A stretch of 64,000 nt of DNA from NCBI GenBank assembly GCA_039799225.1, contig JBDLTF010000005.1, forward strand, positions 2,884 through 66,883. Reading direction: 5' to 3'. The notes under the pieces are model-generated. The model was not told where the DNA came from. It searched no databases and saw nothing but the letters and a program-made list of their open reading frames with translations. Below are positions 1 to 64,000 of this stretch, piece by piece. The number at the start of each line of letters is the position of its first letter. Positions within the stretch are counted from its first letter, which is position 1. The translations under genes were made by a program, and so were the position numbers. Origin of the DNA: Candidatus Parcubacteria bacterium (GTDB taxonomy: Bacteria > Patescibacteriota > Minisyncoccia > Phycocordibacterales > PALSA-1337).

Positions 1-830
1 TGATAGCTGATTACCATGCGCTCAATTTCATTCAGAACAAAGATGAGATGCGTGATAATATCCTCAATCTCACAATCGATTACTTAGCGCTTGGCCTCGA
101 CCCCAAGAAAGCAATCATTTTCAAGCAATCTGATGTCTCCGCGCATACCGAGCTCGCATGGATCTTCGACACTATAGTCACTGTGCCATACCTCATGCGC
201 GCGCATGCCTACAAAGATGCAGAGGCTAAGGACAAGGAGATCTGCGTAGGAACGTTCAATTATCCCGTATTGATGGCTGCCGACATTCTTCTCTACGACA
301 CAGATGTGGTACCAGTAGGACAGGATCAGAAGCAACACGTCGAATACGCGCGCGATATTGCGCTCAAGTTCAACCATACGTTCAAAGAGGAGGTTTTCAA
401 ACTTCCCGAGCCATTGATATTGGAAAATGTAGCGACTGTTCCTGGCGTTGACGGCAAGAAGATGTCCAAGAGCTACAACAACACCATTCCTCTTTTTGCT
501 TCTCGTGAAGAAATCACAAAAGCAGTCATGGGTATCGTCACTGATTCTGGCGGAGATGTCCCGATGAATGTATACAATATCCACAAGCTTTTCAGATCAG
601 CAGGGGATTTGAAGCCACTCTACGATGCTAATAAGGGCAAATACAAAGCTCTCAAAGAAGCGCTCATCGAAGATATCGACACATTCATCAAGCCTCTACG
701 AGAACGAAGGGCAGAGATCGCTAAGGATGAAGCTGCTGTATTGGAAATACTCAAAGAAGGAGGCTTGAGAGCCAAAGAATTGGCTGACAAGAAACTCGCG
801 GAAGTGAAGAAGGTTATCGGAGTTGCATAA
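1..830 (+). CDS. trpS: tryptophanyl-tRNA synthetase, 5'-truncated at window edge
   Basis: Reading frame is open from position 3 (IADYHALNFIQNKDE precedes the listed Met). Class I TrpS motifs GQDQKQH and KMSKS are present. Colinear with E. coli TrpS. Confidence 0.85.
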   Translation, partial: IADYHALNFIQNKDEMRDNILNLTIDYLALGLDPKKAIIFKQSDVSAHTELAWIFDTIVTVPYLMRAHAYKDAEAKDKEICVGTFNYPVLMAADILLYDTDVVPVGQDQKQHVEYARDIALKFNHTFKEEVFKLPEPLILENVATVPGVDGKKMSKSYNNTIPLFASREEITKAVMGIVTDSGGDVPMNVYNIHKLFRSAGDLKPLYDANKGKYKALKEALIEDIDTFIKPLRERRAEIAKDEAAVLEILKEGGLRAKELADKKLAEVKKVIGVA

Positions 831-877
831 GAGGGTACGTCTCAACTTACCAGATTTGATAAAATCCACAGAACAGT

Positions 878-2686
878 ATGGATACTACTAATGATGCCAA
901 GCCCGAAGAGATTGAGAAAATAACGAAGGAGAATCTCTATACCGGATTCAAAGTTCTCGTTAAGTATCTCAGCCAATACAAGAAGACCATCGTCATGCTC
1001 AGCGTGATTGGTGTCCTTTCTGCTATCGGCAACGGTATCGTGCCCTATATAGCCGGCAAATTCTTCGACGCTATCCTCACACCTTCTTCGTTCAACCTTC
1101 TCGGCTATATTCTACCTCTCTATGTAGTTCTACTCATTCTGTGGGCAGTCGTTCAGTTCGTCACATACATCATGGATTGGCGCATCAATATCACCAGTGA
1201 ATATCTCTCCAACACTATCTGGCTCGACTATCTTTCGAAAGGTTTCGGATATCTCTTGAATCTTCCTATCTCTTTCCACAAGCAAAACAAGATGGGAGAG
1301 ATTACCAACAAGATCAATCAGGCTGCTGGATCGCTGGAAACAATCGCCGGACGCATAGTCATCGACCTAGCCCCACAGATCTTGAGCATCATCATCGCCC
1401 TGATGGTAGCCTTCTATCTCAAACCAATACTGGCATCATTCCTGCTCTTGAGTGTCATCGTGTATGTATTCGTCCTTCTCCACAAAGTGAAACCTCTATC
1501 CGCGGTTCAAAAGGCATACTACGACAAATTCGGCTATATATGGGGTGAATCATACGATGTCATCACCAATACCTTGGCCATCAAGCAAGCCACAGCTGAG
1601 AGGTACGAACAGGACAAGATGGATAGAACCATGAAGAGTGCTGTGCCTTTGTGGATGCAACTAACCAAGATCTGGGGAGCATTGAGTCTCTACCAGCGAC
1701 TCACTATCCTTGTCACACAGATACTCATTTTTTGTATCTCAGTCATCTATATCCATCAGGGAACAATGACTATCGGTGAACTCTTGGCTTTCAATGCTTA
1801 CGCAGCCATGATCTTCGGGCCATTCGTAACCATCACTCGACAGTGGCAAACTATCCAGAACGGCATCATCAACATCCAAGAGACAGAGAAGATCTTGCAA
1901 ACAGAACCAGAAGCTTATTCACCTACAGACTCAAAGCCATTCACTCTCAAAGGTGACATTGATTTCAAAGATGTATCATTCAGCTATGATGAGGGTAAGC
2001 CAGTCCTCTCGGATATATCATTCTCTATCAAAGCTGGCCAAATCATCGCACTGGTGGGCGAATCTGGCGTCGGTAAAAGTACACTCATAGACCTAGTATC
2101 GGGATACAATTTTTCAACGAAAGGAGAAGTGGCCATTGATGGTGTCCCTATGCACAAGATTGACCTCCGAAGCTTGCGCAGTCAGATTGGAGTGGTGCCA
2201 CAAGAAGTTGTGCTCTTCAACGACAGCATCAAGACCAATATCAAATACGGCAATTTCAGTGCCACTGATGCTGAGATTGAAGCAGCTTCACTCAAGGCAC
2301 ATGCACTCGATTTCATAAACAAATTCCCTGAAAAGTGGGCACAGGTCGTCGGCGAACGCGGAGTCAAACTATCAGTCGGACAGAAACAACGTGTCGCCAT
2401 TGCTCGCGCCATCCTGCGCAATCCGAAGATTCTCATCCTCGATGAGCCGACTTCTGCACTGGATGCCGGATCAGAAAGAATCATCACTCAGTCACTCGAT
2501 GAACTCATGAAAGGGAAGACTACCTTCATCATCGCTCACCGCCTCAGCACTGTCCGCCGCGCCGATAAAATTCTCGTCTTCAAAGAAGGAAAAATCATAG
2601 AATCAGGTACTCACAGTGAACTTCTCGCTATCGAGGGTGGAGAATACCGTCGCCTGCATGAACTCCAGATCGGTTTGCACGACTAG
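878..2686 (+). CDS. ABC exporter, fused permease + ATPase (MsbA/ABCB-like)
   Basis: N-terminal multi-TM domain. Walker A GESGVGKST, ABC signature LSVGQKQR, Walker B ILILDEPTSALD, H-loop IAHRLS. Confidence 0.85.
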   Translation: MDTTNDAKPEEIEKITKENLYTGFKVLVKYLSQYKKTIVMLSVIGVLSAIGNGIVPYIAGKFFDAILTPSSFNLLGYILPLYVVLLILWAVVQFVTYIMDWRINITSEYLSNTIWLDYLSKGFGYLLNLPISFHKQNKMGEITNKINQAAGSLETIAGRIVIDLAPQILSIIIALMVAFYLKPILASFLLLSVIVYVFVLLHKVKPLSAVQKAYYDKFGYIWGESYDVITNTLAIKQATAERYEQDKMDRTMKSAVPLWMQLTKIWGALSLYQRLTILVTQILIFCISVIYIHQGTMTIGELLAFNAYAAMIFGPFVTITRQWQTIQNGIINIQETEKILQTEPEAYSPTDSKPFTLKGDIDFKDVSFSYDEGKPVLSDISFSIKAGQIIALVGESGVGKSTLIDLVSGYNFSTKGEVAIDGVPMHKIDLRSLRSQIGVVPQEVVLFNDSIKTNIKYGNFSATDAEIEAASLKAHALDFINKFPEKWAQVVGERGVKLSVGQKQRVAIARAILRNPKILILDEPTSALDAGSERIITQSLDELMKGKTTFIIAHRLSTVRRADKILVFKEGKIIESGTHSELLAIEGGEYRRLHELQIGLHD

Positions 2687-2698
2687 TCTCGTCATTAA

Positions 2699-2750
2699 TT
2701 CTCTATCAGTTCTTCACGATTCCTTCATACGGAATTGATATGATCGTGTG
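2699..2750 (+). promoter_or_regulatory. conserved upstream motif, copy 1 (TTCTCTATCAGTTCTTCACGATTCCTTCATA followed by TTGATATGAT)
   Basis: About 85% identical over about 30 nt to minus-strand copies at 11849-11900 and 25014-25065. Followed by an extended -10-like TGATATGAT. Lies 25-45 nt upstream of the ATG at 2775. Confidence 0.5.
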
Positions 2751-2774
2751 CATTAGTAGGTAACCGCACACATC

Positions 2775-2969
2775 ATGTCACTAGATTCAAAAGATCTCGA
2801 ACTTATCGAGAGTATCGTATACAAAAATAGCGACGACATCGCCATATCTATCGCACGCAGCTTCGAACGACTCGAGGAACGCATCGATGGGTCAGAGTCA
2901 CGCATTTATTCACGCCTCGCAGACATAGAAGACCGCATAGAGGCGAGCAGTCTTGCCGTACTCGATTAA
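2775..2969 (+). CDS. hypothetical small acidic/coiled-coil protein (64 aa)
   Basis: ORF preceded by the conserved upstream motif and an AGGT-like SD. No recognisable family. Confidence 0.35.
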   Translation: MSLDSKDLELIESIVYKNSDDIAISIARSFERLEERIDGSESRIYSRLADIEDRIEASSLAVLD

Positions 2970-2975
2970 AAACAA

Positions 2976-4337
2976 TTACTTGCTCACAATCTTGATACCA
3001 GAGGGAGTATCAGAAACACTGTAGCCACGATTCTCGATCTCGATACGGAGTGCATCAGCTTTGTCCCATTCCTTCGCCTTGCGAGCTTCCTCACGTGCAT
3101 CTGCAAGTGCCTGAACTTCGATGGGAACTTTCTCTTCTTCGACTGGTGCGAGCGAACCAAGCTTGAGGCCGAATACACGGTCAAAATCCAGTACAGTGGC
3201 ACGCTTATCAGCATCTGAGACAGAGGCATCCTTGAGAAGCTCCCAGACAAGAGCAACGGCCTGTGCCATACCGAGATCATCATTGATAAAAGCCACAAAA
3301 CGGCCCTTATAGGCCTCAGAAACAGCTCCTCCGTCTGGAAGGTTACTGACGGTAGTCATGAGCTTTATAAGGGCATTTTGAGCCCCACGGACGGCCTCTA
3401 GGGTGAAGTTTACTGGGGAACGATAATGAGCTGTGAGGAGCCAATAGCGATAGGCAAGAGGGGAGATCATGTCTTCTTCGAGGGTCTCAAGCTTGGCAAT
3501 GTTGCCCTTGGACTTCGCCATCTTCTCATCCGCCATGGTGATGAAAGCGCCATGCATCCAATAGCGAGCAAACTGCTTTCCGGTAGCACTTTCAGACTGT
3601 GCGATTTCGTTCGTATGGTGAGGGAAAATAAGATCCATACCACCTGTATGAATGTCGGCAGTCTCACCGAAAACTTTCATGGCCATAGCGGAACACTCGA
3701 TGTGCCATCCTGGTCTACCTGTGCCAAATGAAGCATCCCATGAATTATCGCCATCTTGTTCAGTCTTGAATTTCCAAAGCGCAAAGTCATGTGGATTATC
3801 CTTGTCATATTCATCATTGGCGATGCGCTGATGTGATGTATCATCCGAATTCTTGTCGAGCTTGAGATTTGCGAGCACACCATATTCTTTTACTTTCGAA
3901 ATAGCCATGTACACACCATCTGCAGACTTATAGACAACACCTTTTTCTATGAGTTTTTCAATAAGAGAAATCATATCTGCAATATGATCAGTCGCACGAA
4001 TGAGGTGGTGTGGAAGAAGTACATTCAGAGACTTCAAACCTTCAATGAAAAGGTCTTCGTATTTGCGCGTGACAGTCTCGAGCGATACTCCTTCTTCGCG
4101 ACTCCTCCTAATCGTCTTATCATCAACGTCCGTAATATTCATCGCCTGATCAACTACATATCCGTTGTATTCAAATGCGCGGCGAATGAGATCATTCATG
4201 ACGAAGGTACGATAGTTGCCGATATGAGGAGTGTCATACACCGTCGGACCACAGTGATACATAGAAACCGCTCCTTCCTTGAGAGGAGTGAAGGGTTCAA
4301 TCGATCGTGACAGCGTATTATAGAGTTTGATATCCAT
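2976..4337 (-). CDS. cysS: cysteinyl-tRNA synthetase
   Basis: HIGH-type motif PHIGN, KMSKS-type KMAKSKGN. Length 453 aa typical of CysS. Confidence 0.9.
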   Translation of the reverse strand: MDIKLYNTLSRSIEPFTPLKEGAVSMYHCGPTVYDTPHIGNYRTFVMNDLIRRAFEYNGYVVDQAMNITDVDDKTIRRSREEGVSLETVTRKYEDLFIEGLKSLNVLLPHHLIRATDHIADMISLIEKLIEKGVVYKSADGVYMAISKVKEYGVLANLKLDKNSDDTSHQRIANDEYDKDNPHDFALWKFKTEQDGDNSWDASFGTGRPGWHIECSAMAMKVFGETADIHTGGMDLIFPHHTNEIAQSESATGKQFARYWMHGAFITMADEKMAKSKGNIAKLETLEEDMISPLAYRYWLLTAHYRSPVNFTLEAVRGAQNALIKLMTTVSNLPDGGAVSEAYKGRFVAFINDDLGMAQAVALVWELLKDASVSDADKRATVLDFDRVFGLKLGSLAPVEEEKVPIEVQALADAREEARKAKEWDKADALRIEIENRGYSVSDTPSGIKIVSK

Positions 4338-4340
4338 GTT

Positions 4341-5270
4341 CTACATCCACTTCTTCTTCCTGAACATATACCAGATCGCTCCGCTCACGGCGAGCATGAA
4401 GAAGAGAATTCCATACCATCCGACACCGTGCTCGATGAGTGGCACATTGAGCGCAGGGATAGTGAAGAGTGCGGCGATGAATGTCGCAGGCTGGAATATG
4501 AACGCAACCAACGTGAGGCGCTTCATGATGTCATTCTGCTTGGTATTGAGAAGAGAATCATTGGTCTCACGGAGATCAGCGAGCAATTCGCGGGAATTGG
4601 AAATGAGTTCGCGGATGCGATTGAAGTCGTCGCGAATATCATGCATGTAGACGCTGAATTCTTTGCCGAAGACGGAAGACTCATCATGAGAGACCATGTC
4701 AGACCAAATCTCTTCATGCACACGAGCAGTCTGCTTGAAATCGATAAGCTCACGAGAGAGATCGGAGAGGGCCTCCACCATATGTCGCTCATCACCACCG
4801 AAGACGCGTGTCTCAGCGCTCACGAGAGCATCTTTGATATTCTCGAGGTCTTCGCACATACCCGCGTAGATACGCTTGACCATATAGTAGAAGAGGTGAC
4901 CCGCATGCTCGATCTTCTCCTCTTTGTTGAGGATGGAGTTGGTTTCAAAAACTTTGCCGAAATACTCGAGCTGTTCGATAGTATCGAAACGAGAGGTGAT
5001 GAGGAAATTCTTGCCAATAACGAAATCAATCTCACGATCCTCGATCTCATATCCGTCACCTTTCTTGGCACGAACACGAACAGGGAGGGTGAGTACAACG
5101 AGGATATATTCCTTATAAAAATCTATCTTCGCAAGAGTAGAAGACTCCATAAGCTCTTCGCCGACGAGTGGATGGAGTCCATAGCGCTTGACCAGGCCAG
5201 AGATTTCTTCAGTATCAGGATTGGAGACGTCGAGCCAGACGAGACCTTTCGAAGCGTGATGGGTAATCAT
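4341..5270 (-). CDS. CorA-family divalent cation transporter-like protein (non-canonical, lacks GMN)
   Basis: 309 aa with a soluble N-domain and two C-terminal TM helices ending FRKKKWM, as in CorA. The GMN selectivity motif is replaced by TIP (FTIPALN). Confidence 0.55.
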   Translation of the reverse strand: MITHHASKGLVWLDVSNPDTEEISGLVKRYGLHPLVGEELMESSTLAKIDFYKEYILVVLTLPVRVRAKKGDGYEIEDREIDFVIGKNFLITSRFDTIEQLEYFGKVFETNSILNKEEKIEHAGHLFYYMVKRIYAGMCEDLENIKDALVSAETRVFGGDERHMVEALSDLSRELIDFKQTARVHEEIWSDMVSHDESSVFGKEFSVYMHDIRDDFNRIRELISNSRELLADLRETNDSLLNTKQNDIMKRLTLVAFIFQPATFIAALFTIPALNVPLIEHGVGWYGILFFMLAVSGAIWYMFRKKKWM

Positions 5271-5319
5271 GGATGATATTGTAGCAAATCATTTCCACTT
5301 ATGCGATAATGTTCGCACA

Positions 5320-6528
5320 ATGAATACTCAAGACCGAAAAGTAGTTATTTTCCTCGTCGCACTTCCCGCACTTATCTTCGCTTTCTTTATCGGTATGTAT
5401 GTCGGAGGAGGGAAGACCACTGGTGGCAGCGTACTCGGAGATAATACTGCCGCTGTTTCAGATGATGAGTTCGCACCATTCTGGAAAGCATGGCGTGAGC
5501 TCGATGACAAATATGTCGCCGCAGCAAGTACCACGCCTGAACAGCGCGTCTGGGGATCTATTCAAGGTCTCGCATCTTCATATGGCGACCCATACACCGT
5601 CTTCTTCCCTCCAGTAGAAGCAAAGATGTTCGAAGAAGAAATCTCGGGTAACTTCGAAGGTGTCGGTATGGAAATCGGCGTGAAGGACAAACAGCTTCAG
5701 GTCGTTTCTCCTATCAAGAATAGCCCTGCCGAGCGTGCAGGCGTCAAAACAGGCGACCTCATTCTCAAGATTGGTGATAAGAGCACTATGGATATGTCGA
5801 CTGATGCCGCAGTGAAACTCATTCGCGGCGCGAAGGGAACTCCTGTTGTGATCACCTTCCTCCCGAAGGGAAGTTCCAAGCCTGTCGAACGCACTATCAT
5901 CCGCGATATTATCGATATACCTACTCTAGATACTGAGAGGAAAGAGGGTGGTATCTTCGTCATCCGTCTCTATAGCTTCACCGCAAATTCCGCCAATCTC
6001 TTCAGGAATGCACTCCGCGAATTTGTACTTTCTGGCGACAAGAAAATCATCCTCGATCTTCGCGGCAATCCAGGCGGCTACCTCGATGCATCGTGGGATA
6101 TGGCTTCATGGTTCCTCCCTGCAGGCAAGACTGTGGTCACTGAGGACTTCGGAGGTAATGCAGAACCTAAGGTCTATCGCAGTAAGGGATATGATATCTT
6201 CAGCAGCAACCTCAAGATGATTATCCTCGTCGATGGTGGCTCAGCATCAGCATCAGAGATTCTCGCAGGTGCACTCAAGGAAAATGGTGTGGCCAAGCTC
6301 CTCGGAACCAAGACTTTCGGAAAGGGATCCGTTCAGCAGCTCATCTCCATCACCCCAGACACCTCTCTCAAGGTTACTATCGCTCGCTGGCTCACTCCAG
6401 CCGGACACAACCTCTCACACGATGGTCTCGAACCTGACTACAAGGTCGAACCTACCGAGAAGGACATTACAGACAAGAATGATGTTCAAATGTCCAAGGC
6501 AGTTGAAATATTGAACGCAGCACAGTAG
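5320..6528 (+). CDS. ctpA: carboxyl-terminal processing protease (S41 family, PDZ-containing)
   Basis: TM anchor, PDZ segment GVKTGDLILKIGDK, S41 motifs LRGNPGGY and DGGSASASEILAGAL. Start moved to Met-18 (MNTQDRK) to avoid a divergent overlap with the upstream gene. Confidence 0.8.
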   Translation: MNTQDRKVVIFLVALPALIFAFFIGMYVGGGKTTGGSVLGDNTAAVSDDEFAPFWKAWRELDDKYVAAASTTPEQRVWGSIQGLASSYGDPYTVFFPPVEAKMFEEEISGNFEGVGMEIGVKDKQLQVVSPIKNSPAERAGVKTGDLILKIGDKSTMDMSTDAAVKLIRGAKGTPVVITFLPKGSSKPVERTIIRDIIDIPTLDTERKEGGIFVIRLYSFTANSANLFRNALREFVLSGDKKIILDLRGNPGGYLDASWDMASWFLPAGKTVVTEDFGGNAEPKVYRSKGYDIFSSNLKMIILVDGGSASASEILAGALKENGVAKLLGTKTFGKGSVQQLISITPDTSLKVTIARWLTPAGHNLSHDGLEPDYKVEPTEKDITDKNDVQMSKAVEILNAAQ

Positions 6529-6551
6529 TATAGGCCAATAACCCAAAATCC

Positions 6552-6995
6552 ATGAAAATCATCCTTTTGAAAGACATCTTGAAACTCGGCAGGAAATATG
6601 AGGTCAAAACTGTCAGCGATGGATATGCCATCAACATGCTCATCCCACAGAAGCAGGCTGTCTCCGCAACTCCAGACGCTCTCAAGCGCCTCGAAACAGA
6701 GCGTGCCAAGGTAGAAGGCGAGCGCAAGATCCAGGAAGACCTCCTCGTCAAGAATATTGAAGGTCTCAAGAACATCACTCTCAAGATTGTCGGTAAGGCA
6801 AATGAGAAGGGTCACCTCTTCGCAGGACTCCACAAGGAAGCTATCGCAGCTGAAATCGAGAAGCAGACCCGCCTCCAGATCGATCCTTCATTCATTGAGC
6901 TCGCACATCCTCTCAAGGAAGTCGGTGAGCACACTATTGATATCAAGGCTGCAGGAAAGGCAGCTAAGTTGAAGATTGTTATCGAGAAGGCATAA
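6552..6995 (+). CDS. rplI: 50S ribosomal protein L9
   Basis: MKIILLKDILKLGRKYEVKTVSDGYAINMLIPQKQA is a canonical L9 N-terminus. 147 aa. Confidence 0.9.
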   Translation: MKIILLKDILKLGRKYEVKTVSDGYAINMLIPQKQAVSATPDALKRLETERAKVEGERKIQEDLLVKNIEGLKNITLKIVGKANEKGHLFAGLHKEAIAAEIEKQTRLQIDPSFIELAHPLKEVGEHTIDIKAAGKAAKLKIVIEKA

Positions 6996-7015
6996 CCTCC
7001 ACTTTAAGTAGTAAA

Positions 7016-7045
7016 CAAAAAAGAGGCTTCGAAGCCTCTTTTTTG
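7016..7045. terminator. bidirectional rho-independent terminator between rplI and rpmA
   Basis: AAAAAAGAGGCTTCGAAGCCTCTTTTTTG. Perfect 9-bp stem with T/A tracts on both sides. Confidence 0.75.
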
Positions 7046-7061
7046 ATGTCCCTAGAAGGAC

Positions 7062-7334
7062 TTATTTGACGTGAACGATGTTCTTCCTGACGATATCGTT
7101 GTTGAATGAGGTCTTGCGCTTGGTTCCGTATGAGACGACACCATCCTTGAGAGCAAAGAGAGTGTGATCCTTACCAGTACCGACATTGGTACCTGGGAGG
7201 GTAGAGGTTCCGCGCTGGCGGAGGATAATCTGACCAACGGTGATTTTCTGGCCATGGTTGATCTTAACTCCAAGATATTTTGGATTTGAATCTCGACCGT
7301 TTTTTGTCTGACCGGCGGCTTTCTTATGTGCCAT
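7062..7334 (-). CDS. rpmA: 50S ribosomal protein L27
   Basis: [24 protein letters not shown] is a canonical L27. 90 aa. Confidence 0.9.
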
Positions 7335-7665
7335 AGTAGTGGGGGATTGCGATTAATTTAGTCACGACAATATAACATATACCCTGTAAAATTACAAGAA
7401 AAGAGGCATTATAGGGGCATTGGGGGCAATTGACCAGCTACGAGCCCCCTCAAATACCCCTATTTTGACCCCCTATCGGTATCCAGAACGGCCTCAGACC
7501 CAAACCTGTCAAGACATTCTACGGGTGAATCGAGCCATGAATAAGGCTATATTTAGAGCCGTATTATAGTGATTGAATTGATCAGTACCGATAATATGGC
7601 TCTACATAAGGGTATTTGAGGTGTAAAATATGGCTCAACAGAGCCATATTACAGCATCTAGCCCC

Positions 7666-7694
7666 TTGACTTATAAGCCTATAGGTGCTATACT
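7666..7694 (+). promoter_or_regulatory. sigma70-like promoter TTGACT-N17-TATACT
   Basis: Near-consensus -35 and -10 with a 17-nt spacer, 32 nt upstream of the ATG at 7726. Confidence 0.5.
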
Positions 7695-7725
7695 TGTTAG
7701 GTAAAGCGAATAGGTAACCTCATGG

Positions 7726-8217
7726 TTGCTCAGTTCGTTTTTTTTATTGAATATGCTTGAACTTACAACTGGTGTGATGTTCCTCATGTCGTCCCTCTAC
7801 GGTTCTGGACAAAGCGATAATCACATCGACACGATTAACGCGAACTCAGACACTATAGAGGTCACGACGACCGAAGCTCGCTCTCTGACAAGCTCAAAGC
7901 AGATGCAATCATATCTCCAGCAGGAGTACTTTGACACGCCGATCCTCATTGAGGTCGCGCGCTGTGAATCGGAGTACCGCCAGTTCGACTCGAACGGCAA
8001 AGTTATCCGCGGACGTGTTGTCGCGGACGATATCGGCGTGATGCAGATCAACGAATACTTCCATGGCGAGACCGCCAAGAAGATGGGACTCAACATCTAT
8101 ACCGCCGAAGGGAACGTCGCTTATGCGAAGTATCTCTACAGTAAGTATGGTTTGAAGCCTTGGTCAGCCTCAGCTCCGTGTTGGAACAAGAATGGAGACA
8201 TCGCTTTGGCTAAGTAA
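7726..8217 (+). CDS. secreted lytic transglycosylase-like (SLT/lysozyme-like domain) protein
   Basis: N-terminal hydrophobic segment. C-terminal GVMQINEYFHG...AYAKYLY resembles the SLT catalytic region. Confidence 0.55.
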   Translation: MLSSFFLLNMLELTTGVMFLMSSLYGSGQSDNHIDTINANSDTIEVTTTEARSLTSSKQMQSYLQQEYFDTPILIEVARCESEYRQFDSNGKVIRGRVVADDIGVMQINEYFHGETAKKMGLNIYTAEGNVAYAKYLYSKYGLKPWSASAPCWNKNGDIALAK

Positions 8218-8235
8218 ACGATTAAAAGAGAAGTA

Positions 8236-8274
8236 AAAGTCCTCACAAAATAAATTGTGAGGACTTTTACGTTT
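8236..8274 (+). terminator. rho-independent terminator
   Basis: AAAAGTCCTCACAAAATAAATTGTGAGGACTTTTACGTTT. 10-bp stem plus T-run. Confidence 0.7.
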
Positions 8275-8442
8275 CAAGAATTTGTTTAACGTTACCTATA
8301 GGGAAGAGAAGTGCGGAAATTTAATCCGGCTTGAATCTTGGCTGGATTCTTCCGCTCGATACCATGTCGCACAATATACATTAATTCACTTGCCTAGGGT
8401 AAAAATAAAACCCTTTGAAGGGCTTGGCTGCTGTTATTCTGC

Positions 8443-8772
8443 TTATATTGGTATCGCCTCTGGTTGCGGGATAACCGGCGCGCTTGATTGTAAACTATCT
8501 GGTTCCCCATTCTTTATCTTCTTGAGCGCGTCTATAGCTGGCTCCCAGATCAAATTTAAGAAAATATCTTTCCAGAGATATGTAACTGGCTTCTTGAGAT
8601 AATTATTCCAGACATTAATCATAACTTCTTGAGTATATGAGAAATTATCCCTTCCTGCGGGTGAATTCACGATATCGCGGATATTGAAACCGAAATAGCT
8701 CAATATAAGGAGCGCAACGACGATAAGAATAATCGTACGGATGAAACCTTGATTGTGGAGTGTTTTTTTCAT
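8443..8772 (-). CDS. hypothetical small membrane protein
   Basis: MKKTLHNQGFIRTIILIVVALLILSYFGF TM helix. Preferred over the overlapping plus-strand ORF 8282-8602. Confidence 0.4.
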   Translation of the reverse strand: MKKTLHNQGFIRTIILIVVALLILSYFGFNIRDIVNSPAGRDNFSYTQEVMINVWNNYLKKPVTYLWKDIFLNLIWEPAIDALKKIKNGEPDSLQSSAPVIPQPEAIPI

Positions 8773-8833
8773 ACCTCTATTGTACCGCACTCTATATTAG
8801 GCCTACAAGGTTACTTACAGGCCTATAACGTGA

Positions 8834-10153
8834 CTAAAGGTACGACAATGGGTTCAAGTACGCATTGAGAGGCGCGTACGGGATCATAATTCCGGGACAT
8901 GATCTGCTGTTTGCAACTTGGAAGCCGTCGGTTGCATACACGCCAAAGTGGAGATGCGGACCGGTGGTGAAGCCTGTGTTGCCGCTGTAGCCGACGATTT
9001 GACCTCGAGCTATAGTATCGCCAATCTTAACGGTGTTGAGTGACATATGAGCGTATAAGGTCGTCAAACCATTTGGATGCTCGACGGATACCCAATTTCC
9101 GTATCCACACTTGATTCGAGATGCCGTAGCGAAGGTATGACTGACAACTCCACCCGCAGCAGATTTTATCGGCGTTCCAACAGAAGCTCTCAAATCAATT
9201 CCATTATGTTCGCCACTAGATCCTTTGTAGACTTGCGGATTTGCAGTCGAAAACGTCGTGTTTCCGAAATACTGCGTGATAGACGGTGCATCTATCGGCC
9301 ACGACAAAACTCCTGAACCAACTCGGGGGATACTCGAAGAATCAACAGAAGTAAGAGCTTGTTCAAGCAGTGCCACTTCCCTCTCAAATGATTCTTTCAA
9401 AGCCTGACGCTCCTTCAACACTCTCTGGTATTGTGACTCACTTTGCTTCGTTTCCTTGAGCAGATAATTTTGTTCAGCGACTGTTTCTAAAACAACTTTC
9501 TTCTGATCATTCAACTGCTTGCTCAACGTAACAAGTTCAGTCTTAGCCTTCTCGGTCGCTTTCTTATTGGTCTCAAGGTTGGTCTTGGCACTCTGAAGGC
9601 TGGCAATACGGTCTATAAGCGCATTCTGGACTGCAGCAATACTGTCCATCGAGTTCCATGCGGTTGAGAGTGATTTCTCGCCAAGAAGAAGCTCAGGCAA
9701 TGATTTGTCGCCTATTTCATTCACGCTCTGATATGAGCGCGTGATGATACGACGGTCTTCAGTAATAGTCTCTTCTTTGTCTGATATCTGCCCACCAAGC
9801 TGTTTGATGAGTAGATTCTTCTCGGCAATTTTATTCTCAGTGACTTTGATATCGGCCTCGAGCTTCTTCTGAGTAAGCTGAAGCGACTTGATGGTCGCAG
9901 ATAGTGACGAGACTTGCGTACCGATCTCATTGAGCTGTTTCTGATAACTGGCGATTTCTTTTTCAAGTGCCTGAATATCATTCGCGCGCTGATCTATCTT
10001 CGTTTGCAATTCATCAGCTGATTGTGCGAATACTGATGAGAAAAATACTGTGCACACACAGACGAGTACAAGAATAGAAATGAAAAAAGCGAAACGGTAG
10101 GGGACTCCCCTATTCTTGTTGCCCTGCGTAGTTGTGTTCGGAAGATGTCGCAT
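8834..10153 (-). CDS. M23 family metallopeptidase with N-terminal coiled coil (EnvC/NlpD-like)
   Basis: Signal/TM segment, long coiled-coil region, C-terminal LytM/M23 motifs GIDLRASVGTPI and GNTGFTTGPHLHF. Confidence 0.8.
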   Translation of the reverse strand: MRHLPNTTTQGNKNRGVPYRFAFFISILVLVCVCTVFFSSVFAQSADELQTKIDQRANDIQALEKEIASYQKQLNEIGTQVSSLSATIKSLQLTQKKLEADIKVTENKIAEKNLLIKQLGGQISDKEETITEDRRIITRSYQSVNEIGDKSLPELLLGEKSLSTAWNSMDSIAAVQNALIDRIASLQSAKTNLETNKKATEKAKTELVTLSKQLNDQKKVVLETVAEQNYLLKETKQSESQYQRVLKERQALKESFEREVALLEQALTSVDSSSIPRVGSGVLSWPIDAPSITQYFGNTTFSTANPQVYKGSSGEHNGIDLRASVGTPIKSAAGGVVSHTFATASRIKCGYGNWVSVEHPNGLTTLYAHMSLNTVKIGDTIARGQIVGYSGNTGFTTGPHLHFGVYATDGFQVANSRSCPGIMIPYAPLNAYLNPLSYL

Positions 10154-10177
10154 GATTCATGGTCGTCCGTCCTACAA

Positions 10178-11563
10178 CTATCCGAGTTTCTTAAGAGCAC
10201 TGTCGACTCTCTTAATAGCCTCTTCCCTGCCGAGCACCGCTGCGGAAATGAAAGGGTCTGGGGATTTATCTTGTCCGGTGAGTGACATGCGGAGTGGCCA
10301 GAGGACATCGCCTTTACCATTGGCTTCTACGTACGGCCAGAGTGCATTTTTGACAGTGTCAGCGGTAAATTCCTTGGTGGAAATTCCTGAAAGAATCTCT
10401 GAAACTTTGGTGAGATGAGCAGAAGCGGCCTTTGCATCAGGATTTTTCTTCCAGAGAAGTGTATCTGTCGCATACTCCTTGATCATGTGTACAAACGCAA
10501 GCTCACCATCGGCTGCAAGCATAGTGGAGACTTCTGCGAATGTAGTGATCTTGTCGCGCAAAATAGGTACAAGTCTCTTGAATGTATCACTCTTAGGTAC
10601 GACCCATTCTGGCAAGAATGGAATAGTGTACTCAATAAAATCAGCATCGGAAAGTTTCAAAACATACTGACGATTGAACCACTTGAGTTTCTCACCATCG
10701 AAGACTGCGCCTGACTTCTGCACGCGATCAAGAGAGAACTCCTTCACGATTTCGTCTACTGACAATACTTCCCTGTCGTCTGACGGATGCCAACCGAGGA
10801 GTGAAAGATAGTTGACGATGGCTTCGCGGATAAATCCCTTGTCGCGATATTCACTGATAGGAACGGCACCCTTCCTCTTGGAAAGCTTTGATTTATCGGC
10901 AGAAAGAAGGAGTGGAATATGCGCATAGTGAGGTATAGGAGCGCCTATAGCCTCAAATATGAGAATCTGGCGCGGAGTATTGGAGATATGATCCTCACCA
11001 CGAATGATGTGAGTGATACCCATCTCGTGATCGTCGATGACCACAACGAGATGGAACACAGGCTCGTCTTCACTCTTGGCGATGACGAAGTCACCGAGCT
11101 CAGTGGTATCAAACTCGATGCGTCCGCGAATGATATCATCGAAGACAACTTTCTTGTTGGGATTCTTGAAACGGATAACGCTCGAGCGGAGCTGACTAGG
11201 TTCTATCTGTCTGCCCTCCTTGGCGGCATTTTTGATAGTCTCTTGATTCTTGGCAGTCTCGTCGGAAACGTAGGCGTGACCAGATGCAATCATCTGGTGA
11301 ATATATGTCTTGTACATCTCGGTACGATCAGACTGACGATAAAATTCATCATATTCAAGACCGAGCCACTTCAAACTCTCGACGATGTTTTCCTCATATT
11401 CCTTCTTGGAGCGCTCCTTGTCAGTATCTTCAATACGGAGGATGAATTTACCCTTGTTCTGGCGCGCATATATCCACGAAAAAAGCGCCGTACGGTATGA
11501 TCCAGCATGGAAATAGCCTGTCGGCGACGGGGCAAAGCGGGTTACTACTTTTTGGGTAGACAT
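10178..11563 (-). CDS. gltX: glutamyl-tRNA synthetase
   Basis: VVTRFAPSPTGYFHAG (HIGH-type) and KLSKRKG (KMSKS). Confidence 0.9.
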   Translation of the reverse strand: MSTQKVVTRFAPSPTGYFHAGSYRTALFSWIYARQNKGKFILRIEDTDKERSKKEYEENIVESLKWLGLEYDEFYRQSDRTEMYKTYIHQMIASGHAYVSDETAKNQETIKNAAKEGRQIEPSQLRSSVIRFKNPNKKVVFDDIIRGRIEFDTTELGDFVIAKSEDEPVFHLVVVIDDHEMGITHIIRGEDHISNTPRQILIFEAIGAPIPHYAHIPLLLSADKSKLSKRKGAVPISEYRDKGFIREAIVNYLSLLGWHPSDDREVLSVDEIVKEFSLDRVQKSGAVFDGEKLKWFNRQYVLKLSDADFIEYTIPFLPEWVVPKSDTFKRLVPILRDKITTFAEVSTMLAADGELAFVHMIKEYATDTLLWKKNPDAKAASAHLTKVSEILSGISTKEFTADTVKNALWPYVEANGKGDVLWPLRMSLTGQDKSPDPFISAAVLGREEAIKRVDSALKKLG

Positions 11564-11758
11564 GAGGGTAGTATAGCAGAAATCAGCGGTTTATAAACAC
11601 AAAAGCCCCCGAAAGGGCTCTTGTATTGTCTGTTGTGCGGATCACCAGTAAAAGTGACTCGCGAGCCCAGAATGGATTACCCATTCCAGTCCACCAGTCG
11701 AGATTTAATCGACATAGAAAGTCTATCAACTTGTCAGAGCACCGTCAAATAAGTTCAC

Positions 11759-11826
11759 TGGACTCAAGGGGAATCGAACCCCTAAATCTATTTTGACAAG
11801 AATAGATTCGGAGCCATCCTGAGCCC
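11759..11826 (-). tRNA. tRNA-like element (perfect T-arm + acceptor; anticodon/D region non-canonical), possibly an unusual tRNA or a tRNA-derived fragment
   Basis: Minus-strand GGGCTCA...AGGGGTTCGATTCCCCTTGAGTCCA. Acceptor 7/7 paired with one G-U. Canonical T-loop TTCGATT. The middle folds as an 8-bp stem with an 8-nt loop (AATCTATT CTTGTCAA AATAGATT), not a standard anticodon arm. Total length is only 68 nt. Confidence 0.3.
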
Positions 11827-11848
11827 TCCGCGGAATTACTTCCGCGCT

Positions 11849-11900
11849 AAAATCATACACAATCAAAATGAAGGAATTGTGATGAAGTGATAGAGAAACT
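11849..11900 (-). promoter_or_regulatory. conserved upstream motif, copy 2 (minus strand GTTTCTCTATCACTTCATCACAATTCCTTCATT followed by TTGATTGTGTATGAT)
   Basis: Sits just upstream, in the sense orientation, of the tRNA-like element and the gltX leader. 23/27 identical to copy 1 over the core. Confidence 0.5.
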
Positions 11901-11908
11901 ATGATGAT

Positions 11909-12883
11909 CTATTTGATCACCGAATTCTTGACCGTCCCATGCTCGAGAAAATCAATTACATTCTGCGCAACCACCTTCGCCATCTCGTTACGGGCAGACT
12001 CACGTGCAGAGGCTATATGAGGCGTTAGGATGACATTAGGGAGCTTGGCGAGGCCACGGGCAAGCTTGGGTTCAAATTCGAAAACATCGAGGCCAGCGCC
12101 CGCAATAGTGCCGTCTTGTAGAGCTTTGACTAGAGCATTTTCATCAACAACAGGACCACGAGCGGTATTAATCAAGAATGCCGTCTGCTTCATCATCTTA
12201 AGACGAAGTTCATTCATGAGATGATGAGTCGAATCGAGAAGAGGTACGTGGAGACTCACAACATCAGACTGAACAAGAACTTCCTCAATCGTCTCACAGC
12301 GACGTGCGTGGTAATCATGATCGAGTGTCTCATTACGATTTACATCATAATAGAAAATTTCCATATCGAAGCCGTGATAACAATGATGCGCAACCCTCTC
12401 CCCTATTCTGCCTGCGCCAATGAGGCCAAGCTTCTTACCCTTGAGATCAGTACCGACCAGATTCATCGGTGACCAGCCTTTGTATTTACCAGCGCGGGTG
12501 AAGCGATCTGCTTCGACCATACGAGTAGTGAGTCCGAGCATAAGTGCGAGTGTATGCTCAGCAATAGTGTGCGCATAATTCCCCGGAGCATTAGCCGCCT
12601 GAATACCGCGCTTCTTTGCTTCTACAGTATCGATATTGTCAAACCCAGTTGCATAGTTCGCGTAGAATTTAACGCTTGGCACTGCTTCAAACAAAGTTGC
12701 ATCAACCTTGTCGGTCAATAATGAGATAACTGCATCATACGGCTTCTTCTGAAGTGCTTTGATGATTTCTCGCTGACTTGGAACACAATCATGAGGATAT
12801 ACATCAACATCGTATCCTCTCTTCTTGAGCATTTCGATAGCAATATCTGGAATGACGCGTGTGATATAGACTGATTTGGACAT
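11909..12883 (-). CDS. D-isomer-specific 2-hydroxyacid dehydrogenase (glycerate/hydroxypyruvate reductase family)
   Basis: NAD-binding GLIGAGRIGERVA. Catalytic-domain architecture typical of this family. 324 aa. Confidence 0.8.
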   Translation of the reverse strand: MSKSVYITRVIPDIAIEMLKKRGYDVDVYPHDCVPSQREIIKALQKKPYDAVISLLTDKVDATLFEAVPSVKFYANYATGFDNIDTVEAKKRGIQAANAPGNYAHTIAEHTLALMLGLTTRMVEADRFTRAGKYKGWSPMNLVGTDLKGKKLGLIGAGRIGERVAHHCYHGFDMEIFYYDVNRNETLDHDYHARRCETIEEVLVQSDVVSLHVPLLDSTHHLMNELRLKMMKQTAFLINTARGPVVDENALVKALQDGTIAGAGLDVFEFEPKLARGLAKLPNVILTPHIASARESARNEMAKVVAQNVIDFLEHGTVKNSVIK

Positions 12884-12996
12884 ATTACTAGTGATTATAC
12901 TACCAAAATGACATTTATGAATTTAGTTGAAATTATAATGCTATTTTAGCACGATTTTCTATTTACTCTTGAAAGCTAATCAATAATAAAAAATAT

Positions 12997-13899
12997 TTAA
13001 GAACCATTTAATTCTATTATTGCATTTAACTCACTAATAAAGTCATAAATAAGATCATTTGAAATAATTACGCCCAGACTTTCATAATCATCACCACTTA
13101 CCATAGATGGTATACCGATCCTGCAACCATACTGGTCAACCGCCAAACCTCCGGAATTACCGTGACTAATTTTTGCGGAAGTTATTATTAAACCATCTTT
13201 TGCTAATAAACTACTTACAATTCCATCAGTTATAGTAAGTGCATATCCACCACTGATTGCTGGATATCCGTAGATTCTCACAGGCTCACCGAGCTTCACA
13301 TTCTCATTCCTACAGTATTTATTACTATCATAAGCCGGGAAATTCTTAGGATAAACTCCGTATGTCTTACCTTCATCCATATCATAATAAACATCATCTA
13401 TCTGTACAAAAGCGAGGTCGTATTGTTCACTCAAATCAGGGATTACAATTGGATATGCGGTGTATATTTCATCAGGTGCACCACTAGAAGGATCGGGTAG
13501 TATAACAAGGCAACTTGAAGTATCTTCTGCCCCTTTAGGAATTATATGAGCATTAGTTAGAACAAGTCCGTCCTCCGTCAAAATAGTACCTGAGCCGCCA
13601 GAGGTATCTTCTTCTTTTTCTCCAGTACAGTAAATATTCACAACTGCTGATGCTATATCTAGGTTTGTTTGATCACTTGCGGGTTTTATTCTCTTACTAT
13701 TATAAAAAAATACTAGTCCAACAATTACAATCAACAAAAAGATACCGCACGCAACAACTACTCTACTTTTAGTAAAATATTTTTTTGTTTTATTGAGAGC
13801 TTGAGTCTGATCTTCTCGAAGTATTTGTACCTCTGCACCGCATGACGTGCAAAATTTTATATTTTCTTTTATTTCATTCCCACATGATGTACAAAACAT
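12997..13899 (-). CDS. double-zinc-ribbon / TM / trypsin-like serine protease (S1-like) protein
   Basis: N-terminal FCTSCGN...FCTSCGA. One TM. His (TNAHI), Asp (DLAFVQID) and Ser (GNSGG) catalytic triad motifs. Confidence 0.7.
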   Translation of the reverse strand: MFCTSCGNEIKENIKFCTSCGAEVQILREDQTQALNKTKKYFTKSRVVVACGIFLLIVIVGLVFFYNSKRIKPASDQTNLDIASAVVNIYCTGEKEEDTSGGSGTILTEDGLVLTNAHIIPKGAEDTSSCLVILPDPSSGAPDEIYTAYPIVIPDLSEQYDLAFVQIDDVYYDMDEGKTYGVYPKNFPAYDSNKYCRNENVKLGEPVRIYGYPAISGGYALTITDGIVSSLLAKDGLIITSAKISHGNSGGLAVDQYGCRIGIPSMVSGDDYESLGVIISNDLIYDFISELNAIIELNGS

Positions 13900-13904
13900 A
13901 AAAA

Positions 13905-14372
13905 TTACTTAGCTGCGACAGAAATGCCGCAATTACCACAGAATTTTAGCTCTTTTATGGCTTGCGTACCACAACTTGAGCAATAACTTATCCGAATATC
14001 TTTATCCTTGGGAAAAAATTCAGTCTCAACAACTTCAGATTTAACTGCATCCTGTGAACCACTACTAAGTAAACTTATTCGGATATGATATTCTTCGTTA
14101 GTGATTTTGCCATCTACTAGGAGCTGATTTGTTTCTGCAAGAGGCTCCATTTGAGTAAACTGATCTCCATTCAATGTTACGCCGTATTTACAGACCGGAC
14201 AAGACAAGTAATGCTCTATTTTGTAAGGAAAAACTGGAATAAAAAATAAAGTAAACCAGGTCTTTATTTTGGTCAAAACCCAGTAGTGCTCGTTGTGGCA
14301 GTGGCTGCAAAGTTTTTTGAAAACTGGACCAAAGTTTTTAATTGTTTGAAAGCCCCAGCCAAAAATAATCAT
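13905..14372 (-). CDS. zinc-ribbon-containing small protein
   Basis: CSHCHNEH...CPVCKYG and C-terminal YCSSCG...FCGNCG. One hydrophobic segment. Confidence 0.5.
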   Translation of the reverse strand: MIIFGWGFQTIKNFGPVFKKLCSHCHNEHYWVLTKIKTWFTLFFIPVFPYKIEHYLSCPVCKYGVTLNGDQFTQMEPLAETNQLLVDGKITNEEYHIRISLLSSGSQDAVKSEVVETEFFPKDKDIRISYCSSCGTQAIKELKFCGNCGISVAAK

Positions 14373-14377
14373 GATTT

Positions 14378-15274
14378 TTAATTTTCAGCTAAATAATCAT
14401 AAACTTCCTGTGGCACCTCTACCCCATTCGCAATCGCTTTTCGTAAATAAATTTGAGCATTTATAGGATCATCATTTCTTGCATATGACAATCCAAGCCA
14501 ATAAGCAATGTATGTATCCGCATCAAGAGTTATGCTGGAAAATATTGAGATGGCTTGAGGATAATTTTCATTGAAATAGTAAGCCATACCGAGGTTTTGC
14601 TTGGCAATCTGCAAATCAGTCAATTGGACTGCACGTTGAGCATATTTCAATGCTTTCGGGTAATCAACATACTGAGGAGCATTATCTTCTAAGTCCATGT
14701 AAAAAAGTGCGAGCGAGTTATTAATTTGAAAATCATTAGGATCTTTTGAATAAGCCTTATTAAAGGCAAGCAAAGCTGCATTTGGCTTACTCTCAAGCAT
14801 TGCTATTTCTCCCGCAATCAAATAGTAATCGAAAGAATCACTCAGTGCTATTATAAGAGCTTCTTTGAAGGTGCTGATTGCCAAATCATTTTGTCCCTCA
14901 CCTGAATAGACGTAGGCAAGATTTTTAAGAGTGTTTACCTTATTTTCATTTGAGACCGCATCATGTGATGCTTGCTGGAGTTGATTTAAAGCTTGCTGAC
15001 TATTTCCAGAGTCATAGTTTGAAACTGCACTATTATTTTTCTCTATAACAGCATCATCCATAGATGCATATACAATCCATCCAACGATAGCAACAATAAA
15101 AAGCAGTTTAAATACCCTACCTATATTTCTCGATGCCTTAAATTTTGTTTTTCTAAAATTTGGGATACTTTGTTTTTGAGATAAACTGGTTTTAACTCCT
15201 AAAAGTTCTTTACCACAATTAGTACAGAACTTATTCAAACTATCTGATTTTGTGCCACAATTTTCGCAAAACAT
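14378..15274 (-). CDS. double-zinc-ribbon / TM / TPR-repeat protein
   Basis: N-terminal FCENCG...FCTNCG. One TM (FKLLFIVAIVGWIVYASM). TPR-like repeats in the C-terminal half. Confidence 0.65.
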   Translation of the reverse strand: MFCENCGTKSDSLNKFCTNCGKELLGVKTSLSQKQSIPNFRKTKFKASRNIGRVFKLLFIVAIVGWIVYASMDDAVIEKNNSAVSNYDSGNSQQALNQLQQASHDAVSNENKVNTLKNLAYVYSGEGQNDLAISTFKEALIIALSDSFDYYLIAGEIAMLESKPNAALLAFNKAYSKDPNDFQINNSLALFYMDLEDNAPQYVDYPKALKYAQRAVQLTDLQIAKQNLGMAYYFNENYPQAISIFSSITLDADTYIAYWLGLSYARNDDPINAQIYLRKAIANGVEVPQEVYDYLAEN

Positions 15275-15283
15275 ATTTGTATT

Positions 15284-15769
15284 TTATTTTAGGACGTTAT
15301 CAGGTAACTTATTCAGCTCAAATAAACTAATGATAACTGAAATAAAAAGTGCAATCTCTCCAAGACTTGATATGATTTCGACCTTCTGAAAAGCTATAAC
15401 AATGATAGTAAGTACTAAAATTATAGTGGCTATCCTGTGATCTGCCTTTGCTAACCTAATAAGCCCCCATATTCCGAATACAATGATCATTAGACCACCT
15501 ATGAATCCTACTGTACCTAGAAATACCTCGGACACATCACCAGCAAATGGTAAAAAGAGAAGACATATCGTTACTATCCACGGCCAAACAATCAACTTAC
15601 AGAGCAATTTATTTGATATTTTTCTGTTGGGTATCTTTATCTTCTCGTTAGATATTGCTGTATTAGCGATTTTATGACTTGAACTGTTTCCTATGGCCTT
15701 TCCACACCTAGCACAAAACATTGCACTATTTTTTATTTCATTTCCACATTCCCTGCAAAATTTGTTCAT
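15284..15769 (-). CDS. double-zinc-ribbon N-terminal multi-pass membrane protein
   Basis: N-terminal FCRECG...FCARCG followed by 3-4 predicted TM helices. Confidence 0.55.
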   Translation of the reverse strand: MNKFCRECGNEIKNSAMFCARCGKAIGNSSSHKIANTAISNEKIKIPNRKISNKLLCKLIVWPWIVTICLLFLPFAGDVSEVFLGTVGFIGGLMIIVFGIWGLIRLAKADHRIATIILVLTIIVIAFQKVEIISSLGEIALFISVIISLFELNKLPDNVLK

Positions 15770-15803
15770 AAATTATTTATAAATAATAGACACTTTATTT
15801 GAG

Positions 15804-15846
15804 GTATTTGACTTAAACATAATAATACAATAACTAAGTCAAATAC
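15804..15846. promoter_or_regulatory. perfect 12-bp inverted repeat GTATTTGACTTA-N19-TAAGTCAAATAC (candidate operator) upstream of the zinc-ribbon gene
   Basis: Exact palindrome arms 35-75 nt upstream of the start at 15769. Contains a TTGACT -35-like hexamer. Confidence 0.4.
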
Positions 15847-15977
15847 ACTATAATCCAGACTTTGGGTAATGGTGGATAATTAAATTTATTAATAAACCAT
15901 CATAGCTCGTCAAAAACTGCCCTAAGACCAAAAGAGCCGCCTTGCGGCGACTCTTCTGGTCGAACAAATCTGAAATA

Positions 15978-16481
15978 CTATCCCTTGATGCCGGCACCGA
16001 CTGCAGCTGCAGCACGGAAGAGCTTCATGATGATGTTGCCCTTGGAATCCTTGATTGGAAGATCCTTAGAAGCATCAAACTTCATGTCACCATCATCTGA
16101 GTGGAGCATAGCGTAATAGATACCTCCTTCAACAGTCGGCTTGGTGAGAGTGATCTTGCCTGTGTTGATACCCTTTGCGAAGTACATTGTTCCGATAACA
16201 TCTCCTGGCTGACCATTCTTGTCAGCGTGGATAGCAACGAATCCGCCATTGGCGAGCTGGACTGATGAAAGGAATACAACGTTACCAGGATACTGGTCGG
16301 ACATAACAACACGGTTGATCTCGGTGGCTGCACCTCCGCTGGTATCACCCAAGGCGGTAGTGTCCATCGTGTCAGATCCCTTGTTTCCGAAGACCATGAT
16401 ACCGATGACGATAAGGGCGATGATGACGATAGCTGTGACGATCCACTGCCATGCCTTGATGCCGCTCTGTTCTGGATTCAT
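15978..16481 (-). CDS. hypothetical membrane-anchored protein
   Basis: N-terminal TM (WQWIVTAIVIIALIVIGIMVF) and a roughly 130-aa extracytoplasmic domain. No family recognised. Confidence 0.5.
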   Translation of the reverse strand: MNPEQSGIKAWQWIVTAIVIIALIVIGIMVFGNKGSDTMDTTALGDTSGGAATEINRVVMSDQYPGNVVFLSSVQLANGGFVAIHADKNGQPGDVIGTMYFAKGINTGKITLTKPTVEGGIYYAMLHSDDGDMKFDASKDLPIKDSKGNIIMKLFRAAAAVGAGIKG

Positions 16482-16601
16482 ATATTTATTACTTAATTTT
16501 TAAGTTATTAATTTCGACAGTTTTTAGACTTGTATCATACCATGGGGCCAAATGGCCGTACAGTAGATATATCAATTGACTACACTTAACGAAACATGTT
16601 G

Positions 16602-17735
16602 TTATTTCTCGTGTTGTAGCGCGATATCCAAAATTACATCAGCGATAACTTGAGCGCTGTCGAGACGAGCGAATGCCTTGGCCTGGCGCTTCATAGTCTC
16701 CTTGATATTCTCTGAGCCATAGATGCGGTCTATTTCCCCTATAACGATATGGGCACTCAAATTGTTCTCTTCAACGACCGAAGCTGCACCGGTGCGACCG
16801 TAAGCAAATGCATTGGCAGTCTGATCATGACTCACCGATGTAGGTAGAGGAATAATGATCGACGGGACACCCCAAGATGCTATCTCGAATATCGTAGATC
16901 CTGCGCGCGATACGATAACATCAGCGACGCCAGCTGACATACGCAGAGCAAGCTCATTGAGATAGTCGAATGGATGGTAGCGTGAAGCGTATGGATGATC
17001 CTTGAGAAATACTGAGGTTGTTTGTTTGATTTCCTCAAGATTGGCCCTGCCGGTCTGGTGAATAACCTGATATTTATTGAGAAGTTCAGGAAGACCTTGA
17101 ATGATAGCGTCATTGATAGCTGCAGCTCCCTGAGATCCACCAAGAACGAGAACGACTGGTGTATTCTGCTCCAACTGAAGGAATTCATGCGCGCCATTGG
17201 AAAGTGGCTGCGCTATATCGCTCCTGATAGGACATCCAGTGAGTGCCACCACGCCCGGCTTCTTGGTGAAGTATTCTGCAGCCTCAGGGTATGAGATAGC
17301 AATTTTCTTCGCGAACTTCCCCGCCCATGCGTTAACGCGACCCGGCTTACTGTCTGATTCATGAATGATGACGGGAATCTTAAGCAGCTTTGCGGCGAAC
17401 AGTGTCGGGAAGCTTGCATAACCACCCTTACCGAAAACAACATCTGGATAGATACGGAAAAGGCTACTGACAGCTGATATACAACCGAAGAATGTCTTGA
17501 ATAAGTCGGTAAAATTGAGGAGTGAGAAGTAGCGTCGCATCTTACCTGCAGAGACGCTCACATACTCGAGCTCATTATCGAAAAGGGCGCGTGCATTGTA
17601 CTTACTCGGCGCCATATAGTAGAGCTGAGGAGCAATAATCTTGCGCTCATTCATGCGAGTGCGCAATGCTTGGACGACGGCAATAATCGGATAGAAATGA
17701 CCTCCTGTGCCTCCTCCCGTAAATAAGATTTTCAT
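16602..17735 (-). CDS. murG: undecaprenyldiphospho-muramoylpentapeptide beta-N-acetylglucosaminyltransferase
   Basis: MKILFTGGGTGGHFYPIIAV N-terminus. GT28 architecture. 377 aa. Confidence 0.9.
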   Translation of the reverse strand: MKILFTGGGTGGHFYPIIAVVQALRTRMNERKIIAPQLYYMAPSKYNARALFDNELEYVSVSAGKMRRYFSLLNFTDLFKTFFGCISAVSSLFRIYPDVVFGKGGYASFPTLFAAKLLKIPVIIHESDSKPGRVNAWAGKFAKKIAISYPEAAEYFTKKPGVVALTGCPIRSDIAQPLSNGAHEFLQLEQNTPVVLVLGGSQGAAAINDAIIQGLPELLNKYQVIHQTGRANLEEIKQTTSVFLKDHPYASRYHPFDYLNELALRMSAGVADVIVSRAGSTIFEIASWGVPSIIIPLPTSVSHDQTANAFAYGRTGAASVVEENNLSAHIVIGEIDRIYGSENIKETMKRQAKAFARLDSAQVIADVILDIALQHEK

Positions 17736-17781
17736 GGCTGGAATTATAGCACTAAAGATAACGGGATAGGTAGATGTTGTT

Positions 17782-18447
17782 TTATCCTAATGTCCATTGA
17801 ATACTAGTAACTTCAAATATATCCCTTTTCAGCTCGCCAATCATTTTGAAAGTATATCTCTGATACTGACTATTTGTTATAACTTTTATAAATTCAGCGA
17901 AAGTATCGTTTTGGTAGCGAGTATTTTGTACGACTGTCGGCATCTTAACTTTCATCGTTTCCATACCTGTTGTCAGCATAAATGTACGAGCATCTATATC
18001 TATACTCTTGATGTCTTTGACAACAACACCAATTTCCTGAATTCCAACCTTATCAGCGCACCACACATAAGGAAGATCAGATGATACTGAATTTGGCCCA
18101 ATTATCATACAAAGGAGATGCCAATTCTCATATGCGTACTCTACACGGTCACCGAAACGAGAAGGTTGAGTCACTTCTCCTATAGTAGCCAATATACGAT
18201 TGGCGACGATTTTCTGCGCAGATGACACCGGAAGCTTGTACCCTGGAATATTTTTGAAACCAGGCTGTGCTTCTATTTTGTAATCAGAATTTGCCTCCTG
18301 TTGAAGATTTTCCAAAATTGATTTTGCTTGTGGACCAGCTGATGATCTTTCATTCTTACTATAAAGATATACACCACCACCTACTACGAGCACTGCAATT
18401 ATTGCTAAAAGAAGTGGTGTAACAAAACCTTTTTGTGGATTTTTCAT
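17782..18447 (-). CDS. hypothetical secreted/membrane-anchored protein (AT-rich gene inserted between ftsW and murG)
   Basis: N-terminal TM/signal (FVTPLLLAIIAVLVVGGGVYLY). About 35% GC against about 50% in the flanking genes. Confidence 0.5.
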   Translation of the reverse strand: MKNPQKGFVTPLLLAIIAVLVVGGGVYLYSKNERSSAGPQAKSILENLQQEANSDYKIEAQPGFKNIPGYKLPVSSAQKIVANRILATIGEVTQPSRFGDRVEYAYENWHLLCMIIGPNSVSSDLPYVWCADKVGIQEIGVVVKDIKSIDIDARTFMLTTGMETMKVKMPTVVQNTRYQNDTFAEFIKVITNSQYQRYTFKMIGELKRDIFEVTSIQWTLG

Positions 18448-18462
18448 AGGAAAATTATAGCA

Positions 18463-19560
18463 TTACCTCGAATATTTCGACACATTAGCAACCATACCCG
18501 ACGCAGCGAGAATGATAATGAGCGCTGTACCTCCGTGCGAGACGAAAAGGAGTGGTAGGCCCGAAAGTGGTATGACCCCAAGCATCGCACCGATGTTCAT
18601 GAATGATTCGGTGATAATGAGGACTGCCAGACCGATTGCGAGCATACTGCCGAATGGGTCATGAGTGTGTGTACCTATACGGAACGAGCTCACCGCAAGC
18701 GATATATAGAGTGCGAGCAAGACCAATCCACCAAGAAAGCCGAACTCTTCAGCCGCTACCGCAAATATAGAGTCGCCAATTGGTTCTGGTAGATAGCCGA
18801 ACTTCTGGATACTCTGACCGAATCCACGACCAGCGAATTGTCCCGAACCTATGGCGATGAGGGATTGATTCACCTGATACCCAGTTCCCTGAGTATCCGA
18901 TCCTCCATTGAAATAAGTAGCGATGCGCTGGAGTGCATGCGGCTGAAGTGATAATGCTCCAGCCAAAGCAACTGCGCCAACAACAACTATTCCGATGAAA
19001 TGCTTTTTGGGCAAACCAGCGATAAACAACATCACCAGTCCGGTGAATCCAATAATGGCGAGCGTATCATTGTCATGCTGGAAAAATAAGAGTGTTCCGA
19101 GCACTGCCATTATGATGACATATGGCATAACTCCATGTTTGAACTGACTAATCTTGTCCTTGGTGAAATGAATCCAAGCCGCCATATATATGATGAATGC
19201 GATTTTCAAGAATTCAGATGGCTGGAATGAAATGAATCCGAGATCAATCCAGCGCGCCGCTCCGCCGTGATTCAAAGATAATGCTGGGATGAAAAGTAAA
19301 AGGTTGACGATGATTGAACCGATCAAGATAAAGAATGCTGCTGAGCGCAATCTGTGATAATTGAAACGAGAAAATCCCCAGAATGCTCCGACACCGATAA
19401 CCAAACTTATAGCTTGCTTGAGGGCAACCATACTGAAGTCCGCCCCATCACGTGCCAAGAGTCCAAGTGCTGCCGACAAGAATATGACGAAGCCGGCAAT
19501 CGTCAGTGCGGCGACAGAAAAGAGGAAGAATCGATCTATTTTTGCAGTAGCTGGCGACAT
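18463..19560 (-). CDS. ftsW: SEDS-family peptidoglycan glycosyltransferase (cell division protein FtsW/RodA)
   Basis: 10-TM profile. Conserved PSEFLKIAFIIYMAAW and GGTA motifs. Confidence 0.85.
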   Translation of the reverse strand: MSPATAKIDRFFLFSVAALTIAGFVIFLSAALGLLARDGADFSMVALKQAISLVIGVGAFWGFSRFNYHRLRSAAFFILIGSIIVNLLLFIPALSLNHGGAARWIDLGFISFQPSEFLKIAFIIYMAAWIHFTKDKISQFKHGVMPYVIIMAVLGTLLFFQHDNDTLAIIGFTGLVMLFIAGLPKKHFIGIVVVGAVALAGALSLQPHALQRIATYFNGGSDTQGTGYQVNQSLIAIGSGQFAGRGFGQSIQKFGYLPEPIGDSIFAVAAEEFGFLGGLVLLALYISLAVSSFRIGTHTHDPFGSMLAIGLAVLIITESFMNIGAMLGVIPLSGLPLLFVSHGGTALIIILAASGMVANVSKYSR

Positions 19561-20142
19561 TTACGGTTGAGGTTGGGAATCTGGAGTAGCCACAGGTTCC
19601 TGATGTGCCTTGAATCCTTCGATATCTTTCCTTACTTGTTCATATTCCGGCAATTCTTCAATTTTTGGAATTCCAAGATGTGACAAGAGTTGCAGAGTGG
19701 TCTTGTAGAGAAAACTACGAGCATCTTGTGGATTCTCTACACGCTCAACGAGTCCACGAATGAGTAGGTTACGCACGATGAACTGAGAATTGACCCCGCG
19801 GATGTAATCGATATCCGCACGAGAGATGGGACCTTGATACAAAATAATAGAAAGAGTCTCAAGTCCTGCTTTGCCAAGATCTCGCGTTAATTCTTCTTTG
19901 GTCAATTGTTCAATAAGAGGAGAAATTTCCTTGGCGGTGCCGAGCATAACTTCTTCGTTAGTACGCACAAGGGTCAAACCCCTTCCCTTCAGGGCGTTTT
20001 CCAATTCCTGCAAGCCAGCGTTGATAGCGTCAGTGCCCACATCGAGCAATGTGCACAATTTCTTGATAGAAACGGGTTCAGCTTTCCAGAAAAGGATGGC
20101 TTCAAGTTGAGCAGATAGATTCATATGATGAAATAATATCAT
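19561..20142 (-). CDS. scpB: segregation and condensation protein B
   Basis: LEAILFWKAEPVSIKKL winged-helix ScpB signature. Adjacent to scpA. Confidence 0.85.
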   Translation of the reverse strand: MILFHHMNLSAQLEAILFWKAEPVSIKKLCTLLDVGTDAINAGLQELENALKGRGLTLVRTNEEVMLGTAKEISPLIEQLTKEELTRDLGKAGLETLSIILYQGPISRADIDYIRGVNSQFIVRNLLIRGLVERVENPQDARSFLYKTTLQLLSHLGIPKIEELPEYEQVRKDIEGFKAHQEPVATPDSQPQP

Positions 20143-20864
20143 TAATACCTCGGCACCCCAACATTCTTGGTCTCCATATGAATATCGTCGAACTGCCTTT
20201 CTTGGGTAACGTGCAAGACGCCTTCCTTGACCAGCTCGAGCATCGCCAGGAAGCTCACGATGACATTCACCTTCTCACCTTTATGCTCACCGGTAAATTG
20301 TTTGAAACTCATACGCAGACTACTCGTAATACGATTGGTAAGTGTACCGATCATATCTTCGAGACTGACGACCTTCTGGACCACATGCTTTGGCAGACTC
20401 TCCTTCTTGGGTAGACGATTAATCAAATCTTTGAGCGAGTACAGCGCCTTCTCCAACGTGAATTCTGGCGCAGGGGCGAACACTGGCTGAACCGGTCGTG
20501 TCGCGGATTGTGAGAATATCATTTCAGCGCCAAAGAGTTTGCTGACATGGACACTCGCATCCTTTATGCGTTTAAATATTTTGAGGCGCGTCTCAAGGTC
20601 TTGAATGTCTCCTTTCTCTTCTTCAGTGAGGCTCAATTCAGGCAGAAGTGACTTGGACTTGATGAGAAGAAGCGTCGAAGCAACGAGAATGAAGTGTGCA
20701 GACTCCCCCATTGGCATCTGCTCGAATGAACGGACATGAGCGATGAAGTCATCGGTAACCTTGGCGAGTGAGATGTCACTAATGAAAAGCTTTCTCTTCT
20801 CAATAAGGTCAAGTAGGAGATCGAGAGGACCTTCGAATGACTGAGTTTTGACGGTAAATGCCAT
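20142..20864 (-). CDS. scpA: segregation and condensation protein A
   Basis: FEGPLDLLLDLIEKRKLFISDISLAKVTD is a canonical ScpA N-terminus. Confidence 0.85.
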   Translation of the reverse strand: MAFTVKTQSFEGPLDLLLDLIEKRKLFISDISLAKVTDDFIAHVRSFEQMPMGESAHFILVASTLLLIKSKSLLPELSLTEEEKGDIQDLETRLKIFKRIKDASVHVSKLFGAEMIFSQSATRPVQPVFAPAPEFTLEKALYSLKDLINRLPKKESLPKHVVQKVVSLEDMIGTLTNRITSSLRMSFKQFTGEHKGEKVNVIVSFLAMLELVKEGVLHVTQERQFDDIHMETKNVGVPRY

Positions 20865-20908
20865 GTCCGCATATTATAGCGCATCTTGCTTCCTATCAGA
20901 TATTTCGA

Positions 20909-21151
20909 TTATTTCTCAATAACACAGTCGAATTCTGACACAGTGGTACTGCCTATGAAAAAATAATCTTTAATTAAGATAAACTCACGAATATCTTGGC
21001 ACGCCTTCTCATTCAACGCTTTCTGGATGCGATATTCTCTCCGAGTAATACTATCCGCATATGATATAGATGCGGTAAATACGACTATGACCGAAGCGAT
21101 GCATCCCATAGCAAGCAAGATAATAGCCGTTACAGCCATGAAGCCACTCAT
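20909..21151 (-). CDS. hypothetical small membrane protein (possible minor pseudopilin lacking Glu5)
   Basis: Hydrophobic GFMAVTAIILLAMGCIASVIVVF segment after a short N-region. Start is uncertain: the table start at 21193 overlaps the prepilin ORF. Confidence 0.35.
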   Translation of the reverse strand: MSGFMAVTAIILLAMGCIASVIVVFTASISYADSITRREYRIQKALNEKACQDIREFILIKDYFFIGSTTVSEFDCVIEK

Positions 21152-21161
21152 TGAATTGTAG

Positions 21162-21332
21162 CTAATTCTGTTGCGCATAGTTGATATCATCAAGAAGCGA
21201 AGCGTCCTTCATTTGAATTGAGTATAGAAAATTAATCGTCCCCGCGATTAAGAACGATAGCAGCACGGTATATATCACAACCTCGATTAAGATCATTCCT
21301 TGTGTAGGATTTTTCTTTGAAGAATAAATCAT
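21162..21332 (-). CDS. small prepilin-like protein (56 aa; class III signal G|MILIEV with Glu+5), not in the supplied ORF table
   Basis: Minus-strand ORF MIYSSKKNPTQG|MILIEVVIYTVLLSFLIAG... Its ATG overlaps the stop of the upstream pilin-like gene (ATGA). Confidence 0.45.
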   Translation of the reverse strand: MIYSSKKNPTQGMILIEVVIYTVLLSFLIAGTINFLYSIQMKDASLLDDINYAQQN

Positions 21333-22798
21333 TTGAATGTGACCTCATAGATGATGGGTGCTGTACTCGCCAGAATATAAATCCGATTTCTATCACAAGT
21401 CATTGCTCGTGGTGTACTTGGGAGAGGAAAGGCTGTTGAAGATGTTGCTGACATAGAATAATTGAATACCTGTAATTCTTTTCCGACAGCGCGACTTATA
21501 GCATAGAGGTGAAATCTGTCGACAATGATTCCGTATATTCCACCAACAACATCGACAGACATGTTCAAGGATGGCGTTGGATGTTCAATTGAAGGCACCA
21601 ACCCAGCAAATAGCTCATGGTCATTTTTGATATTAAAACCACCCGATGTCCTGCCTAAGAAAATGGAATCCTCGAATGAGGTCGCTGACTTCCCTTCCTG
21701 ACGTTCCCAGCCAGACAGTTCGAATTCACCTGTAATGAGCGGAGTGCTTGGTTCAGAAATATCTACTGAAATCAGTTGCTCGCGTCCAGCGGTCGCAAGA
21801 TATGCATTTCCCTGTCGCACGAATATGTCTGTGACCTTACTCCCTATTTCAAGCCCACCTATTCGATGAGGTGTAGTAGAGCCTGCCACATCAATAATTG
21901 AAAACTCTTCTCCAATCCACTTTTCAGTTCCAAGGTATATCAATCCATTGTTATAGAATATTGAACTCGCAACCGGTGGCGTCGCGGTCGCATATGGAAG
22001 TGGTACTTGGTATTTGTATTCGAGAATAGGCGTAGCTAAACTATTAAATCGAATAACATGGAGTTGTGCCGCAGTACTCGCTGCAGCCGCGAAGATTTTG
22101 TCTTTGACTAAGGCAATTGAGGCGATTCCCGGACCAGTGTTTATTGAAGAAATTACAGTTGGATTATCATGATCTCTAATATCAGCAGTAAGAAGATCTG
22201 AATCTCCAGCCACGGATGAATCCGTAGAAATATAGGCAACACCATTTCGCACCTCTATATCTGTGAGCGGAAGCAGTGGATCTATAGGTAGTGTAATAGG
22301 AACTATAGACGCAACAAATGGTTTCAATGCTGGATGCTGGAATCCATATGAACCAACAGGATTTGTACTTGAAAAATTAACTGTACACAAAGGAGTTCCG
22401 CGGATTTCTTCCATAGACTCGAATGGGTACGCACGGACCGCATTGAATACAATAGGTCCAACTCGATTCATATATGGAGAATCCACCTCAAGGGAAATAT
22501 CTGTCTCAATTCGATTATTCCCAAACCATCGAGCCAATGCATCTATGGTCGTGGTGCCAAAAGATATACTAGGAGAAATACTAATGCTCCGCGACTCATG
22601 AGGCATCATATCTTCAAATTCACTTTTATGTTCCTCATATAAATTAAGAGCATATTCCCTTTCACGTGCAGTCTCGAACATATCTCGTGCTGATGAAGAT
22701 GCTTGCGCGATGGATGCGACGAACACTGTCCCGAGCGCGAGGGCCAGAAGAATATCAACAAGAATCAATCCTGATTTTTTGTTTGAGCGAGTAATCAT
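21329..22798 (-). CDS. pilin-like N-terminus + beta-propeller (LVIVD/YVTN-like repeats) protein; candidate pilus-associated adhesin
   Basis: N-terminus MITRSNKKSG|LILVDILLALALGT has prepilin-like geometry but Asp at +5. The C-terminal 440 aa has repeated beta-strand-rich units. Directly downstream of pilC and pilB. Confidence 0.55.
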   Translation of the reverse strand: MITRSNKKSGLILVDILLALALGTVFVASIAQASSSARDMFETAREREYALNLYEEHKSEFEDMMPHESRSISISPSISFGTTTIDALARWFGNNRIETDISLEVDSPYMNRVGPIVFNAVRAYPFESMEEIRGTPLCTVNFSSTNPVGSYGFQHPALKPFVASIVPITLPIDPLLPLTDIEVRNGVAYISTDSSVAGDSDLLTADIRDHDNPTVISSINTGPGIASIALVKDKIFAAAASTAAQLHVIRFNSLATPILEYKYQVPLPYATATPPVASSIFYNNGLIYLGTEKWIGEEFSIIDVAGSTTPHRIGGLEIGSKVTDIFVRQGNAYLATAGREQLISVDISEPSTPLITGEFELSGWERQEGKSATSFEDSIFLGRTSGGFNIKNDHELFAGLVPSIEHPTPSLNMSVDVVGGIYGIIVDRFHLYAISRAVGKELQVFNYSMSATSSTAFPLPSTPRAMTCDRNRIYILASTAPIIYEVTFK

Positions 22799-22804
22799 GG
22801 TTTG

Positions 22805-23866
22805 TTAGCGTTGAAGAACTTTCGATATGTCATAGATAGGCATCATGATGGAGAGCGCAATCGCTCCGACCACGATTCCCATGCCAGCCATCATCATGGG
22901 TTCAATGAGTGCTGTGGCACGTTTTAACTTGTGATCAATGTCTCTATCTATGATGTCAGCCGCGCGAACCATCGATTTGCCCAAGTTCCCCGAAGCTTCA
23001 CCGGCTAAGAGAAGCGGTGATACATATGGTGTCTTACGACATATGTTTCGAAGAATTACTCCAAGCGGTATTCCTTTCGATACTTGTTCGGCCTGAGAAT
23101 TCATATGGGAAGCAAGCGTGAGAAGAGAAACCGAAGCTGACGCACGAGTGTATGCGTTGACTGCTGATATTCCAGAATCGATTAATGTTCCACAAGATCT
23201 AAGGAACACAGATAACGAATAGGTATGGATGATATTTCCAATAAGCGGCACGTGAACAATACATATATGCATGATTTTTTTGAATACATGGGTGGTTCGA
23301 TACAGCACCAACGCAACCAATGCGATCGCGAAAATTCCTGCAAAAATAAAAAGTCCGTAGTCGATGAGGTGCTCAGAAATAAACATAACGATGCGGGTGA
23401 GAATTGGCAGATCAACACGAAGACTCTTAAGCATTGGAATAATTTGCGGCATAACTCCTCGCACAAGACCAATTGTGAGAATGCCCGCAAAAGCGCCAAT
23501 GACTACCGGATATGTCAGTGCTGAGAGAGATTTGCGACGAATATCATCTTGTTGTTCCATGAGCATACGTGCCATTGCGAGTGATTGTGCTAAGCCACCC
23601 GATTGTTCACCATGATCGATAAGACCAACAATCATCGGTGGTATGCGTACAGTTGAAGATAGTGACGTGGCGAGAGATGTACCACTAAGAATGCCGTGAT
23701 GCGCACGCATTACTTGTTTGGCTTGATTCTGCTTCATGCCCTGCGCAACTGTCTCGAGAGCTTTGTCGATACTCAAACCTGAAGATACATAAAGTTCTAT
23801 GTGTTCAAAAAGAAGCATGAGATCCCTGCGACGCCAACGCGCTCTATGTATACGAGTCGATGCCAT
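22805..23866 (-). CDS. pilC: type II secretion / type IV pilus platform protein (GspF/PilC family)
   Basis: Polytopic membrane protein with GspF-domain features. Located next to the GspE ATPase. Confidence 0.75.
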   Translation of the reverse strand: MASTRIHRARWRRRDLMLLFEHIELYVSSGLSIDKALETVAQGMKQNQAKQVMRAHHGILSGTSLATSLSSTVRIPPMIVGLIDHGEQSGGLAQSLAMARMLMEQQDDIRRKSLSALTYPVVIGAFAGILTIGLVRGVMPQIIPMLKSLRVDLPILTRIVMFISEHLIDYGLFIFAGIFAIALVALVLYRTTHVFKKIMHICIVHVPLIGNIIHTYSLSVFLRSCGTLIDSGISAVNAYTRASASVSLLTLASHMNSQAEQVSKGIPLGVILRNICRKTPYVSPLLLAGEASGNLGKSMVRAADIIDRDIDHKLKRATALIEPMMMAGMGIVVGAIALSIMMPIYDISKVLQR

Positions 23867-23870
23867 ATAC

Positions 23871-25013
23871 TCAATCAGCTAATACTCGAGCAACTTCTTG
23901 CTCTGTGGTAATTCCCCATTCCACTTTCTCGTGACCATCCTCACTCATAGGAACAAAACCTGCTGATTTTGCATACGCGAGCATGCTGGCAGAGCTCGAA
24001 CGCTCAACAATAAGTTCCTTCAATCCCGCGTCGACCGCGCAGGCTTCTGCAATCACAGATCTCCCGTTATATCCCGTATGTCGACACCTATCACATCCAT
24101 CTAATAAGCACTCTCGACACATGGCGCGGACCAACCGTTGAGCAACGACGAGACGAAGCGTGGATGCGAGAAGATACGGATCAACACCCATATCCATGAG
24201 GCGTGGAATTGCTTCGAGCGCAGAATTGGTATGTATTGTCGACAGCACAAGATGTCCCGTGAGTGCAGTATGAATAGCAACGCGCGCAGTTTCAGCATCA
24301 CGAATCTCACCAACCATGATGACATCAGGATCTTGTCGCAACGCTGAACGGAGACCTGAAGCGAAGGTCACTCCATGACTGTGTCGAATATGTACCTGAC
24401 GAACGAGTGGTATCTCATACTCGACTGGATCTTCAAGAGTGATTATGGATATGGGCTCGCGAGATTTGAGAGACAGACATGAATGAAGTGTCGTCGTCTT
24501 CCCCGAACCAGTCGGACCAGACACGAGAATGAGTCCAGATGCTTGTGCGAGTGCACCATCGATTGCACGAACATGGTCCGGCGTGAATCCGAGCTTGGCG
24601 AAAGACACTTCCGACGATATGCGTGCAGGCAGAAGACGTATGACAGCATTCTCACCATGATATGTAGGCATGAATGAGATGCGTATATTGTAATCATCGC
24701 CAGATATCTCAGACTTCCATCTCCCATCCTGCGGAACAGCATGTATATCTGTACGTGCACCCGAAAGTATTTTGAGACGTGCGATGATTTCCTCATGGAG
24801 CCTGCGTGACATGAGCGCCACTTCCTCGACCTGACCATCTATACGAAGACGTATACGGACACCGTCCTCAAATGGATCATAGTGAACATCCGAAGCACGC
24901 ACCGAAGCAGCATATGAAAGGAATGCATCTATAGCTTCTGTTGCCGTGGATGGCTCGTGGTCGAAGATTTTTTGTGCTGATTTTCCGATTATTTCTTGTG
25001 TGTTCATGGACAC
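23871..25013 (-). CDS. pilB: type II/IV secretion ATPase (GspE/PilB family)
   Basis: Walker A VSGPTGSGKTT, Asp/His boxes, tetracysteine CRECLLDGCDRCRHTGY zinc motif. Start is either GTG at 25013 or ATG at 25007. Confidence 0.9.
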   Translation of the reverse strand: MSMNTQEIIGKSAQKIFDHEPSTATEAIDAFLSYAASVRASDVHYDPFEDGVRIRLRIDGQVEEVALMSRRLHEEIIARLKILSGARTDIHAVPQDGRWKSEISGDDYNIRISFMPTYHGENAVIRLLPARISSEVSFAKLGFTPDHVRAIDGALAQASGLILVSGPTGSGKTTTLHSCLSLKSREPISIITLEDPVEYEIPLVRQVHIRHSHGVTFASGLRSALRQDPDVIMVGEIRDAETARVAIHTALTGHLVLSTIHTNSALEAIPRLMDMGVDPYLLASTLRLVVAQRLVRAMCRECLLDGCDRCRHTGYNGRSVIAEACAVDAGLKELIVERSSSASMLAYAKSAGFVPMSEDGHEKVEWGITTEQEVARVLAD

Positions 25014-25065
25014 ACTTTATCAAACCACTATGAAGGAACCGTGATGAAGTGGTAGAGAAACAATG
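25014..25065 (-). promoter_or_regulatory. conserved upstream motif, copy 3 (minus strand GTTTCTCTACCACTTCATCACGGTTCCTTCATA followed by TTTGATAAAGT)
   Basis: Immediately 5' of the pilB start. Same core as copies at 2699-2750 and 11849-11900. Confidence 0.5.
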
Positions 25066-25203
25066 ATGAACAGATTCTTATGATTTTATTTGCACTTTCC
25101 TTATAGATGTGTTATTATTCTCAGTCGCTGTTCTTTTGAAAACCATCCCATTCGGGAGACAAAAGGCGCATAAATACGGACTCAACTACTACTGAAGTTA
25201 CTC

Positions 25204-25752
25204 ATGTTACTACCGAATCGCCGAGAAATCCCTCAAGTCGTCATTCCTATGACCTGTATCGCCTGTATCAACCCTGAACGACAAGAGAAGATCAAACAGG
25301 CCTTGAATATCTGTGCCAAAGACCACGGATTCATCGTGTGGTCATTCCACAGTTTGGACATCTACGAGTGGATGCACACACTGGAAAATCGTATTCGCAC
25401 ACATATCGAGAACCGTCGGTTCCAATCTGTTTCGCGCGTCATGATCGTTGGTGCTCCACAGGTAGGCGACCAGGCCAAAGCCATCCATCGAGTTTGCCCT
25501 CATGCTCAGGCAGTCTACGTCGGCCCAAATATCAAGACGCCTCATCCCAATCATGCGACGCGCAATATTGCGAACGCCATCAAAGAGCTCGCTGCAACGA
25601 AGCATCGGTGCGAATATCTCGAACCGCTAGCGCCGATTGACTTCATCGTGCAACGCGCTATGACCGAGATGAAGTACACCGTGACAGCTCCGCAGCAAAT
25701 CACCGTACGGAACCCTTTGTCCACAGCCTCCCGCGAGCTCGTTCCCGCCTAG
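25204..25752 (+). CDS. hypothetical protein
   Basis: 182-aa ORF divergent from pilB. No recognisable motifs. Confidence 0.45.
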   Translation: MLLPNRREIPQVVIPMTCIACINPERQEKIKQALNICAKDHGFIVWSFHSLDIYEWMHTLENRIRTHIENRRFQSVSRVMIVGAPQVGDQAKAIHRVCPHAQAVYVGPNIKTPHPNHATRNIANAIKELAATKHRCEYLEPLAPIDFIVQRAMTEMKYTVTAPQQITVRNPLSTASRELVPA

Positions 25753-25929
25753 TCACCCCGAACAAAGGATGTTTTCAACCCCTCTTACCACCAGGTATGA
25801 GGGGCTTTTTATACCCCAGTTGCCAAAACCCACTTTTATGGTAGTATTCACAACTGGCTGTTCTTTGGAAATTGGATCCAAAAGATATTTGTCTGCCGAA
25901 AAATCAACATCAACGGAAGGATATGACGG

Positions 25930-26781
25930 ATGATACTCACACGTACTGATTTGGAAGTAACCATTAACGAGAGCCTCTGTGCCCTCAAAAACCAACGAGA
26001 AATACCTGTCACTGGCCTCCTATCAGGGGCAAGTTCCGGGAAAACCACGCTCATCAAAGCTATGCAACTCGCCGCCTGTAATGTGGGTGGGTTTGTCATC
26101 ACTGACATGAGCGTGATCATGGACTGGCACCAAAACCCTGAAAACCATTCTTCGCTGCAAGATTCATTCATTGCGGCGGAAGGTGCGCGCAAACGTGGTG
26201 ATTTAGTGGACGATCACCTTATCTTTGCAGGGTTCGTCTCCTATCTCGTCCAGGAACAACGCCACTCTTCATTGGGCGACATCCGGAAGATTCTCATTAG
26301 TGGTCTTCCCCGTAAACCCTTACAAGCAGAGCTTCTGTTGGAACACTTCCCCTCGTTCATCCTTGCTTACATCGATTGTCCCCAGGATGAATCTAACCGC
26401 CGCCGGCTCAAACGAATCGAAGATGGCGTCGATCGTCCTGATGACAAACCTGCCATATTCGAACGGCGCTGGAAAAACTTCCACGCAGAGACGGAACCGG
26501 CAATTGAAGAATACCGGGCAAAACATCTAGCTGATGGTCGCTTCGTGACAATCGACTACCGGCGCGCCCCGTTGACCAAAAGTCTGATTCTTTTGAAGGC
26601 CATGGGTCTCATGAGTAACGAGTACCGATCGCTTCACTTCCAGCTCGTGAATTCGCATTGCGAAGCATTCAAGCACTTGGACAAGGTACTGAACCCAGGC
26701 AAGTACAAAACCGCGCTCCCACAAGCACATTCGCATCATCGCAACAATGGTCACGGCAAACCTGCCAGTGTACCCGCCTAA
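25930..26781 (+). CDS. P-loop nucleoside-monophosphate-kinase-like protein (adenylate kinase fold, divergent)
   Basis: Walker A LSGASSGKTTL. ISGLPRKPLQAELL resembles the Adk DGFPRTxxQAEAL NMP-binding segment. RPDD lid-like motif. Confidence 0.5.
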   Translation: MILTRTDLEVTINESLCALKNQREIPVTGLLSGASSGKTTLIKAMQLAACNVGGFVITDMSVIMDWHQNPENHSSLQDSFIAAEGARKRGDLVDDHLIFAGFVSYLVQEQRHSSLGDIRKILISGLPRKPLQAELLLEHFPSFILAYIDCPQDESNRRRLKRIEDGVDRPDDKPAIFERRWKNFHAETEPAIEEYRAKHLADGRFVTIDYRRAPLTKSLILLKAMGLMSNEYRSLHFQLVNSHCEAFKHLDKVLNPGKYKTALPQAHSHHRNNGHGKPASVPA

Positions 26782-26948
26782 CGGATCCAATTCACCCCTC
26801 ACAGCCCTCCGCTCACCACGGATGGGCTTTTTTATTGTGACAAGCGAAGATCGTGTGCATTACATGCACGACGTCTGAGCGCAGTCACAAGAAAGGGAGT
26901 GTCCTTTATTGGCCAAAAAGCACTAAACAGCCGAGCATAGCCCTTATT

Positions 26949-26977
26949 TTGACAAAAAGGCACGGATAATGTAAACT
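26949..26977 (+). promoter_or_regulatory. sigma70-like promoter TTGACA-N17-TAAACT upstream of typA
   Basis: Consensus -35, 17-nt spacer. About 45 nt before the typA ATG. Confidence 0.45.
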
Positions 26978-27020
26978 ATACTCTCATTCTTATTTCGTCA
27001 CTTTAACCCATTATTCCCTC

Positions 27021-28814
27021 ATGGATATCCGAAACATCGCTATTATCGCGCACGTGGACCACGGCAAAACCACGCTCACAGACGCCATCATGACCCAGTG
27101 CGGCCATGGCGATGAAGGATCCATGGACTCCAACGCTCTCGAGCAGGAACGCGGTATTACCATCTACGCCAAGAACACCTCGATTCAGTACAAGGGTACC
27201 AAGATCAACATTGTTGATACTCCAGGTCACGCGGACTTCGGATCAGAGGTTGAGCGCGTGCTTCGTTCTATCGACACCGTTCTCCTCGTCGTTGATGCCC
27301 AGGAAGGTCCGATGCCTCAGACTCGTTTCGTGCTCAAGAAGTCCCTCGAGCTCGGTATCAAGCCAATCCTCATCTTGAACAAGATCGACAAGCCTGCTGC
27401 AAACCCAGCTCGCGCACATGACGAAGTTCTTGAACTCTTCATGGAGCTCGGTGCCAACGATTCTCAGCTCGATTTCCCTACTATTTATGCTATCGGTCGC
27501 CAGGGAGTCGCTATGAAGAAGCTCGATGACGAACGCAAGGACCTCACTCCCCTCCTCGACATGGTTCTCGAGCATGTTCCACCTGCAAATGCAGCCAAGA
27601 ACGCTGGTGATGCTCTCAAGGCACAGGTCTTCAACCTCGGCTACGACAACTTCCTTGGACGTCTCGCTATCTGCCGTATTTACAGCGGAACTATCAGGGA
27701 TGGACAGAATGTCTGGGTCAAGGATGTGAATGGTAAGACATTTACCGGCAAGATCACCAAGCTCTTCACCTTCGATGGTAAGAAGCGTACCGAAACCAAA
27801 GAGGCAGAATCTGGTGACATCATCACTGTCGCAGGACTTCCTGACATTTATATCGGAGAGACTATCACTGACACTGAGTCAGTCGAAGCTCTTCCTGCTA
27901 TCACTGTCGATGAACCAACTATTTCCCTCCAGTTCCTCGTGAACAACTCTCCATTTGCTGGTCGCGAAGGTACTTTCGTCACTGGTCGCCAGATTCGCGA
28001 ACGTCTTGAGCGCGAGCTTGAGACCAACGTAGGTCTTAAGGTTGATTTCAGCTCAAATGAATTCTTCACCGTCTACGGCCGTGGTGAGCTCCACATCGCT
28101 ATCCTCATCGAGAATATGCGCCGTGAAGGATACGAACTCCAGGTTTCTCAGCCAAAGGTTATCTTCAAGGAAGAAGGTGGCGAGAAGCTCGAGCCATTCG
28201 AGGAACTCATCATCGATTGTCCTCAGGATTTCTCTGGTGCAATCATCGAGACCCTCGGCAAGCGCAAGGGTGTTATGACCAACATGACCACTCACGGTAA
28301 CCAGGTCCGCATCGTTATGGAAATCCCAACTCGTGGTCTCCTCGGCTACAAGAACGTCTTCACTATCGACACCAAGGGTGAAGGTATCATGTCTTCACGC
28401 GTCATCGGCTTCAAGCCGTTCGCTGGCACCATCGAGAAGCGTGAGACTGGCTCTATGACCTCTATGGCATCTGGTAAGTCTCTCGGATTCTCACTCTGGA
28501 ACCTCCAGGATCGTGGACGCATGTTCATCGGTGCTGCAGTCGAAGTCTACGAAGGTATGGTTATCGGTGACACCGCAAAGGGTGATGACATGGATGTGAA
28601 CCCAACCAAGGGTAAGGCTATGAGTAACATGCGCTCATCAGGTAAGGACGAGGCACTCATGCTCGTTCCTCCATTTGAGCTCACTATCGAGCGTGGTCTC
28701 GAGCTCATGCGCGAGGATGAATATCTTGAGATCACTCCGAAGAATGTCCGTTTGCGCAAGAAGTTCCTCACCGAATTGGATCGTGCAAAGTCGAAGAGAA
28801 AGGATTTGAAATAA
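27021..28814 (+). CDS. typA: translational GTPase TypA/BipA
   Basis: IAIIAHVDHGKTTL G1 motif, DTPGHADF G3. 597 aa EF-G-like architecture lacking domain IV. Confidence 0.9.
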   Translation: MDIRNIAIIAHVDHGKTTLTDAIMTQCGHGDEGSMDSNALEQERGITIYAKNTSIQYKGTKINIVDTPGHADFGSEVERVLRSIDTVLLVVDAQEGPMPQTRFVLKKSLELGIKPILILNKIDKPAANPARAHDEVLELFMELGANDSQLDFPTIYAIGRQGVAMKKLDDERKDLTPLLDMVLEHVPPANAAKNAGDALKAQVFNLGYDNFLGRLAICRIYSGTIRDGQNVWVKDVNGKTFTGKITKLFTFDGKKRTETKEAESGDIITVAGLPDIYIGETITDTESVEALPAITVDEPTISLQFLVNNSPFAGREGTFVTGRQIRERLERELETNVGLKVDFSSNEFFTVYGRGELHIAILIENMRREGYELQVSQPKVIFKEEGGEKLEPFEELIIDCPQDFSGAIIETLGKRKGVMTNMTTHGNQVRIVMEIPTRGLLGYKNVFTIDTKGEGIMSSRVIGFKPFAGTIEKRETGSMTSMASGKSLGFSLWNLQDRGRMFIGAAVEVYEGMVIGDTAKGDDMDVNPTKGKAMSNMRSSGKDEALMLVPPFELTIERGLELMREDEYLEITPKNVRLRKKFLTELDRAKSKRKDLK

Positions 28815-28917
28815 CACTAGATAGGCCTTATTGGCCGCGCTTGTACCAAGCGTCGAACCTTCCTTTGCTGCTGCATTGTGAAGGTTCGACAGTTGGTGGA
28901 AGGAGAATTTAAAAATA

Positions 28918-28953
28918 GAAAAACCCGAGCTTGCCGCTCGGGTTTGTGTTTTG
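28918..28953. terminator. bidirectional rho-independent terminator between convergent genes
   Basis: AAAAACCCGAGCTTGCCGCTCGGGTTTGTGTTTT. 7-bp GC stem with A/T runs on both sides. Confidence 0.7.
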
Positions 28954-28974
28954 AGAGCCGACCCTATTCAGCTT

Positions 28975-29943
28975 TCAGAGAGGATAATACATGTCGAGGG
29001 CGTTGCGAATCTGGATGCCGGATGCGATGCATACCTCAATATTGTGCACCGACTTTAACAAATGTTGCAACGAATCAATCACATCAATCCTCGTTGGATC
29101 CTCGATAGCAATCGTCAGATTACCACCATGGACCATGATAGGAACAATGTTATACCTGCGAGCTATCACTCGAGGAACAATGGCGATAACATCGTCAGGA
29201 ATATTCAGCTTTCCAGGTGCGACCACTTCGCACCCAAAATGAGCACCGTTTGCAGTGAGGACTTGCTCCTCCGTGATAACTTCCTTTTCGAGCAAGGCGG
29301 CAACGGCATCTTTCTCACCATCAGCTGTCGCTGACACAATTTCAGCGACCTGGTCACCCGTGATGAACCCGAGATCAATGAGAATGTGTACAAGATAGTC
29401 CCTGTTACCAGGATTGAAAACATGCGGCTTAGATTTCTGGTAATCAGCAATCTCCCTCGCATCGAACAGGATTGCTTTCCAAGTCGTATGTTCTGCGTTA
29501 GTCGGAATCATCCGCACAACGCCCGCTTTCGCAAGCTCGATAATCTTGCCACCCCATCCTGATGGAATAAACAGAGTATGACCTTGCATGATGCGTTCTG
29601 GCAAACCTTCACCATCATGAATCTCGAACTCCCTCCCCAGCGGAGCCGGAACTGAGAGTATACTGATCCACGTCGGATATTCACCCTGGAACTCCAAGAA
29701 TTCAAGGAATGAAGTAAAATCAACACCGAAAAAACCTCCTTTGATGCGTCCCTTCGTCGCAAACTGATGAGCGATGCGATTGATAATCTTCATTACATCT
29801 TGGACTTGATACCACCCCCAATCCCCGTATCTTTTCTCAGGAATGAGCTGGGATAGTTCTCTAAACCGATACACTTCGGGGGCTACAACCTCAGGCCACG
29901 GGACATCTAACAACCGATGCACTAATACTTTTGGTTTTTTCAT
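28975..29943 (-). CDS. protein with C-terminal GspE N-terminal (MshEN-type) domain and an unknown N-domain
   Basis: C-terminal PRVIARRYNIVPIMVHGGNLTIAIEDPTRIDVIDSLQHLL matches the T2SSE_N/MshEN fold signature. No ATPase domain. Confidence 0.6.
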   Translation of the reverse strand: MKKPKVLVHRLLDVPWPEVVAPEVYRFRELSQLIPEKRYGDWGWYQVQDVMKIINRIAHQFATKGRIKGGFFGVDFTSFLEFLEFQGEYPTWISILSVPAPLGREFEIHDGEGLPERIMQGHTLFIPSGWGGKIIELAKAGVVRMIPTNAEHTTWKAILFDAREIADYQKSKPHVFNPGNRDYLVHILIDLGFITGDQVAEIVSATADGEKDAVAALLEKEVITEEQVLTANGAHFGCEVVAPGKLNIPDDVIAIVPRVIARRYNIVPIMVHGGNLTIAIEDPTRIDVIDSLQHLLKSVHNIEVCIASGIQIRNALDMYYPL

Positions 29944-30064
29944 GAGTACTCCTTGCCACCTCGTGGTGGCTGCGTAGGATTACGATCATTGCCATAGCGC
30001 AGTGCGCCATTTCAAACAACGATTCTATATTCAGACTAGCCCTTTATTCGAACCATGACAAGGA

Positions 30065-30856
30065 CTAGTTGAGGAATATCTTCGTCCTCTTGATCGACAG
30101 TGCAATCGCCCCAGCCCCAATATCCTTCCCTATCTGATGCGCTAAGGATCTCATGTAGGTGCCACTTGAGCACTTCACTCTGATCGTCACCACATCAAAT
30201 AGTTCCTCATTCGAAATTCCATCATCAAGCATGGCGCTCCAGTGACGTTTTATTTCCTCTTGTCTGAAATCACCTTTCACCAGGTCCACCTTGTCGAGTA
30301 TATGCGCTTCCAATTCAAAGCCTGAGATTCGTTCCCTCTTTAACTCCTCAATCTCATATATCTGAACTTCTTTGGTCGGCATTTCCTCCGGTAATTTGTC
30401 GGCGCGGGCCAATTCATGCAATGCGACGCCGTTGACAGTACGCGATGAGTATGGAGGATATTCCTGCGTGAATGTACCAATGTATTTATGTAGATCTAAA
30501 TCATCTATCGCTTCATTCGTACCAATATGCGCCGAGACCTTCACGGGATCAACAGGTTTCGAGGCGATTCCCAGTGCATCATAAGTATCCGTTTCTACGC
30601 CGAACACAACCTCGATTTCATATTCCTTATCAAGACCAAGATACTTGTCTTTGTTTTTACATTCATCGCCTATAAGTATAAGCAGCTCCCCTTCCGCCAA
30701 CGGATCGAGACGTCCTGCATAGGTCATAGGTGTGGTCTCCCATATCTTTTTTTTCTCAGCATCCGTGACCTTCTCTATCTGTGAACGACGAAACCGCTCG
30801 AGAGCTTCGAGCGGTGTTTCGCCCACGTTCTTCATGATTGAAGTAATATTTTGCAT
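30065..30856 (-). CDS. truB: tRNA pseudouridine(55) synthase
   Basis: AGRLDPLAEGELLILIGDECK, GLDKEYEIEVVFGVETDTYDALG and C-terminal CSSGTYMRSL are colinear with E. coli TruB. Confidence 0.75.
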   Translation of the reverse strand: MQNITSIMKNVGETPLEALERFRRSQIEKVTDAEKKKIWETTPMTYAGRLDPLAEGELLILIGDECKNKDKYLGLDKEYEIEVVFGVETDTYDALGIASKPVDPVKVSAHIGTNEAIDDLDLHKYIGTFTQEYPPYSSRTVNGVALHELARADKLPEEMPTKEVQIYEIEELKRERISGFELEAHILDKVDLVKGDFRQEEIKRHWSAMLDDGISNEELFDVVTIRVKCSSGTYMRSLAHQIGKDIGAGAIALSIKRTKIFLN

Positions 30857-32626
30857 CTATGCTTGCTGTTTATCCCAGAACTCACGGAAACGACCATCTT
30901 TTTCATAAAGCTCATCGAATGTACCTATCTCCAATATCTTGCCATCCTGAAGAACGACGATACGATCCATTTCTTTCACTGTCGAGAGGCGATGAGCAAT
31001 AACGACGGCTGTCACATCTTGGAAGAAGTGCTTGAGCGAATCTTGTATCTTCTGTTCTGATTCGACATCGAGATGTGAAGTCGCTTCGTCCAAGAAGAGA
31101 ATTTCTGGGCTTTTGAAGACCGCACGAGCAATGCCAAGTCTTTGTTTTTCTCCTCCAGATAGCTTCACTCCCTTTTCTCCTATGAGGGTCTCTACTCCTT
31201 CAGGAAGTTTACCCACGAAATCATTCACATGAGATATTGTGAGTGCTTTCTGGAGTGCATCACCCCCTCCTGATGCTGCGCTATTTGTGATAGCGATATT
31301 CTGACGCAGACTCATATTGAAGACTTCCGTCTCCTGAAGCACAGCCGCAACATGAGTAACGTATTCCGATTTCTTGATATTACGAAGTGGGACATCGCCG
31401 ATCAATATATCGTCCGCAGGACTCTCGTGTTCCTTAAGAAGAAGCTTGAAGAGGGTGGTTTTTCCTGCACCAGAAAGGCCAACAATTCCGACCTTCTCCC
31501 CCTTTTTGATATCAAAACTAATATCGGACAGGACTGTGCCATGCCCATAACTGAAAGAAAGATTACGGACATGGATAGCATCCCAATCATGAGGGAATCC
31601 TACTTTACCTTCCTCTTTCTCTATATTTACCGGCTCATCGAAGAACTCCGCCAGTCTGGCAACATTAGTCTTGGCAAGCGCGATATCTTGCGTCGCAGTT
31701 GAAAGATCATCGACCGATACACTCAACGTGTTGAAATACCCATAGAAAAGCACTAGGAATCCTATCTCATAGCGTCCTTCCATGATGCCGAGTATAACGA
31801 ATAAGACGAGCAGGATACGCGCAACACTCTGCCATGAAGTACGTGCCCACAGACCAGCGTGATACCAGAATATATTTTCTTTCATAAAACGCGCCAATTC
31901 AACATTCAAAGCTCTTACACGTTCAAGTAGTGGCGCGATCATTCCAAGCACTTTGACGCTTCTGATATTGTTCATAATCTCAAATGTAAGGCCGGTCACC
32001 TCTTCATCCTTGATATTCGTCTTGCGTGCGGCTACCACTGTTTTACTGCGCAACGTATTTGCAATCACATAGTATATGACCTGATACGTGATGATTAATG
32101 CCGCAAGAGCTGAATCAAACTGCGAAATAATGATAAACGCACCAATAAAGTTCACAATGATATCAATGATATTTATTACCCAGACTCGAGAGAGTGTGAG
32201 AACACCTTCTGCGCCTTTCTGGATGCGTTTAACTTTGTTACCAGCATTCTCCTTCTGATGCCATGAGATGTCTACGCGCGACAGATGATCCAGTGCCCCA
32301 CCTTCTATATCCAATGATGCTCTTTGCCCTGCAACGATACAAAGCATCTTGGAAGAGAAGAACAACGCATTCCTGATTAGATATGCTAATCCCCACAAGA
32401 CCAAAGTAATATAGAGAGGAGCAAGTGCATCGCCTGCCTTGACGTCTGCCACAAAAGTAACCACTTGAGCAAAGGCATACGTCGTATAAAGTCCTATTAC
32501 TGCACCGATAAGTCGTAGGATTGATCCGGAAATAAACCTCACACCGTATGGCCTAATGAACCGTTTGAAGTACTGGAACAAATTTCTATAGTTGTATTCC
32601 ATATGCACGATTTGATTAGTGTACAC
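30857..32626 (-). CDS. ABC exporter, fused permease + ATPase
   Basis: 6-TM domain, Walker A GLSGAGKTTL, signature LSGGEKQRLGIARA, Walker B ILFLDEATSHLD. Confidence 0.85.
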   Translation of the reverse strand: MYTNQIVHMEYNYRNLFQYFKRFIRPYGVRFISGSILRLIGAVIGLYTTYAFAQVVTFVADVKAGDALAPLYITLVLWGLAYLIRNALFFSSKMLCIVAGQRASLDIEGGALDHLSRVDISWHQKENAGNKVKRIQKGAEGVLTLSRVWVINIIDIIVNFIGAFIIISQFDSALAALIITYQVIYYVIANTLRSKTVVAARKTNIKDEEVTGLTFEIMNNIRSVKVLGMIAPLLERVRALNVELARFMKENIFWYHAGLWARTSWQSVARILLVLFVILGIMEGRYEIGFLVLFYGYFNTLSVSVDDLSTATQDIALAKTNVARLAEFFDEPVNIEKEEGKVGFPHDWDAIHVRNLSFSYGHGTVLSDISFDIKKGEKVGIVGLSGAGKTTLFKLLLKEHESPADDILIGDVPLRNIKKSEYVTHVAAVLQETEVFNMSLRQNIAITNSAASGGGDALQKALTISHVNDFVGKLPEGVETLIGEKGVKLSGGEKQRLGIARAVFKSPEILFLDEATSHLDVESEQKIQDSLKHFFQDVTAVVIAHRLSTVKEMDRIVVLQDGKILEIGTFDELYEKDGRFREFWDKQQA

Positions 32627-32722
32627 CTTTTTGTACCAACGACGAAACCGCTCGAAACTCTCGAGCGGTTCATCGCCTATCTATTTATCGATAGTGTACA
32701 ATTTTTAAATTATTTCCACTGA

Positions 32723-35700
32723 CTATTCTTCAGACTCTCCTTCCTTAGGAGCGATTGCATCAATCATAATCTGCTTCGGTGATCCCTTGTATCCTGATCC
32801 TGCGGGGACGAGGCGACCGATGATGACGTTCTCCATGAGACCTGCGAGGTTGTCCTCTGCTCCGCGAACTGCGTTGCCGATGAGAACACGAGTTGTGTGC
32901 TGGAATGAGGCCGCTGAGAGGAAGCTCTTCCTTGAGAGCGAAGTCTCGGTGATACCCATAACAAGCTTCTCAACCTTTGCAGCAGATCCATCTGCAGCCT
33001 TAGCTGCGATGTTCTCTTCTGAGAGATAGGTATCATCAACGATCATACCTTCAGTAAGATTGGTGCTACCTGCATCCTTGACGCGGCGGCGGCTGAACAT
33101 CTGCTTCACGATGAGCTCAATGTGCTTGCGTGACACGGTTTCTCCCTGGAGCTCGTAAATCTTACCAACCTCGGTAATGACGTACTCCTTGGCACGCTCT
33201 TCACCACCAAATTCGAAGACCTCATCGATATCAGCTGATCCATCGGTAAGGAGGTCTCCCTTCTTAACCTTGTCACCAACCTTCACAAATGCGGTACGGC
33301 GATATGGGAAGACATACTCAACTTCTGATGTCTTGTTCTTACCCTTCTTAGCATCTTCAACTTCTGGGAGGATGCGGATAACCTTCTCCTTGCCGAGATC
33401 CTTGACCTCGCTGATCATGCCATCTACTGATGCCACGACTGCTGGGTTCCTTGGGCGGCGCTTCTCGAAGATTTCTTCGACACGTGGGAGACCTGCGGTG
33501 ATGTCTCCTGCTGCTGATGCGGCACCTCCCGCGTGGAAGGTACGCATAGTAAGCTGAGTTCCTGGCTCACCGATAGCTTGTGCGGCGACGGTACCGACTG
33601 CTTCGCCGAGATCGACGAGCTTGTTCTTACCAAGATCCATTCCGTAACACTGTGCACACACACCACGGATAGTCTTACATGAGAGTGGTGAACGGACATG
33701 AACCTGAGTGGTGCCAGCCTCTTCAACCTTCATCGCATCAGCCTTGCTGAGGAGATGATTCTTCGAGAAGAGGAGCTTACCATCCATACCCATGATATCC
33801 TCGGCGATCACGCGACCGCGAATGTTCTTGGAAAGTGGGATAGCCATACCTGATGCAGTCTGAGTGCGGATGATGATACTTTCCTTGGTGCCACAATCAT
33901 CCTCTGAGACAACGACATCCTGCGCAACGACGAAGAGCTTACGAGTGAGGTAACCTGCTTTCGCGGTGTTGAGCGCGGTGTCAGTAAGACCCTTACGTGA
34001 ACCGTGAGTGGTAATGAAGTACTCGATAGGAGTCAAACCTTCCTTAGCACATGAGAGAATTGGGAACTCAATAGTTTCTCCAGAGACCGATGCGATAAGA
34101 CCCTTCATACCTGCCATGATAGTGATCTGTGAGAGCGATCCGCGAGCGCCAGAGTTGACCATGTCGTAGACAGATCCATTCTTGTCGAGAGATGCTGGGA
34201 TAACCTTCTCAACTTCACTCTTGGCATGCTGCCAGATCTCGATGTGCTTCCTGATGCGCTCCTCTTCAGTAAGGAGACCTTCATCAAACTGCTCAGTAAC
34301 ACGATCTGCCTGCTCCTTGCCCTTGGCAATGATGGTGTACTTCTCTGGAGGAATAACGATATCGTCGATACCCCAAGTAGTTCCTGAGAATGTTGCGTAG
34401 CTAAATCCGAATGACTTGATGCGATCGAGAATCGGTGCGACGTCATTCACTCCGTGAAGAGTAATCATGTCGTCGATGATAGTAGCGATGCGCTTACGTC
34501 CGACCTCTTCGTTGATAAATGGATAGTCTTCCGGAAGAATATTGTTGAGGAGGATGCGACCAACAGTAGTCTCAACTAGTGTACCCTTCAAATTCGCATA
34601 CTTAGCGATGTCTGGTGCGAGAACCTTAACTGGCTCGCGGAGGTCAATGTCCTTGAAATTGTGAGCGAGCACTGCAGCCTCAGGAGATTCAAAGTACTTC
34701 ATTGAATTTGCCTTGGCACCTGCCTTCTCTACCTTCTTGGTAACCCAGAAACATCCGAGAACGATATCGAGGAGTTTAGCGACAACTGTAGGATCGTTGT
34801 TACCTGGCTTGAGAATGTTCTTGTCAGAAGCCATGATCTCACGAGCTTCCATCTGTGCCTCTTCTGAGAGTGGCACGTGGACAGCCATCTGGTCTCCGTC
34901 GAAGTCAGCGTTGAATGCGGTACAGACGAGTGGGTGAACCTGGATAGCGTTACCTTCGATAAGGATTGGGCGGAATGCCTGAATACCGAGGCGGTGAAGA
35001 GTAGGAGCGCGGTTCAAGAGCACATACTTGCCTTCAATGACCTCTTCGAGGATTTCCCACACTTCCTTGGCACCATCATCAATGAGACGATTTGCACCGC
35101 GGATATTGTAGGCGAGCTCCTTCTTGAGGAGTCCTGAAATAACGAATGGGCGGAAAAGTTCGAGAGCCATGTGCTTCGGAAGACCACACTGGTCAAGCCT
35201 GAGCTCTGGACCGACGACGATCACTGAACGACCTGAGTAGTCCACGCGCTTACCGAGGAGGTTCTGGCGGAAGAGACCACGCTTGGACTTGAGGCTATCA
35301 GAGAGAGACTTGAGCGCGCGCTTCTGAGCTGCAGCTGCTGCGGCTCCTGCTGATGAGCTGTGACGGATAGAGTTGTCGATAAGAGCATCAACTGCCTCCT
35401 GGAGAATACGCTTCTCGTTGCGGAGAATAACCTCTGGAGCATTGATCTCCTTGAGTTTCAAAAGACGATTGTTGCGGTTGATGACGCGGCGATAGAGGTC
35501 GTTAACATCAGAGGTTGCATAGCGACCACCATCAAGAGCGACCATAGGGCGGATGCCTGGTGGAATAACTGGAATACGAACGAGGAACATCCATTCTGGG
35601 CGGAGCTTAGCCTTGATCATCTGCTTAACGAGCGACAAGCGCTTGCCGAGCTTCTCACGATCTGCGGCACCTGCCTTCTCGAGATATCCTTCGAGCTCAA

Positions 35701-36409
35701 CCTTGAGCTTCGGAAGATCGATATGTTTCAAGAGATCGTAGATGACCTCTGCACCGATACCAGCCTCGAAGAGAGCACCGTATTTGACTGCGTACTTGTG
35801 ATACGTAGCCTCATCCATAACCATGCCGAGAGACAAACTCTCGATCTCGCGACGTGCGTTAACTACGAGCTCCTTAAGAGCCTCCTTGGTCTTATCATCC
35901 TGTGCAGTCTTGAGCTTGCTCTTGTATTCACCATCGAGCTCTTTGAGGAAAGATTCCTTCTCGTGCTCATTGACCTTGGTGACGATGTATCCAGCGAAAT
36001 AGACGACCTTCTCGAGATCCGAAGTGGTCATACCGAGAATGAGGCCGATGCGTGAAGGAACCGAACGGAGGAACCAGATATGAGAGACCGGAGACGCGAG
36101 CTCGATGTGACCCATGCGCTCGCGGCGAACTATAGAGCGAGTGATCTCGACTCCACACTTCTCACAGATGATTCCCTTATAACGGATACCGCGATACTTA
36201 CCACAGTAACACTCATAGTCACGATCTGGACCGAAGATACGCTCATCGAAGAGACCGCTCTTCTCAGAACGCTGGGTGCGGTAGTTGATGGTCTCCGGCT
36301 TAGTGATCTCGCCGTGTGACCATTCGAGGATTTTTTCCGGCGAAGCGAGTGAGAGCTTCACTGCATCGAAGTGGACTGGATCGAGAGTTTTTTTGGTGAT
36401 GGTTGTCAT
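32723..36409 (-). CDS. rpoC: DNA-directed RNA polymerase subunit beta'
   Basis: NADFDGDQMAVH catalytic motif, zinc-binding Cys cluster near the N-terminus. 1228 aa. Confidence 0.95.
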   Translation of the reverse strand: MTTITKKTLDPVHFDAVKLSLASPEKILEWSHGEITKPETINYRTQRSEKSGLFDERIFGPDRDYECYCGKYRGIRYKGIICEKCGVEITRSIVRRERMGHIELASPVSHIWFLRSVPSRIGLILGMTTSDLEKVVYFAGYIVTKVNEHEKESFLKELDGEYKSKLKTAQDDKTKEALKELVVNARREIESLSLGMVMDEATYHKYAVKYGALFEAGIGAEVIYDLLKHIDLPKLKVELEGYLEKAGAADREKLGKRLSLVKQMIKAKLRPEWMFLVRIPVIPPGIRPMVALDGGRYATSDVNDLYRRVINRNNRLLKLKEINAPEVILRNEKRILQEAVDALIDNSIRHSSSAGAAAAAAQKRALKSLSDSLKSKRGLFRQNLLGKRVDYSGRSVIVVGPELRLDQCGLPKHMALELFRPFVISGLLKKELAYNIRGANRLIDDGAKEVWEILEEVIEGKYVLLNRAPTLHRLGIQAFRPILIEGNAIQVHPLVCTAFNADFDGDQMAVHVPLSEEAQMEAREIMASDKNILKPGNNDPTVVAKLLDIVLGCFWVTKKVEKAGAKANSMKYFESPEAAVLAHNFKDIDLREPVKVLAPDIAKYANLKGTLVETTVGRILLNNILPEDYPFINEEVGRKRIATIIDDMITLHGVNDVAPILDRIKSFGFSYATFSGTTWGIDDIVIPPEKYTIIAKGKEQADRVTEQFDEGLLTEEERIRKHIEIWQHAKSEVEKVIPASLDKNGSVYDMVNSGARGSLSQITIMAGMKGLIASVSGETIEFPILSCAKEGLTPIEYFITTHGSRKGLTDTALNTAKAGYLTRKLFVVAQDVVVSEDDCGTKESIIIRTQTASGMAIPLSKNIRGRVIAEDIMGMDGKLLFSKNHLLSKADAMKVEEAGTTQVHVRSPLSCKTIRGVCAQCYGMDLGKNKLVDLGEAVGTVAAQAIGEPGTQLTMRTFHAGGAASAAGDITAGLPRVEEIFEKRRPRNPAVVASVDGMISEVKDLGKEKVIRILPEVEDAKKGKNKTSEVEYVFPYRRTAFVKVGDKVKKGDLLTDGSADIDEVFEFGGEERAKEYVITEVGKIYELQGETVSRKHIELIVKQMFSRRRVKDAGSTNLTEGMIVDDTYLSEENIAAKAADGSAAKVEKLVMGITETSLSRKSFLSAASFQHTTRVLIGNAVRGAEDNLAGLMENVIIGRLVPAGSGYKGSPKQIMIDAIAPKEGESEE

Positions 36410-36454
36410 AATAGTATTGAATGATTTAAAGATTGAAGATTGACGTATTCAATA

Positions 36455-39400
36455 TTATTCCTCGTCGACTCGAGGCTTGCTGGTAAGTTCGACGTTCAAT
36501 GCCAGACCGCGGAGCGTCTTGAGAAGCACATTGAATGATGCAGGAAGATTTGGAGCCTTTGGACGCTCACCCTTGACGATAGCATCGAAGGTCTGTGAAC
36601 GACCGACAATGTCGTCCGACTTGACCGTGAGGATTTCGCGGAGGGTATGAGCCGCACCGTGACCGAGCAATGCCCAGACCTCCATTTCTCCGAAGCGCTG
36701 ACCTCCACCCTGAGCCTTACCTCCGAGAGGCTGCTGCGTGATGAGAGAGTAAGGACCGATAGAACGCATGTGGATCTTGTCCTCAACCATGTGGTGCAAC
36801 TTGAGAATATACATGTATCCGACTGCGACTGGCTGTGCGAAGTGATCACCGGTGCGACCATCGCGGAGCTTCATTTTTCCTGAAGCATCGTAGCCTGCCT
36901 TCACAAGCTCTTCCTTGATTTCGGCTTCAGTAGCTCCTGCAAAAGGAGGAACGATAGCCTGATAACCAAGCTCGCTTGCTGCGAGTCCGAGGTGGAGCTC
37001 GAGAATCTGTCCGAGGTTCATACGTGATGGAACACCGAGAGGTGTGAGGATCACATCGATCGGGCGACCATCCTCCATGTATGGCATATCTTCCTCAGGA
37101 AGAATCCTTGAGATAACTCCTTTGTTACCGTGGCGTCCTGCCATCTTGTCTCCAACTGAAATATTACGAACCTGGGCGACCTCGATGTAGATCTTCTTGA
37201 TGATTCCTGACTCGAGCTTATCTCCCTTCTCGCGTGAGAATATCTTGACTGAAATAACGCGACCACGCTTACCGTTCTCCATGCGCTTGGAAGTATCCTT
37301 CACATCGCGAGCCTTCTCACCGAAGATAGAACGGAGGAGGCGCTCTTCTGGAGTAAGCTGTGTCTCACCCTTTGGTGAGATCTTACCGACGAGAATGTCG
37401 CCTGGGCGAACTTCTGCACCGATGCGGACGATACCCTCCTCAGTGAGGTTCTTGAGCTTAACTTCACCAACGTTTGGAATGTCACACGTAGTAACTTCAG
37501 GACCGAGCTTGGTGTCGCGCACGTTGACGACGAATTCCTCGATATGGATAGAGCTCCACTTGCTGTTCTTGACGACGCGCTCCGAAAGGATGATAGCGTC
37601 CTCGTAGTTGTTTCCAGACCATGACATGAAGGCGACGAGCGCGTTATGTCCGAGAGCGATCTGACCATTCTCTGAAGTTGAAGTATCAGCGAGCACATCT
37701 CCCTTCTTAACCTTATCGCCTGGTGAGACGATCGGGCGCTGATGGAAAGCGGTGAATCCGTTGGTACGAGAGAAGAGCACGAGTTTGTATTCATGCTTCT
37801 TACCCTTCTTGGAAACGAAGGTGATCTTCTTGGCATCTACGTGAGTGATCTCACCATCCTCAGGAGCGAGAATGAGACGACCTGTATCGATGACTGCCTT
37901 CTTCTCGATGCCGGTTGCGACGAATGGAGCCTCAGGAACGAGACATGGGGTTGCCTGCTTCTGCATGTTCGATCCCATGAGTGCGCGGTTTGCATCGTCA
38001 TGGTTCACGAATGGAATAAGTGAGGTTGCGATAGAGAAAGCCTGGTTGGTCGAAACGTCGATATAGTCGACATCCTTCTTGTGAGCCATAGCTGGCTTAC
38101 CGTTGATGCGGACTTCGATATCGTTGGCAGTAATCTCTCCCTTCTCATTGAATGCGGTTGCGGCGTGAGCAATACGGAAGTTCTCTTCCTCAAGAGCATT
38201 CATGTAGATGATCTCCTTGGTGATGACGCCATTCTTGACCTTAGCGTATGGAGTCTCGATCATGCCGAAATCATTGATGCGGGCATACATAGCGAGACGA
38301 AGCACGAGACCGATGTTCGGACCTTCAGGAGTGTGGATCGGACAGAGACGGCCGTAGTGAGATGGGTGAACGTCACGGACTTCGAAGCCGGCGCGCTCAC
38401 GTGAAAGACCACCAGGACCGAGGGCGGTGAGCTGGCGCAAGTTCTCGATTTCACCGAGAACGTTCTCCTGCTGCATGAACTGGGAGAGCTGGTTGGTAGT
38501 GAAGAATTCCTTGATACGTGCCTGGAGTGGACGTGGATAGATGAATGAGACAGGGAGAGTGACGTCTGGCTCGACAGTCGACATCTTGTCCTGGATATTA
38601 CGCTTCATCTGAGTAAGACCGAGACGGATACGCTGTTCGAGAAGCTCGCCAACGTAGCGAACACGGCGTGAACCGAGGTGGTCGATATCGTCAGGCTGAG
38701 TGTCTGGAGTAGTCGTAAGAGTAACGATGTGTGCGATTGTTGTCGCAATATCATCGATTGAGAGCGTGCGGCGCTCGAGCTCCTTCTCTTCCATAGACTT
38801 ACCGAAGCGCTTGTTGAAACGGAAACGACCAACACGAGAAAGGTCGTAACGATCTTCCTTGAGAAGTGTCTGAACGAAAGTACGTGCGTTCTCTGCAGTA
38901 GCGAGGTCACCATCGCGGAGACGCTTGTGGATCTCCATATATGCCTCATCCTTGGTCTTGGCATGATCCTTAGCAAGTGTCATCTCCAAAACCTTTACAG
39001 CCTCAGGATTTCCCTTGAAAAGCGCCATAATAGCCTCGTTGCTCTCTGCACCGAGGATGCGGAGGAGTGAGGTAACTGGGAACTTACGCTTGCGATCGAT
39101 ACGGCAGATGATCGATCCATCAGTGTCAGTCTCGATTTCCATCCATACACCGCGAGCTGGGATAACCTTTGCTCCGAAATAGTTCTTACCCTTCACCTCG
39201 TTGCCCGTGAAGAAGATACCAAATGAACGTGCGAGCTGAGGAGTGATGACACGCTCGACACCGTTGATGATGAATGTACCATGATCAGTCATGAGAGGAA
39301 GATCAGCGAGGAACATCTCCTGCTCTTTGACTACATTGAGAGACTTGTTCTTGAGAGTGACCTTGACCTTGATCTGACCCTCATAGTTGAGCTTGTTGTC

Positions 39401-39634
39401 CTTGGCATAGTGCTCGTTGAACTTCGGCTGCATGAGCTCAGGAGAGCCGATGGAGAGCTCAAACTTCTTACCGGCATAGTCGGTAATCGGTGAGAACTCG
39501 TCGAGAAGTCCCTTGATACCCTTCTCAATGAGCTGGGCAAAGGAGACGAGCTGGGATTCCACAAGGTGCGGCATCTCTGTGAGCGGGGCCTGGTAGCGGG
39601 AAAAGAATTTCTTCGGGCGGATGGTAGTGGTCAT
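36455..39634 (-). CDS. rpoB: DNA-directed RNA polymerase subunit beta
   Basis: 1059 aa with conserved beta-subunit blocks. Immediately upstream of rpoC. Confidence 0.95.
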   Translation of the reverse strand: MTTTIRPKKFFSRYQAPLTEMPHLVESQLVSFAQLIEKGIKGLLDEFSPITDYAGKKFELSIGSPELMQPKFNEHYAKDNKLNYEGQIKVKVTLKNKSLNVVKEQEMFLADLPLMTDHGTFIINGVERVITPQLARSFGIFFTGNEVKGKNYFGAKVIPARGVWMEIETDTDGSIICRIDRKRKFPVTSLLRILGAESNEAIMALFKGNPEAVKVLEMTLAKDHAKTKDEAYMEIHKRLRDGDLATAENARTFVQTLLKEDRYDLSRVGRFRFNKRFGKSMEEKELERRTLSIDDIATTIAHIVTLTTTPDTQPDDIDHLGSRRVRYVGELLEQRIRLGLTQMKRNIQDKMSTVEPDVTLPVSFIYPRPLQARIKEFFTTNQLSQFMQQENVLGEIENLRQLTALGPGGLSRERAGFEVRDVHPSHYGRLCPIHTPEGPNIGLVLRLAMYARINDFGMIETPYAKVKNGVITKEIIYMNALEEENFRIAHAATAFNEKGEITANDIEVRINGKPAMAHKKDVDYIDVSTNQAFSIATSLIPFVNHDDANRALMGSNMQKQATPCLVPEAPFVATGIEKKAVIDTGRLILAPEDGEITHVDAKKITFVSKKGKKHEYKLVLFSRTNGFTAFHQRPIVSPGDKVKKGDVLADTSTSENGQIALGHNALVAFMSWSGNNYEDAIILSERVVKNSKWSSIHIEEFVVNVRDTKLGPEVTTCDIPNVGEVKLKNLTEEGIVRIGAEVRPGDILVGKISPKGETQLTPEERLLRSIFGEKARDVKDTSKRMENGKRGRVISVKIFSREKGDKLESGIIKKIYIEVAQVRNISVGDKMAGRHGNKGVISRILPEEDMPYMEDGRPIDVILTPLGVPSRMNLGQILELHLGLAASELGYQAIVPPFAGATEAEIKEELVKAGYDASGKMKLRDGRTGDHFAQPVAVGYMYILKLHHMVEDKIHMRSIGPYSLITQQPLGGKAQGGGQRFGEMEVWALLGHGAAHTLREILTVKSDDIVGRSQTFDAIVKGERPKAPNLPASFNVLLKTLRGLALNVELTSKPRVDEE

Positions 39635-39860
39635 GTTTTTTGTAAATTATTAAATGCTGACGGGAACCGAACGACGACAAACACGCAAAAAGTCCGTTTG
39701 TGGATAAACGGGTATTGATTTCACTGCGGGGCTAGCGAGTGATAGACACGAGTAGGATTAATGATGGACCTTTCTAATCCTCCGCTAAAGCAGAACACAA
39801 TCTGCGAAGTTGTGTCTACCCTATCATATACATATAGAAAGTCAAGCGTTTTGAGGGCTG

Positions 39861-39910
39861 GGGATAACCCGAGGTGCATTACCTCGGAGCAATCCTCTGT
39901 GAGGATAACC
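39861..39910. repeat. structured 50-nt element, copy A: GGATAACC-hairpin1-GAGCA-hairpin2-GGATAACC
   Basis: GGATAACCCGAGGTGCATTACCTCGGAGCAATCCTCTGTGAGGATAACC. Copy B at 53953-54003 has compensatory changes that preserve hairpin 1. Confidence 0.6.
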
Positions 39911-40626
39911 TACTTCCCCTTCTTCTTACCCTGACCTTCGTCGGCCCGCCTTTCTAGGCGCCACTGATCCATCTTGGCATGATGACCGCTCAAGAGTACC
40001 TTGGGTACCCTATATTTCTTGCCTTTGTATTCGATAACTTCAGGGCGAGTATAGACATCTGGGCTGGCGATGCGTTCCTCTTCTATAGACTGAATATCAC
40101 CCAAAACCCCTGGAATACGACGAGTTATCGTATCTATCATGATCATAGCCGCCAATTCTCCTCCAGTAATGACATAGGGGCCAACTGAAACATCTACCAT
40201 AGGGAAAGCCTTCTTCACGCGAGCGTCGATACCTTCATAGCGACCACAGACGAAGACAATGTCAGTATATTTCTTGAATGTCTCAGCCATCTCATTGGTG
40301 AACTGCTTCCCTGCTGGACTGAAGAAAACGATCTTCACTTTTGCTTTGCCAGACTTGGTCTTCACCTTTTTTCCAATAGCGGATTCAACGGCTTTGATTA
40401 CCGGTAATGCCTCGATAACCATTCCCGGTCCTCCTCCATATGGTCTATCATCAACACGACGCTCTGCATAGGTCTGCTTCTTCTTATTTGCTGAAATAGT
40501 AAAGTCGCGTGGATTGTAGTATTTGAGAGCGATGAGACCCTTCTCCTGGGCACGCTTCAAGATAGAGGCGTTGAGGTACGACTCGGTACTTTCTGGAAAG
40601 AGAGTTATGAGGTGGTAGGTGGTCAT
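39910..40626 (-). CDS. trmD: tRNA (guanine37-N1)-methyltransferase
   Basis: MTTYHLITLFPE N-terminus, SPOUT fold motifs. Sits in the rpsP operon context. Confidence 0.9.
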   Translation of the reverse strand: MTTYHLITLFPESTESYLNASILKRAQEKGLIALKYYNPRDFTISANKKKQTYAERRVDDRPYGGGPGMVIEALPVIKAVESAIGKKVKTKSGKAKVKIVFFSPAGKQFTNEMAETFKKYTDIVFVCGRYEGIDARVKKAFPMVDVSVGPYVITGGELAAMIMIDTITRRIPGVLGDIQSIEEERIASPDVYTRPEVIEYKGKKYRVPKVLLSGHHAKMDQWRLERRADEGQGKKKGK

Positions 40627-40686
40627 GTATAACGAAAATCGTGATACCCTAGAGTACCACGATTTTCAAAAAATGTCACTATTTTA

Positions 40687-41037
40687 CTAGTCGAGCTTGA
40701 GATCTGCCATCGCTTCATCCACAGTCTTGGAATTTGGAGTAACGAGTGGAACTGCATTGGTCTGACCTATACGCTCAGGATCCTTGAGACCACCAATAGG
40801 CTCGTTAATCTTGAGGTTTACACGGGAATTGTTCTTCATACCGACAACGCGGAGAAGTGTACGGACTGCCTTGGCGGTGTTGCCCTGGCGACCGATAATC
40901 TTGCCCATATCTGCTGCGCCAACCTCAAGTGTGAGGAGAACGCCCATTTCGTCGACCGTACGGGTCGTCTTTACCTCATTTGGATTGTCTACTAACGCTT
41001 TGATAACATAGTCGAGGAATTCTTGATCTTTCTGCAT
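40687..41037 (-). CDS. KH-domain RNA-binding protein (YlqC/UPF0109 family)
   Basis: GKIIGRQGNTAKAVRTLL is a KH GXXG motif. Positioned between rpsP and trmD as in many bacteria. Confidence 0.8.
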   Translation of the reverse strand: MQKDQEFLDYVIKALVDNPNEVKTTRTVDEMGVLLTLEVGAADMGKIIGRQGNTAKAVRTLLRVVGMKNNSRVNLKINEPIGGLKDPERIGQTNAVPLVTPNSKTVDEAMADLKLD

Positions 41038-41119
41038 AATCGTTAGGTTTATCTCGTAATCGTACAGTTCGCTGTACTGGAATAATTGTAACAGACATTT
41101 AGTAGGTAAGGCAACATCC

Positions 41120-41237
41120 GAAACCCTAAACCCTAAATCCTAAGTACTAAACTCTAAACAAATCCAAAGCCCTAAATTCAAAATCCTAAACTCAGAAGCT
41201 GAATTTAGGATTTAGAGCTTAGGGTTTAGAGTTTCTC
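41120..41237. repeat. CTAAA/CCCTAAA-rich imperfect palindrome between rpsP and the KH gene
   Basis: GAAACCCTAAACCCTAAATCCTAAG...AAATCCTAAACTCAGAAGCTGAATTTAGGATTTAGAGCTTAGGGTTTAGAGTTTC. Central stem AATCCTAAA/TTTAGGATT. Confidence 0.5.
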
Positions 41238-41238
41238 C

Positions 41239-41619
41239 TTATGCCGCTACTGGAGCTGCCTCAGCAGCAGGAGTTGCTTCAGCGGCAGGAGCAGGAGCTG
41301 CTGCAGGTGTAGCGGCCTCGGCTGGAGCTTCTGACTTCTGGACAGTCTTCTTTGGGAGAGCGTTGATTTTCTTGCCAGTGATAACCTTGTTTGAAACGAG
41401 GAAATTGTGGAGAGTAACTGAGAGCTTTGCACCCTTGGACATCCAGTCCTTGATAGCCTCGACTTCGAGCTGTTCTACCTTGTTCTTGATGCGAGTATCA
41501 TACCAGCCGAGAATCTTGAGATAGCGACCGCTCTTAGGGCCGTTCTTGGAATCAGTCAAAACGACACGAAACGTTGGTTCGTGTTTGCGTCCTGTGCGCT
41601 GTAGGCGGATCATCAACAT
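41239..41619 (-). CDS. rpsP: 30S ribosomal protein S16 with Ala/Pro/Glu-rich C-terminal extension
   Basis: MLMIRLQRTGRKHEPTFRVVLTDS is a canonical S16 N-terminus. The table ORF start at 41697 adds an implausible N-extension. About 45 aa of low-complexity tail. Confidence 0.85.
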   Translation of the reverse strand: MLMIRLQRTGRKHEPTFRVVLTDSKNGPKSGRYLKILGWYDTRIKNKVEQLEVEAIKDWMSKGAKLSVTLHNFLVSNKVITGKKINALPKKTVQKSEAPAEAATPAAAPAPAAEATPAAEAAPVAA

Positions 41620-41739
41620 GTGTCGAGAAATACTAACAGAAGCTTGTAAAAAATGCAAATCAGCTTGAATGACCAATAACCAAGATACAATCACCAAACA
41701 TCCGTTTCTGCTATTTGGTTATTGTATCTTGGTTATTGG

Positions 41740-42936
41740 TTATTTACTCAAGATTTCACCGATAGCCTTCAATGCTGCCCTTATATCATTCTTCTTCGTC
41801 CACCTACCGAACGAGAATCTCATAGAACTCTTGGTGTCAGCTCCCATGGCTTTGAGCACATATGACTCATCCTCATCGCGAAGACACGAGCTCTTGGTCG
41901 AGCATGCTATGCCGCGTGCATCCAGCTGGAATAAGAAGAACTCGTTATCGATTCCAGGAATAGAAACATTCAAGATATGTGGCGAAACTTCGGCGCCTTC
42001 TCCATTTACAGAGATATCTGAACGAATAGATTTCAGACCTGACACCATCATCTCTCGTAGTTCACCAATTCTTTCAACCTCAGTATTCTTATCTGTCTCC
42101 GTTGAACCACGTTCAGCCGCGGCAATTTCCAGTGCCTTAGCAAAGCCCATAATACCAGGAATGTTTTCTGTGCTTGAGCGGAGTCCTCTCTCCTGACCTC
42201 CACCGCGGACAATAGCCTCGATCGGTGTATCACGCTTCACATAGAGACATCCAATGCCACGCGGTCCATACGCCTTCGAACCATCGAGAGTAAGTAGATC
42301 AACTCCGAGCTTCTCGACGAATAATTCTTGGTAGAGAACAGCTTGAGCGGCGTCAGTATGGAAGAGTGGGTAGTGTGACTCTGCCTTATTCAAAGCCTTC
42401 TTGGCCTGCCTGATAACCTTCGCAATCTCACGGATAGGTTGTATTGCACCCGTCTCATTATTCACGGTCATTATTGAGACGAGAATGGTGTTCGGCTTGA
42501 TAGCATCCTTAATTTCTTCGATAGATACAACTCCTGAAACATTCACCGGGACACGAGTCACTTCACAGCCATGATTCTCCATCATCTTCGCGGTTTCGAG
42601 GATAGACGAGTGCTCGATAGCAGAAATGATGATGTGAGGCTTCTCAATACCGGAATTGACCGCTGCACGAGCGACACCTTCCAGTGCCAAGCCATTTGCC
42701 TCAGTACCACTCGAAGTGAAGACAATCTCATCAGAATGAGCATGAATGAAACTCGCAATCGATGTTCGAGCTGCGGACAATGATTTCTTGGCGAAGACAC
42801 CTTCTTTGTACAAAGAAGAAGGATTGGCGAACTGTTCAGAGGAATGCTTCAAAACTTCCCTCGCGACGCGCTGGTCGATAGGGGTCAGTGAGGCATAGTC
42901 GAGATATATACGACGCTTGAATAAACGATTCAACAT
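41740..42936 (-). CDS. cysteine desulfurase (class V aminotransferase, NifS/IscS-like)
   Basis: PLP-fold motifs SSGTEANGLALEG, PLP-lysine region LDGSKAYGPRGIG, active Cys loop region. Confidence 0.85.
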   Translation of the reverse strand: MLNRLFKRRIYLDYASLTPIDQRVAREVLKHSSEQFANPSSLYKEGVFAKKSLSAARTSIASFIHAHSDEIVFTSSGTEANGLALEGVARAAVNSGIEKPHIIISAIEHSSILETAKMMENHGCEVTRVPVNVSGVVSIEEIKDAIKPNTILVSIMTVNNETGAIQPIREIAKVIRQAKKALNKAESHYPLFHTDAAQAVLYQELFVEKLGVDLLTLDGSKAYGPRGIGCLYVKRDTPIEAIVRGGGQERGLRSSTENIPGIMGFAKALEIAAAERGSTETDKNTEVERIGELREMMVSGLKSIRSDISVNGEGAEVSPHILNVSIPGIDNEFFLFQLDARGIACSTKSSCLRDEDESYVLKAMGADTKSSMRFSFGRWTKKNDIRAALKAIGEILSK

Positions 42937-42974
42937 AGAACTTCATGGTAGTGCAAAATCTTGACACAGTCAAT

Positions 42975-43008
42975 AAAAAGAGTCGCAACCTTGTGGGCTG
43001 CGACTCGT
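42975..43008 (-). terminator. rho-independent terminator (minus-strand sense)
   Basis: On minus: GAGTCGCAGCCCACAAGGTTGCGACTC followed by TTTTT. Confidence 0.65.
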
Positions 43009-43018
43009 GAACACTTTT

Positions 43019-43255
43019 CTATTTCTTACGAACCTTCGCCGAACGAATGGGGCGTGGGAGGTTGCGCGGTGCACCAGTACGACCTGGCATCTGAGGCCCG
43101 TTATTCACCGTCAATCCAGGAGAGGTGAACGTCTGAGTCTTGGATCTTATTTTGAGCCACTCATCATTGACTCCTGCCGGTAAAACAACTAAATGACACA
43201 CTGCTCCGAGGAACAAGTACATTCTGCAACAACCTTCTTGGTGATTCCAATTCAT
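43019..43255 (-). CDS. hypothetical small basic-tailed protein
   Basis: 78-aa ORF ending PRPIRSAKVRKK, followed by a terminator. A 72-aa ORF (43252-43470) overlaps by ATGA upstream. No family recognised. Confidence 0.3.
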   Translation of the reverse strand: MNWNHQEGCCRMYLFLGAVCHLVVLPAGVNDEWLKIRSKTQTFTSPGLTVNNGPQMPGRTGAPRNLPRPIRSAKVRKK

Positions 43256-43549
43256 GCGAATCCTCCTTCCAAGGCGAACCTGAATGCTGGACTAGGAATG
43301 AACGACCCTAATGAGCATGGCCGTTTACGATCTACAGGTTGAACCTGCTGTGATTCTTGCTCAACAGTGTCTTCAGGTTCCAACTCAGGCTCTGGGGGAG
43401 CCCAATGGAAGAAAAACACCGCACCGAGCAACGTAACCGTAACTGAACTACCCTCTTTGATAGTGTACATAGCTACCCGTGAATATAGCGCACTCAGCGG
43501 ACATATTCAACGAACATCGGCATGTTCAATTCTCTTCATCCGATATATA

Positions 43550-44038
43550 ATGTCCCGCATGACACCCCTCACTTCCAACCCCCTTCTCATCGGATTTATC
43601 ATTCTCTGCATCGCAACAATCATTCTCCTCGGCCTTGTCATCTGGATGTACCTCAAACTCCGCCGTTTCCTCATCGGCGTCGACGCTCACCATATCGGTG
43701 ATTCGCTCCAAAGTGTTTCTGGTGATCTCAGAGACCTCCAGTCATTCCGCACCAATATGGAGGAATATCTCATCAACGTCGAGAAGCGTCTTCGCAAGAG
43801 TGTGCAATCAGTTCACACGGTCCGTTTCAATCCTTTCAAGGGTACTGGTGGTGGAAGCAACCAGAGCTTCGCTACTACTCTCCTTACAGAGGACGGCGAT
43901 GGTGTCATCATCTCCAGTCTCTATGCCCGCGACCATGTGAGTGTCTTCGGCAAGCCAGTCTCCAAACATCAATCTGCTCATGAGCTTTCGGAAGAAGAGA
44001 ATGAATCTCTCGAGAATGCAAAGAAAGGTTTGAAATAA
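43550..44038 (+). CDS. hypothetical membrane protein with C-terminal coiled-coil/acidic region
   Basis: Start moved to MSRMTPLTS. One TM (LLIGFIILCIATIILLGLVIWMYL). Terminator follows. Confidence 0.5.
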   Translation: MSRMTPLTSNPLLIGFIILCIATIILLGLVIWMYLKLRRFLIGVDAHHIGDSLQSVSGDLRDLQSFRTNMEEYLINVEKRLRKSVQSVHTVRFNPFKGTGGGSNQSFATTLLTEDGDGVIISSLYARDHVSVFGKPVSKHQSAHELSEEENESLENAKKGLK

Positions 44039-44046
44039 GCGTTATA

Positions 44047-44080
44047 CAAAAAATCCCAACCAGTTCGGTTGGGATTTTTG
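44047..44080. terminator. bidirectional rho-independent terminator
   Basis: AAAAAATCCCAACCAGTTCGGTTGGGATTTTTG. Confidence 0.75.
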
Positions 44081-44097
44081 ATAGATACTTCTTTCCT

Positions 44098-45204
44098 CTA
44101 TATCTCCTCAATATCAGACACCACACATCTGTTTCCATTGACTTTATATCCTGTCTCACAGGTATATACACAGTAGAGACCGGTTCCCGGTGTAGGACAC
44201 GAAGTCCTCAAATCTGTTCTGAGACCTGCATATCCGTCTGGAAGAGGACTATATGTGACATCTGCACATTGTAATGATCTTGTCGGTCGAGTACATGACA
44301 ATGTAGGAGCTGAGTATGGATTAACAGTCACATTAACTGTTCTCGTCTGAGGAGTTCCTCCTTCTGTACATGTGAATACTATACTTTTCGTTGTTGCTGA
44401 TGCTGACGTATTTGTGAACAGTATCGATCCTGATCCTGAATTAGCGACCGATCCACTCGTCCAACCACTTGTGACAGTAGCAGCTCCACTTGAGCTCTTC
44501 TGACAAGAAGAGTATCCAGCAGTGGCTGTCCATGATGTTAGTGCTGTAGCTTCGCCACTGGAATTTGCAGTGAGAGTAACTGATCCTGATGAACTCGTGT
44601 TAACAGTGGCTGATCCAACAGTGAGACTCATGCTACTGGAACCACCTGTAACTGTCGTATCAACACCTGTTGTTGGACTGAACCTAAGCCAACCAACCAC
44701 ATCGCTTCCCCATGAATATCCTTTGAGAGTAGCTGTGCCACTGTCCACTGCATAAGTAACACCTCCTGTTCCAGCTGTATTTCCCGTCGCATAATTAGTT
44801 CCAGAAAGACTAATCCAACCATCCCATCCATCAGAACGTGTAGCACTCGCACAATCCTTATTGACGGTTCCCGCACAAGCGCGCACCCATCCAAACACAT
44901 TGCCGTTTGTAGTGTTCACGGATGCGTTTGAACCGCTCAATGGCATACCAGTAAGCCCACCAAACTTAATCCATCCAACATTTGATGACCATGCATATCC
45001 AGTGAGATCACCATCAGTTTCGAGCTGAACCTTGTATGGTCCGCCACCTGCTCCTGAGTCAGAAGAATTGAAGCTCATCCATCCTATGTTGGATGACCAT
45101 GCCCAACCACTCAAATCTCGAGTAGTTGCTTGCGCATTGACGGCAAGAGTGGCCGTCGCTAGCAAGACGATGAGAACAAGAGCTCCCCAAAGGTATTTCT
45201 TCAT
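44098..45204 (-). CDS. secreted Gly/Ser/Thr-rich repeat protein with Trp-containing repeats and Cys-rich C-terminus
   Basis: Signal peptide MKKYLWGALVLIVLLATATLAVNA. Repeats GWAWSSNIGWMSF / GYAWSSNVGWIKF / GYSWGSDVVGWLRF. 8 Cys in the last 70 aa. Confidence 0.6.
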   Translation of the reverse strand: MKKYLWGALVLIVLLATATLAVNAQATTRDLSGWAWSSNIGWMSFNSSDSGAGGGPYKVQLETDGDLTGYAWSSNVGWIKFGGLTGMPLSGSNASVNTTNGNVFGWVRACAGTVNKDCASATRSDGWDGWISLSGTNYATGNTAGTGGVTYAVDSGTATLKGYSWGSDVVGWLRFSPTTGVDTTVTGGSSSMSLTVGSATVNTSSSGSVTLTANSSGEATALTSWTATAGYSSCQKSSSGAATVTSGWTSGSVANSGSGSILFTNTSASATTKSIVFTCTEGGTPQTRTVNVTVNPYSAPTLSCTRPTRSLQCADVTYSPLPDGYAGLRTDLRTSCPTPGTGLYCVYTCETGYKVNGNRCVVSDIEEI

Positions 45205-45299
45205 GTAGATAAATAGAGGTTAAAAGAGATAATTACCCCATCATTTTATCGTATATTCAATTAATACACGATGGTGGCGTGTGGATAGCAGGTATGAAC

Positions 45300-47528
45300 C
45301 TACTTAGGCCACTCTGAAACAATGAGCATACTGCCCTTCTGATCTATATCAGACCACATCTCTTCGGTCACATAAGGCATGAATGGATGAAGTGCCTGAA
45401 CAATAGTACGGAATGCCCTCAAGAGGAACTGGATACGCGAAACCATGGCCTTTTTGTCATCACCAGCGATGATTGGCTTACTTTCTTCAAGAATAATGTC
45501 TGCGAATTCATGCCATGCGTAGTGATAGAGCTTCTCACCGACAAGATAAAACTTATATTCCTCCATTTCTTTGGTAATTTCTGCCATGAGATCATCCAAT
45601 TTCTTCACGTGTGCGGCGTCTGCAGGAGTCCAATCGCTGAAATGAGGATCGAACTCAACTTTTTCTGCGGTAAAGTCAGACTTCCCTGCCTCGCGGTCAT
45701 AGCGTTCACCTTCTGCGGCCGAAATAACGAAACGAGCGATGTTCCAGAGCTTGTTGGAGAAATTTTTGTAGCCTTTGACCTTGTCTTCAGACAATTTCAA
45801 GTCATTTCCGGGACCAGTACCGATAATAAGTGAGAGACGCGTCGCATCTGCACCATATTTCGCAATCATATCGAGAGGATCAATGATGTTATCGAGTGAC
45901 TTGGACATTTTCCTGCCCTTGCCGTCGCGAACAAGACCGTGGAGATACACTGTCTTGAATGGCACATCGCCAATAAGACATCCCGTCATGAGCACCATAC
46001 GAGCCACCCAGAAGAAAAGAATGTCATAGCCAGTCTCAAGCACTGCTGTCGGATGGAAGACCTTCAAATCCTCAGTCTGATCAGGCCAGCCGAGCGTCGA
46101 GAAGGTCCAGAGACCTGATGAGAACCAAGTATCGAGCGTATCTTCGTCCTGAGTCCATCCATCACCAGATGGTGCCTCGAGACCAACTGAAATTTCAGAC
46201 CCTTTGTACCACACAGGAACTCTGTGACCGTACCAGATCTGACGAGAAATACACCAATCCCTCAAATTATCGATCCAGTGGTAATAAATCTTCTCAAATC
46301 GCTCAGGAATTATTTTGATTGCACCTGATTCTACCGATGCACGCATGATTTGTTTCAAGGTTACTTCCTGACCCGATTTTATTCCCGGAATATTCGAATT
46401 TGGTATCTTGAATGGCTTATTAACCGCGATGAACCACTGCAATTTCGGCAACGGCTCAACAACACCACCTGTTCTTTCTGCAGTGGCGATATTCTGAGTG
46501 ATATCTTCAGTCTTCTCGAGCAAACCACTTTCTTCGAGCCACTTCACAATAGCTTCGCGCGCGGGACCGACTTTCAAACCAGCGACCTGGCCAGTGCCTG
46601 GCATCATTTTTGCAAACTCATCGATGACCTGGACCGAATTCAAGCTATGACGTGAAGCAATATCCGCGTCAGTCGAACTATGAGCCGGTGTTACTCCGAC
46701 CGCACCTGTGCCAAACTCAGGATCAACAGCATCATCAGCAACTATCTTTATAGAAATCTGCGCTCCAGCGAAATCAGCCTTGAATTCCTGGCCGACATAC
46801 TTCTTGTAGCGTACATCTTCAGGATGCACGGCGACCGCAACATCACCCACTTTGGTCTCGGGACGAGTCGTGGCGATGGATATAGGAAAATCCTTGGAAT
46901 ATTTGAATGTATACAGCTTTGCTTTGCGCTCCTCATACACGATTTCATCATCGGAAATGGTGGTCTGTCCTTTTGGATCCCAATTCACGATACGGTGGCC
47001 GCGATAGATGAGACCGAGCTCATGCATGGTCTTGAATGCAGTGCGGACAGCACGGGTACGCTTCTCATCGAGGGTGAATGCCTCACGAGACCAATCAATA
47101 GACGCACCCATCTTGCGGACCTGATTGACGATGGTGTCATGGCTCGCTTGTGCAAAAGCATCCACACGCTTAAGGAATTCCTCACGACCAAGATCGTGGC
47201 GACGCTTGCCTTCTTTCTTCTCGATTTCCTTCTCCACTTTGGACTGTGTAGCAATAGCAGCGTGATCAGTACCAGGAAGCCAGAGTGTCTTGAAGCCCTG
47301 CATGCGCTTGTAGCGAATCATGATATCTTCGATAGCCAACATAGCGGCGTGACCCATATGGAGGGTTCCTGTCACATTTGGCGGCGGAAGAACGATGGAG
47401 TATGGTTCACCTTTTTGATTGCGCTCTGGCAATGTGTCGGGATTGAAAAAACCACTCTCTTCCCAGAGTTTGTAGATGCGGTCTTCGGTCGCCTGCGGAT
47501 CGTAGGGCTTGAGGAATTTCTGATTCAT
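45300..47528 (-). CDS. valS: valyl-tRNA synthetase (compact form)
   Basis: HIGH region PPPNVTGTLHMGHA, KMSKS. 742 aa, lacking the long C-terminal coiled coil. Confidence 0.9.
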   Translation of the reverse strand: MNQKFLKPYDPQATEDRIYKLWEESGFFNPDTLPERNQKGEPYSIVLPPPNVTGTLHMGHAAMLAIEDIMIRYKRMQGFKTLWLPGTDHAAIATQSKVEKEIEKKEGKRRHDLGREEFLKRVDAFAQASHDTIVNQVRKMGASIDWSREAFTLDEKRTRAVRTAFKTMHELGLIYRGHRIVNWDPKGQTTISDDEIVYEERKAKLYTFKYSKDFPISIATTRPETKVGDVAVAVHPEDVRYKKYVGQEFKADFAGAQISIKIVADDAVDPEFGTGAVGVTPAHSSTDADIASRHSLNSVQVIDEFAKMMPGTGQVAGLKVGPAREAIVKWLEESGLLEKTEDITQNIATAERTGGVVEPLPKLQWFIAVNKPFKIPNSNIPGIKSGQEVTLKQIMRASVESGAIKIIPERFEKIYYHWIDNLRDWCISRQIWYGHRVPVWYKGSEISVGLEAPSGDGWTQDEDTLDTWFSSGLWTFSTLGWPDQTEDLKVFHPTAVLETGYDILFFWVARMVLMTGCLIGDVPFKTVYLHGLVRDGKGRKMSKSLDNIIDPLDMIAKYGADATRLSLIIGTGPGNDLKLSEDKVKGYKNFSNKLWNIARFVISAAEGERYDREAGKSDFTAEKVEFDPHFSDWTPADAAHVKKLDDLMAEITKEMEEYKFYLVGEKLYHYAWHEFADIILEESKPIIAGDDKKAMVSRIQFLLRAFRTIVQALHPFMPYVTEEMWSDIDQKGSMLIVSEWPK

Positions 47529-47558
47529 GGCGATATCGCCAGTAACTCTAGCAAAAAA

Positions 47559-47966
47559 TTACGCCTCTGGCGACTTCTTGCGTGCAAGATAAGCGTCGAT
47601 TGAAAGCATTGTTGGGCCATTAAGAAACACTGAGAGTGTAGCGAGAGCAAGGCCGAAATCACGCACACCGGTCGGACCATATCCAACTGCACCTATGATA
47701 CTAGTCATATGTAGAGCAAGAATTAATGACGCGGGACGCGTGAAGAATCCGAGAAGCAGACAAATACCGAGCACTACTTCCATCGCTCCGTTGAGGTGTA
47801 CGAGTGTAGTTGGAGACATGCCACTAATAGATGTGACAAATTCAGGGACGAGCCTAATCCAACTCGATGCGTCAGTCAATTGCTGGAAACCAAACCAGAG
47901 AAACACGAGGGACATGGCTATGCGGAGAACTACAGGTCCACTTTCCTTCATAGTAAATGATTTCAT
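47559..47966 (-). CDS. DoxX family membrane protein
   Basis: 4-TM, 135 aa, LRIAMSLVFLWFGFQQL DoxX-like N-terminus. Confidence 0.7.
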   Translation of the reverse strand: MKSFTMKESGPVVLRIAMSLVFLWFGFQQLTDASSWIRLVPEFVTSISGMSPTTLVHLNGAMEVVLGICLLLGFFTRPASLILALHMTSIIGAVGYGPTGVRDFGLALATLSVFLNGPTMLSIDAYLARKKSPEA

Positions 47967-47977
47967 ATATGTAGTAG

Positions 47978-48379
47978 TTACTGTCCGAGTAATCCTATCT
48001 TGAATCCGGCGAGCTCATTTGCTGGACGACGTTCGCCGCCGTGTTGATCATTAAATGCAGATGAGCCATCTTTGCCACAGATACTCAAGATTGCCCCTTC
48101 ACCACCAGGATGTCGGCCAATCCATGAAGTAAGGTCGTACACACTACCGTTGATAGCACTCCAACAGCTTGAAGCATTATTATGCGTTGCGACTTCAGTC
48201 ATTCCATACATCTTCATGCGAGATGTATCAGTCGTAGTAGTCGACTCGGGTGTGGATGAGACAATATCTTGTCCTTGAGGTTGATAATCGGATTGATTAC
48301 CCGAGCTGGTCGCGAGAACTATGCCGATAATCGCAACGAGAGCAATCACGATGAATATGATGACTGATTTTTTTGACAT
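47978..48379 (-). CDS. membrane-anchored cytochrome b5-like heme/steroid-binding domain protein
   Basis: N-terminal TM. HPGG motif (WIGRHPGGEGAILSICGKDGSSAFNDQHGG) is the cyt b5 fold signature. Confidence 0.65.
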   Translation of the reverse strand: MSKKSVIIFIVIALVAIIGIVLATSSGNQSDYQPQGQDIVSSTPESTTTTDTSRMKMYGMTEVATHNNASSCWSAINGSVYDLTSWIGRHPGGEGAILSICGKDGSSAFNDQHGGERRPANELAGFKIGLLGQ

Positions 48380-48463
48380 GGATATGAGTTAGAACGAAGG
48401 TAATAACGTGCATTGAATTATATCATGCGTGAGATATATACGACTGTAAGCAATTTTTTGGTG

Positions 48464-48493
48464 CAAAAATACCCCATTGCTGGGGTATTTTTG
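48464..48493. terminator. rho-independent terminator downstream of csp
   Basis: CAAAAATACCCCATTGCTGGGGTATTTTTG. Confidence 0.7.
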
Positions 48494-48514
48494 TTAAAGA
48501 TATCTAACGCGGTA

Positions 48515-48715
48515 TTATACGCGCTTGACGCTCTTTGCGCTTGGGCCCTTGTCGCCCTGGACTACTTCGAAAGTGACGGTGTCACCTGTGCGAAGCTCAT
48601 CGAAAGAGACGCCCTGGAGATCATTGGAGTGGAAGAAAAGGTCCTTTGCTTCGCCTTCGCGGGCAATGAATCCGAATCCCTTGTCCGTGATGGTCTTGAT
48701 TGTTCCTGTCATCAT
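48515..48715 (-). CDS. cspA: cold-shock protein (CspA family)
   Basis: GTIKTITDKGFGFIAREGEAKDLFFH with RNP1/RNP2 motifs. 66 aa. Long 5' UTR with a TATAAT-like -10 around 48945-48950. Confidence 0.9.
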   Translation of the reverse strand: MMTGTIKTITDKGFGFIAREGEAKDLFFHSNDLQGVSFDELRTGDTVTFEVVQGDKGPSAKSVKRV

Positions 48716-48978
48716 GTGAGTTTTTGCTTGTTACTACTATTTCGCAGAAAGTCGACGCTTTTCTTTGCCTGCACATACTAGCACAGTATGGGGATAATAG
48801 ATAGCAAGGAGGGTCGGCCTGAGGGGAATCTCGCCTTACAGGCGCGGTACAGGCTTCACATTTTCTCGGAGCGAAGCTCCTCGAAAATATGTTCAGCCTC
48901 TTCGATTCCCCGAGGCGCTCGCGCGCAGGCGCGAGCTTGGTGCAATTAGATTATACTTACAAAAGTGAGACTACCGAG

Positions 48979-49050
48979 TAGCCCTACGGGGAATCGAACC
49001 CCGATTACTGCCTTGAGAAGGCAATGTCCTAACCGTTAGACGATAGGGCC
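48979..49050 (-). tRNA. tRNA-Glu (anticodon CUC)
   Basis: 72-nt cloverleaf GGCCCTA TC GTCT AACGGTTA GGAC A TTGCC TTCTCAA GGCAG TAAT CGGGG TTCGATT CCCCG TAGGGCT A. Anticodon loop TTCTCAA. Confidence 0.75.
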
Positions 49051-49074
49051 GTGAATATAGTTATAACCCAAAAC

Positions 49075-50418
49075 TTACTTCTTATCAAGCCACTCAGGCT
49101 CCTGGCGCACCAAGAGCTCCCCTGCCTGCTCAGGATTGTTCATAAGGGCTGTTACTGTGCGTTCCATCCTCATAGACTGTGAACCCTTTATAAGAAGAAC
49201 ATCTCCTGTTTTTACAATCGGCTTGAGATATTCAGCTGCTTCAAGAGCAGTATCAAATGCATGGACTGCATCTGGTGCCATTCCTGACTTCAAAGCCTCA
49301 TCAGCTGTACCACGAGAACGTTGACCGACGGTGATGAGCATCTGCACGACACTGATAATTTCTTTACCAATAGAACGATGTTGTTCTGACGAATACTGTC
49401 CGAGCTCCATCATATCTGCGAGAACAGCAATCTTCGCACCAGATGTTTCAACACTCTTCAATGTGTGAAGTGCGGCAAGTGCGGCATCTGGAGAAGAGTT
49501 GTAGGTATCATCTATGATCGTCGATCCATTCATGCCAGGAATGAGGCGCATGCGACCCTTGGGAGCGTCATAACGATTGAGACCGTCGATAATTGCAGCA
49601 ACCGGAACATTCCGAGCCTGTCCCACAGCTGCAGCAGCGAGCAATGGATACATGTACGTCTTGCCGATGATTCCCTTGAGGTACACCGGCTGAGGAGCAC
49701 CATCTATTGTCATGGTGAATCCAAGACCAACAGGTACATTCTCAGCATAAGTAACCTGGTCATCAGAACCTTTCACTGATGCATTCTCAGCGATACCAAA
49801 TGAAATAACTTTTGGATTCTTCTCTTTGACGCGCTCGGCAATACTCATGACTTTCTCATTATCAGCAAAAAGAATAAGTGCTCCACCATTCTTGAGTGCA
49901 CCAGCAAGACTCGCCTTCTCTTCAAATACTTCTTCAGGAGATGCAAAAAATTCTACGTGAACTGGCGTAGTACTCACCTGTGTGATGACGACAATATCCG
50001 CACGGAGCCATGAAGCAACATTCTTGATGTCTCCTGGATGATCAGCGCCGATTTCGAGCACGAGAGTATCAGGATATTCTGTTTTCGAAATAATAAGCTT
50101 GAATCCTTCGGAAAGATTGTTCATCCAGCCCGAGAGACTCTTCCATGCGTTTGGAACACCGATGACCGTAAGTGGCAGACCGATTTCACTGTTCATACTC
50201 TTATCACTCTTCCTTACATAGCCGCCTTGATCCTTCAACACGCTGTAAATAGCGTCCTTCGTTGATGTTTTGCCGACACTACCAGTGACAGCCACGATGA
50301 ACGGTTTGTACTTGGCGATAATGAGGCGAGACTCGAGTTTGAGGAGGAATGCGACAGCTTTCTTGAGGAGATTCATAGGTTTTGGGCGTATTTGGCGGGT
50401 AGTGCGGGTGAATCTCAT
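49075..50418 (-). CDS. murF: Mur ligase, probably UDP-MurNAc-tripeptide--D-alanyl-D-alanine ligase
   Basis: ATP-binding AVTGSVGKTSTKD. Three-domain Mur ligase length (447 aa). dcw context next to ftsI. Confidence 0.75.
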   Translation of the reverse strand: MRFTRTTRQIRPKPMNLLKKAVAFLLKLESRLIIAKYKPFIVAVTGSVGKTSTKDAIYSVLKDQGGYVRKSDKSMNSEIGLPLTVIGVPNAWKSLSGWMNNLSEGFKLIISKTEYPDTLVLEIGADHPGDIKNVASWLRADIVVITQVSTTPVHVEFFASPEEVFEEKASLAGALKNGGALILFADNEKVMSIAERVKEKNPKVISFGIAENASVKGSDDQVTYAENVPVGLGFTMTIDGAPQPVYLKGIIGKTYMYPLLAAAAVGQARNVPVAAIIDGLNRYDAPKGRMRLIPGMNGSTIIDDTYNSSPDAALAALHTLKSVETSGAKIAVLADMMELGQYSSEQHRSIGKEIISVVQMLITVGQRSRGTADEALKSGMAPDAVHAFDTALEAAEYLKPIVKTGDVLLIKGSQSMRMERTVTALMNNPEQAGELLVRQEPEWLDKK

Positions 50419-50448
50419 TATAGTCGGATTTTGGGCAAAAAGAAAACC

Positions 50449-52155
50449 TTACCTATCCGGTGGCACGTTGTAATAATCCACCAAAAACTTGGTCAACTCA
50501 TGGAAAGGCTCTGCCAGAGTCTCAGACGCATACTGCGCGCCCTTCGGATGCTTCTGATAGAGGAACACGAGGAATTTCGCGTCATAGGCCGGGAAATAGC
50601 CGAAGAATGAGTGGAGGTATCTGTCGTCGAAATATTTCTTGCTCACTGGATCAGGGATCTGTGCAGTACCCGTCTTGGCAGCGACGCTGTAACCATCTAT
50701 CTTCAACGCACCATTGCGTAGAGAATTATCCACCACTTTGACCAGCATGCGCGTCACATCTTCAGAGCTTCCTTCTTTGAGCACACGCTTCCCTGCTCCG
50801 AAATCAAGTATCTTCTTGGTCCCATCGGTATAATCAATTTCTTTTGCGAAATGTGGCGTCATCAACATGCCGCCATTCGCCAAGACCGAAAGTGCGCGCA
50901 CAGTTTCAATCGGAGATATCGCAATACCCTGTCCGTAGGCAGCAGTCGCGATTTCGATATCACGACCAGACTTGAGGTTTGCGAGAAGACCGGTCGCTTC
51001 GTTGGGCTGGTCGACACCTGTTTTATCACCGAGACCAAAGCTGACGAAATAATCAATAAAATCATCCTTGCCTACCTTGAGTGCCACTGTAGCCGCACCA
51101 ATGTTGAGTGACTGACTCAATATTTCTTGCACATTGACCACGCCGCGCGCCCTGCCGTCGAAGTTCGATATCTTCTTGTTGTTGAGAGTCATCGTACCCG
51201 TATCGTCATAGGTCGAAGCTGTGGTGATCGCTCCCGAATCAAGACCTGTCGCAACAGTGAGTGGCTTCATGATGGATCCCATCTCGTATACATTTTCAAT
51301 AAGAGGATTGGATAGCACAGCCGCACTTGGAATCTTGGAGAGATCATTCGGGTCAAACGTTGGAAGAGCTGCTGCGGCAATAATTTCGCCTGTCTGAGGG
51401 TCTATGATGATACCCCCGATCTCATCAGGTCTCCACGACGCACTCGTCTTCGCCAATACCTTCTCGAGATATGCCTGCACAATCGGTTCAATGGTTGTCA
51501 CAATATCTCCTTCGCCTCCCATGTTTGTAGATCCGTCAGAATTTCCAAACAGTTGTGCGAAGAGTGAACCTCCCGCTGATGTGCCTGAACGTGAAAGCAC
51601 TTCGTTATATGCGCGCTCGAGTCCATACTTACCTTCGATCACACCAGCTTCACCCTCACCGATAATACCGATTACATGCGCAGCAGTTTCCCCTCCTGGA
51701 TATGAACGCTTACTCTCCTTGGCTACAGCGATGCCTGGTAATGCAATAGATTTGATAGATTGTGCAGTCTTCTCATCTACTTTGCGTGCAATCTCTTCAT
51801 ACGGATCGCTTGCGAATGTCGTCTTCATCATGAAGTCATCTTTGTCTATATCCATGTAGTGAGAGAGCGCCTCGTAGGTCCCTATACCGTCTGAAATCAA
51901 CTTCGGTGTCATCGAAACGATATAAGTGCTCGTGAGCGTAGCTGCTGCGGGACGAGTATCGTCCTTGCCACTCATGAAGATAGTCCCGCGATCGAAGAGA
52001 TGCGCGCCAGGACGATCATATTGCTTGTTAGCCTTCGCGAGATACGAAGAACTATTGGTGATCTGTATCGAGTAGAGTACTGCCACGAGCCCACATGCGA
52101 CCGCGATGATGCCGCCGAGGACGATTCGCGCGCGGAGTTTCTGATTAGAATCCAT
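50449..52155 (-). CDS. ftsI: penicillin-binding protein (class B transpeptidase, FtsI/PBP2-like)
   Basis: N-terminal TM, SxxK (GSIMKP), SxN (SLN), KTG (KTGTA). Confidence 0.85.
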   Translation of the reverse strand: MDSNQKLRARIVLGGIIAVACGLVAVLYSIQITNSSSYLAKANKQYDRPGAHLFDRGTIFMSGKDDTRPAAATLTSTYIVSMTPKLISDGIGTYEALSHYMDIDKDDFMMKTTFASDPYEEIARKVDEKTAQSIKSIALPGIAVAKESKRSYPGGETAAHVIGIIGEGEAGVIEGKYGLERAYNEVLSRSGTSAGGSLFAQLFGNSDGSTNMGGEGDIVTTIEPIVQAYLEKVLAKTSASWRPDEIGGIIIDPQTGEIIAAAALPTFDPNDLSKIPSAAVLSNPLIENVYEMGSIMKPLTVATGLDSGAITTASTYDDTGTMTLNNKKISNFDGRARGVVNVQEILSQSLNIGAATVALKVGKDDFIDYFVSFGLGDKTGVDQPNEATGLLANLKSGRDIEIATAAYGQGIAISPIETVRALSVLANGGMLMTPHFAKEIDYTDGTKKILDFGAGKRVLKEGSSEDVTRMLVKVVDNSLRNGALKIDGYSVAAKTGTAQIPDPVSKKYFDDRYLHSFFGYFPAYDAKFLVFLYQKHPKGAQYASETLAEPFHELTKFLVDYYNVPPDR

Positions 52156-52477
52156 GGCCCGCCAGAGCTACCTTGCCGAGCGAAGCGCGTGAGATGAAAG
52201 CCTTTACTGTCGCCTGATCGTATCCGTATGAGCGGATGGTATCTGGAGTGATGTTCTTGGAAATGCCGAGATATTGAGCGTCGAGAGCCTGGACTGACGC
52301 ATTGAGTGTCTTTGTCTCCTGAGCAATATTCTGGAGAGCTACTGTATGAGAAATGACGCGGTAGAGATTTGCCGCGTAGAACAACGCAGAGACGATGCAT
52401 GCCATAAGAAGCGCAGAGGTAATGCTCCTGCGGTACATGTGGGCTATCGTATAGGTCTGTGCGAGTGCTTTGGTCAT
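52145..52477 (-). CDS. ftsL: cell division protein FtsL-like
   Basis: Small bitopic protein (TM + coiled coil) between rsmH and ftsI. Overlaps the ftsI start by 11 nt. Confidence 0.55.
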   Translation of the reverse strand: MTKALAQTYTIAHMYRRSITSALLMACIVSALFYAANLYRVISHTVALQNIAQETKTLNASVQALDAQYLGISKNITPDTIRSYGYDQATVKAFISRASLGKVALAGHGF

Positions 52478-52498
52478 TGTGTTTGGAAAATATGTCTG

Positions 52499-53395
52499 TT
52501 ATTTCTCTAATATCCTCAATTTTGCGCTTCTTGATCTTGGATTCTCTGCTCGTTCCTGATCGGAAGCGACTAGTGGTTTCTTCGTAAGTATCTTCGAACC
52601 GTATAATGCTTTCTTTTTATAAAAATCTTTGACTATGCGATCTTCGAGGCTGTGGAATGAGATGATTGCCATGCGTCCGCCTGTCGTGAGTGCTGTGTAT
52701 CCCTTGTCCAAACCTTCCTTGAGCGCATTAAGCTCATCGTTGACCGCTATGCGTAGTGCCTGGAATGTTCTCGTAGCCGGGTGTATCTTGCCTCTCTTAT
52801 AAAATCCCGGAACTGACGATGAAATGATCTCCGCAAGCTCGAGTGTCGTCTCTATCTGCTTCTTGGCTCGGTATCCGATGATTGCTCGAGCGATGCGTCG
52901 TGCAAACTTCTCTTCTCCGTATCCGAATATCACATCCGCGATAACTCCTTCTTCCCATTCATTGACGATTGTTCGTGCAGTGAACGGATATTTCTTCGGA
53001 TCACCCATAGTCATGAGGAGCGGCTCATCTTTCTGGAACGTGAATCCTCTGCCCGAGTTGTCCAACTCATCCGAAGATATCCCGAGATCAAGCAAGAAGA
53101 GGTCTATTCCCTCGATACTGTGCTTCTTGAGCACCTGATCGAGCATACGATAGTCCTGATTCTCGAGAATGACCTTGTCAGCCTTGCCCTGCAATGACTT
53201 CTCAGCTCTCTGTACCGCTTGAAGGTCTCTGTCGAGACCGATAACGGTCAGTTTGCCGCTGAAAGCCTTGGTCATGGCGAGCATATGTCCTGCTCCACCG
53301 AGGGTGCCGTCGAGATAGACGGGGTTGGATCGATTCGAAGCTTTGAATGCCTCTACGATCTCGTGTAAAAGAACGGGTTCATGGACTGTATCCAT
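52499..53395 (-). CDS. rsmH: 16S rRNA (cytosine1402-N4)-methyltransferase
   Basis: YLDGTLGGAGH SAM-binding motif. dcw position after mraZ. Confidence 0.9.
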   Translation of the reverse strand: MDTVHEPVLLHEIVEAFKASNRSNPVYLDGTLGGAGHMLAMTKAFSGKLTVIGLDRDLQAVQRAEKSLQGKADKVILENQDYRMLDQVLKKHSIEGIDLFLLDLGISSDELDNSGRGFTFQKDEPLLMTMGDPKKYPFTARTIVNEWEEGVIADVIFGYGEEKFARRIARAIIGYRAKKQIETTLELAEIISSSVPGFYKRGKIHPATRTFQALRIAVNDELNALKEGLDKGYTALTTGGRMAIISFHSLEDRIVKDFYKKKALYGSKILTKKPLVASDQERAENPRSRSAKLRILEK

Positions 53396-53397
53396 GG

Positions 53398-53838
53398 CTA
53401 TTTGGTTTCTGGTTTACCTAGGTTCTCGGCGAGCTCGTCTGCACGAGACTCAACTTCGTTCACATAGGCATCCCATGCAGCTTCATTCCACAACTCGACG
53501 CGATCTTTCACGCCGACGAAGACGACCGTGGATTCGAGGTTGGCGCGGTGGCGCAAGCGTTCGGGGAGAAGCATGCGACCCACTGCGTCAACCTCGACTT
53601 CAACCGCCCTGCCCAAGAGGTAGCGGTTGAAGCCGCGATTGTCCGCCTGCAACATCGAGGATTCAGACATCGACAAGCGACCCGAGACTTTTTCCCACTC
53701 GTCCACCGTAAAGATGAAGAGGCAGGAGTCCAAGCCTGGGGTCACCACCACTCGCTTCCCCATTTCCTTTCGGAATTTGGATGGAAGCGACAGGCGGTTC
53801 TTGTCGTCGATAGTGTGCCTGTATTCCCCGATGAGCAT
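53398..53838 (-). CDS. mraZ: transcriptional regulator MraZ
   Basis: MLIGEYRHTIDDKNRLSLPSKFR. Duplicated DXXXR motif. Confidence 0.9.
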   Translation of the reverse strand: MLIGEYRHTIDDKNRLSLPSKFRKEMGKRVVVTPGLDSCLFIFTVDEWEKVSGRLSMSESSMLQADNRGFNRYLLGRAVEVEVDAVGRMLLPERLRHRANLESTVVFVGVKDRVELWNEAAWDAYVNEVESRADELAENLGKPETK

Positions 53839-53884
53839 TGTGTGCGGGAGGTGAAGGGGCGTTATTTATAAATTTACCACTTCA

Positions 53885-53925
53885 TCCCACTTGATGGATA
53901 TTATATCCCACTTTGACCTTTTTTG
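53885..53925 (-). promoter_or_regulatory. mraZ promoter region with phased GTGGG(A) repeats (candidate MraZ operator) and TATAAT
   Basis: Minus strand: GTGGGATATAATATCCATCAAGTGGGATGAAGTGGTA. Repeats spaced 20 and 10 nt apart. The -10 lies between the repeats. Confidence 0.45.
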
Positions 53926-53952
53926 ATACAAATAAAAGATGTGGATAACCCG

Positions 53953-54003
53953 AGATGTACTATCTCGGAGCAATCCTCGGATGAGGATAACCCACGAACA
54001 AAT
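53953..54003. repeat. structured 50-nt element, copy B
   Basis: GGATAACCCGAGATGTACTATCTCGGAGCAATCCTCGGATGAGGATAACCC. Hairpin-1 stem CCGAGAT/ATCTCGG against CCGAGGT/ACCTCGG in copy A. Confidence 0.6.
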
Positions 54004-54007
54004 AATA

Positions 54008-54032
54008 CAAAAAACCGCCCGGAAAGGCGGTT
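54008..54032 (-). terminator. rho-independent terminator for the gene at 54049-54438
   Basis: On minus: AACCGCCTTTCCGGGCGGTTTTTTG. Confidence 0.7.
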
Positions 54033-54048
54033 GAAATTGCATTCATTA

Positions 54049-54438
54049 TCAAATAGTTCTTGCTGCAATAGACAAAAACTTATAAATGCCTCGCTTGAAG
54101 CGTGCGGGAGTCATAGGCTTTCCAAAATCGAATTCATCAGGCAATCGCAACTGCACGTTCGCCGCTCGCAACTCGGCTATCACTTCGTCCAAACCTTTAT
54201 CAAGCGCATGTCTCCTAACAATGTCTTGATACGCCTCCACCTGTGCTCGGCGAATCGGATATAGCAGCGCACATATAGCGACTTGCTCATCAGTCAGACC
54301 GACGGGTACGCGGAACGGACTGAAGAACATGTGCAAATCACCCTTCTTATGCTTCCTTTTGGTAAGTGCGAAGACCGTCTCATAATCGCCCATAACCACA
54401 TCTTGATTATATTCGAACGGCTTTTTCTTTCGAGCCAT
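54049..54438 (-). CDS. hypothetical protein
   Basis: 129-aa ORF with its own terminator. No family recognised. Confidence 0.45.
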   Translation of the reverse strand: MARKKKPFEYNQDVVMGDYETVFALTKRKHKKGDLHMFFSPFRVPVGLTDEQVAICALLYPIRRAQVEAYQDIVRRHALDKGLDEVIAELRAANVQLRLPDEFDFGKPMTPARFKRGIYKFLSIAARTI

Positions 54439-54510
54439 GAAAACCTTTCTCTTTGTTTGTTGAACTGTTTAATTTGATACTACACTCGTTTAGAGTGCTG
54501 TCAAACCAAC

Positions 54511-55932
54511 CTACTCCACATACCCCGCTCCCTTTTCGTACAATTTCAGCGGAATATTTTTCAGATTATTCAAAATCGGCATCATAAATTTCCATGATGC
54601 CATGATTTCATCAGTCGATGCGAACAATGTCTGATCTCCGACGAACGCATCACGAAGAAGGCGCTCATAATCATTTGGAATATCATCTGAGAATGTCGAA
54701 TCAGCATACTTGAACTTGAGCGTCTTGCCTTCGGTATTGAAATCGTAGCCCGGAACCTTCACGAAGAAGCGTACGCGGATACCTTCATCTGGCTGAATAC
54801 GGAATGTGAGAATGTTCTGACGATCTTCGCCTGGCTTGTCCTTATGTTTCTTCGTATCCTTGAAATATACGTCAATCTCCACCTTTGATTCAGCGAGTGC
54901 CTTACCACTTTCGAGATAGAACGGAACTCCCTTCCAGCGTGTAGAATTCACGAATGATTGGATACGGAAATAGGTCTCAGTCTGCGAGGTCGGTAGGACG
55001 CCTGGCTCCTGCATATACCCCATATATTGACCACGAATTACCTGCTTGCTCATAGTGCGCGGAGGGATGGTTTTGAGACGAGATAAGACCTTTGCGCGCT
55101 CGGCACGGATACCGGCCGCAGTGAGCGATTTTGGGGCTTCCATGGCCACTATAGCCAGCATCATCAGTATATGGTTCTGTCCCACATCCTTGATTGCCCC
55201 GATAGGGTCGTAGAAAGCACCTCTGCCATCAGTGGTGTTCTTTTCGAAGAGTTTTATGTGCACCTTGTCGACATATTTTCTATTCCAAAGTGGCTCAAAC
55301 ATCGAGTTCGAGAAACGGAATGCAAGAATGTTCTGGAGAACTTCCTTGGCGAGATAATGATCGATGCGGAATATTTGTTGTTCCTTGAAAAGTGATCCGA
55401 GAAGCTTATCGAGACTACGTGCAGTGTCGATATCATTGCCGAAAGGTTTCTCGATAAGGATGCGTGTCCAACCCATACCATCGTCACATGCTTCAGCAAG
55501 ACCAGACTTCGAAATATGTGTAAGGATGCCCTCGTACAGATTTGGTGGGACCGAAAGATGGAAAATTTTGTTGGAACACTGACCCCAACGATCATCGATA
55601 TTCTTGAGCTTGGATGCGAGACGAGTGTAGGCACCAAGATCATCGAACATACCCTGTTCATATGACATGTGATCGAGGAAGTGTTTGATATCCTCCTCGC
55701 GGAATTGGCCCGGCTTCACATTCATGCGATCACGAATAAATTCACGGAACTCTTCACGAGAAAAAACGCGGCGTGAGAAACCGATCACTGAAAAGCGCTG
55801 AGGGAGAAGCTTCTTGGTATACAGCTCGAGGAGTGCAGGAATAAGTTTGCGGGACGCGAGGTCACCAGTGATACCGAAGATGACAAAGACGGTCGGATGG
55901 AGAACGGGTTTGTTATCTACGGCTGGCGTCAT
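54511..55932 (-). CDS. zwf: glucose-6-phosphate 1-dehydrogenase
   Basis: NADP-binding FGITGDLASRKLIPAL, active-site RIDHYLAKE. 473 aa. Confidence 0.9.
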   Translation of the reverse strand: MTPAVDNKPVLHPTVFVIFGITGDLASRKLIPALLELYTKKLLPQRFSVIGFSRRVFSREEFREFIRDRMNVKPGQFREEDIKHFLDHMSYEQGMFDDLGAYTRLASKLKNIDDRWGQCSNKIFHLSVPPNLYEGILTHISKSGLAEACDDGMGWTRILIEKPFGNDIDTARSLDKLLGSLFKEQQIFRIDHYLAKEVLQNILAFRFSNSMFEPLWNRKYVDKVHIKLFEKNTTDGRGAFYDPIGAIKDVGQNHILMMLAIVAMEAPKSLTAAGIRAERAKVLSRLKTIPPRTMSKQVIRGQYMGYMQEPGVLPTSQTETYFRIQSFVNSTRWKGVPFYLESGKALAESKVEIDVYFKDTKKHKDKPGEDRQNILTFRIQPDEGIRVRFFVKVPGYDFNTEGKTLKFKYADSTFSDDIPNDYERLLRDAFVGDQTLFASTDEIMASWKFMMPILNNLKNIPLKLYEKGAGYVE

Positions 55933-56161
55933 GCGGCTAGTGTACAGGCAGAAACCATTGGTGACAAGCTAAAATCCCTCTCCCCACTCGACCCACTTTG
56001 GGTAAATACTGCCTGCGACGAATACGCACGGCAATACGACGATTGCGAGGATGACCCACAATGAGAAATGGATGATTTTCTTGAAAAACTCAATCATAGC
56101 GAAAAAGTATCTTATCCTACTGGAGAAATGTTCGCAAGGTTAGCTTTCTCTTCTTTATTTG

Positions 56162-56232
56162 TCGGGCTGCCGAGAATCGAACTCGGACCTCACACTCCCG
56201 AAGCGTGTATACTACCACTATACTACAGCCCG
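56162..56232 (-). tRNA. tRNA-Pro (anticodon CGG)
   Basis: 71-nt cloverleaf CGGGCTG TA GTAT AGTGGTA GTAT A CACGC TTCGGGA GTGTG AGGT CCGAG TTCGATT CTCGG CAGCCCG A. Confidence 0.7.
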
Positions 56233-56421
56233 ATTTTTGACCAGATGAGCTCACGGCTCATGGGGCAAAATCTACCACAGATTTGAGCAACTTTCAAAAA
56301 ATAGTTGACGCCTGTGACATAACAGGGCTGTGTATAACTGAAATATCCCTATTTCACCGCTATTGCTATAATTGGCGCAGTACAATCGTACAACTTATTA
56401 GTAGAAATTTAATATAAACAT

Positions 56422-56643
56422 ATGAAAGCACTTCATACTATCGCGGTCATCCTCGTCGTTATCGGAGGTATCAACTGGGGTCTCGTCGGCGTTGCCAATT
56501 TTAACCTTGTCGCCCTCCTCCCAGCTATGATTGCTAAGATCGTCTACATTCTCGTAGGCGTCTCAGCTATCCTCGTGGTTGTTACCCACAAGAAGTCATG
56601 CAAGGATTGCGCTGTTCCAGCTTCTTCTGCACCGATGATGTAA
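56422..56643 (+). CDS. DUF378-family small membrane protein
   Basis: GGINWGLVGVANFNLVA motif typical of DUF378. Two TM. 73 aa. Terminator follows. Confidence 0.65.
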   Translation: MKALHTIAVILVVIGGINWGLVGVANFNLVALLPAMIAKIVYILVGVSAILVVVTHKKSCKDCAVPASSAPMM

Positions 56644-56662
56644 TATCTGGTTTCCCAGAAAT

Positions 56663-56689
56663 AAAAAACCGCTCATAAGCGGTTTTTTA
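56663..56689. terminator. bidirectional rho-independent terminator
   Basis: AAAAAACCGCTCATAAGCGGTTTTTTAT. Confidence 0.8.
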
Positions 56690-56855
56690 TTGTGCGGATG
56701 GCTACTTAGCCTCGCATCCACAATCGCACTTCGTGTTTGGGTGTGAATGTCCGCATGCGGAACATACTGGTGCATCTGCCATAATCGTAAAAGAGTTAGG
56801 GCTGATAAAGCGACCTTTCGTATATAATTGTAGCACTAAGCATTAAATGGTACAT

Positions 56856-57170
56856 CTACCAGAAGAAAAAATAATAAATTACAGGTAATACAAGAAAAAT
56901 AAGCAATATTGATTTTGCTATGATCTGTCGAACCCTTTCGCCAATATCAAGAATTTTAGAACTTTTAAAAATACTAATGATTGTAGCGATAAGACCAGAT
57001 ATATACAGATAACCGAATACGTACAAAATAACATACAGTATGTAATGTGGAGAGAATCCAAATGCACCACCTCCATATCTTGAATAATTAGTCTCTGCGG
57101 CAAATAAAGAAAACAATATCACCACTATGAGTATTACGCTCCAGACGTTTACGATCGTGGTTTTTTTCAT
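56856..57170 (-). CDS. hypothetical small multi-pass membrane protein (AT-rich)
   Basis: Start moved to MKKTTIVNVW. The longer table ORF runs through tRNA-Ala and the tandem repeats. Confidence 0.4.
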   Translation of the reverse strand: MKKTTIVNVWSVILIVVILFSLFAAETNYSRYGGGAFGFSPHYILYVILYVFGYLYISGLIATIISIFKSSKILDIGERVRQIIAKSILLIFLVLPVIYYFFFW

Positions 57171-57234
57171 AATAAAAATATTACCATGTAAATAATCAGT
57201 GTAAAAGGGTTCACAACTGAACATCACACATATT

Positions 57235-57265
57235 AAAAAACCGCCCATATCAGGCGGTTTTTTTG
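57235..57265. terminator. rho-independent terminator downstream of tRNA-Ala
   Basis: AAAAAACCGCCCATATCAGGCGGTTTTTTTG. Confidence 0.8.
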
Positions 57266-57271
57266 TATGTG

Positions 57272-57344
57272 TGGACCCGAGAGGAATTGAACCTCCGACC
57301 TTTGCTTTGCAAAAGCACTGCTCTACCAACTGAGCTACGGGCCC
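57272..57344 (-). tRNA. tRNA-Ala (anticodon UGC) with G3:U70 identity pair
   Basis: GGGCCCG TA GCTC AGTTGGTA GAGC A GTGCT TTTGCAA AGCAA AGGTC GGAGG TTCAATT CCTCT CGGGTCC A. Confidence 0.85.
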
Positions 57345-57545
57345 AAGTGAGGGACGAACGGACAAACTTGTTTGGACTTTCGGTCCGAACGCAGGGCCGG
57401 TATGAAATACGGGCCCAAGTGAGGGACTAAAGAACAAACTCGTTTGGACTTTTGGTCCGAACGCCGGGCCGGTATGAAATACGGGCCCAAGTGATGAACG
57501 AAAGATACTCTTACTTGGACTATTTTCGAACCCAAGTAATATACA
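57337..57545. repeat. tandem direct repeats of about 73 bp (two good copies plus one degenerate) in the 5' flank of tRNA-Ala, each starting with the first 9 nt of the tRNA
   Basis: ACGGGCCCAAGTGAGGGAC.AA.GAACAAAC.TGTTTGGACTTT.GGTCCGAACGC.GGGCCGGTATGAAAT, repeated from 57337 and from 57409. Third copy diverged. Confidence 0.7.
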
Positions 57546-57562
57546 TTATTTGGGTAAATTAT

Positions 57563-57751
57563 TCAATTTCCTAGGTTTTTGGGCGTCTTATCCACGAAGG
57601 ACTGCTTGGTGGCACACCACGGACAATACCACTCCTTACGGGCAGGTGCATCACCTATACCCCACCATTTGGTGCATGATCCACACTGGAAATGCACAAA
57701 TCGCTCAAGTGATTTCGAACCGACAACCTTCTTTGTAGATGACTTCTTCAT
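57563..57751 (-). CDS. small C4 zinc-ribbon protein
   Basis: 62 aa with CGSC...CPWC. The ATG abuts the ddl stop, suggesting translational coupling. Confidence 0.5.
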   Translation of the reverse strand: MKKSSTKKVVGSKSLERFVHFQCGSCTKWWGIGDAPARKEWYCPWCATKQSFVDKTPKNLGN

Positions 57752-57753
57752 GG

Positions 57754-58746
57754 CTACAACTTCCTCCCTTTGAGTGCCAAAGCAATGAGATGATCTATGA
57801 GTTCATGTGTATCACTTCCCACTGCGCGTAGAGATTTTGGCATAAGAGATTCATCAGTGAGTCCGGGAAGTGTATTCACTTCGAGCACATAGATACCGCG
57901 ACGGGGATGGATAATGAAGTCCGACCTGGAATAGTGCCTCAGACCAAGCGCACGATGCACTTTGCCTGCCAATTCTTCGAGAGACTTCTTGATAGACTCT
58001 GCGAACGTAGCGGGAACTATTTCATGTGACTTACCTTGATACTTCGCTTCGAAGTCGAAGAAGCCATTGTGTGGACGAATCTCAACTGGCGGAAGTGCGT
58101 ACAGATCATGGTCACGGAATCCTTCGATAACTCCGCAGGTCGCTTCAATTCCGGGAATGAATTCCTCGATGAGCACGATATCACCATGAGCCGCGGCAGC
58201 GAGAAGTGCTGGCGATAGACCTGCGAAGTCACGGACCACAGAAACACCCACTGATGAACCGCTCGAAACCGGCTTGATAACCGCCGGTAAGATGAAGGTT
58301 GTGAATAATTCACGCGCTATAGCATCTGAATCTTCAATGACGCGGCTCGAAGGGACTTCTTTCCAGTACGGACTCTTAATACCGTGTGCCGCGAATGATT
58401 TCTTGGAGAGAATTTTGTTCATACCAACTGCAGAGCCGAGTGCATCAGAGCCAGTGAATGGAATTCCGTGAGCAGCGAGGATGGCCTGTACCTTCCCATC
58501 TTCTCCATATGATCCATGGAGCGCATTGAATGCGACATCTATCTTGGAATGGAGATTTTCTGGATCTACTGCAAGACCATCGATATGCCAGTTACCCTGA
58601 CGATCAATAAAAATATCCTTGGGATGATACTTATGCTCGAAATGTTTACGGAGTGCAGCGAGAACATTGCCACCGGAATTGAGGGAGACGTCATATTCAT
58701 TGCTCGGACCTCCGCGGAGCACGCCGACACGGATGAGATGCTTCAT
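57754..58746 (-). CDS. ddl: D-alanine--D-alanine ligase
   Basis: ATP-grasp fold. N-terminus RVGVLRGGPSNEYDVSLNSG. 330 aa. Confidence 0.9.
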   Translation of the reverse strand: MKHLIRVGVLRGGPSNEYDVSLNSGGNVLAALRKHFEHKYHPKDIFIDRQGNWHIDGLAVDPENLHSKIDVAFNALHGSYGEDGKVQAILAAHGIPFTGSDALGSAVGMNKILSKKSFAAHGIKSPYWKEVPSSRVIEDSDAIARELFTTFILPAVIKPVSSGSSVGVSVVRDFAGLSPALLAAAAHGDIVLIEEFIPGIEATCGVIEGFRDHDLYALPPVEIRPHNGFFDFEAKYQGKSHEIVPATFAESIKKSLEELAGKVHRALGLRHYSRSDFIIHPRRGIYVLEVNTLPGLTDESLMPKSLRAVGSDTHELIDHLIALALKGRKL

Positions 58747-58779
58747 ACGAACATTATAGCAGAATCAAAAGCTCAAATC

Positions 58780-60090
58780 CTATGCTTTGAACATCGAACT
58801 CCTCTTCCTCCTATGATACGCAATGACAAATCTATGTGCCTCGGCATTCAAAGCGATGATGTTATTCTCATAGCTTGCGATAATTTCAGGATTCCCGATA
58901 AGGCGTGAAGCCTTGTGACGCTCATCCTTGGTCACTGCAACGACAGGTATCGAGATACGACGAGCCTTGAGAACATTCTCGGCATGAGAGAGATGAGTTT
59001 CATTACCATCGACCACAATAAGGTCGGGGTATGTCCATTCGGGATGATTGAGACGACGATCAAGAATTTCCGTAAGTCCCCGAATGTCGTCATTGACCTG
59101 ACGCGAGATCTTGAACGTACGATACTGAGCAGGAGCAAGTTCTCCATTCACGGAGACAGTGAATGCACCGACTACATTGGTACCCGAGAGGTGCGCGACA
59201 TCGTATGCCTCCATACGGAAATCTGGTTTCGAAGATCCAGCAGAGCCGAGGCTTCGTTCACCTTCTCTCTTGATGAGCGCCATATCATTGATATGGTCGA
59301 GTGCGTAGAGAATACGCTTACTCTGATCTGCTTCTTCAAACTTGAGTTCCTTCGCGTACGCATTCATGTCTCTCTCGATGCGACGGCGAATGAGATCTTT
59401 CCTACCTTCGAAGAAAAGTGCGAGGTTCTCGATGGTCCTGCGATACCTGCGGCGCGCATTCTCGTCATCTTCTTGTGGAGATCTACCGAGTGCGCGATAG
59501 AAAGCATCATGACGTGCATCAAATGACTTCTTGTCCTTGAATGGGAACATCTTGCGGAGTATTTTGAGTGCCTCCTTGATAAGACCTCCATGAGGATAGG
59601 GGCCAAAGATTTCTTTGACCTTGTACCCAAGCGTTCCCTCTGTTCGCGCCGCATCAAAATCACGCGCTCTCGCCAAGAATACACGCGGCCAGAGTTCATC
59701 GGTGATAATCACATACTGTGAACTCTTATCATCACGCTCATCAACATTGTAGTGAGGCTGGTAGCGCTTGATCAGGTTGCTCTCGAGAATGATGGCTTCG
59801 AGTACTGAGTCCGCCTCCTGCCACTTCACCGTCTTAGCCTTGGTGACCATGTCCACAATGCGTGGTCCACGAGCTTCTATGAGGTCAGCAGAAAAATAAC
59901 TCTTCACACGGTCCTTGAGTGAGGTCGCACGACCGATGTAGAGAGGTCTTCCCTTCACATCTACGAAGGTATAGACCCCTGGAACGTCGGGGAGCTTGAG
60001 TTTTGCCAGCTGTTGACTAGTCATGAAATCAAGAGTACCGTATAGGAGAAATTTGTACAACATAAACCACATAAACCCAAGGACCCTCAT
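58780..60090 (-). CDS. uvrC: excinuclease ABC subunit C (short form lacking C-terminal HhH)
   Basis: GIY-YIG N-domain (GVYTFVDVKGRPLYIGRATSLKDR), UvrBC-interaction region, RNase H-like endonuclease domain. 436 aa. Confidence 0.8.
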   Translation of the reverse strand: MRVLGFMWFMLYKFLLYGTLDFMTSQQLAKLKLPDVPGVYTFVDVKGRPLYIGRATSLKDRVKSYFSADLIEARGPRIVDMVTKAKTVKWQEADSVLEAIILESNLIKRYQPHYNVDERDDKSSQYVIITDELWPRVFLARARDFDAARTEGTLGYKVKEIFGPYPHGGLIKEALKILRKMFPFKDKKSFDARHDAFYRALGRSPQEDDENARRRYRRTIENLALFFEGRKDLIRRRIERDMNAYAKELKFEEADQSKRILYALDHINDMALIKREGERSLGSAGSSKPDFRMEAYDVAHLSGTNVVGAFTVSVNGELAPAQYRTFKISRQVNDDIRGLTEILDRRLNHPEWTYPDLIVVDGNETHLSHAENVLKARRISIPVVAVTKDERHKASRLIGNPEIIASYENNIIALNAEAHRFVIAYHRRKRSSMFKA

Positions 60091-60110
60091 GGGAAATATC
60101 CTACGGAAGT

Positions 60111-60371
60111 TTGGCGACGAGTTCGCCCTGTCTCACACAAACGGATGCAAAGCAGATGCTCTGGCTATCAATCTTACTTCTTGCTGTAGCATCTCTATTC
60201 ATCGGTACGGTGTATGCAAGCTCACCATTCATCATCCTCTGCATAGTGCTTATCGGTATTCTCGCGATTCCCTACACCTGGTACTTCGTTCGCTGGATCT
60301 GGAATACTGGATTCAATTCCGTGAGCAAATGGTGGGATAACCTGGACAAAGATGATGAAGAGAAAGGATGA
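60111..60371 (+). CDS. hypothetical small membrane protein
   Basis: Two TM (LWLSILLLAVASLFIGTVY; IILCIVLIGILAIPYTWYF), acidic tail. Confidence 0.4.
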   Translation: MATSSPCLTQTDAKQMLWLSILLLAVASLFIGTVYASSPFIILCIVLIGILAIPYTWYFVRWIWNTGFNSVSKWWDNLDKDDEEKG

Positions 60372-60374
60372 TGA

Positions 60375-60647
60375 ATGAAGGAATACTTCACTACCCACTG
60401 GAAAAAGACCAGTCAGGTAATTGATCAGATCTCTCACTCGAAACCAGCGCGCTGCGTCACTGATAATTTCTGGGTGCAAGCCGCGTCATTCCTCATGAGA
60501 TGCATGTGCCTCGTCTTGATGATTGCCCTCAGCGAATGTTTCCGACTGGTCGCCATCGCTGGCGCGATACTCATCCCCCCAATTGCTTGGGTGGTCATCG
60601 GTATCTGCATCATTTGGTACCAATTCGTTACGCATCCAACAGCGTAA
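60375..60647 (+). CDS. hypothetical small membrane protein
   Basis: Two TM. Terminator immediately downstream. Confidence 0.45.
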   Translation: MKEYFTTHWKKTSQVIDQISHSKPARCVTDNFWVQAASFLMRCMCLVLMIALSECFRLVAIAGAILIPPIAWVVIGICIIWYQFVTHPTA

Positions 60648-60652
60648 ACTTC

Positions 60653-60688
60653 AAAGCCCCGCTGCTCACGAGCAATGGGGCTTTTTTA
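60653..60688 (+). terminator. rho-independent terminator
   Basis: AAAGCCCCGCTGCTCACGAGCAATGGGGCTTTTTTATT. Confidence 0.75.
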
Positions 60689-60695
60689 TTTCATA

Positions 60696-63350
60696 CTACT
60701 TCTTCAACATCTTCTTGAGATACTTTCCGGTATAACTCTTCTCACTCTTCGCGACATCCTCAGGAGTTCCTTTGGCGACAATCTTACCACCACGTTCACC
60801 TCCTTCAGGACCAATGTCGATAACATAGTCAGCATTCTTGATGAGATCAAGGTTGTGCTCAATGACAACGACTGTATTTCCTTTGTCGACAAGCTTCTGC
60901 AAAATATCGATGAGCTTCTTCACATCTTCATAGTGGAGACCAACTGTAGGCTCATCGAGAAGGTAAATTGTCTTCTGCATATGCGCACGATAGAGCTCTG
61001 AGGAAATCTTCACACGCTGAGCTTCTCCGCCAGAGAGTGTTGTTGCTGACTGACCAAGTCTCACATAGCCGAGACCGACATCCATGAGTGACAGAAGACG
61101 ATCTTCGACAGCAGGAATATCCTTGAAGAATTCAAGAGCCTCTTCGATCGTGAGTTCAAGAACTTCATGAATATTCTTTTTGCGGAATTGTATTTCAAGT
61201 GTCTCCTTCATGAATCGCTTACCATTACAGACGTCACAGATGACATACACTGTCGGCAAGAAATGCATTTCAACCGCGATTTCACCATTTCCTTCGCAAG
61301 CTTCACAGCGTCCACCAGCTCTGTTGAATGAGAATCTTCCCGCTCCCCAGCCACGTGCGCGAGCCTCAGGCTCTGATGCGAAGAGATCGCGGATATGCGT
61401 CCATGCACCAGTATAAGTAGCAGGATTTGACCTTGGTGTACGACCGATTGGAGACTGATCGATGAGGATGACGCGACCAACATATTCAGAGCCCTTGAAT
61501 TCAGTACAATTCACCGGCTTGTCTGAACGATGACGCATCTCAAGACGCGCAGAAAGATTCTTGTGAAGAATCTCATACATGAATGACGACTTACCAGATC
61601 CAGAGACACCCGTGATGACATCGAGACATCCGAGTGGAACATCTACATCCATGTTTTTGATATTGAAAGCTTGTCCACCACGAACCATAATCTTACCCTT
61701 CGGTTCACGACGACTGGTCGGTACAGGAATCTTCTCTTCCCCGCGAAGATATGCGAGCGTACGAGATCCTGAAGTATTCTTCTTGGCCGTAAGGAGATCA
61801 TCGAGATATCCAGAGACGACGACCTTACCACCATGAACACCAGCGCCAGGACCGATATCAACGATATAGTCAGAGGCATACATAGTGTCTTCATCGTGTT
61901 CAACCACGATAATAGTGTTACCGAGGTCGCGCAATTTGATCAAAGTACCAATGAGACGATCATTGTCACGCTGATGGAGTCCGATAGTCGGTTCATCGAG
62001 CACGTAGAGGGCTCCGACGAGACCAGAGCCAAGCTGTGATGCGAGTCTGATACGCTGAGCTTCTCCACCTGACAGTGTATTGGCACGACGATCAAGTGTG
62101 AGGTATTCAATACCGACGTTAACCATGAACAAAAGGCGCGACTCAATCTCTTTGAGCACGACCTTTGAAATTTCCTTCTCTGCATCAGTGAGCTTGATGG
62201 TATCGAAATATTTGATGGCGTGCTCGATGGAGAGCGACGTAGTATCGACGATATTCTTGTCGCCAATCTTCACATAGAGAGCTTCTTCACGGAGACGTGC
62301 ACCGTTACAGACCTTACACACATTTTCAGCGAAGAGACCTTCAGTACCAAGACCATTACATGCAGTACATGCACCATATGGTGAGTTGAATGAGAACAAG
62401 CGTGGCTCAACTTCAGGATATGAGAATCCATCGTATGGACACATGAACTTCACAGACATAAGAGTCTCGTTGGTTTCCTGACCTTCCTCCTTCCATGGAT
62501 ATTCGATACGGATGAGACCTTCCGCTTCAAGGACTGCACGTTCTATCGCTTCAGAGAGACGCTCGCGGGCATTGCCGACCTGTTTCTGATCACGGAACTC
62601 ACTCACATAGATCTCATCGACGAGAACATCGATGTCGTGCTTCTTATTCTTCTCAAGAACGATCTGATCGCGGAGACGCTTGATGACACCATCGATACGT
62701 ACACGATCATATCCCTTACCGAGAAGGTCGTAGAGCATCTGATAGTACTCACCTTTTCTACCGACGACGACGGGAGCATAGACGCGAATCTTGGCATCAG
62801 TAATATCAACACCGTACACTTTCTTGGCTTGAACAGCCTTAGTGGTGACCGTGCTCATGATGGCATTGAGAATCTCTTCCTGTGAGATGCGATGAATGAT
62901 GCGGTTGCAGGTCAGACAGTGTGGCTTACCAACGCGTGCAAAAAGAATACGGAGATAGTCATAGATCTCAGTAATAGTGGCAACTGTTGAGCGTGGGTTG
63001 TTCGAGCGAGACTTCTGGTCGATAGAAATAGCTGGAGAGAGTCCAGTAATCTCGTCGACATCTGGCTTCTGCATCTTGTGCAAGAATTGGCGCGCATAAG
63101 CAGAGAGAGACTCGACATAGCGTCGCTGTCCCTCGGCGAAAATAGTGTCGAAGGCAAATGAAGATTTTCCTGAACCAGAGAGTCCCGTGACGGCAATCAT
63201 CGTGTTGCGTGGCATCTCAACGGTGATGTTTTTGAGATTGTGCGTACGCGCGCCCTTAACCACGATCTTGTCCTCACCATGCCCTGGAGCGTGTTTGCGT
63301 GCGGCTGTCATAAGTGGGGCGATAATACCATGAAAAATGGCCCAAAGCAA
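60696..63350 (-). CDS. uvrA: excinuclease ABC subunit A
   Basis: Two ABC ATPase modules ([18 protein letters not shown]), signature LSGGEAQR twice, zinc-finger Cys clusters. Confidence 0.95.
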
Positions 63351-63458
63351 TCATATTCTCAGGATTGTCTATATTGAGGTTATTACAGAGATATTGACAA
63401 TTCTAATATTTAATGTACTATAATTAATGAACACATTGAACATCGAAAGGAACTAGTC

Positions 63459-63776
63459 ATGGAGAATCCTCCTACTGAAGACAAGCTTAGAGGGCGACCT
63501 CTTACAAAGAGAGAACGAGAAGTGCTAGTTTGGCTCGCCGAAGGATTGGTCAACAAAGAGGTCGCTTCGACCCTCAATATTGGCCATCGAACTGTCGACA
63601 CTCATCGCGAAAAAATCATGCGCAAGCTCGACATTCACGGTATCGCAGGACTTACTCGCTATGCGGTCAAATGCGGATTGGTACAACTCCCCGCTCCGAT
63701 TAAGCTCACCATTATCGGTAAAGATGGAAAACCTATCACTGCCAATCCACCACAAACAAACACCGCCGACACATGA
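63459..63776 (+). CDS. LuxR/FixJ-type helix-turn-helix transcriptional regulator (standalone HTH)
   Basis: LTKREREVLVWLAEGLVNKEVASTLNIGHRTVDTHREKIMRKL is a GerE/LuxR HTH. No receiver domain. Confidence 0.75.
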   Translation: MENPPTEDKLRGRPLTKREREVLVWLAEGLVNKEVASTLNIGHRTVDTHREKIMRKLDIHGIAGLTRYAVKCGLVQLPAPIKLTIIGKDGKPITANPPQTNTADT

Positions 63777-63791
63777 TGTCGGCGGTTTTTA
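63761..63791. terminator. bidirectional rho-independent terminator
   Basis: CACCGCCGACACATGATGTCGGCGGTTTTT. The stop codon lies in the loop. Confidence 0.75.
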
Positions 63792-63809
63792 ATTATCTTG
63801 ATGTCTTCC

Positions 63810-64000
63810 CTATTTACATATCGCGCGAATCTCCGAAACGATCTGATCGAGTGATGCGGCCGCTTTGACCACGAACTTATTGGCACCAAGAGCCTTGGCA
63901 CGATCGATGTCGCTCTGCTTGTTCAGATTGGAAAGAATCATGACTGGAACCTTCGCGAGTGCAGGTGTCGCTTTGACGCGCTGGAGTATATCGAAACCGT
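63810..64000 (-). CDS. response-regulator receiver-domain protein, 3' end only (5' beyond window)
   Basis: Minus-strand translation ...PVMILSNLNKQSDIDRAKALGANKFVVKAASLDQIVSEIRAICK* matches the alpha4-beta5-alpha5 region of CheY-like receivers. Confidence 0.6.
   Translation of the reverse strand, partial: GFDILQRVKATPALAKVPVMILSNLNKQSDIDRAKALGANKFVVKAAASLDQIVSEIRAICK

Follow-up and report, generated by a model that had tools for sequence, protein, structure and literature searches.

A probable bimodular pilin carrying an LVIVD-type β-propeller in a compact type IV filament operon of Paceibacteria

In Nanosynbacter lyticus TM7x (Saccharibacteria), the minor pilin PilX2 of the T4P-2 system has a non-canonical signal and a seven-bladed propeller, and host binding requires it (PMC11623550). 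PilX2 has been put forward as the adhesin at the tip; when it is deleted, host binding falls by half while filaments remain (PMC11623550). Modular pilins are widespread, ultrasmall bacteria included, and a census of them contains many from ultrasmall bacteria, one with 12 copies of IPR013211 (PMC8179133). Here we analyse a gene from a 64,000-nt window of DNA of an ultrasmall, probably host-dependent Parcubacteria bacterium, for which an earlier note had proposed a prepilin-like N-terminus and a propeller-like body. Few uncultivated ultrasmall bacteria are as abundant as the Paceibacteria/Parcubacteria. The pilin–propeller design is already known from related bacteria, and the protein described here is an unannotated member.

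The operon and its distribution

Re-checking the open reading frames (ORFs) of the window, by which we mean the whole stretch analysed, returned the reported 489-aa frame with the N-terminus originally quoted (MITRSNKKSGLILVDILLALALGTVFV), which reads MITRSNKKSG↓LILVD (the arrow marks the predicted cleavage site). The frame lies on the minus strand, which the earlier note had not given. That pilB (GspE) and pilC (GspF) sit just before the gene is borne out by Pfam T2SSE and T2SSF matches, and the mini-prepilin and second small protein said to come after it correspond to ORFs of 56 aa and 94 aa. In operon order, the genes are:

23871–25013, minus strand: short PilB/GspE-type assembly ATPase, 380 aa (Pfam T2SSE, E = 1.3e-108, residues 25–376)
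22805–23866, minus strand: PilC/GspF-type platform protein, 353 aa (Pfam T2SSF, E = 2e-37, two repeats)
21329–22798, minus strand: target gene, 489-aa bimodular pilin-like protein (ATG start; stop codon within the coordinates)
21162–21332, minus strand: helix-only mini-pilin, 56 aa (class III signal TQG↓MILIE, Glu at +5; N_methyl E = 0.0027)
20909–21193, minus strand: p94, pilin-like protein, 94 aa (MSG↓FMAVT, no acidic +5; two conserved cysteines)

This order is conserved and the operon is translationally coupled, with overlapping start and stop codons: the target stop codon and the mini-pilin start codon overlap as ATGA, and the p94 gene overlaps the mini-pilin gene by 32 nt (p94 may in fact begin at ATG 21190 or 21178). 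The mini-pilin begins MIYSSKKNPTQG↓MILIEVV, with the family consensus (R/N)G↓MTLIEV..LLS, and p94 follows the consensus (K/R)G↓F(I/M)A(L/T)xAVxLLA ... RREhRIQ ... C ... C.

The target has 228 homologues, every one of them named 'hypothetical' and from Patescibacteria, to which the family is confined; they span 63 species loci (species representatives) and, when clustered at 90% identity, form over 200 protein clusters. Co-location with pilBC in other genomes, which had been put forward as a test of the pilin reading, holds throughout: immediately ahead of the gene and on its strand, PilB is found in 64 and PilC in 65 of the 66 related loci, the exceptions being contigs that end upstream. Downstream, tblastn found p94 in 60 of the 66 loci and, with limited sensitivity, the mini-pilin in 39; a canonical 156-aa pilin, with the sequence GFTLIE, then follows in 23. 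In some species, the mini-pilin and p94, both proposed cap subunits (see below), are fused in a single chain that carries a tandem pair of predicted prepilin cleavage sites. The family protein evolves at about the rate of PilC.

The rest of the window agrees with the earlier claim that pilD, pilT, pilM/N/O and secretin genes are missing from it, as none of its ORFs of at least 150 aa carries a Peptidase_A24 (PilD), PilT, PilM/N/O or secretin domain. A crude scan for the prepilin-peptidase motif, which covers the window and the 66 loci only, found none. There are only two prepilin-type N-termini in the window, and neither tblastn with the relatives' 156-aa pilin nor a regex scan detected a major pilin there. 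Promoter and terminator scans gave no excess of sites over shuffled controls.

The assembly ATPase is without an N-terminal MshEN/N1 domain and carries a CxxC...CxxC motif. An MshEN-domain ORF at 28975–29943 was weighed as its split-off N-terminus; no counterpart was found within ±6 kb of the operon in relatives. A compact, ComG-like operon of this kind, with an ATPase devoid of its N-terminal domain, a short platform protein and pilins, and with no PilM/N/O/PilT nearby, would suit an alternative in which the target is a pilin with a purely structural propeller, that is, a cap or priming plug like the C-terminal propeller of PilY1, serving a Com-like pseudopilus for the uptake of DNA or nutrients through the wall rather than adhesion to a partner cell. 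However, the NCBIfam scores point away from Com. ComGA reaches 242.8 bits on the ATPase (cut-off 300), below GspE (400.7) and PilB (371.7), all three being under their equivalog cut-offs, and ComGB reaches 133.2 bits on the platform protein (cut-off 240), below GspF (202). By these scores, the operon falls short of a monoderm Com (ComG) operon.

A probable prepilin signal with Asp at +5

The N-terminal features are:

22769–22798, minus strand: leader peptide, residues 1–10 (MITRSNKKSG), ending in a conserved Gly at −1
22616..22768, minus strand: α1 helix, residues 11–61, its first part hydrophobic, with Asp15 at +5

In MITRSNKKSG↓LILVDILLALALGTVFVASIA, a short basic leader with Gly at −1 is followed by a hydrophobic stretch, as in class III signals. 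The Asp at +5 to which the earlier note had drawn attention is present, and is found in 149 family proteins and fixed in the core clade. Glu takes its place in 27 proteins, all of them divergent members with a canonical G↓FxxxE (for example G↓FLTVE in the L056 protein). Among the 158 family proteins that have a leader call, there is no exception to Gly at −1. Of 215 family proteins, 176 share this Gly together with an acidic residue at +5 and the remaining 39 are truncated or unresolved, so the signal motif is not a chance match. Eighteen family proteins are called from the +1 Met, and one checked call starting 'MILVD' regains a leader from an upstream in-frame ATG. Mean identity is 19% in the leader, which is basic and variable, and rises to 48% in the conserved mature N-terminus. 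Profile comparison with hhalign placed the leader, the Gly and the +5 residue in register with those of the operon's canonical pilin (P = 2e-4), with the family's Asp+5 aligned on the pilin's Glu+5.

Neither PF07963 (N_methyl) nor TIGR02532 matched the target at E ≤ 1. Among 10 divergent members, P0206 alone reached TIGR02532 (16.4 bits, cut-off 16.3), and its N_methyl score of 18.3 bits is under the cut-off of 21.2. The N-termini of divergent members gave weak matches to the ComGE, GspH and GspI models (E = 0.002–0.016, under the cut-offs), a point in favour of the structural propeller in a Com-like pseudopilus. Glu at +5 is near-universal in type IV pilins, with accepted minor pilins such as GspK lacking Glu5, and standard pilin profiles miss this operon because its signal has Asp rather than Glu at that position. 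In the tip minor pilin TcpB, an E5D variant is nearly wild type and functional (PMC5207764).

The target could instead be an uncleaved, signal-anchored membrane protein that contributes no filament subunit, its propeller forming part of an envelope-spanning assembly apparatus that replaces PilM/N/O/Q. The operon has no alignment or secretin genes, the family has Asp at +5 and Leu, Ile or Met, not Phe, at +1, prepilin HMMs do not match, and the evolutionary rate is about that of PilC, all of which would fit such a protein. By contrast, a Gly that never varies, placed exactly at the leader–helix boundary beside a hypervariable leader, marks a cleavage site rather than an anchor, and the register with the canonical pilin points the same way. 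The conserved Gly at −1, the fixed Asp at +5 and the textbook G↓FxxxE signals of the divergent members lead us to read the N-terminus as a prepilin signal, not a plain anchor, and we infer that the target is cleaved after Gly10 by a prepilin peptidase encoded elsewhere.

A pilin-like module joined to a seven-bladed propeller

AlphaFold2 modelled the target (pLDDT 88.9, pTM 0.84) with a helix at the N-terminus, followed by a sheet of four strands and a propeller of seven blades. After the α1 helix, the parts are:

22394–22615, minus strand: small pilin-head module, residues 62–135, a four-stranded antiparallel sheet with a WYGNDRIET motif
22313–22393, minus strand: linker, residues 136–162, with the invariant Cys138
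21332–22312, minus strand: LVIVD-type seven-bladed β-propeller, residues 163–489 (from AlphaFold2, Foldseek and Pfam LVIVD in relatives)

In the model, the helix covers residues 7–61 (55 residues; block-mean pLDDT 81–93 over residues 11–61) and the pilin-head strands cover residues 69–74, 83–92, 96–105 and 116–123, so that residues 11–135 make up a pilin-like helix-plus-sheet module. D15 is conserved in at least 90% of the family, and G93 and N94 are invariant. The only invariant cysteines of the family are C138 and C468, and a disulfide between them would staple the linker to blade 7. A profile of the N-terminal domain searched against the PDB matched WYGNDRIET to the WFGNKRI helix of homeobox proteins, which we rejected as coincidence. 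Prediction of the structure had been proposed as a way to tell a pilin helix with a propeller from a bare signal anchor, and it gave a long helix, an antiparallel sheet and a propeller, all with high confidence. In the pilin fold, an α1 helix of about 53 residues packs against an antiparallel β-sheet. Foldseek with the N-terminal module retrieved no solved pilin, as the signal-anchored alternative would have it; a 55-residue helix that runs into a pilin-like sheet argues against that alternative, which we regard as very unlikely.

The propeller consists of 28 strands in seven four-stranded blades. Pfam LVIVD (PF08309) scores 16.1 bits on the target, under the cut-off of 20.2, and matches 30 of 39 family members (best E = 2.2e-12; up to 61 bits in divergent members). 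The β-rich repeat body described earlier is thus an LVIVD-like propeller, but its extent is about 330 aa (residues ~163–489) and not the ~440 aa first suggested. The RCC1 Pfam domain was not found in the target or its 39 relatives, and a family profile had no match among PDB sequences. Pairing a pilin-like module (residues 1–135) with an LVIVD propeller (residues 163–489), the protein has the composition that defines a modular pilin in the sense of Raynaud et al. (2021), in which a pilin module at the N-terminus is fused to a further domain that is not peculiar to pili.

Several blades have their most conserved residues in loops, and these residues are polar or aromatic. Nearly all the invariant polar and aromatic residues lie on one face of the propeller, in the motifs NTGPG, TEKWxGxE, SGWERQEGK and RTSGGFN. 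Many of the invariant Asp, Glu, Arg, Lys, Trp and Tyr residues are confined to single blades and not repeated, which suggests one composite site and could be taken to mean that the propeller is a surface-displayed enzyme, for instance a lyase or hydrolase acting on cell-wall polymers of the partner, carried outward by the pilin module. The Foldseek matches of the target in the PDB include the seven-bladed virginiamycin B lyase (target-normalised TM-score 0.76), in keeping with this idea. Yet they are generic seven- and eight-bladed propellers (E ~ 1e-9, 9–14% identity), no sequence match to enzyme families was obtained in Pfam, NCBIfam or the PDB, and no catalytic motif was identified. An enzymatic propeller seems highly improbable.

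The propeller is also the most conserved region of the protein (54% mean identity), above the pilin head. Such conservation is what a machine part would show, as in the structural-propeller alternative, and is a poor fit to a fast-evolving, host-specific adhesin. The propeller is acidic (net charge −12, pI 4.9), as it is in all 39 homologues (median net charge −12), which makes direct DNA binding unlikely. This weakens the structural alternative in so far as it involves DNA uptake, and for the same reason a DNA receptor in the manner of ComP, FimT or ComZ was rejected as the leading model. In addition, the target has no match to the PilY1 family (PF05567, IPR008707) at E ≤ 1, PilY1 is not in the top 50 Foldseek PDB matches, and the conserved polar and aromatic loop residues suit a ligand site better than a passive cap. 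We consider a purely structural propeller unlikely.

Proposed role and comparison with known systems

The reading that we favour, and hold to be probable, is that the target is a minor pilin of bimodular ("modular") build, belonging to a compact system of type IV filaments in Paceibacteria/Parcubacteria. The original proposal of a pilin with a propeller is supported by both the structural and the co-location checks; the tip location, the adhesin activity and the ligand of the propeller we infer from the following scheme. After cleavage at Gly10 by a peptidase from elsewhere in the genome, the three pilin-like proteins would join through their α1 helices on the PilC platform to form a priming complex, below which the PilB ATPase would drive polymerisation of the major pilin. 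Because the major pilin would be added beneath this complex, the propeller would be carried to the filament tip, and the target would both prime and cap the filament. The conserved propeller face would then recognise a conserved ligand, for which the likeliest candidates are a glycan or an envelope component on a partner cell, or else another protein in the tip complex.

A bolder version, which we think rather improbable, is that the operon encodes, for Paceibacteria alone, a minimal type IV filament machine complete in itself and devoid of PilM/N/O/T, with a short ATPase, a platform, an obligate three-part cap and one pilin, in which a hyper-conserved single-site propeller for a universal ligand serves as the lineage's main attachment or capture device. 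If true, the cap subunits with tandem cleavage sites would represent a mode of processing or topology undescribed for type IV pilins.

With the minor-pilin reading, a widespread family known only as 'hypothetical' proteins gains a definite role that can be tested. The analysis also defines a conserved operon of five to six genes and extends the known range of pilin signals by a natural clade with Asp+5. Having no IPR012902/N_methyl match, the family would escape the modular-pilin census, which suggests that censuses based on IPR012902 undercount modular pilins. The propeller is unusually conserved and can be produced as a soluble domain (residues ~136–489), making ligand screening feasible.

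The target, read as a minor pilin, resembles PilX2 in coming from ultrasmall Patescibacteria, in joining a pilin-type helix at the N-terminus to a C-terminal seven-bladed propeller and in having a signal peptide that standard predictors miss. They differ in that PilX2, compared here by description only, is described with RCC1 repeats, whereas the target propeller is of LVIVD type and has no RCC1 match. Moreover, PilX2 is encoded in a pilin-only locus apart from pilB2/pilC2/pilMNO2, whereas the target directly follows a short pilB–pilC pair with no pilMNO. IPR013211, found in 12 copies in a pilin of the census, is presumably this same LVIVD repeat.

PilB (vWA module) and PilC (lectin module) of Streptococcus sanguinis (PMC8179133, PMC9934059) share with the target the design of a small pilin bearing a bulky module, as well as a class III signal, a size of about 50 kDa and a module thought to be exposed at the tip. 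The grafted domain differs, however, as does the +5 residue (Glu in S. sanguinis, Asp here), and the target module appears rigidly packed (pTM 0.84), whereas the S. sanguinis modules sit on a flexible loop.

The PilY1/PilC proteins of type IVa systems (Pseudomonas, Neisseria and Myxococcus) also place a conserved seven-bladed propeller at the tip with minor pilins, where they act both in priming assembly and in adhesion. PilY1 itself is no pilin and docks on the minor-pilin complex, whereas the target propeller is fused to a pilin module; given the profile and Foldseek results above, membership of the PilY1 family was rejected, and the likeness is one of analogy. Large initiator tip pilins with extra C-terminal β domains, as proposed for the target, are found in TcpB/CofB (T4b) and ComZ (Thermus), but their extra domains differ from that of the target, with no sequence match. 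The ComZ domain is a β-solenoid linked to DNA binding, and the acidic target propeller speaks against a ComZ-like DNA receptor.

Finally, in GspK–GspI–GspJ of the type II secretion system (T2SS) and ComGD–GG of monoderm Com pili, about three minor pilin-like proteins are encoded together, as they are here. Each set has a bulky member, a small member and a member without an acidic +5 residue, and is thought to cap and prime the filament. In T2SS, it is the bulky subunit, GspK, that lacks Glu5, whereas in the target operon the bulky subunit keeps Asp at +5 and the small 94-aa protein is the one without an acidic residue.

The operon and its conservation

ORF calling and Pfam searches recovered what the earlier note had described: an ORF with a prepilin-like N-terminus, pilB and pilC upstream, and a mini-prepilin ORF and another small ORF downstream (arrows mark putative prepilin cleavage sites).

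23871..25013, minus strand: T2SSE ATPase (PilB), 380 aa, Pfam E=1.3e-108; upstream of the platform gene and the target
22805..23866, minus strand: T2SSF platform protein (PilC), 353 aa, Pfam E=2e-37; directly upstream of the target
21329..22798, minus strand: target, ATG start, 489 aa, beginning MITRSNKKSGLILVDILLALALGTVFV
21162..21332, minus strand: mini-pilin ORF, 56 aa, ...TQG↓MILIEVV, N_methyl E=0.0027; directly downstream of the target
20909..21193, minus strand: 94-aa ORF (p94), ...MSG↓FMAVTAIILLAM; downstream of the mini-pilin

The target stop codon overlaps the mini-pilin start codon (ATGA), and the mini-pilin and 94-aa ORFs overlap by 32 nt, which points to translational coupling. These ORFs are followed by scpA, scpB, ftsW and murG. 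Only two prepilin-type N-termini were found in the whole window by a regex scan. The reported absence of pilD, pilM/N/O/Q and pilT from the window held in a Pfam search of all non-nested ORFs of at least 150 aa, which detected no Peptidase_A24, PilT, PilM/N/O or secretin domains.

Co-location with pilB and pilC was tested in relatives and did not refute the pilus reading: a short PilB lies upstream in 64 of 66 related loci and PilC in 65 of 66, the exceptions being contigs truncated upstream. Downstream, the 94-aa protein is present in 60 of 66; tblastn, whose sensitivity is limited at the length of the mini-pilin, detected the latter in 39 of 66 and missed the one present at locus L056. A highly conserved canonical pilin of 156-165 aa, (K/R)G↓FTLIEVLVVIGIIA...STGELTPTISVTR, closes the operon in 23 of 66 loci (for example, L002 11820-12290 and L056 7646-8143, compared with window 20864-20909); scpA takes its place in the window and the closest relatives. 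Given scpA as the next gene and no canonical 156-aa pilin anywhere in the 64-kb window, the major subunit of this genome must be encoded elsewhere.

Proteins of the mini-pilin family are canonical, helix-only pilins with about 45 residues in the mature form. Members of the 94-aa family read G↓F(I/M)A(L/T)xAV, lack an acidic +5 residue and carry two conserved cysteines; their N-terminus resembles those of GspK, ComGG and PilX, presumably the topmost subunits of their filaments. In 7 of 63 species loci the two genes, unfused in the window (21162-21332 and 20909-21193), form a single ORF of 132-165 aa (L009 7461-7859, L014 7463-7867; also L006, L008, L013, L016 and L040), a fusion confirmed by independent assemblies. 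Its two tandem prepilin-type sites, RG↓MTLIE ... KG↓FVATT, are both invariant in nine fused sequences. Were the first helix to enter the membrane with its N-terminus on the cell side, the second site would end up outside, on the opposite side from the prepilin peptidase. Most fused forms carry an internal Met some 10 residues ahead of that second site, where translation could begin separately. This fused double prepilin is the most unusual observation of the analysis.

Other window genes were also noted. About 4 kb upstream of the operon, a 322-aa ORF on the same strand (28975-29943, minus) has at its C-terminal end an MshEN domain (Pfam E=1.4e-15), which is N-terminal in PilB and MshE and in MshE binds c-di-GMP. 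No such N-terminal domain is present in the 380-aa PilB of the operon itself, and the ORF could be a separate regulatory partner; in relatives, the ±6 kb around the operon do not contain it. Between ftsW and murG, a 221-aa ORF (17782-18447, minus) with no Pfam match begins MKNPQKG↓FVTPLLLAIIAVLVVGG, a loose likeness to a prepilin signal, with no acidic +5 residue, that is probably just a signal anchor; the protein is perhaps part of the divisome. At 12997-15769 (minus), four consecutive genes encode zinc-ribbon (CxxCG...CxxCG) proteins: a trypsin-like protease, a Zn_ribbon_15 protein, a TPR protein and a 161-aa protein. The motif is N-terminal except in the second, most then have a membrane helix, and the stretch is low in GC (0.35-0.40 versus about 0.47 for the window).

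The N-terminus as a probable prepilin signal

Four results from sequence comparison favour a prepilin signal over a plain anchor. An acidic +5 residue in a hydrophobic stretch occurs in 176 of 215 family proteins, with Gly at -1 in all 158 that have a called leader (the other 18 of the 176 are called from the +1 Met). Leaders vary very strongly in both length and sequence (19% identity) while the helix after them is conserved (48%), the pattern of a cleavage site. Asp at +5, present in 149 proteins, is a clade feature; the 27 most divergent members have Glu, often within textbook signals (NRG↓FLTVE, MKSG↓FILIE, ESG↓FSTLE), and the divergent member at L056 lies in the same operon type. Moreover, profile-profile comparison matched the family N-terminus to the canonical 156-aa pilin of the same operons (P=2e-4, 46% probability), in register across the leader, Gly, +5 and 61 columns of alpha-1. 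In TcpB, a large tip minor pilin, the E5D variant behaves almost like wild type (PMC5207764). That the Gly is invariant and that outgroup members have Glu5 both speak against the target being an uncleaved, membrane-anchored part of the machinery, and we consider it very likely that the target is a pilin. Evidence on the other side is that the window protein matches neither the N_methyl nor the TIGR02532 profile and that one relative barely did, which explains why the family was never annotated as a pilin.

The 18 members annotated from the +1 Met (MILVD...; for example, P0019, P0037, P0050 and P0064) lose the leader. In the one case checked (L002 9950-10010), an upstream in-frame ATG overlapping the pilC end restores MTYRRRSSADRGG↓MILLD, whose leader is basic and ends in GG. 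Such starts seem to reflect a systematic error in gene calling, by which the prepilin signal is masked.

The propeller and its possible role at the tip

The earlier note had proposed a pilin helix joined to a propeller, to be checked with AlphaFold. An AlphaFold2 model built with a 39-sequence alignment was confident (pLDDT 88.9, pTM 0.84) and agrees with this, with a long helix (residues 7-61), four antiparallel strands (69-123), a linker containing the invariant Cys138 and 28 strands in seven groups of four (163-488), forming a seven-bladed propeller with the invariant Cys468 in blade 7. The N-terminal 135 residues alone gave the same helix-plus-sheet module (pLDDT 89.3). The beta-rich propeller body stands, but its size is about 330 residues rather than the suggested 440 or so, because residues 11-135 form a separate module. 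Foldseek searches of the PDB with the full model returned only generic seven- and eight-bladed propellers (Nup43, beta-TrCP, Tako8, Vgb lyase and BamB; E~1e-9, 9-14% identity), and PilY1 was not among the top 50 matches. Separately, the conserved pilin-head motif WYGNDRIET (WFGNNRIET in the window; residues 91-99, 22502-22528) gave weak profile matches (E 0.015-0.18) to the WFGNKRIR recognition helix of PBX/Extradenticle homeodomains, a likeness that we judge to be coincidence.

The propeller is the most conserved region (54% identity versus 36% for the pilin head) and has an acidic composition in every homologue (net charge -12 at the median). Both traits speak against a DNA receptor as well as a host-specific adhesin that diversifies rapidly; they point instead to a ligand that is itself conserved, for instance a widespread glycan or component of the envelope, or to a protein partner conserved in the same way. 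The conserved motifs of the propeller (NTGPG, TEKWxGxE, SGWERQEGK, RTSGGFN and DSxxxxDxD) differ from blade to blade, which suggests that they build a single composite site, not a repeated lectin site. For several blades, conservation peaks in the strand 1-2 and strand 3-4 loops; if this placement is right, those residues would share one propeller face. As for a pilus-borne enzyme, no family match supports that reading.

The domain architecture, conserved signal, operon and coupling are established for the target; beyond these, we infer a mechanism. Once cleaved after Gly10, the target would join the mini-pilin and the 94-aa protein in a priming complex on PilC, with contacts made by their alpha-1 helices. 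Polymerization of the 156-aa pilin beneath this complex, driven by the short PilB, would then leave the propeller at the filament tip. A Com-like uptake pseudopilus with the target as its structural cap or primer would likewise fit the compact operon, short ATPase and high conservation, but ComGA and ComGB score below their cut-offs. The full model of a ligand-binding tip seems to us reasonably probable.

Distribution and comparison with known systems

The target is identical to the "hypothetical protein" RLY66_442 from a Candidatus Parcubacteria metagenome-assembled genome. We detected 228 homologues (36-67% identity, full-length), all from Patescibacteria and essentially all unnamed. A profile search of 1.84 billion cluster representatives recovered the full-length family (about 420-530 aa) above a long tail of giant LVIVD-repeat proteins (we take IPR013211 to be the LVIVD repeat entry). 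All 63 loci in a one-genome-per-species scan came from Paceibacterota, Parcubacteria, Taylorbacteria or Minisyncoccia bins. Many related bins (L005, L007, L009, L013, L014 and other TPA_asm entries) carry the title 'uncultured Candidatus Saccharibacteria bacterium', yet they match the window in gene order and their BipA shares 90-97% identity with the window's; such titles are probably generic or mistaken.

Among published proteins, the nearest counterpart is PilX2 from the Saccharibacterium TM7x. This minor pilin has a seven-bladed propeller made of RCC1 repeats and a signal missed by predictors; without PilX2 filaments still form, but the host is bound less efficiently (PMC11623550). The modular pilin concept was set out for PilB and PilC of Streptococcus sanguinis, with a census that found many such proteins in ultrasmall bacteria, including one with 12 IPR013211 repeats (PMC8179133). 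PilY1 is a functional analogue of the target rather than a relative. The present family differs from known systems in its class of propeller, in a +5 residue fixed as Asp, in its tight embedding after pilB-pilC with a helix-only mini-pilin, and in its unusual conservation. These four differences mark it as a previously unannotated case of a known design rather than a new class.

Follow-up and report, generated by a model that had tools for sequence, protein, structure and literature searches.

The closest described systems to the element reported here are the REP and BIME sequences of Enterobacteria and Pseudomonas, the BOX elements of pneumococci, the DnaA boxes found outside oriC and the attC sites of integrons. 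REP sequences, which are mobilised by RAYT (TnpA-REP), are short extragenic imperfect palindromes, single or clustered, in which a sequence-conserved base carries a distal stem that evolves by compensatory change, and copies within a genome are more alike than copies from different species. In E. coli the base of the consensus, GGAT..(distal stem)..TTATCC, resembles that of the present element. The pneumococcal BOX element (boxA-boxB(n)-boxC) contains tandem internal units of about 45 bp in varying number and has a stable predicted structure; it is often near promoters, affects neighbouring genes and has no known transposase. DnaA boxes outside oriC occur at regulated promoters, in clusters and in datA/DARS, and at DnaA-regulated genes they are placed just upstream of the promoter. 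The attC sites have conserved short ends and a variable palindromic centre conserved in structure, lie at gene boundaries in one orientation, and are recognised in folded single-stranded form.

The window, by which we mean the whole 64-kb stretch of DNA analysed, contains two copies of a short two-hairpin element, copy A (39862-39910) and copy B (53943-53992), for both of which the minus strand is the sense strand. The original prediction had read the shared two-hairpin plan from the sequence and had placed copy A correctly; its coordinates for copy B (53953-54003) are about 10 nt too high. Copy A reads GGATAACC-CCGAGGT-GCATT-ACCTCGG-AGCA-ATCCTC-TGT-GAGGAT-AACC, and copy B has the same layout. 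The features of the two sites are:

39857..39912, minus strand: copy A, full one-unit element (match to covariance model R1, 72.5 bits, E 5e-24)
39900..39908, minus strand: copy A distal (5') box TTATCCTCA, from sequence
39892..39906, minus strand: copy A hairpin 2, ATCCTC / GAGGAT with a 3-nt loop, from sequence and folding
39869..39887, minus strand: copy A hairpin 1, CCGAGGT / ACCTCGG with a 5-nt loop, from sequence, folding and covariation
39859..39867, minus strand: copy A promoter-proximal box TTATCCCCA, 8/9 to the DnaA-box consensus
39910-40626, minus strand: trmD (Pfam)
39818..39845, minus strand: putative rpoB promoter TTGACT-N16-TAGGGT, conserved in L022, L024, L026, L029 and L030
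36455-39634, minus strand: rpoB (Pfam)
53938..53994, minus strand: copy B, full one-unit element (match to covariance model R1, 79.2 bits, E 2e-26)
53982..53990, minus strand: copy B distal box TTATCCTCA, from sequence
53973..53988, minus strand: copy B hairpin 2, ATCCTC / GAGGAT with a 4-nt loop, from sequence and folding
53950..53968, minus strand: copy B hairpin 1, CCGAGAT / ATCTCGG with a 5-nt loop, from sequence and folding
53940..53948, minus strand: copy B promoter-proximal box TTATCCACA, 9/9 to the DnaA-box consensus
54013..54032, minus strand: canonical intrinsic terminator of the upstream ORF (terminator scan)
53398-53838, minus strand: mraZ (Pfam)

In the sense direction, copy A runs from the distal box through hairpin 2, the linker and hairpin 1 to the promoter-proximal box. 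It starts at the trmD stop codon, the TAG of which overlaps GGTTATCC, and the ATCCTC of its distal box is the 5' arm of hairpin 2. Hairpin 1 is the lineage-variable palindrome, with CC at its start and GG at its end, and the promoter-proximal box is 13 nt upstream of the rpoB -35 element. Copy B lies between the terminator of an upstream 129-aa ORF and the mraZ promoter; its promoter-proximal box is 34 nt upstream of a TATAAT that is itself among the MraZ GTGGG repeats. Pfam also confirmed rpoC and rsmH, in agreement with the gene context first proposed, and the proposed position between the end of one transcription unit and the promoter of the next is supported as well. The consensus promoter scan left the rpoB promoter uncalled, with a -10 that matches at 3/6 positions, so we infer this promoter from its conservation. 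As predicted, neither hairpin is followed by a U-tract: the intrinsic-terminator scan called 54013-54032 and the rpoB-leader hairpin but neither element hairpin, the tails of which read GGTTATCC.

Copies A and B differ at one pair of the hairpin-1 stem, where the G:C of A is an A:T in B (G to A on one arm, C to T on the opposite one), and the loops have diverged with the stems intact; the compensatory change seen in the original prediction is therefore real. A 36-nt degenerate pattern fitting both copies had two matches, against 0.00 expected (100 shuffles), and a covariance model found A and B as the only full copies in the window. Both strands of the element fold better than shuffled sequences, with z scores of -2.3 to -3.9 as RNA and -3.3 to -3.7 as single-stranded DNA. 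Copy A is 100% identical in L036 (Logan SRR30127145), an independent assembly of the same strain, and is thus no assembly artefact.

Related units built to the same plan were found in at least eight other Paceibacterota contigs by metagenome and genome scans and by the covariance searches that had been proposed: L008, L016 (3 units), L017, L018, L019, L022, L027 (2) and L030. Copies A and B are members of a previously undescribed small DNA repeat of the Paceibacterota (CPR), and a literature search on the sequence, on CPR repeats and on CPR DnaA boxes found no description. Copy number and orientation in relatives were assessed over only about 330 kb of related sequence. The pattern used for scanning genome contigs fixed the outer pairs of hairpin 1 and consequently recovered only one relative (L008) among 13 chance matches; the scan of viral contigs for the unit gave no match.

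Read in the sense direction, one unit consists of TTATCCTCA, 3-4 nt, GAGGAT, TGCTCC, a variable palindrome CC...GG, and G. Arrays contain 1-3 units and always finish, on the promoter side, with a box that has the DnaA-box consensus, TTATCC(A/C)CA. What lies directly upstream of that box is an accessory module of 41-46 bp, made of a second box copy (always the TCA variant), a GAGGAT that is the inverted box core and so gives hairpin 2, the fixed linker TGCTCC, and the free-sequence palindrome of hairpin 1. GCTCC and GGGTTATCC flank hairpin 1 in every unit, and between these fixed flanks it varies from 9 to 21 nt in length, with arms of 4-10 bp. Its sequences are unrelated between lineages and even within the L016 array; within genomes, A resembles B, L008 has two identical copies and L027 two related ones. 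A 25-nt unit core is identical in L016 unit 1, L018 and L019 and is one base off copy B, although MraZ of L018 has 62% identity to that of the window. The spacing from box to box is 34-46 bp and not in helical phase. Among the neighbours of the modules are trmD, rpoB, mraZ, ruvC and a PBP gene. Modules are present or absent at orthologous sites, may decay and can take either orientation; they are in the sense of the downstream gene at 8/9 module loci examined, the exception being L027 9890-9949. Copy A and those of L008, L017 and L022 directly follow a co-oriented stop codon.

The box, TTRTCC(A/C)CA, matches the universal DnaA-box consensus TTATCCACA and fits the 9-mer TTWTNCACA. The match is exact (9/9) in copy B, L017, L018, L019, L026, L027, L028 and L030 and 8/9 in copy A, L001 and L008, with the variants TTGTCCACA or TTGTCCCCA in L022, L027 and L030. 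Several promoter-proximal boxes have CCA at positions 7-9; the distal boxes always have TCA there and so deviate from the consensus at one position. We regard the box as probably a DnaA box solely on the strength of its identity to the canonical 9-mer. The original prediction had likened the flanking repeats to DnaA-box halves, and the likeness is borne out, but the promoter-proximal box is the full 9-mer rather than a half-site. It had also listed TGTGGATAA at 39699 and 53950. The first position is correct, and the second is in fact the box at 53940-53948. The 39699 occurrence was rejected as a part of the system: the rpoB leader has a conserved terminator hairpin, and this occurrence is its loop, which differs in L022, L024 and L026; L030 has it only because its rpoB leader is nearly identical.

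The box lies roughly 35-60 bp upstream of the transcription start at rpoB, mraZ, the gene following valS and the PBP gene, is oriented towards the gene at each of these housekeeping promoters, and is retained in relatives where the surrounding intergenic DNA has diverged past alignment. At the mraZ site it is in the same place in 6/6 loci compared, as part of a full module in the window and L018, beside a decayed module in L030, and alone in L001, L027 and L028. The decayed L030 orthologue of copy B retains the 5' arm of hairpin 1, CCGAGATA; the mraZ copy is old, being common to L030 and possibly L018. In L001 the MraZ protein is identical, but the upstream region has recombined and diverged, so that this locus shows a solitary box and not the precise empty-site junction looked for in a near-identical strain; L036, being of the same strain, has copy A. 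Between trmD and rpoB, 7/10 distinct loci have a co-oriented box, partly degenerate. Among the loci are the full module in the window, the box alone in the same place in L026 (GTTATCCACA) and L030 (CTTGTCCACA), and a degenerate box in L022, L024 and L029. L028, in which this region is divergent, has a reversed box, L031 has none, and L034 has at most a degenerate remnant. At the third site, downstream of valS, all six loci having that promoter have the box (alone in the window, L035, L028 and L030, within a module in L022 and L027). Conservation in alignment A5 is confined to two islands, the box and the promoter core. Two further boxes of the window are:

45280..45288, minus strand: solitary box CTATCCACA, between valS and the promoter that follows it, from sequence and locus comparison; at the orthologous site L022 has a full variant element and L027 a complex inverted pair
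48789..48797, minus strand: possible solitary box TTATCCCCA, intergenic, of uncertain membership, from sequence

Long perfect palindromes containing the box adjoin solitary boxes in L027 and L028, which speaks for DNA rather than RNA. Over 239 kb, the box family is 6.3 times denser in intergenic than in coding DNA (40 in 25.2 kb vs 54 in 213.8 kb), and 27/40 of the intergenic matches are aimed at a co-oriented gene. Solitary boxes are conserved in sequence and in distance from the promoter core and their flanks are not, which argues for selection on the box itself. By these comparisons the conserved, selected part is the box, and the two-hairpin module is accessory, being gained, lost and tandemly multiplied. 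Of the conservation upstream of rpoB and mraZ that the original prediction had proposed to check, the box shows it, being mostly kept, and the two-hairpin module does not.

Several simpler assignments were rejected. An origin of replication was discarded, since gene scans of the 64 kb found no dnaA and there is no GC-skew switch in the window. The box is not a general promoter element, being found in only 2-4 of the approximately 30 intergenic regions of the window. It is not an MraZ operator either: it lies on the strand opposite the GTGGG repeats, shows no 3-fold periodicity like theirs, and is present at genes other than mraZ, rpoB among them. A sigma-54 promoter with TTGCT as its -12 element would need a GG at -24, which is absent.

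Pairing is maintained throughout the family. In alignment A2, 95% of cells pair (34-50% in slid controls) and 7/15 pairs show double-sided changes, a result reached by 0/500 shuffles. Alignment A3, which was fitted to the model and takes in one spurious antisense row, has 94% of cells paired and double-sided changes at 10/14 pairs; 24 cells are altered on both sides and none on one side, with no G-U intermediates. Hairpin 1 retains pairing between lineages with wholly different sequence. Hairpin 2 changes together with the two boxes, the succession of box, middle arm and box being TTGTCC / GAGGAC / TTGTCC in L022 (hairpin 2 GTCCTC/GAGGAC) and TTATAC / GAGTAT / TTATAC in L027 (hairpin 2 ATACTC/GAGTAT). 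In the L027 genome, the hairpin-2 variants ATCCTC, GTCCTC and ATACTC coexist, each with its matched partner. Selection on pairing, which the original prediction had proposed from two copies, is supported by 9-13 related units, with double-sided changes at 6 of the 8-9 modelled pairs of hairpin 1; the random substitutions in other copies that would have spoken against it were not what the related units had. The 6-9 bp stems are short for cruciform extrusion in vivo.

Like REP and BIME sequences, the element is an imperfect extragenic palindrome with compensatory stem evolution, a sequence-conserved base, single or clustered occurrence and copies more alike within than between genomes. The GTAG (CTAC) found at the foot of REP palindromes is absent, and the unit has the flanks GCTCC and GGGTTATCC instead. 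It also differs from REP and BIME in its low copy number (two per 64 kb here, tens to hundreds per genome for REP), in the direct rather than alternating orientation of its units, in being always joined to a promoter-upstream box that also stands alone, in its CPR lineage, and in that no RAYT gene was seen. The scattered REP-like repeat that the original prediction had named as evidence against itself does not describe what we found, which is two full copies per 64 kb, always beside a box. With the pneumococcal BOX element it shares a modular intergenic design of variable tandem units, predicted structure and proximity to promoters. There is no sequence similarity between the two, the units here are bounded by a 9-bp box matching a known protein-binding consensus, and one hairpin has a stem that is free to vary. 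Its promoter-proximal box is identical to the canonical 9-mer of DnaA boxes (TTATCCACA, or TTGTCCACA as in high-GC bacteria) and is similarly placed just upstream of promoters. In contrast to DnaA boxes outside oriC, the distal boxes mismatch the consensus at position 7 and the window is no origin; we know of no DnaA-box cluster made of hairpin-containing repeat units or with gain and loss of units. The likeness to attC sites lies in the conserved short ends, the variable palindromic centre conserved in structure, the position at gene boundaries and the single orientation. An attC assignment was rejected, as the ends fail RYYYAAC / GTTRRRY (GTTATCC misfits the RRR positions); the flanking genes are syntenic core housekeeping genes rather than cassettes, and no integrase was seen.

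We tentatively prefer, as the best explanation though one that falls short of being probable, a DNA-level modular repeat of the REP/BOX kind, organised around a conserved box for protein binding that lies near -50 of promoters and is probably a DnaA box. The unit could instead be a selfish, non-autonomous mobile element of MITE or REP type that uses an unseen transposase or recombinase, targets GTTATCC and has no regulatory role, the boxes being target duplications or element ends and the solitary boxes empty targets or excision scars. Its presence and absence at three orthologous sites would fit such an element, as would tandem arrays, expected if insertion repeats into a regenerated target, flanking boxes that are always both of the local variant (L022, L027), the hairpin 1 common to copies within a genome, the inverted copy in L027, and a unit core nearly identical across genomes at 62% MraZ identity, as horizontal spread would give. 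The ends are direct and not inverted repeats, however, and the boxes differ systematically (TCA vs ACA/CCA; T vs A/C at position 7), so that no simple target-site duplication is involved; a MITE derived from a DDE transposase was rejected on these grounds. Pfam scans and gene lists showed no transposase in the window or in the approximately 330 kb of related loci. Together with the age of the mraZ copy and the conservation of solitary boxes against diverged flanks, this makes a purely selfish element rather unlikely. A cis-acting structured RNA is less likely than a DNA-level repeat, and we consider it unlikely. As such it would belong either to the 3' UTR of the upstream gene (as a terminator without a U-tract, a processing site, or a stabiliser of the 3' end comparable to REP RNA) or to a small RNA whose protein partner reads hairpin 2 and the linker. 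The strong covariation in both helices would agree with this, and conserved flanks around a structure-only stem are typical of protein-bound RNA motifs; 8/9 module loci are oriented with the flanking genes, four copies directly follow a stop codon, and hairpin 2 can be extended by G-U pairs on the sense strand only. Yet copy B and the L030 copy are both downstream of a canonical terminator, and little read-through transcription should reach copy B past 54013..54032. The L016 array, which lies between divergent genes, has no co-oriented upstream gene; L027 9890-9949 is inverted between two plus-strand genes, antisense to both. The hairpins lack a U-tract, both strands fold equally, the stems changed without G-U intermediates, and solitary-box sites are without any hairpin, so that hairpins are dispensable there. 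A known RNA family was rejected: Rfam at gathering score found only 3 tRNAs in the whole window, and permissive scans (E below 10) of 39620-39930 and of the L016 array gave no relevant match. Of the two options first offered, an RNA motif or a protein site, the former is thus the weaker.

The hairpins could also be dyad sites for dimeric transcription factors in a composite double-stranded operator that never folds. The promoter-proximal position would suit an operator, and the 6+6 dyad of hairpin 2, with its spacer of 3-4 bp, resembles many HTH operators. Hairpin 1, however, is unrelated in sequence and length from copy to copy, so no single protein could read it as duplex; the spacing of the conserved flanks varies over the same 9-21 bp, and the matched hairpin-2 variants coexisting in L027 fit pairing and not half-site recognition. 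We regard this as very improbable. A miniature guide-RNA array of CRISPR or TIGR type, with 25-nt repeats and short variable spacers, is effectively refuted. L016 is formally such an array (a 25-nt repeat, a variable 9-21 nt, a repeat and a degenerate terminal repeat), and CPR bacteria do have TIGR stem-loop arrays in which the palindromes vary (PMC12045711). Nevertheless, the supposed spacers are only 9-21 nt and self-complementary, where CRISPR spacers are non-palindromic and about 25-50 nt, no cas domain or Nop-domain Tas gene is in the window or beside any copy, and single units stand at many housekeeping promoters; by the published definition of TIGR-Tas arrays (PMC12045711), no box C (RUGAUGA) or box D (CUGA), and no UGAUGA/CUGA pair, is present in either strand of any unit.

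If the modular DNA repeat that we prefer is correct, the module would work or propagate as DNA rather than RNA. As hairpin 1 varies between fixed flanks, these flanks could be read together only when the hairpin is extruded, which would bring GGAT..TGCT beside GTT..ATCC. This might happen while the lagging-strand template is transiently single-stranded, or the hairpin might form as a cruciform where the DNA upstream of an active promoter is negatively supercoiled. Box and linker would be recognised by a sequence-specific protein, DnaA being the obvious candidate for the box, and arrays may grow by tandem duplication, as seen in L008. The net effect would be that a box-regulated promoter gains foldable DNA and additional box copies of low affinity on its upstream side. 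Some observations weigh against this explanation: the mismatch in the distal boxes, a box spacing out of helical phase, stems short for cruciform extrusion, and gene scans that brought up no protein binding or mobilising the element and, in the window, no gene for DnaA, a transposase or a recombinase.

A more specific possibility, drawn by analogy and distinctly improbable, is that the modules are functional DnaA-box hairpins, acting either as helicase-loading or restart sites like that of the ABC primosome or in DnaA titration, at the promoters of growth genes (rpoBC and the dcw cluster). At the A-site of the ABC primosome, DnaA on a box-containing hairpin loads DnaB (PMC6127211), and hairpin 2 would likewise make the distal box partly double-stranded within a single-stranded hairpin. 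Most modules follow the direction of local transcription, and probably of replication, which would place them on the lagging-strand template; hairpin 2 would then fold the distal box into a partly duplex DnaA site beside a clamp hairpin.

To our knowledge, almost nothing is known of cis-regulation or repeat elements in the CPR/Patescibacteria, whose members cannot be grown alone. For annotating promoters and typing strains in Paceibacterota MAGs, the covariance model and the box can serve as markers, and a repeat family with fixed flanks and a free-sequence stem is a natural experiment on hairpin recognition. If it is merely a selfish repeat, it is still the first REP/BOX-like family described in the group, with modest general consequence. 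The rpoBC operon and the mraZ (division and cell-wall) operon both have, upstream of the promoter, a conserved motif identical to the DnaA box, and this offers a directly testable hypothesis for the coupling of replication to growth genes in a minimal genome. If the reading as DnaA-box hairpins were true, replication status would be linked to transcription and division in a CPR lineage with very few regulators.

The window belongs to a Candidatus Paceibacterota (CPR) genome; its RpoB shares 84-94% identity with proteins that carry the names Paceibacterota, Parcubacteria or Taylorbacteria. Almost all of the genes around the element are on the minus strand, which is also its sense strand (genes assigned by Pfam):

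39910-40626, minus strand, trmD
39862-39910, sense minus, copy A
36455-39634, minus strand, rpoB
32723-36409, minus strand, rpoC
53943-53992, sense minus, copy B
53398-53838, minus strand, mraZ
52499-53395, minus strand, rsmH

Both copies follow the plan GGATAACC-[CCGAGRT-loop-AYCTCGG]-AGCA-[ATCCTC-loop-GAGGAT]-AACC, and a degenerate 36-mer spanning them gives 2 matches against 0 expected. They fold better than shuffles on both strands, as RNA and as single-stranded DNA, and an independent Logan assembly contains copy A without any difference (L036; L numbers denote contigs and loci of related genomes and metagenomes). The two copies of the original prediction are confirmed, with copy A at its predicted position; copy B exists on the predicted plan, with its true position about 10 nt lower. 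The single compensatory pair said to separate A from B, G:C to A:T, is present in the sequence.

Ahead of rpoB, at 39635-39817 on the minus strand of the window and likewise in L022, L024, L026, L028-L031 and L034, lies a conserved 5' leader, some 180-230 nt long, which contains in order the hairpin AGACACAACTTCGCAGATTGTGTTCTGC, GCGGAGGATTAGAAAGGTCCATCATTAATCCTAC, GTGTCTATCAC and a last, terminator-like CCGTTT-loop-AAACGGACTTTTTGCGTG. This candidate attenuator or leader RNA has no Rfam match. The rpoB/rpoC distance is 45 nt in the window, and the gap holds 1-3 extra ORFs with no Pfam domains in relatives (L022 13204-13698, L026 13201-13812, L034 13142-15691).

Collection scans and covariance-model searches gathered family members from one Paceibacterota MAG (L008), four metagenome contigs (L016-L019) and loci surrounding homologues of RpoB and ValS (L022, L027, L030). 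In the sense direction the unit reads GTTATCCTCA, YRC, GAGGATTGCTCC, a palindrome and GG, and the array terminus is GTTATCC(A/C)CA. Arrays have one unit in window copies A and B, L017, L018, L019 and L022; L008 shows tandem growth, with two hairpin-1 copies, and L016 has three units. Hairpin 1 begins with CC and ends with GG in every case, the rest being unrelated between lineages (for example CCGAGGT, CCCTGATGG, CCGTATCC, CCTTGATGG and CCGC); its arms are 4-10 bp and its length is 9-21 nt between fixed flanks. Within a genome hairpin 1 is shared, as in window copies A and B, two L027 copies and two identical L008 copies, the last a recent tandem duplication. The family is real, conserved and without earlier description; literature searches turned up neither an account of the element nor one of DnaA-box motifs at the promoters of CPR bacteria, and no Rfam family matches it.

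Other repeats occur as well. In L019, 2-3 tandem hairpin units of ~45 nt (CATACAAGAGCTACCCTTGTACCAGCCTCGCATGTTTCGATT; about 815-940, minus strand) lie directly upstream of the element. In the window, a 47-nt sequence recurs at 85% identity in two intergenic stretches (11861-11907 and 25023-25069), one copy being directly upstream of a T2SSE/PilB-like gene start at 25013, and a tRNA-Glu-like fragment lies at 11768-11800. At 57331-57502 a 72-nt unit stands 2.5 times in tandem, its copies sharing 86-89% identity; each opens with the 14 nt found at the 5' end of tRNA-Ala (57271-57344, minus strand), so the tRNA 5' end and upstream region are repeated upstream of the gene. Two hairpins that are 83% identical, AACGACGAAACCGCTCGAG..CTCGAGCGGT (30784-30823 and 32638-32677), lie one in the rpoC/ABC transporter gap and the other within the 3' end of a truB-like ORF, adjoining the ABC transporter stop codon.

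The pairing constraint proposed from two copies extends across relatives. In nine hand-checked units, 95% of cells are paired and 7 of 15 pairs have changed on both sides, a result reached by no shuffle (slid controls were 34-50% paired). Thirteen model-aligned rows, which were fitted to the model and include one spurious antisense row, show both-sided change at 10 of 14 pairs; 24 changes are double-sided and none is single-sided. Hairpin 2 and both boxes change together in L022 (TTGTCC / GAGGAC / TTGTCC) and L027 (TTATAC / GAGTAT / TTATAC). Given this co-variation and the both-sided changes in hairpin 1, the constraint is real.

In relatives with the synteny mraZ ... valS ... trmD-rpoB kept, a solitary box occurs exactly where the window's element ends, and the orthologous sites display gain and loss of the module:

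Upstream of mraZ: full module in the window and L018; in L030 (MraZ 95% identical) an orthologous module that has decayed, with the hairpin-1 5' arm CCGAGATA kept and the 3' arm partly deleted; box alone in L001 (GTTATCCCCA) and in L027 and L028 (CTTATCCACA)
trmD/rpoB gap: full module in the window; box alone in L026 (GTTATCCACA, 12 nt ahead of the conserved rpoB -35 TTGACT) and L030 (CTTGTCCACA); degenerate box in L022, L024 and L029; TGTGGATAA in reverse in L028, where the region is divergent; at most a degenerate remnant in L034 (ATACCCCAT); no box in L031
Downstream of valS: box alone in the window (CTATCCACA, 45280-45288), L035, L028 and L030; full variant module in L022; inverted pair, a 27-bp perfect palindrome, in L027

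When the region after valS is aligned, conservation forms islands only at the box and at the promoter core (TAAAAT..GGGGTA). The conserved part of the element is the box. Phage-type genes with KilA-N and Bro-N domains have inserted within or beside the dcw (mraZ) cluster of relatives (L027 7299-8147, L018 7314-7670). In the window, the tRNA-Glu/solitary box gap contains a strongly folding stretch (48800-48950, minus strand; -73.5 kcal/mol for the 199 nt of 48782-48980) that stays without an Rfam match when E is allowed up to 1 and could represent a small RNA missing from the annotation.

Intergenic DNA carries the box family at 6.3 times the density of coding DNA (239 kb, window and relatives), and 27 of 40 intergenic matches face a co-oriented gene, usually at a distance of 70-110 nt. 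In all three window promoters, inferred from conservation because a consensus scan calls none, the box as read from the sequences is about 34-38 nt upstream of a -10-like motif, which centres it near -50. The promoter-proximal consensus is TTATCCACA, in sequence the canonical 9-mer DnaA box, and the earlier DnaA hint was stronger than thought; the variant TTGTCCACA is the form familiar from high-GC bacteria. The box resembles non-origin DnaA boxes. The window as an origin is ruled out, having no dnaA gene and a mostly negative GC skew with no sustained switch.

The original prediction offered an RNA motif or a palindromic protein site; the structure stands, with RNA the weaker option. A structured RNA within 3' UTRs would suit the G-U pairs that can lengthen hairpin 2 on the sense strand and the module's orientation, which is that of the downstream gene in 8 of 9 loci examined but is confounded with box orientation towards its promoter. 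However, a canonical terminator of the preceding gene stands ahead of both copy B and its L030 orthologue, the L016 array is between divergent genes, one DsbA-like (Pfam), and the exceptional L027 unit (9890-9949) runs antisense to the genes on either side. Such contexts are difficult to square with RNA. The terminator scan found no U tail after the element's hairpins, as predicted, the thirteen rows contain no G-U intermediates, and single-stranded DNA folds equally on both strands. We consider a structured RNA unlikely. Two perfect palindromes, each with a box and its inverted copy inside, lie directly upstream of solitary promoter-proximal boxes:

L028 2081-2190, 33-bp arms
L027 12457-12526, 27-bp arms

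They suggest a palindrome-forming or palindrome-correcting process at the DNA level. A duplex operator is very improbable. Given the variable length of hairpin 1, its flanks are jointly readable only with the hairpin extruded, when the predicted fold juxtaposes GGAT/TGCT//GTT/ATCC at the base.

That the element is mobile and purely selfish, the box serving as target, seems rather unlikely. The module is long-lived: copy B is common to L030, and L018 has the mraZ module despite only 62% MraZ identity to the window. A 25-nt core identical in L016 unit 1, L018 and L019, and one base off copy B, points to strong constraint or else to horizontal spread. The window and the surroundings of every copy contain no transposase, recombinase, cas or Tas gene (Pfam, locus gene lists). 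A guide-RNA array is hardly credible. The element fails the defining features of CRISPR and attC, and lacks the box C/D and Tas that define TIGR arrays (PMC12045711). A classical MITE with target-site duplication does not fit: terminal inverted repeats are absent, and the two boxes show a systematic difference (TCA in one, ACA/CCA in the other). REP/BIME and pneumococcal BOX elements are closest in working, although the GTAG head of REP is absent. The ABC primosome A-site, with a functional DnaA box within a single-stranded hairpin (PMC6127211), is a precedent for a similar box here; the reading built on it, in which the modules would be functional DnaA-box hairpins, is quite unlikely.

Our tentative preference, at somewhat less than even chances, is for a modular DNA repeat of REP/BOX-like type. 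At its base would be a conserved box bound by a protein, probably a DnaA box, which lies at about -50 in several housekeeping promoters. The module would multiply the box upstream of the promoter and add hairpin-forming DNA maintained as a palindrome. The hairpins may act in single-stranded or cruciform DNA, DnaA may read the box, and the additional boxes would tune the promoter.
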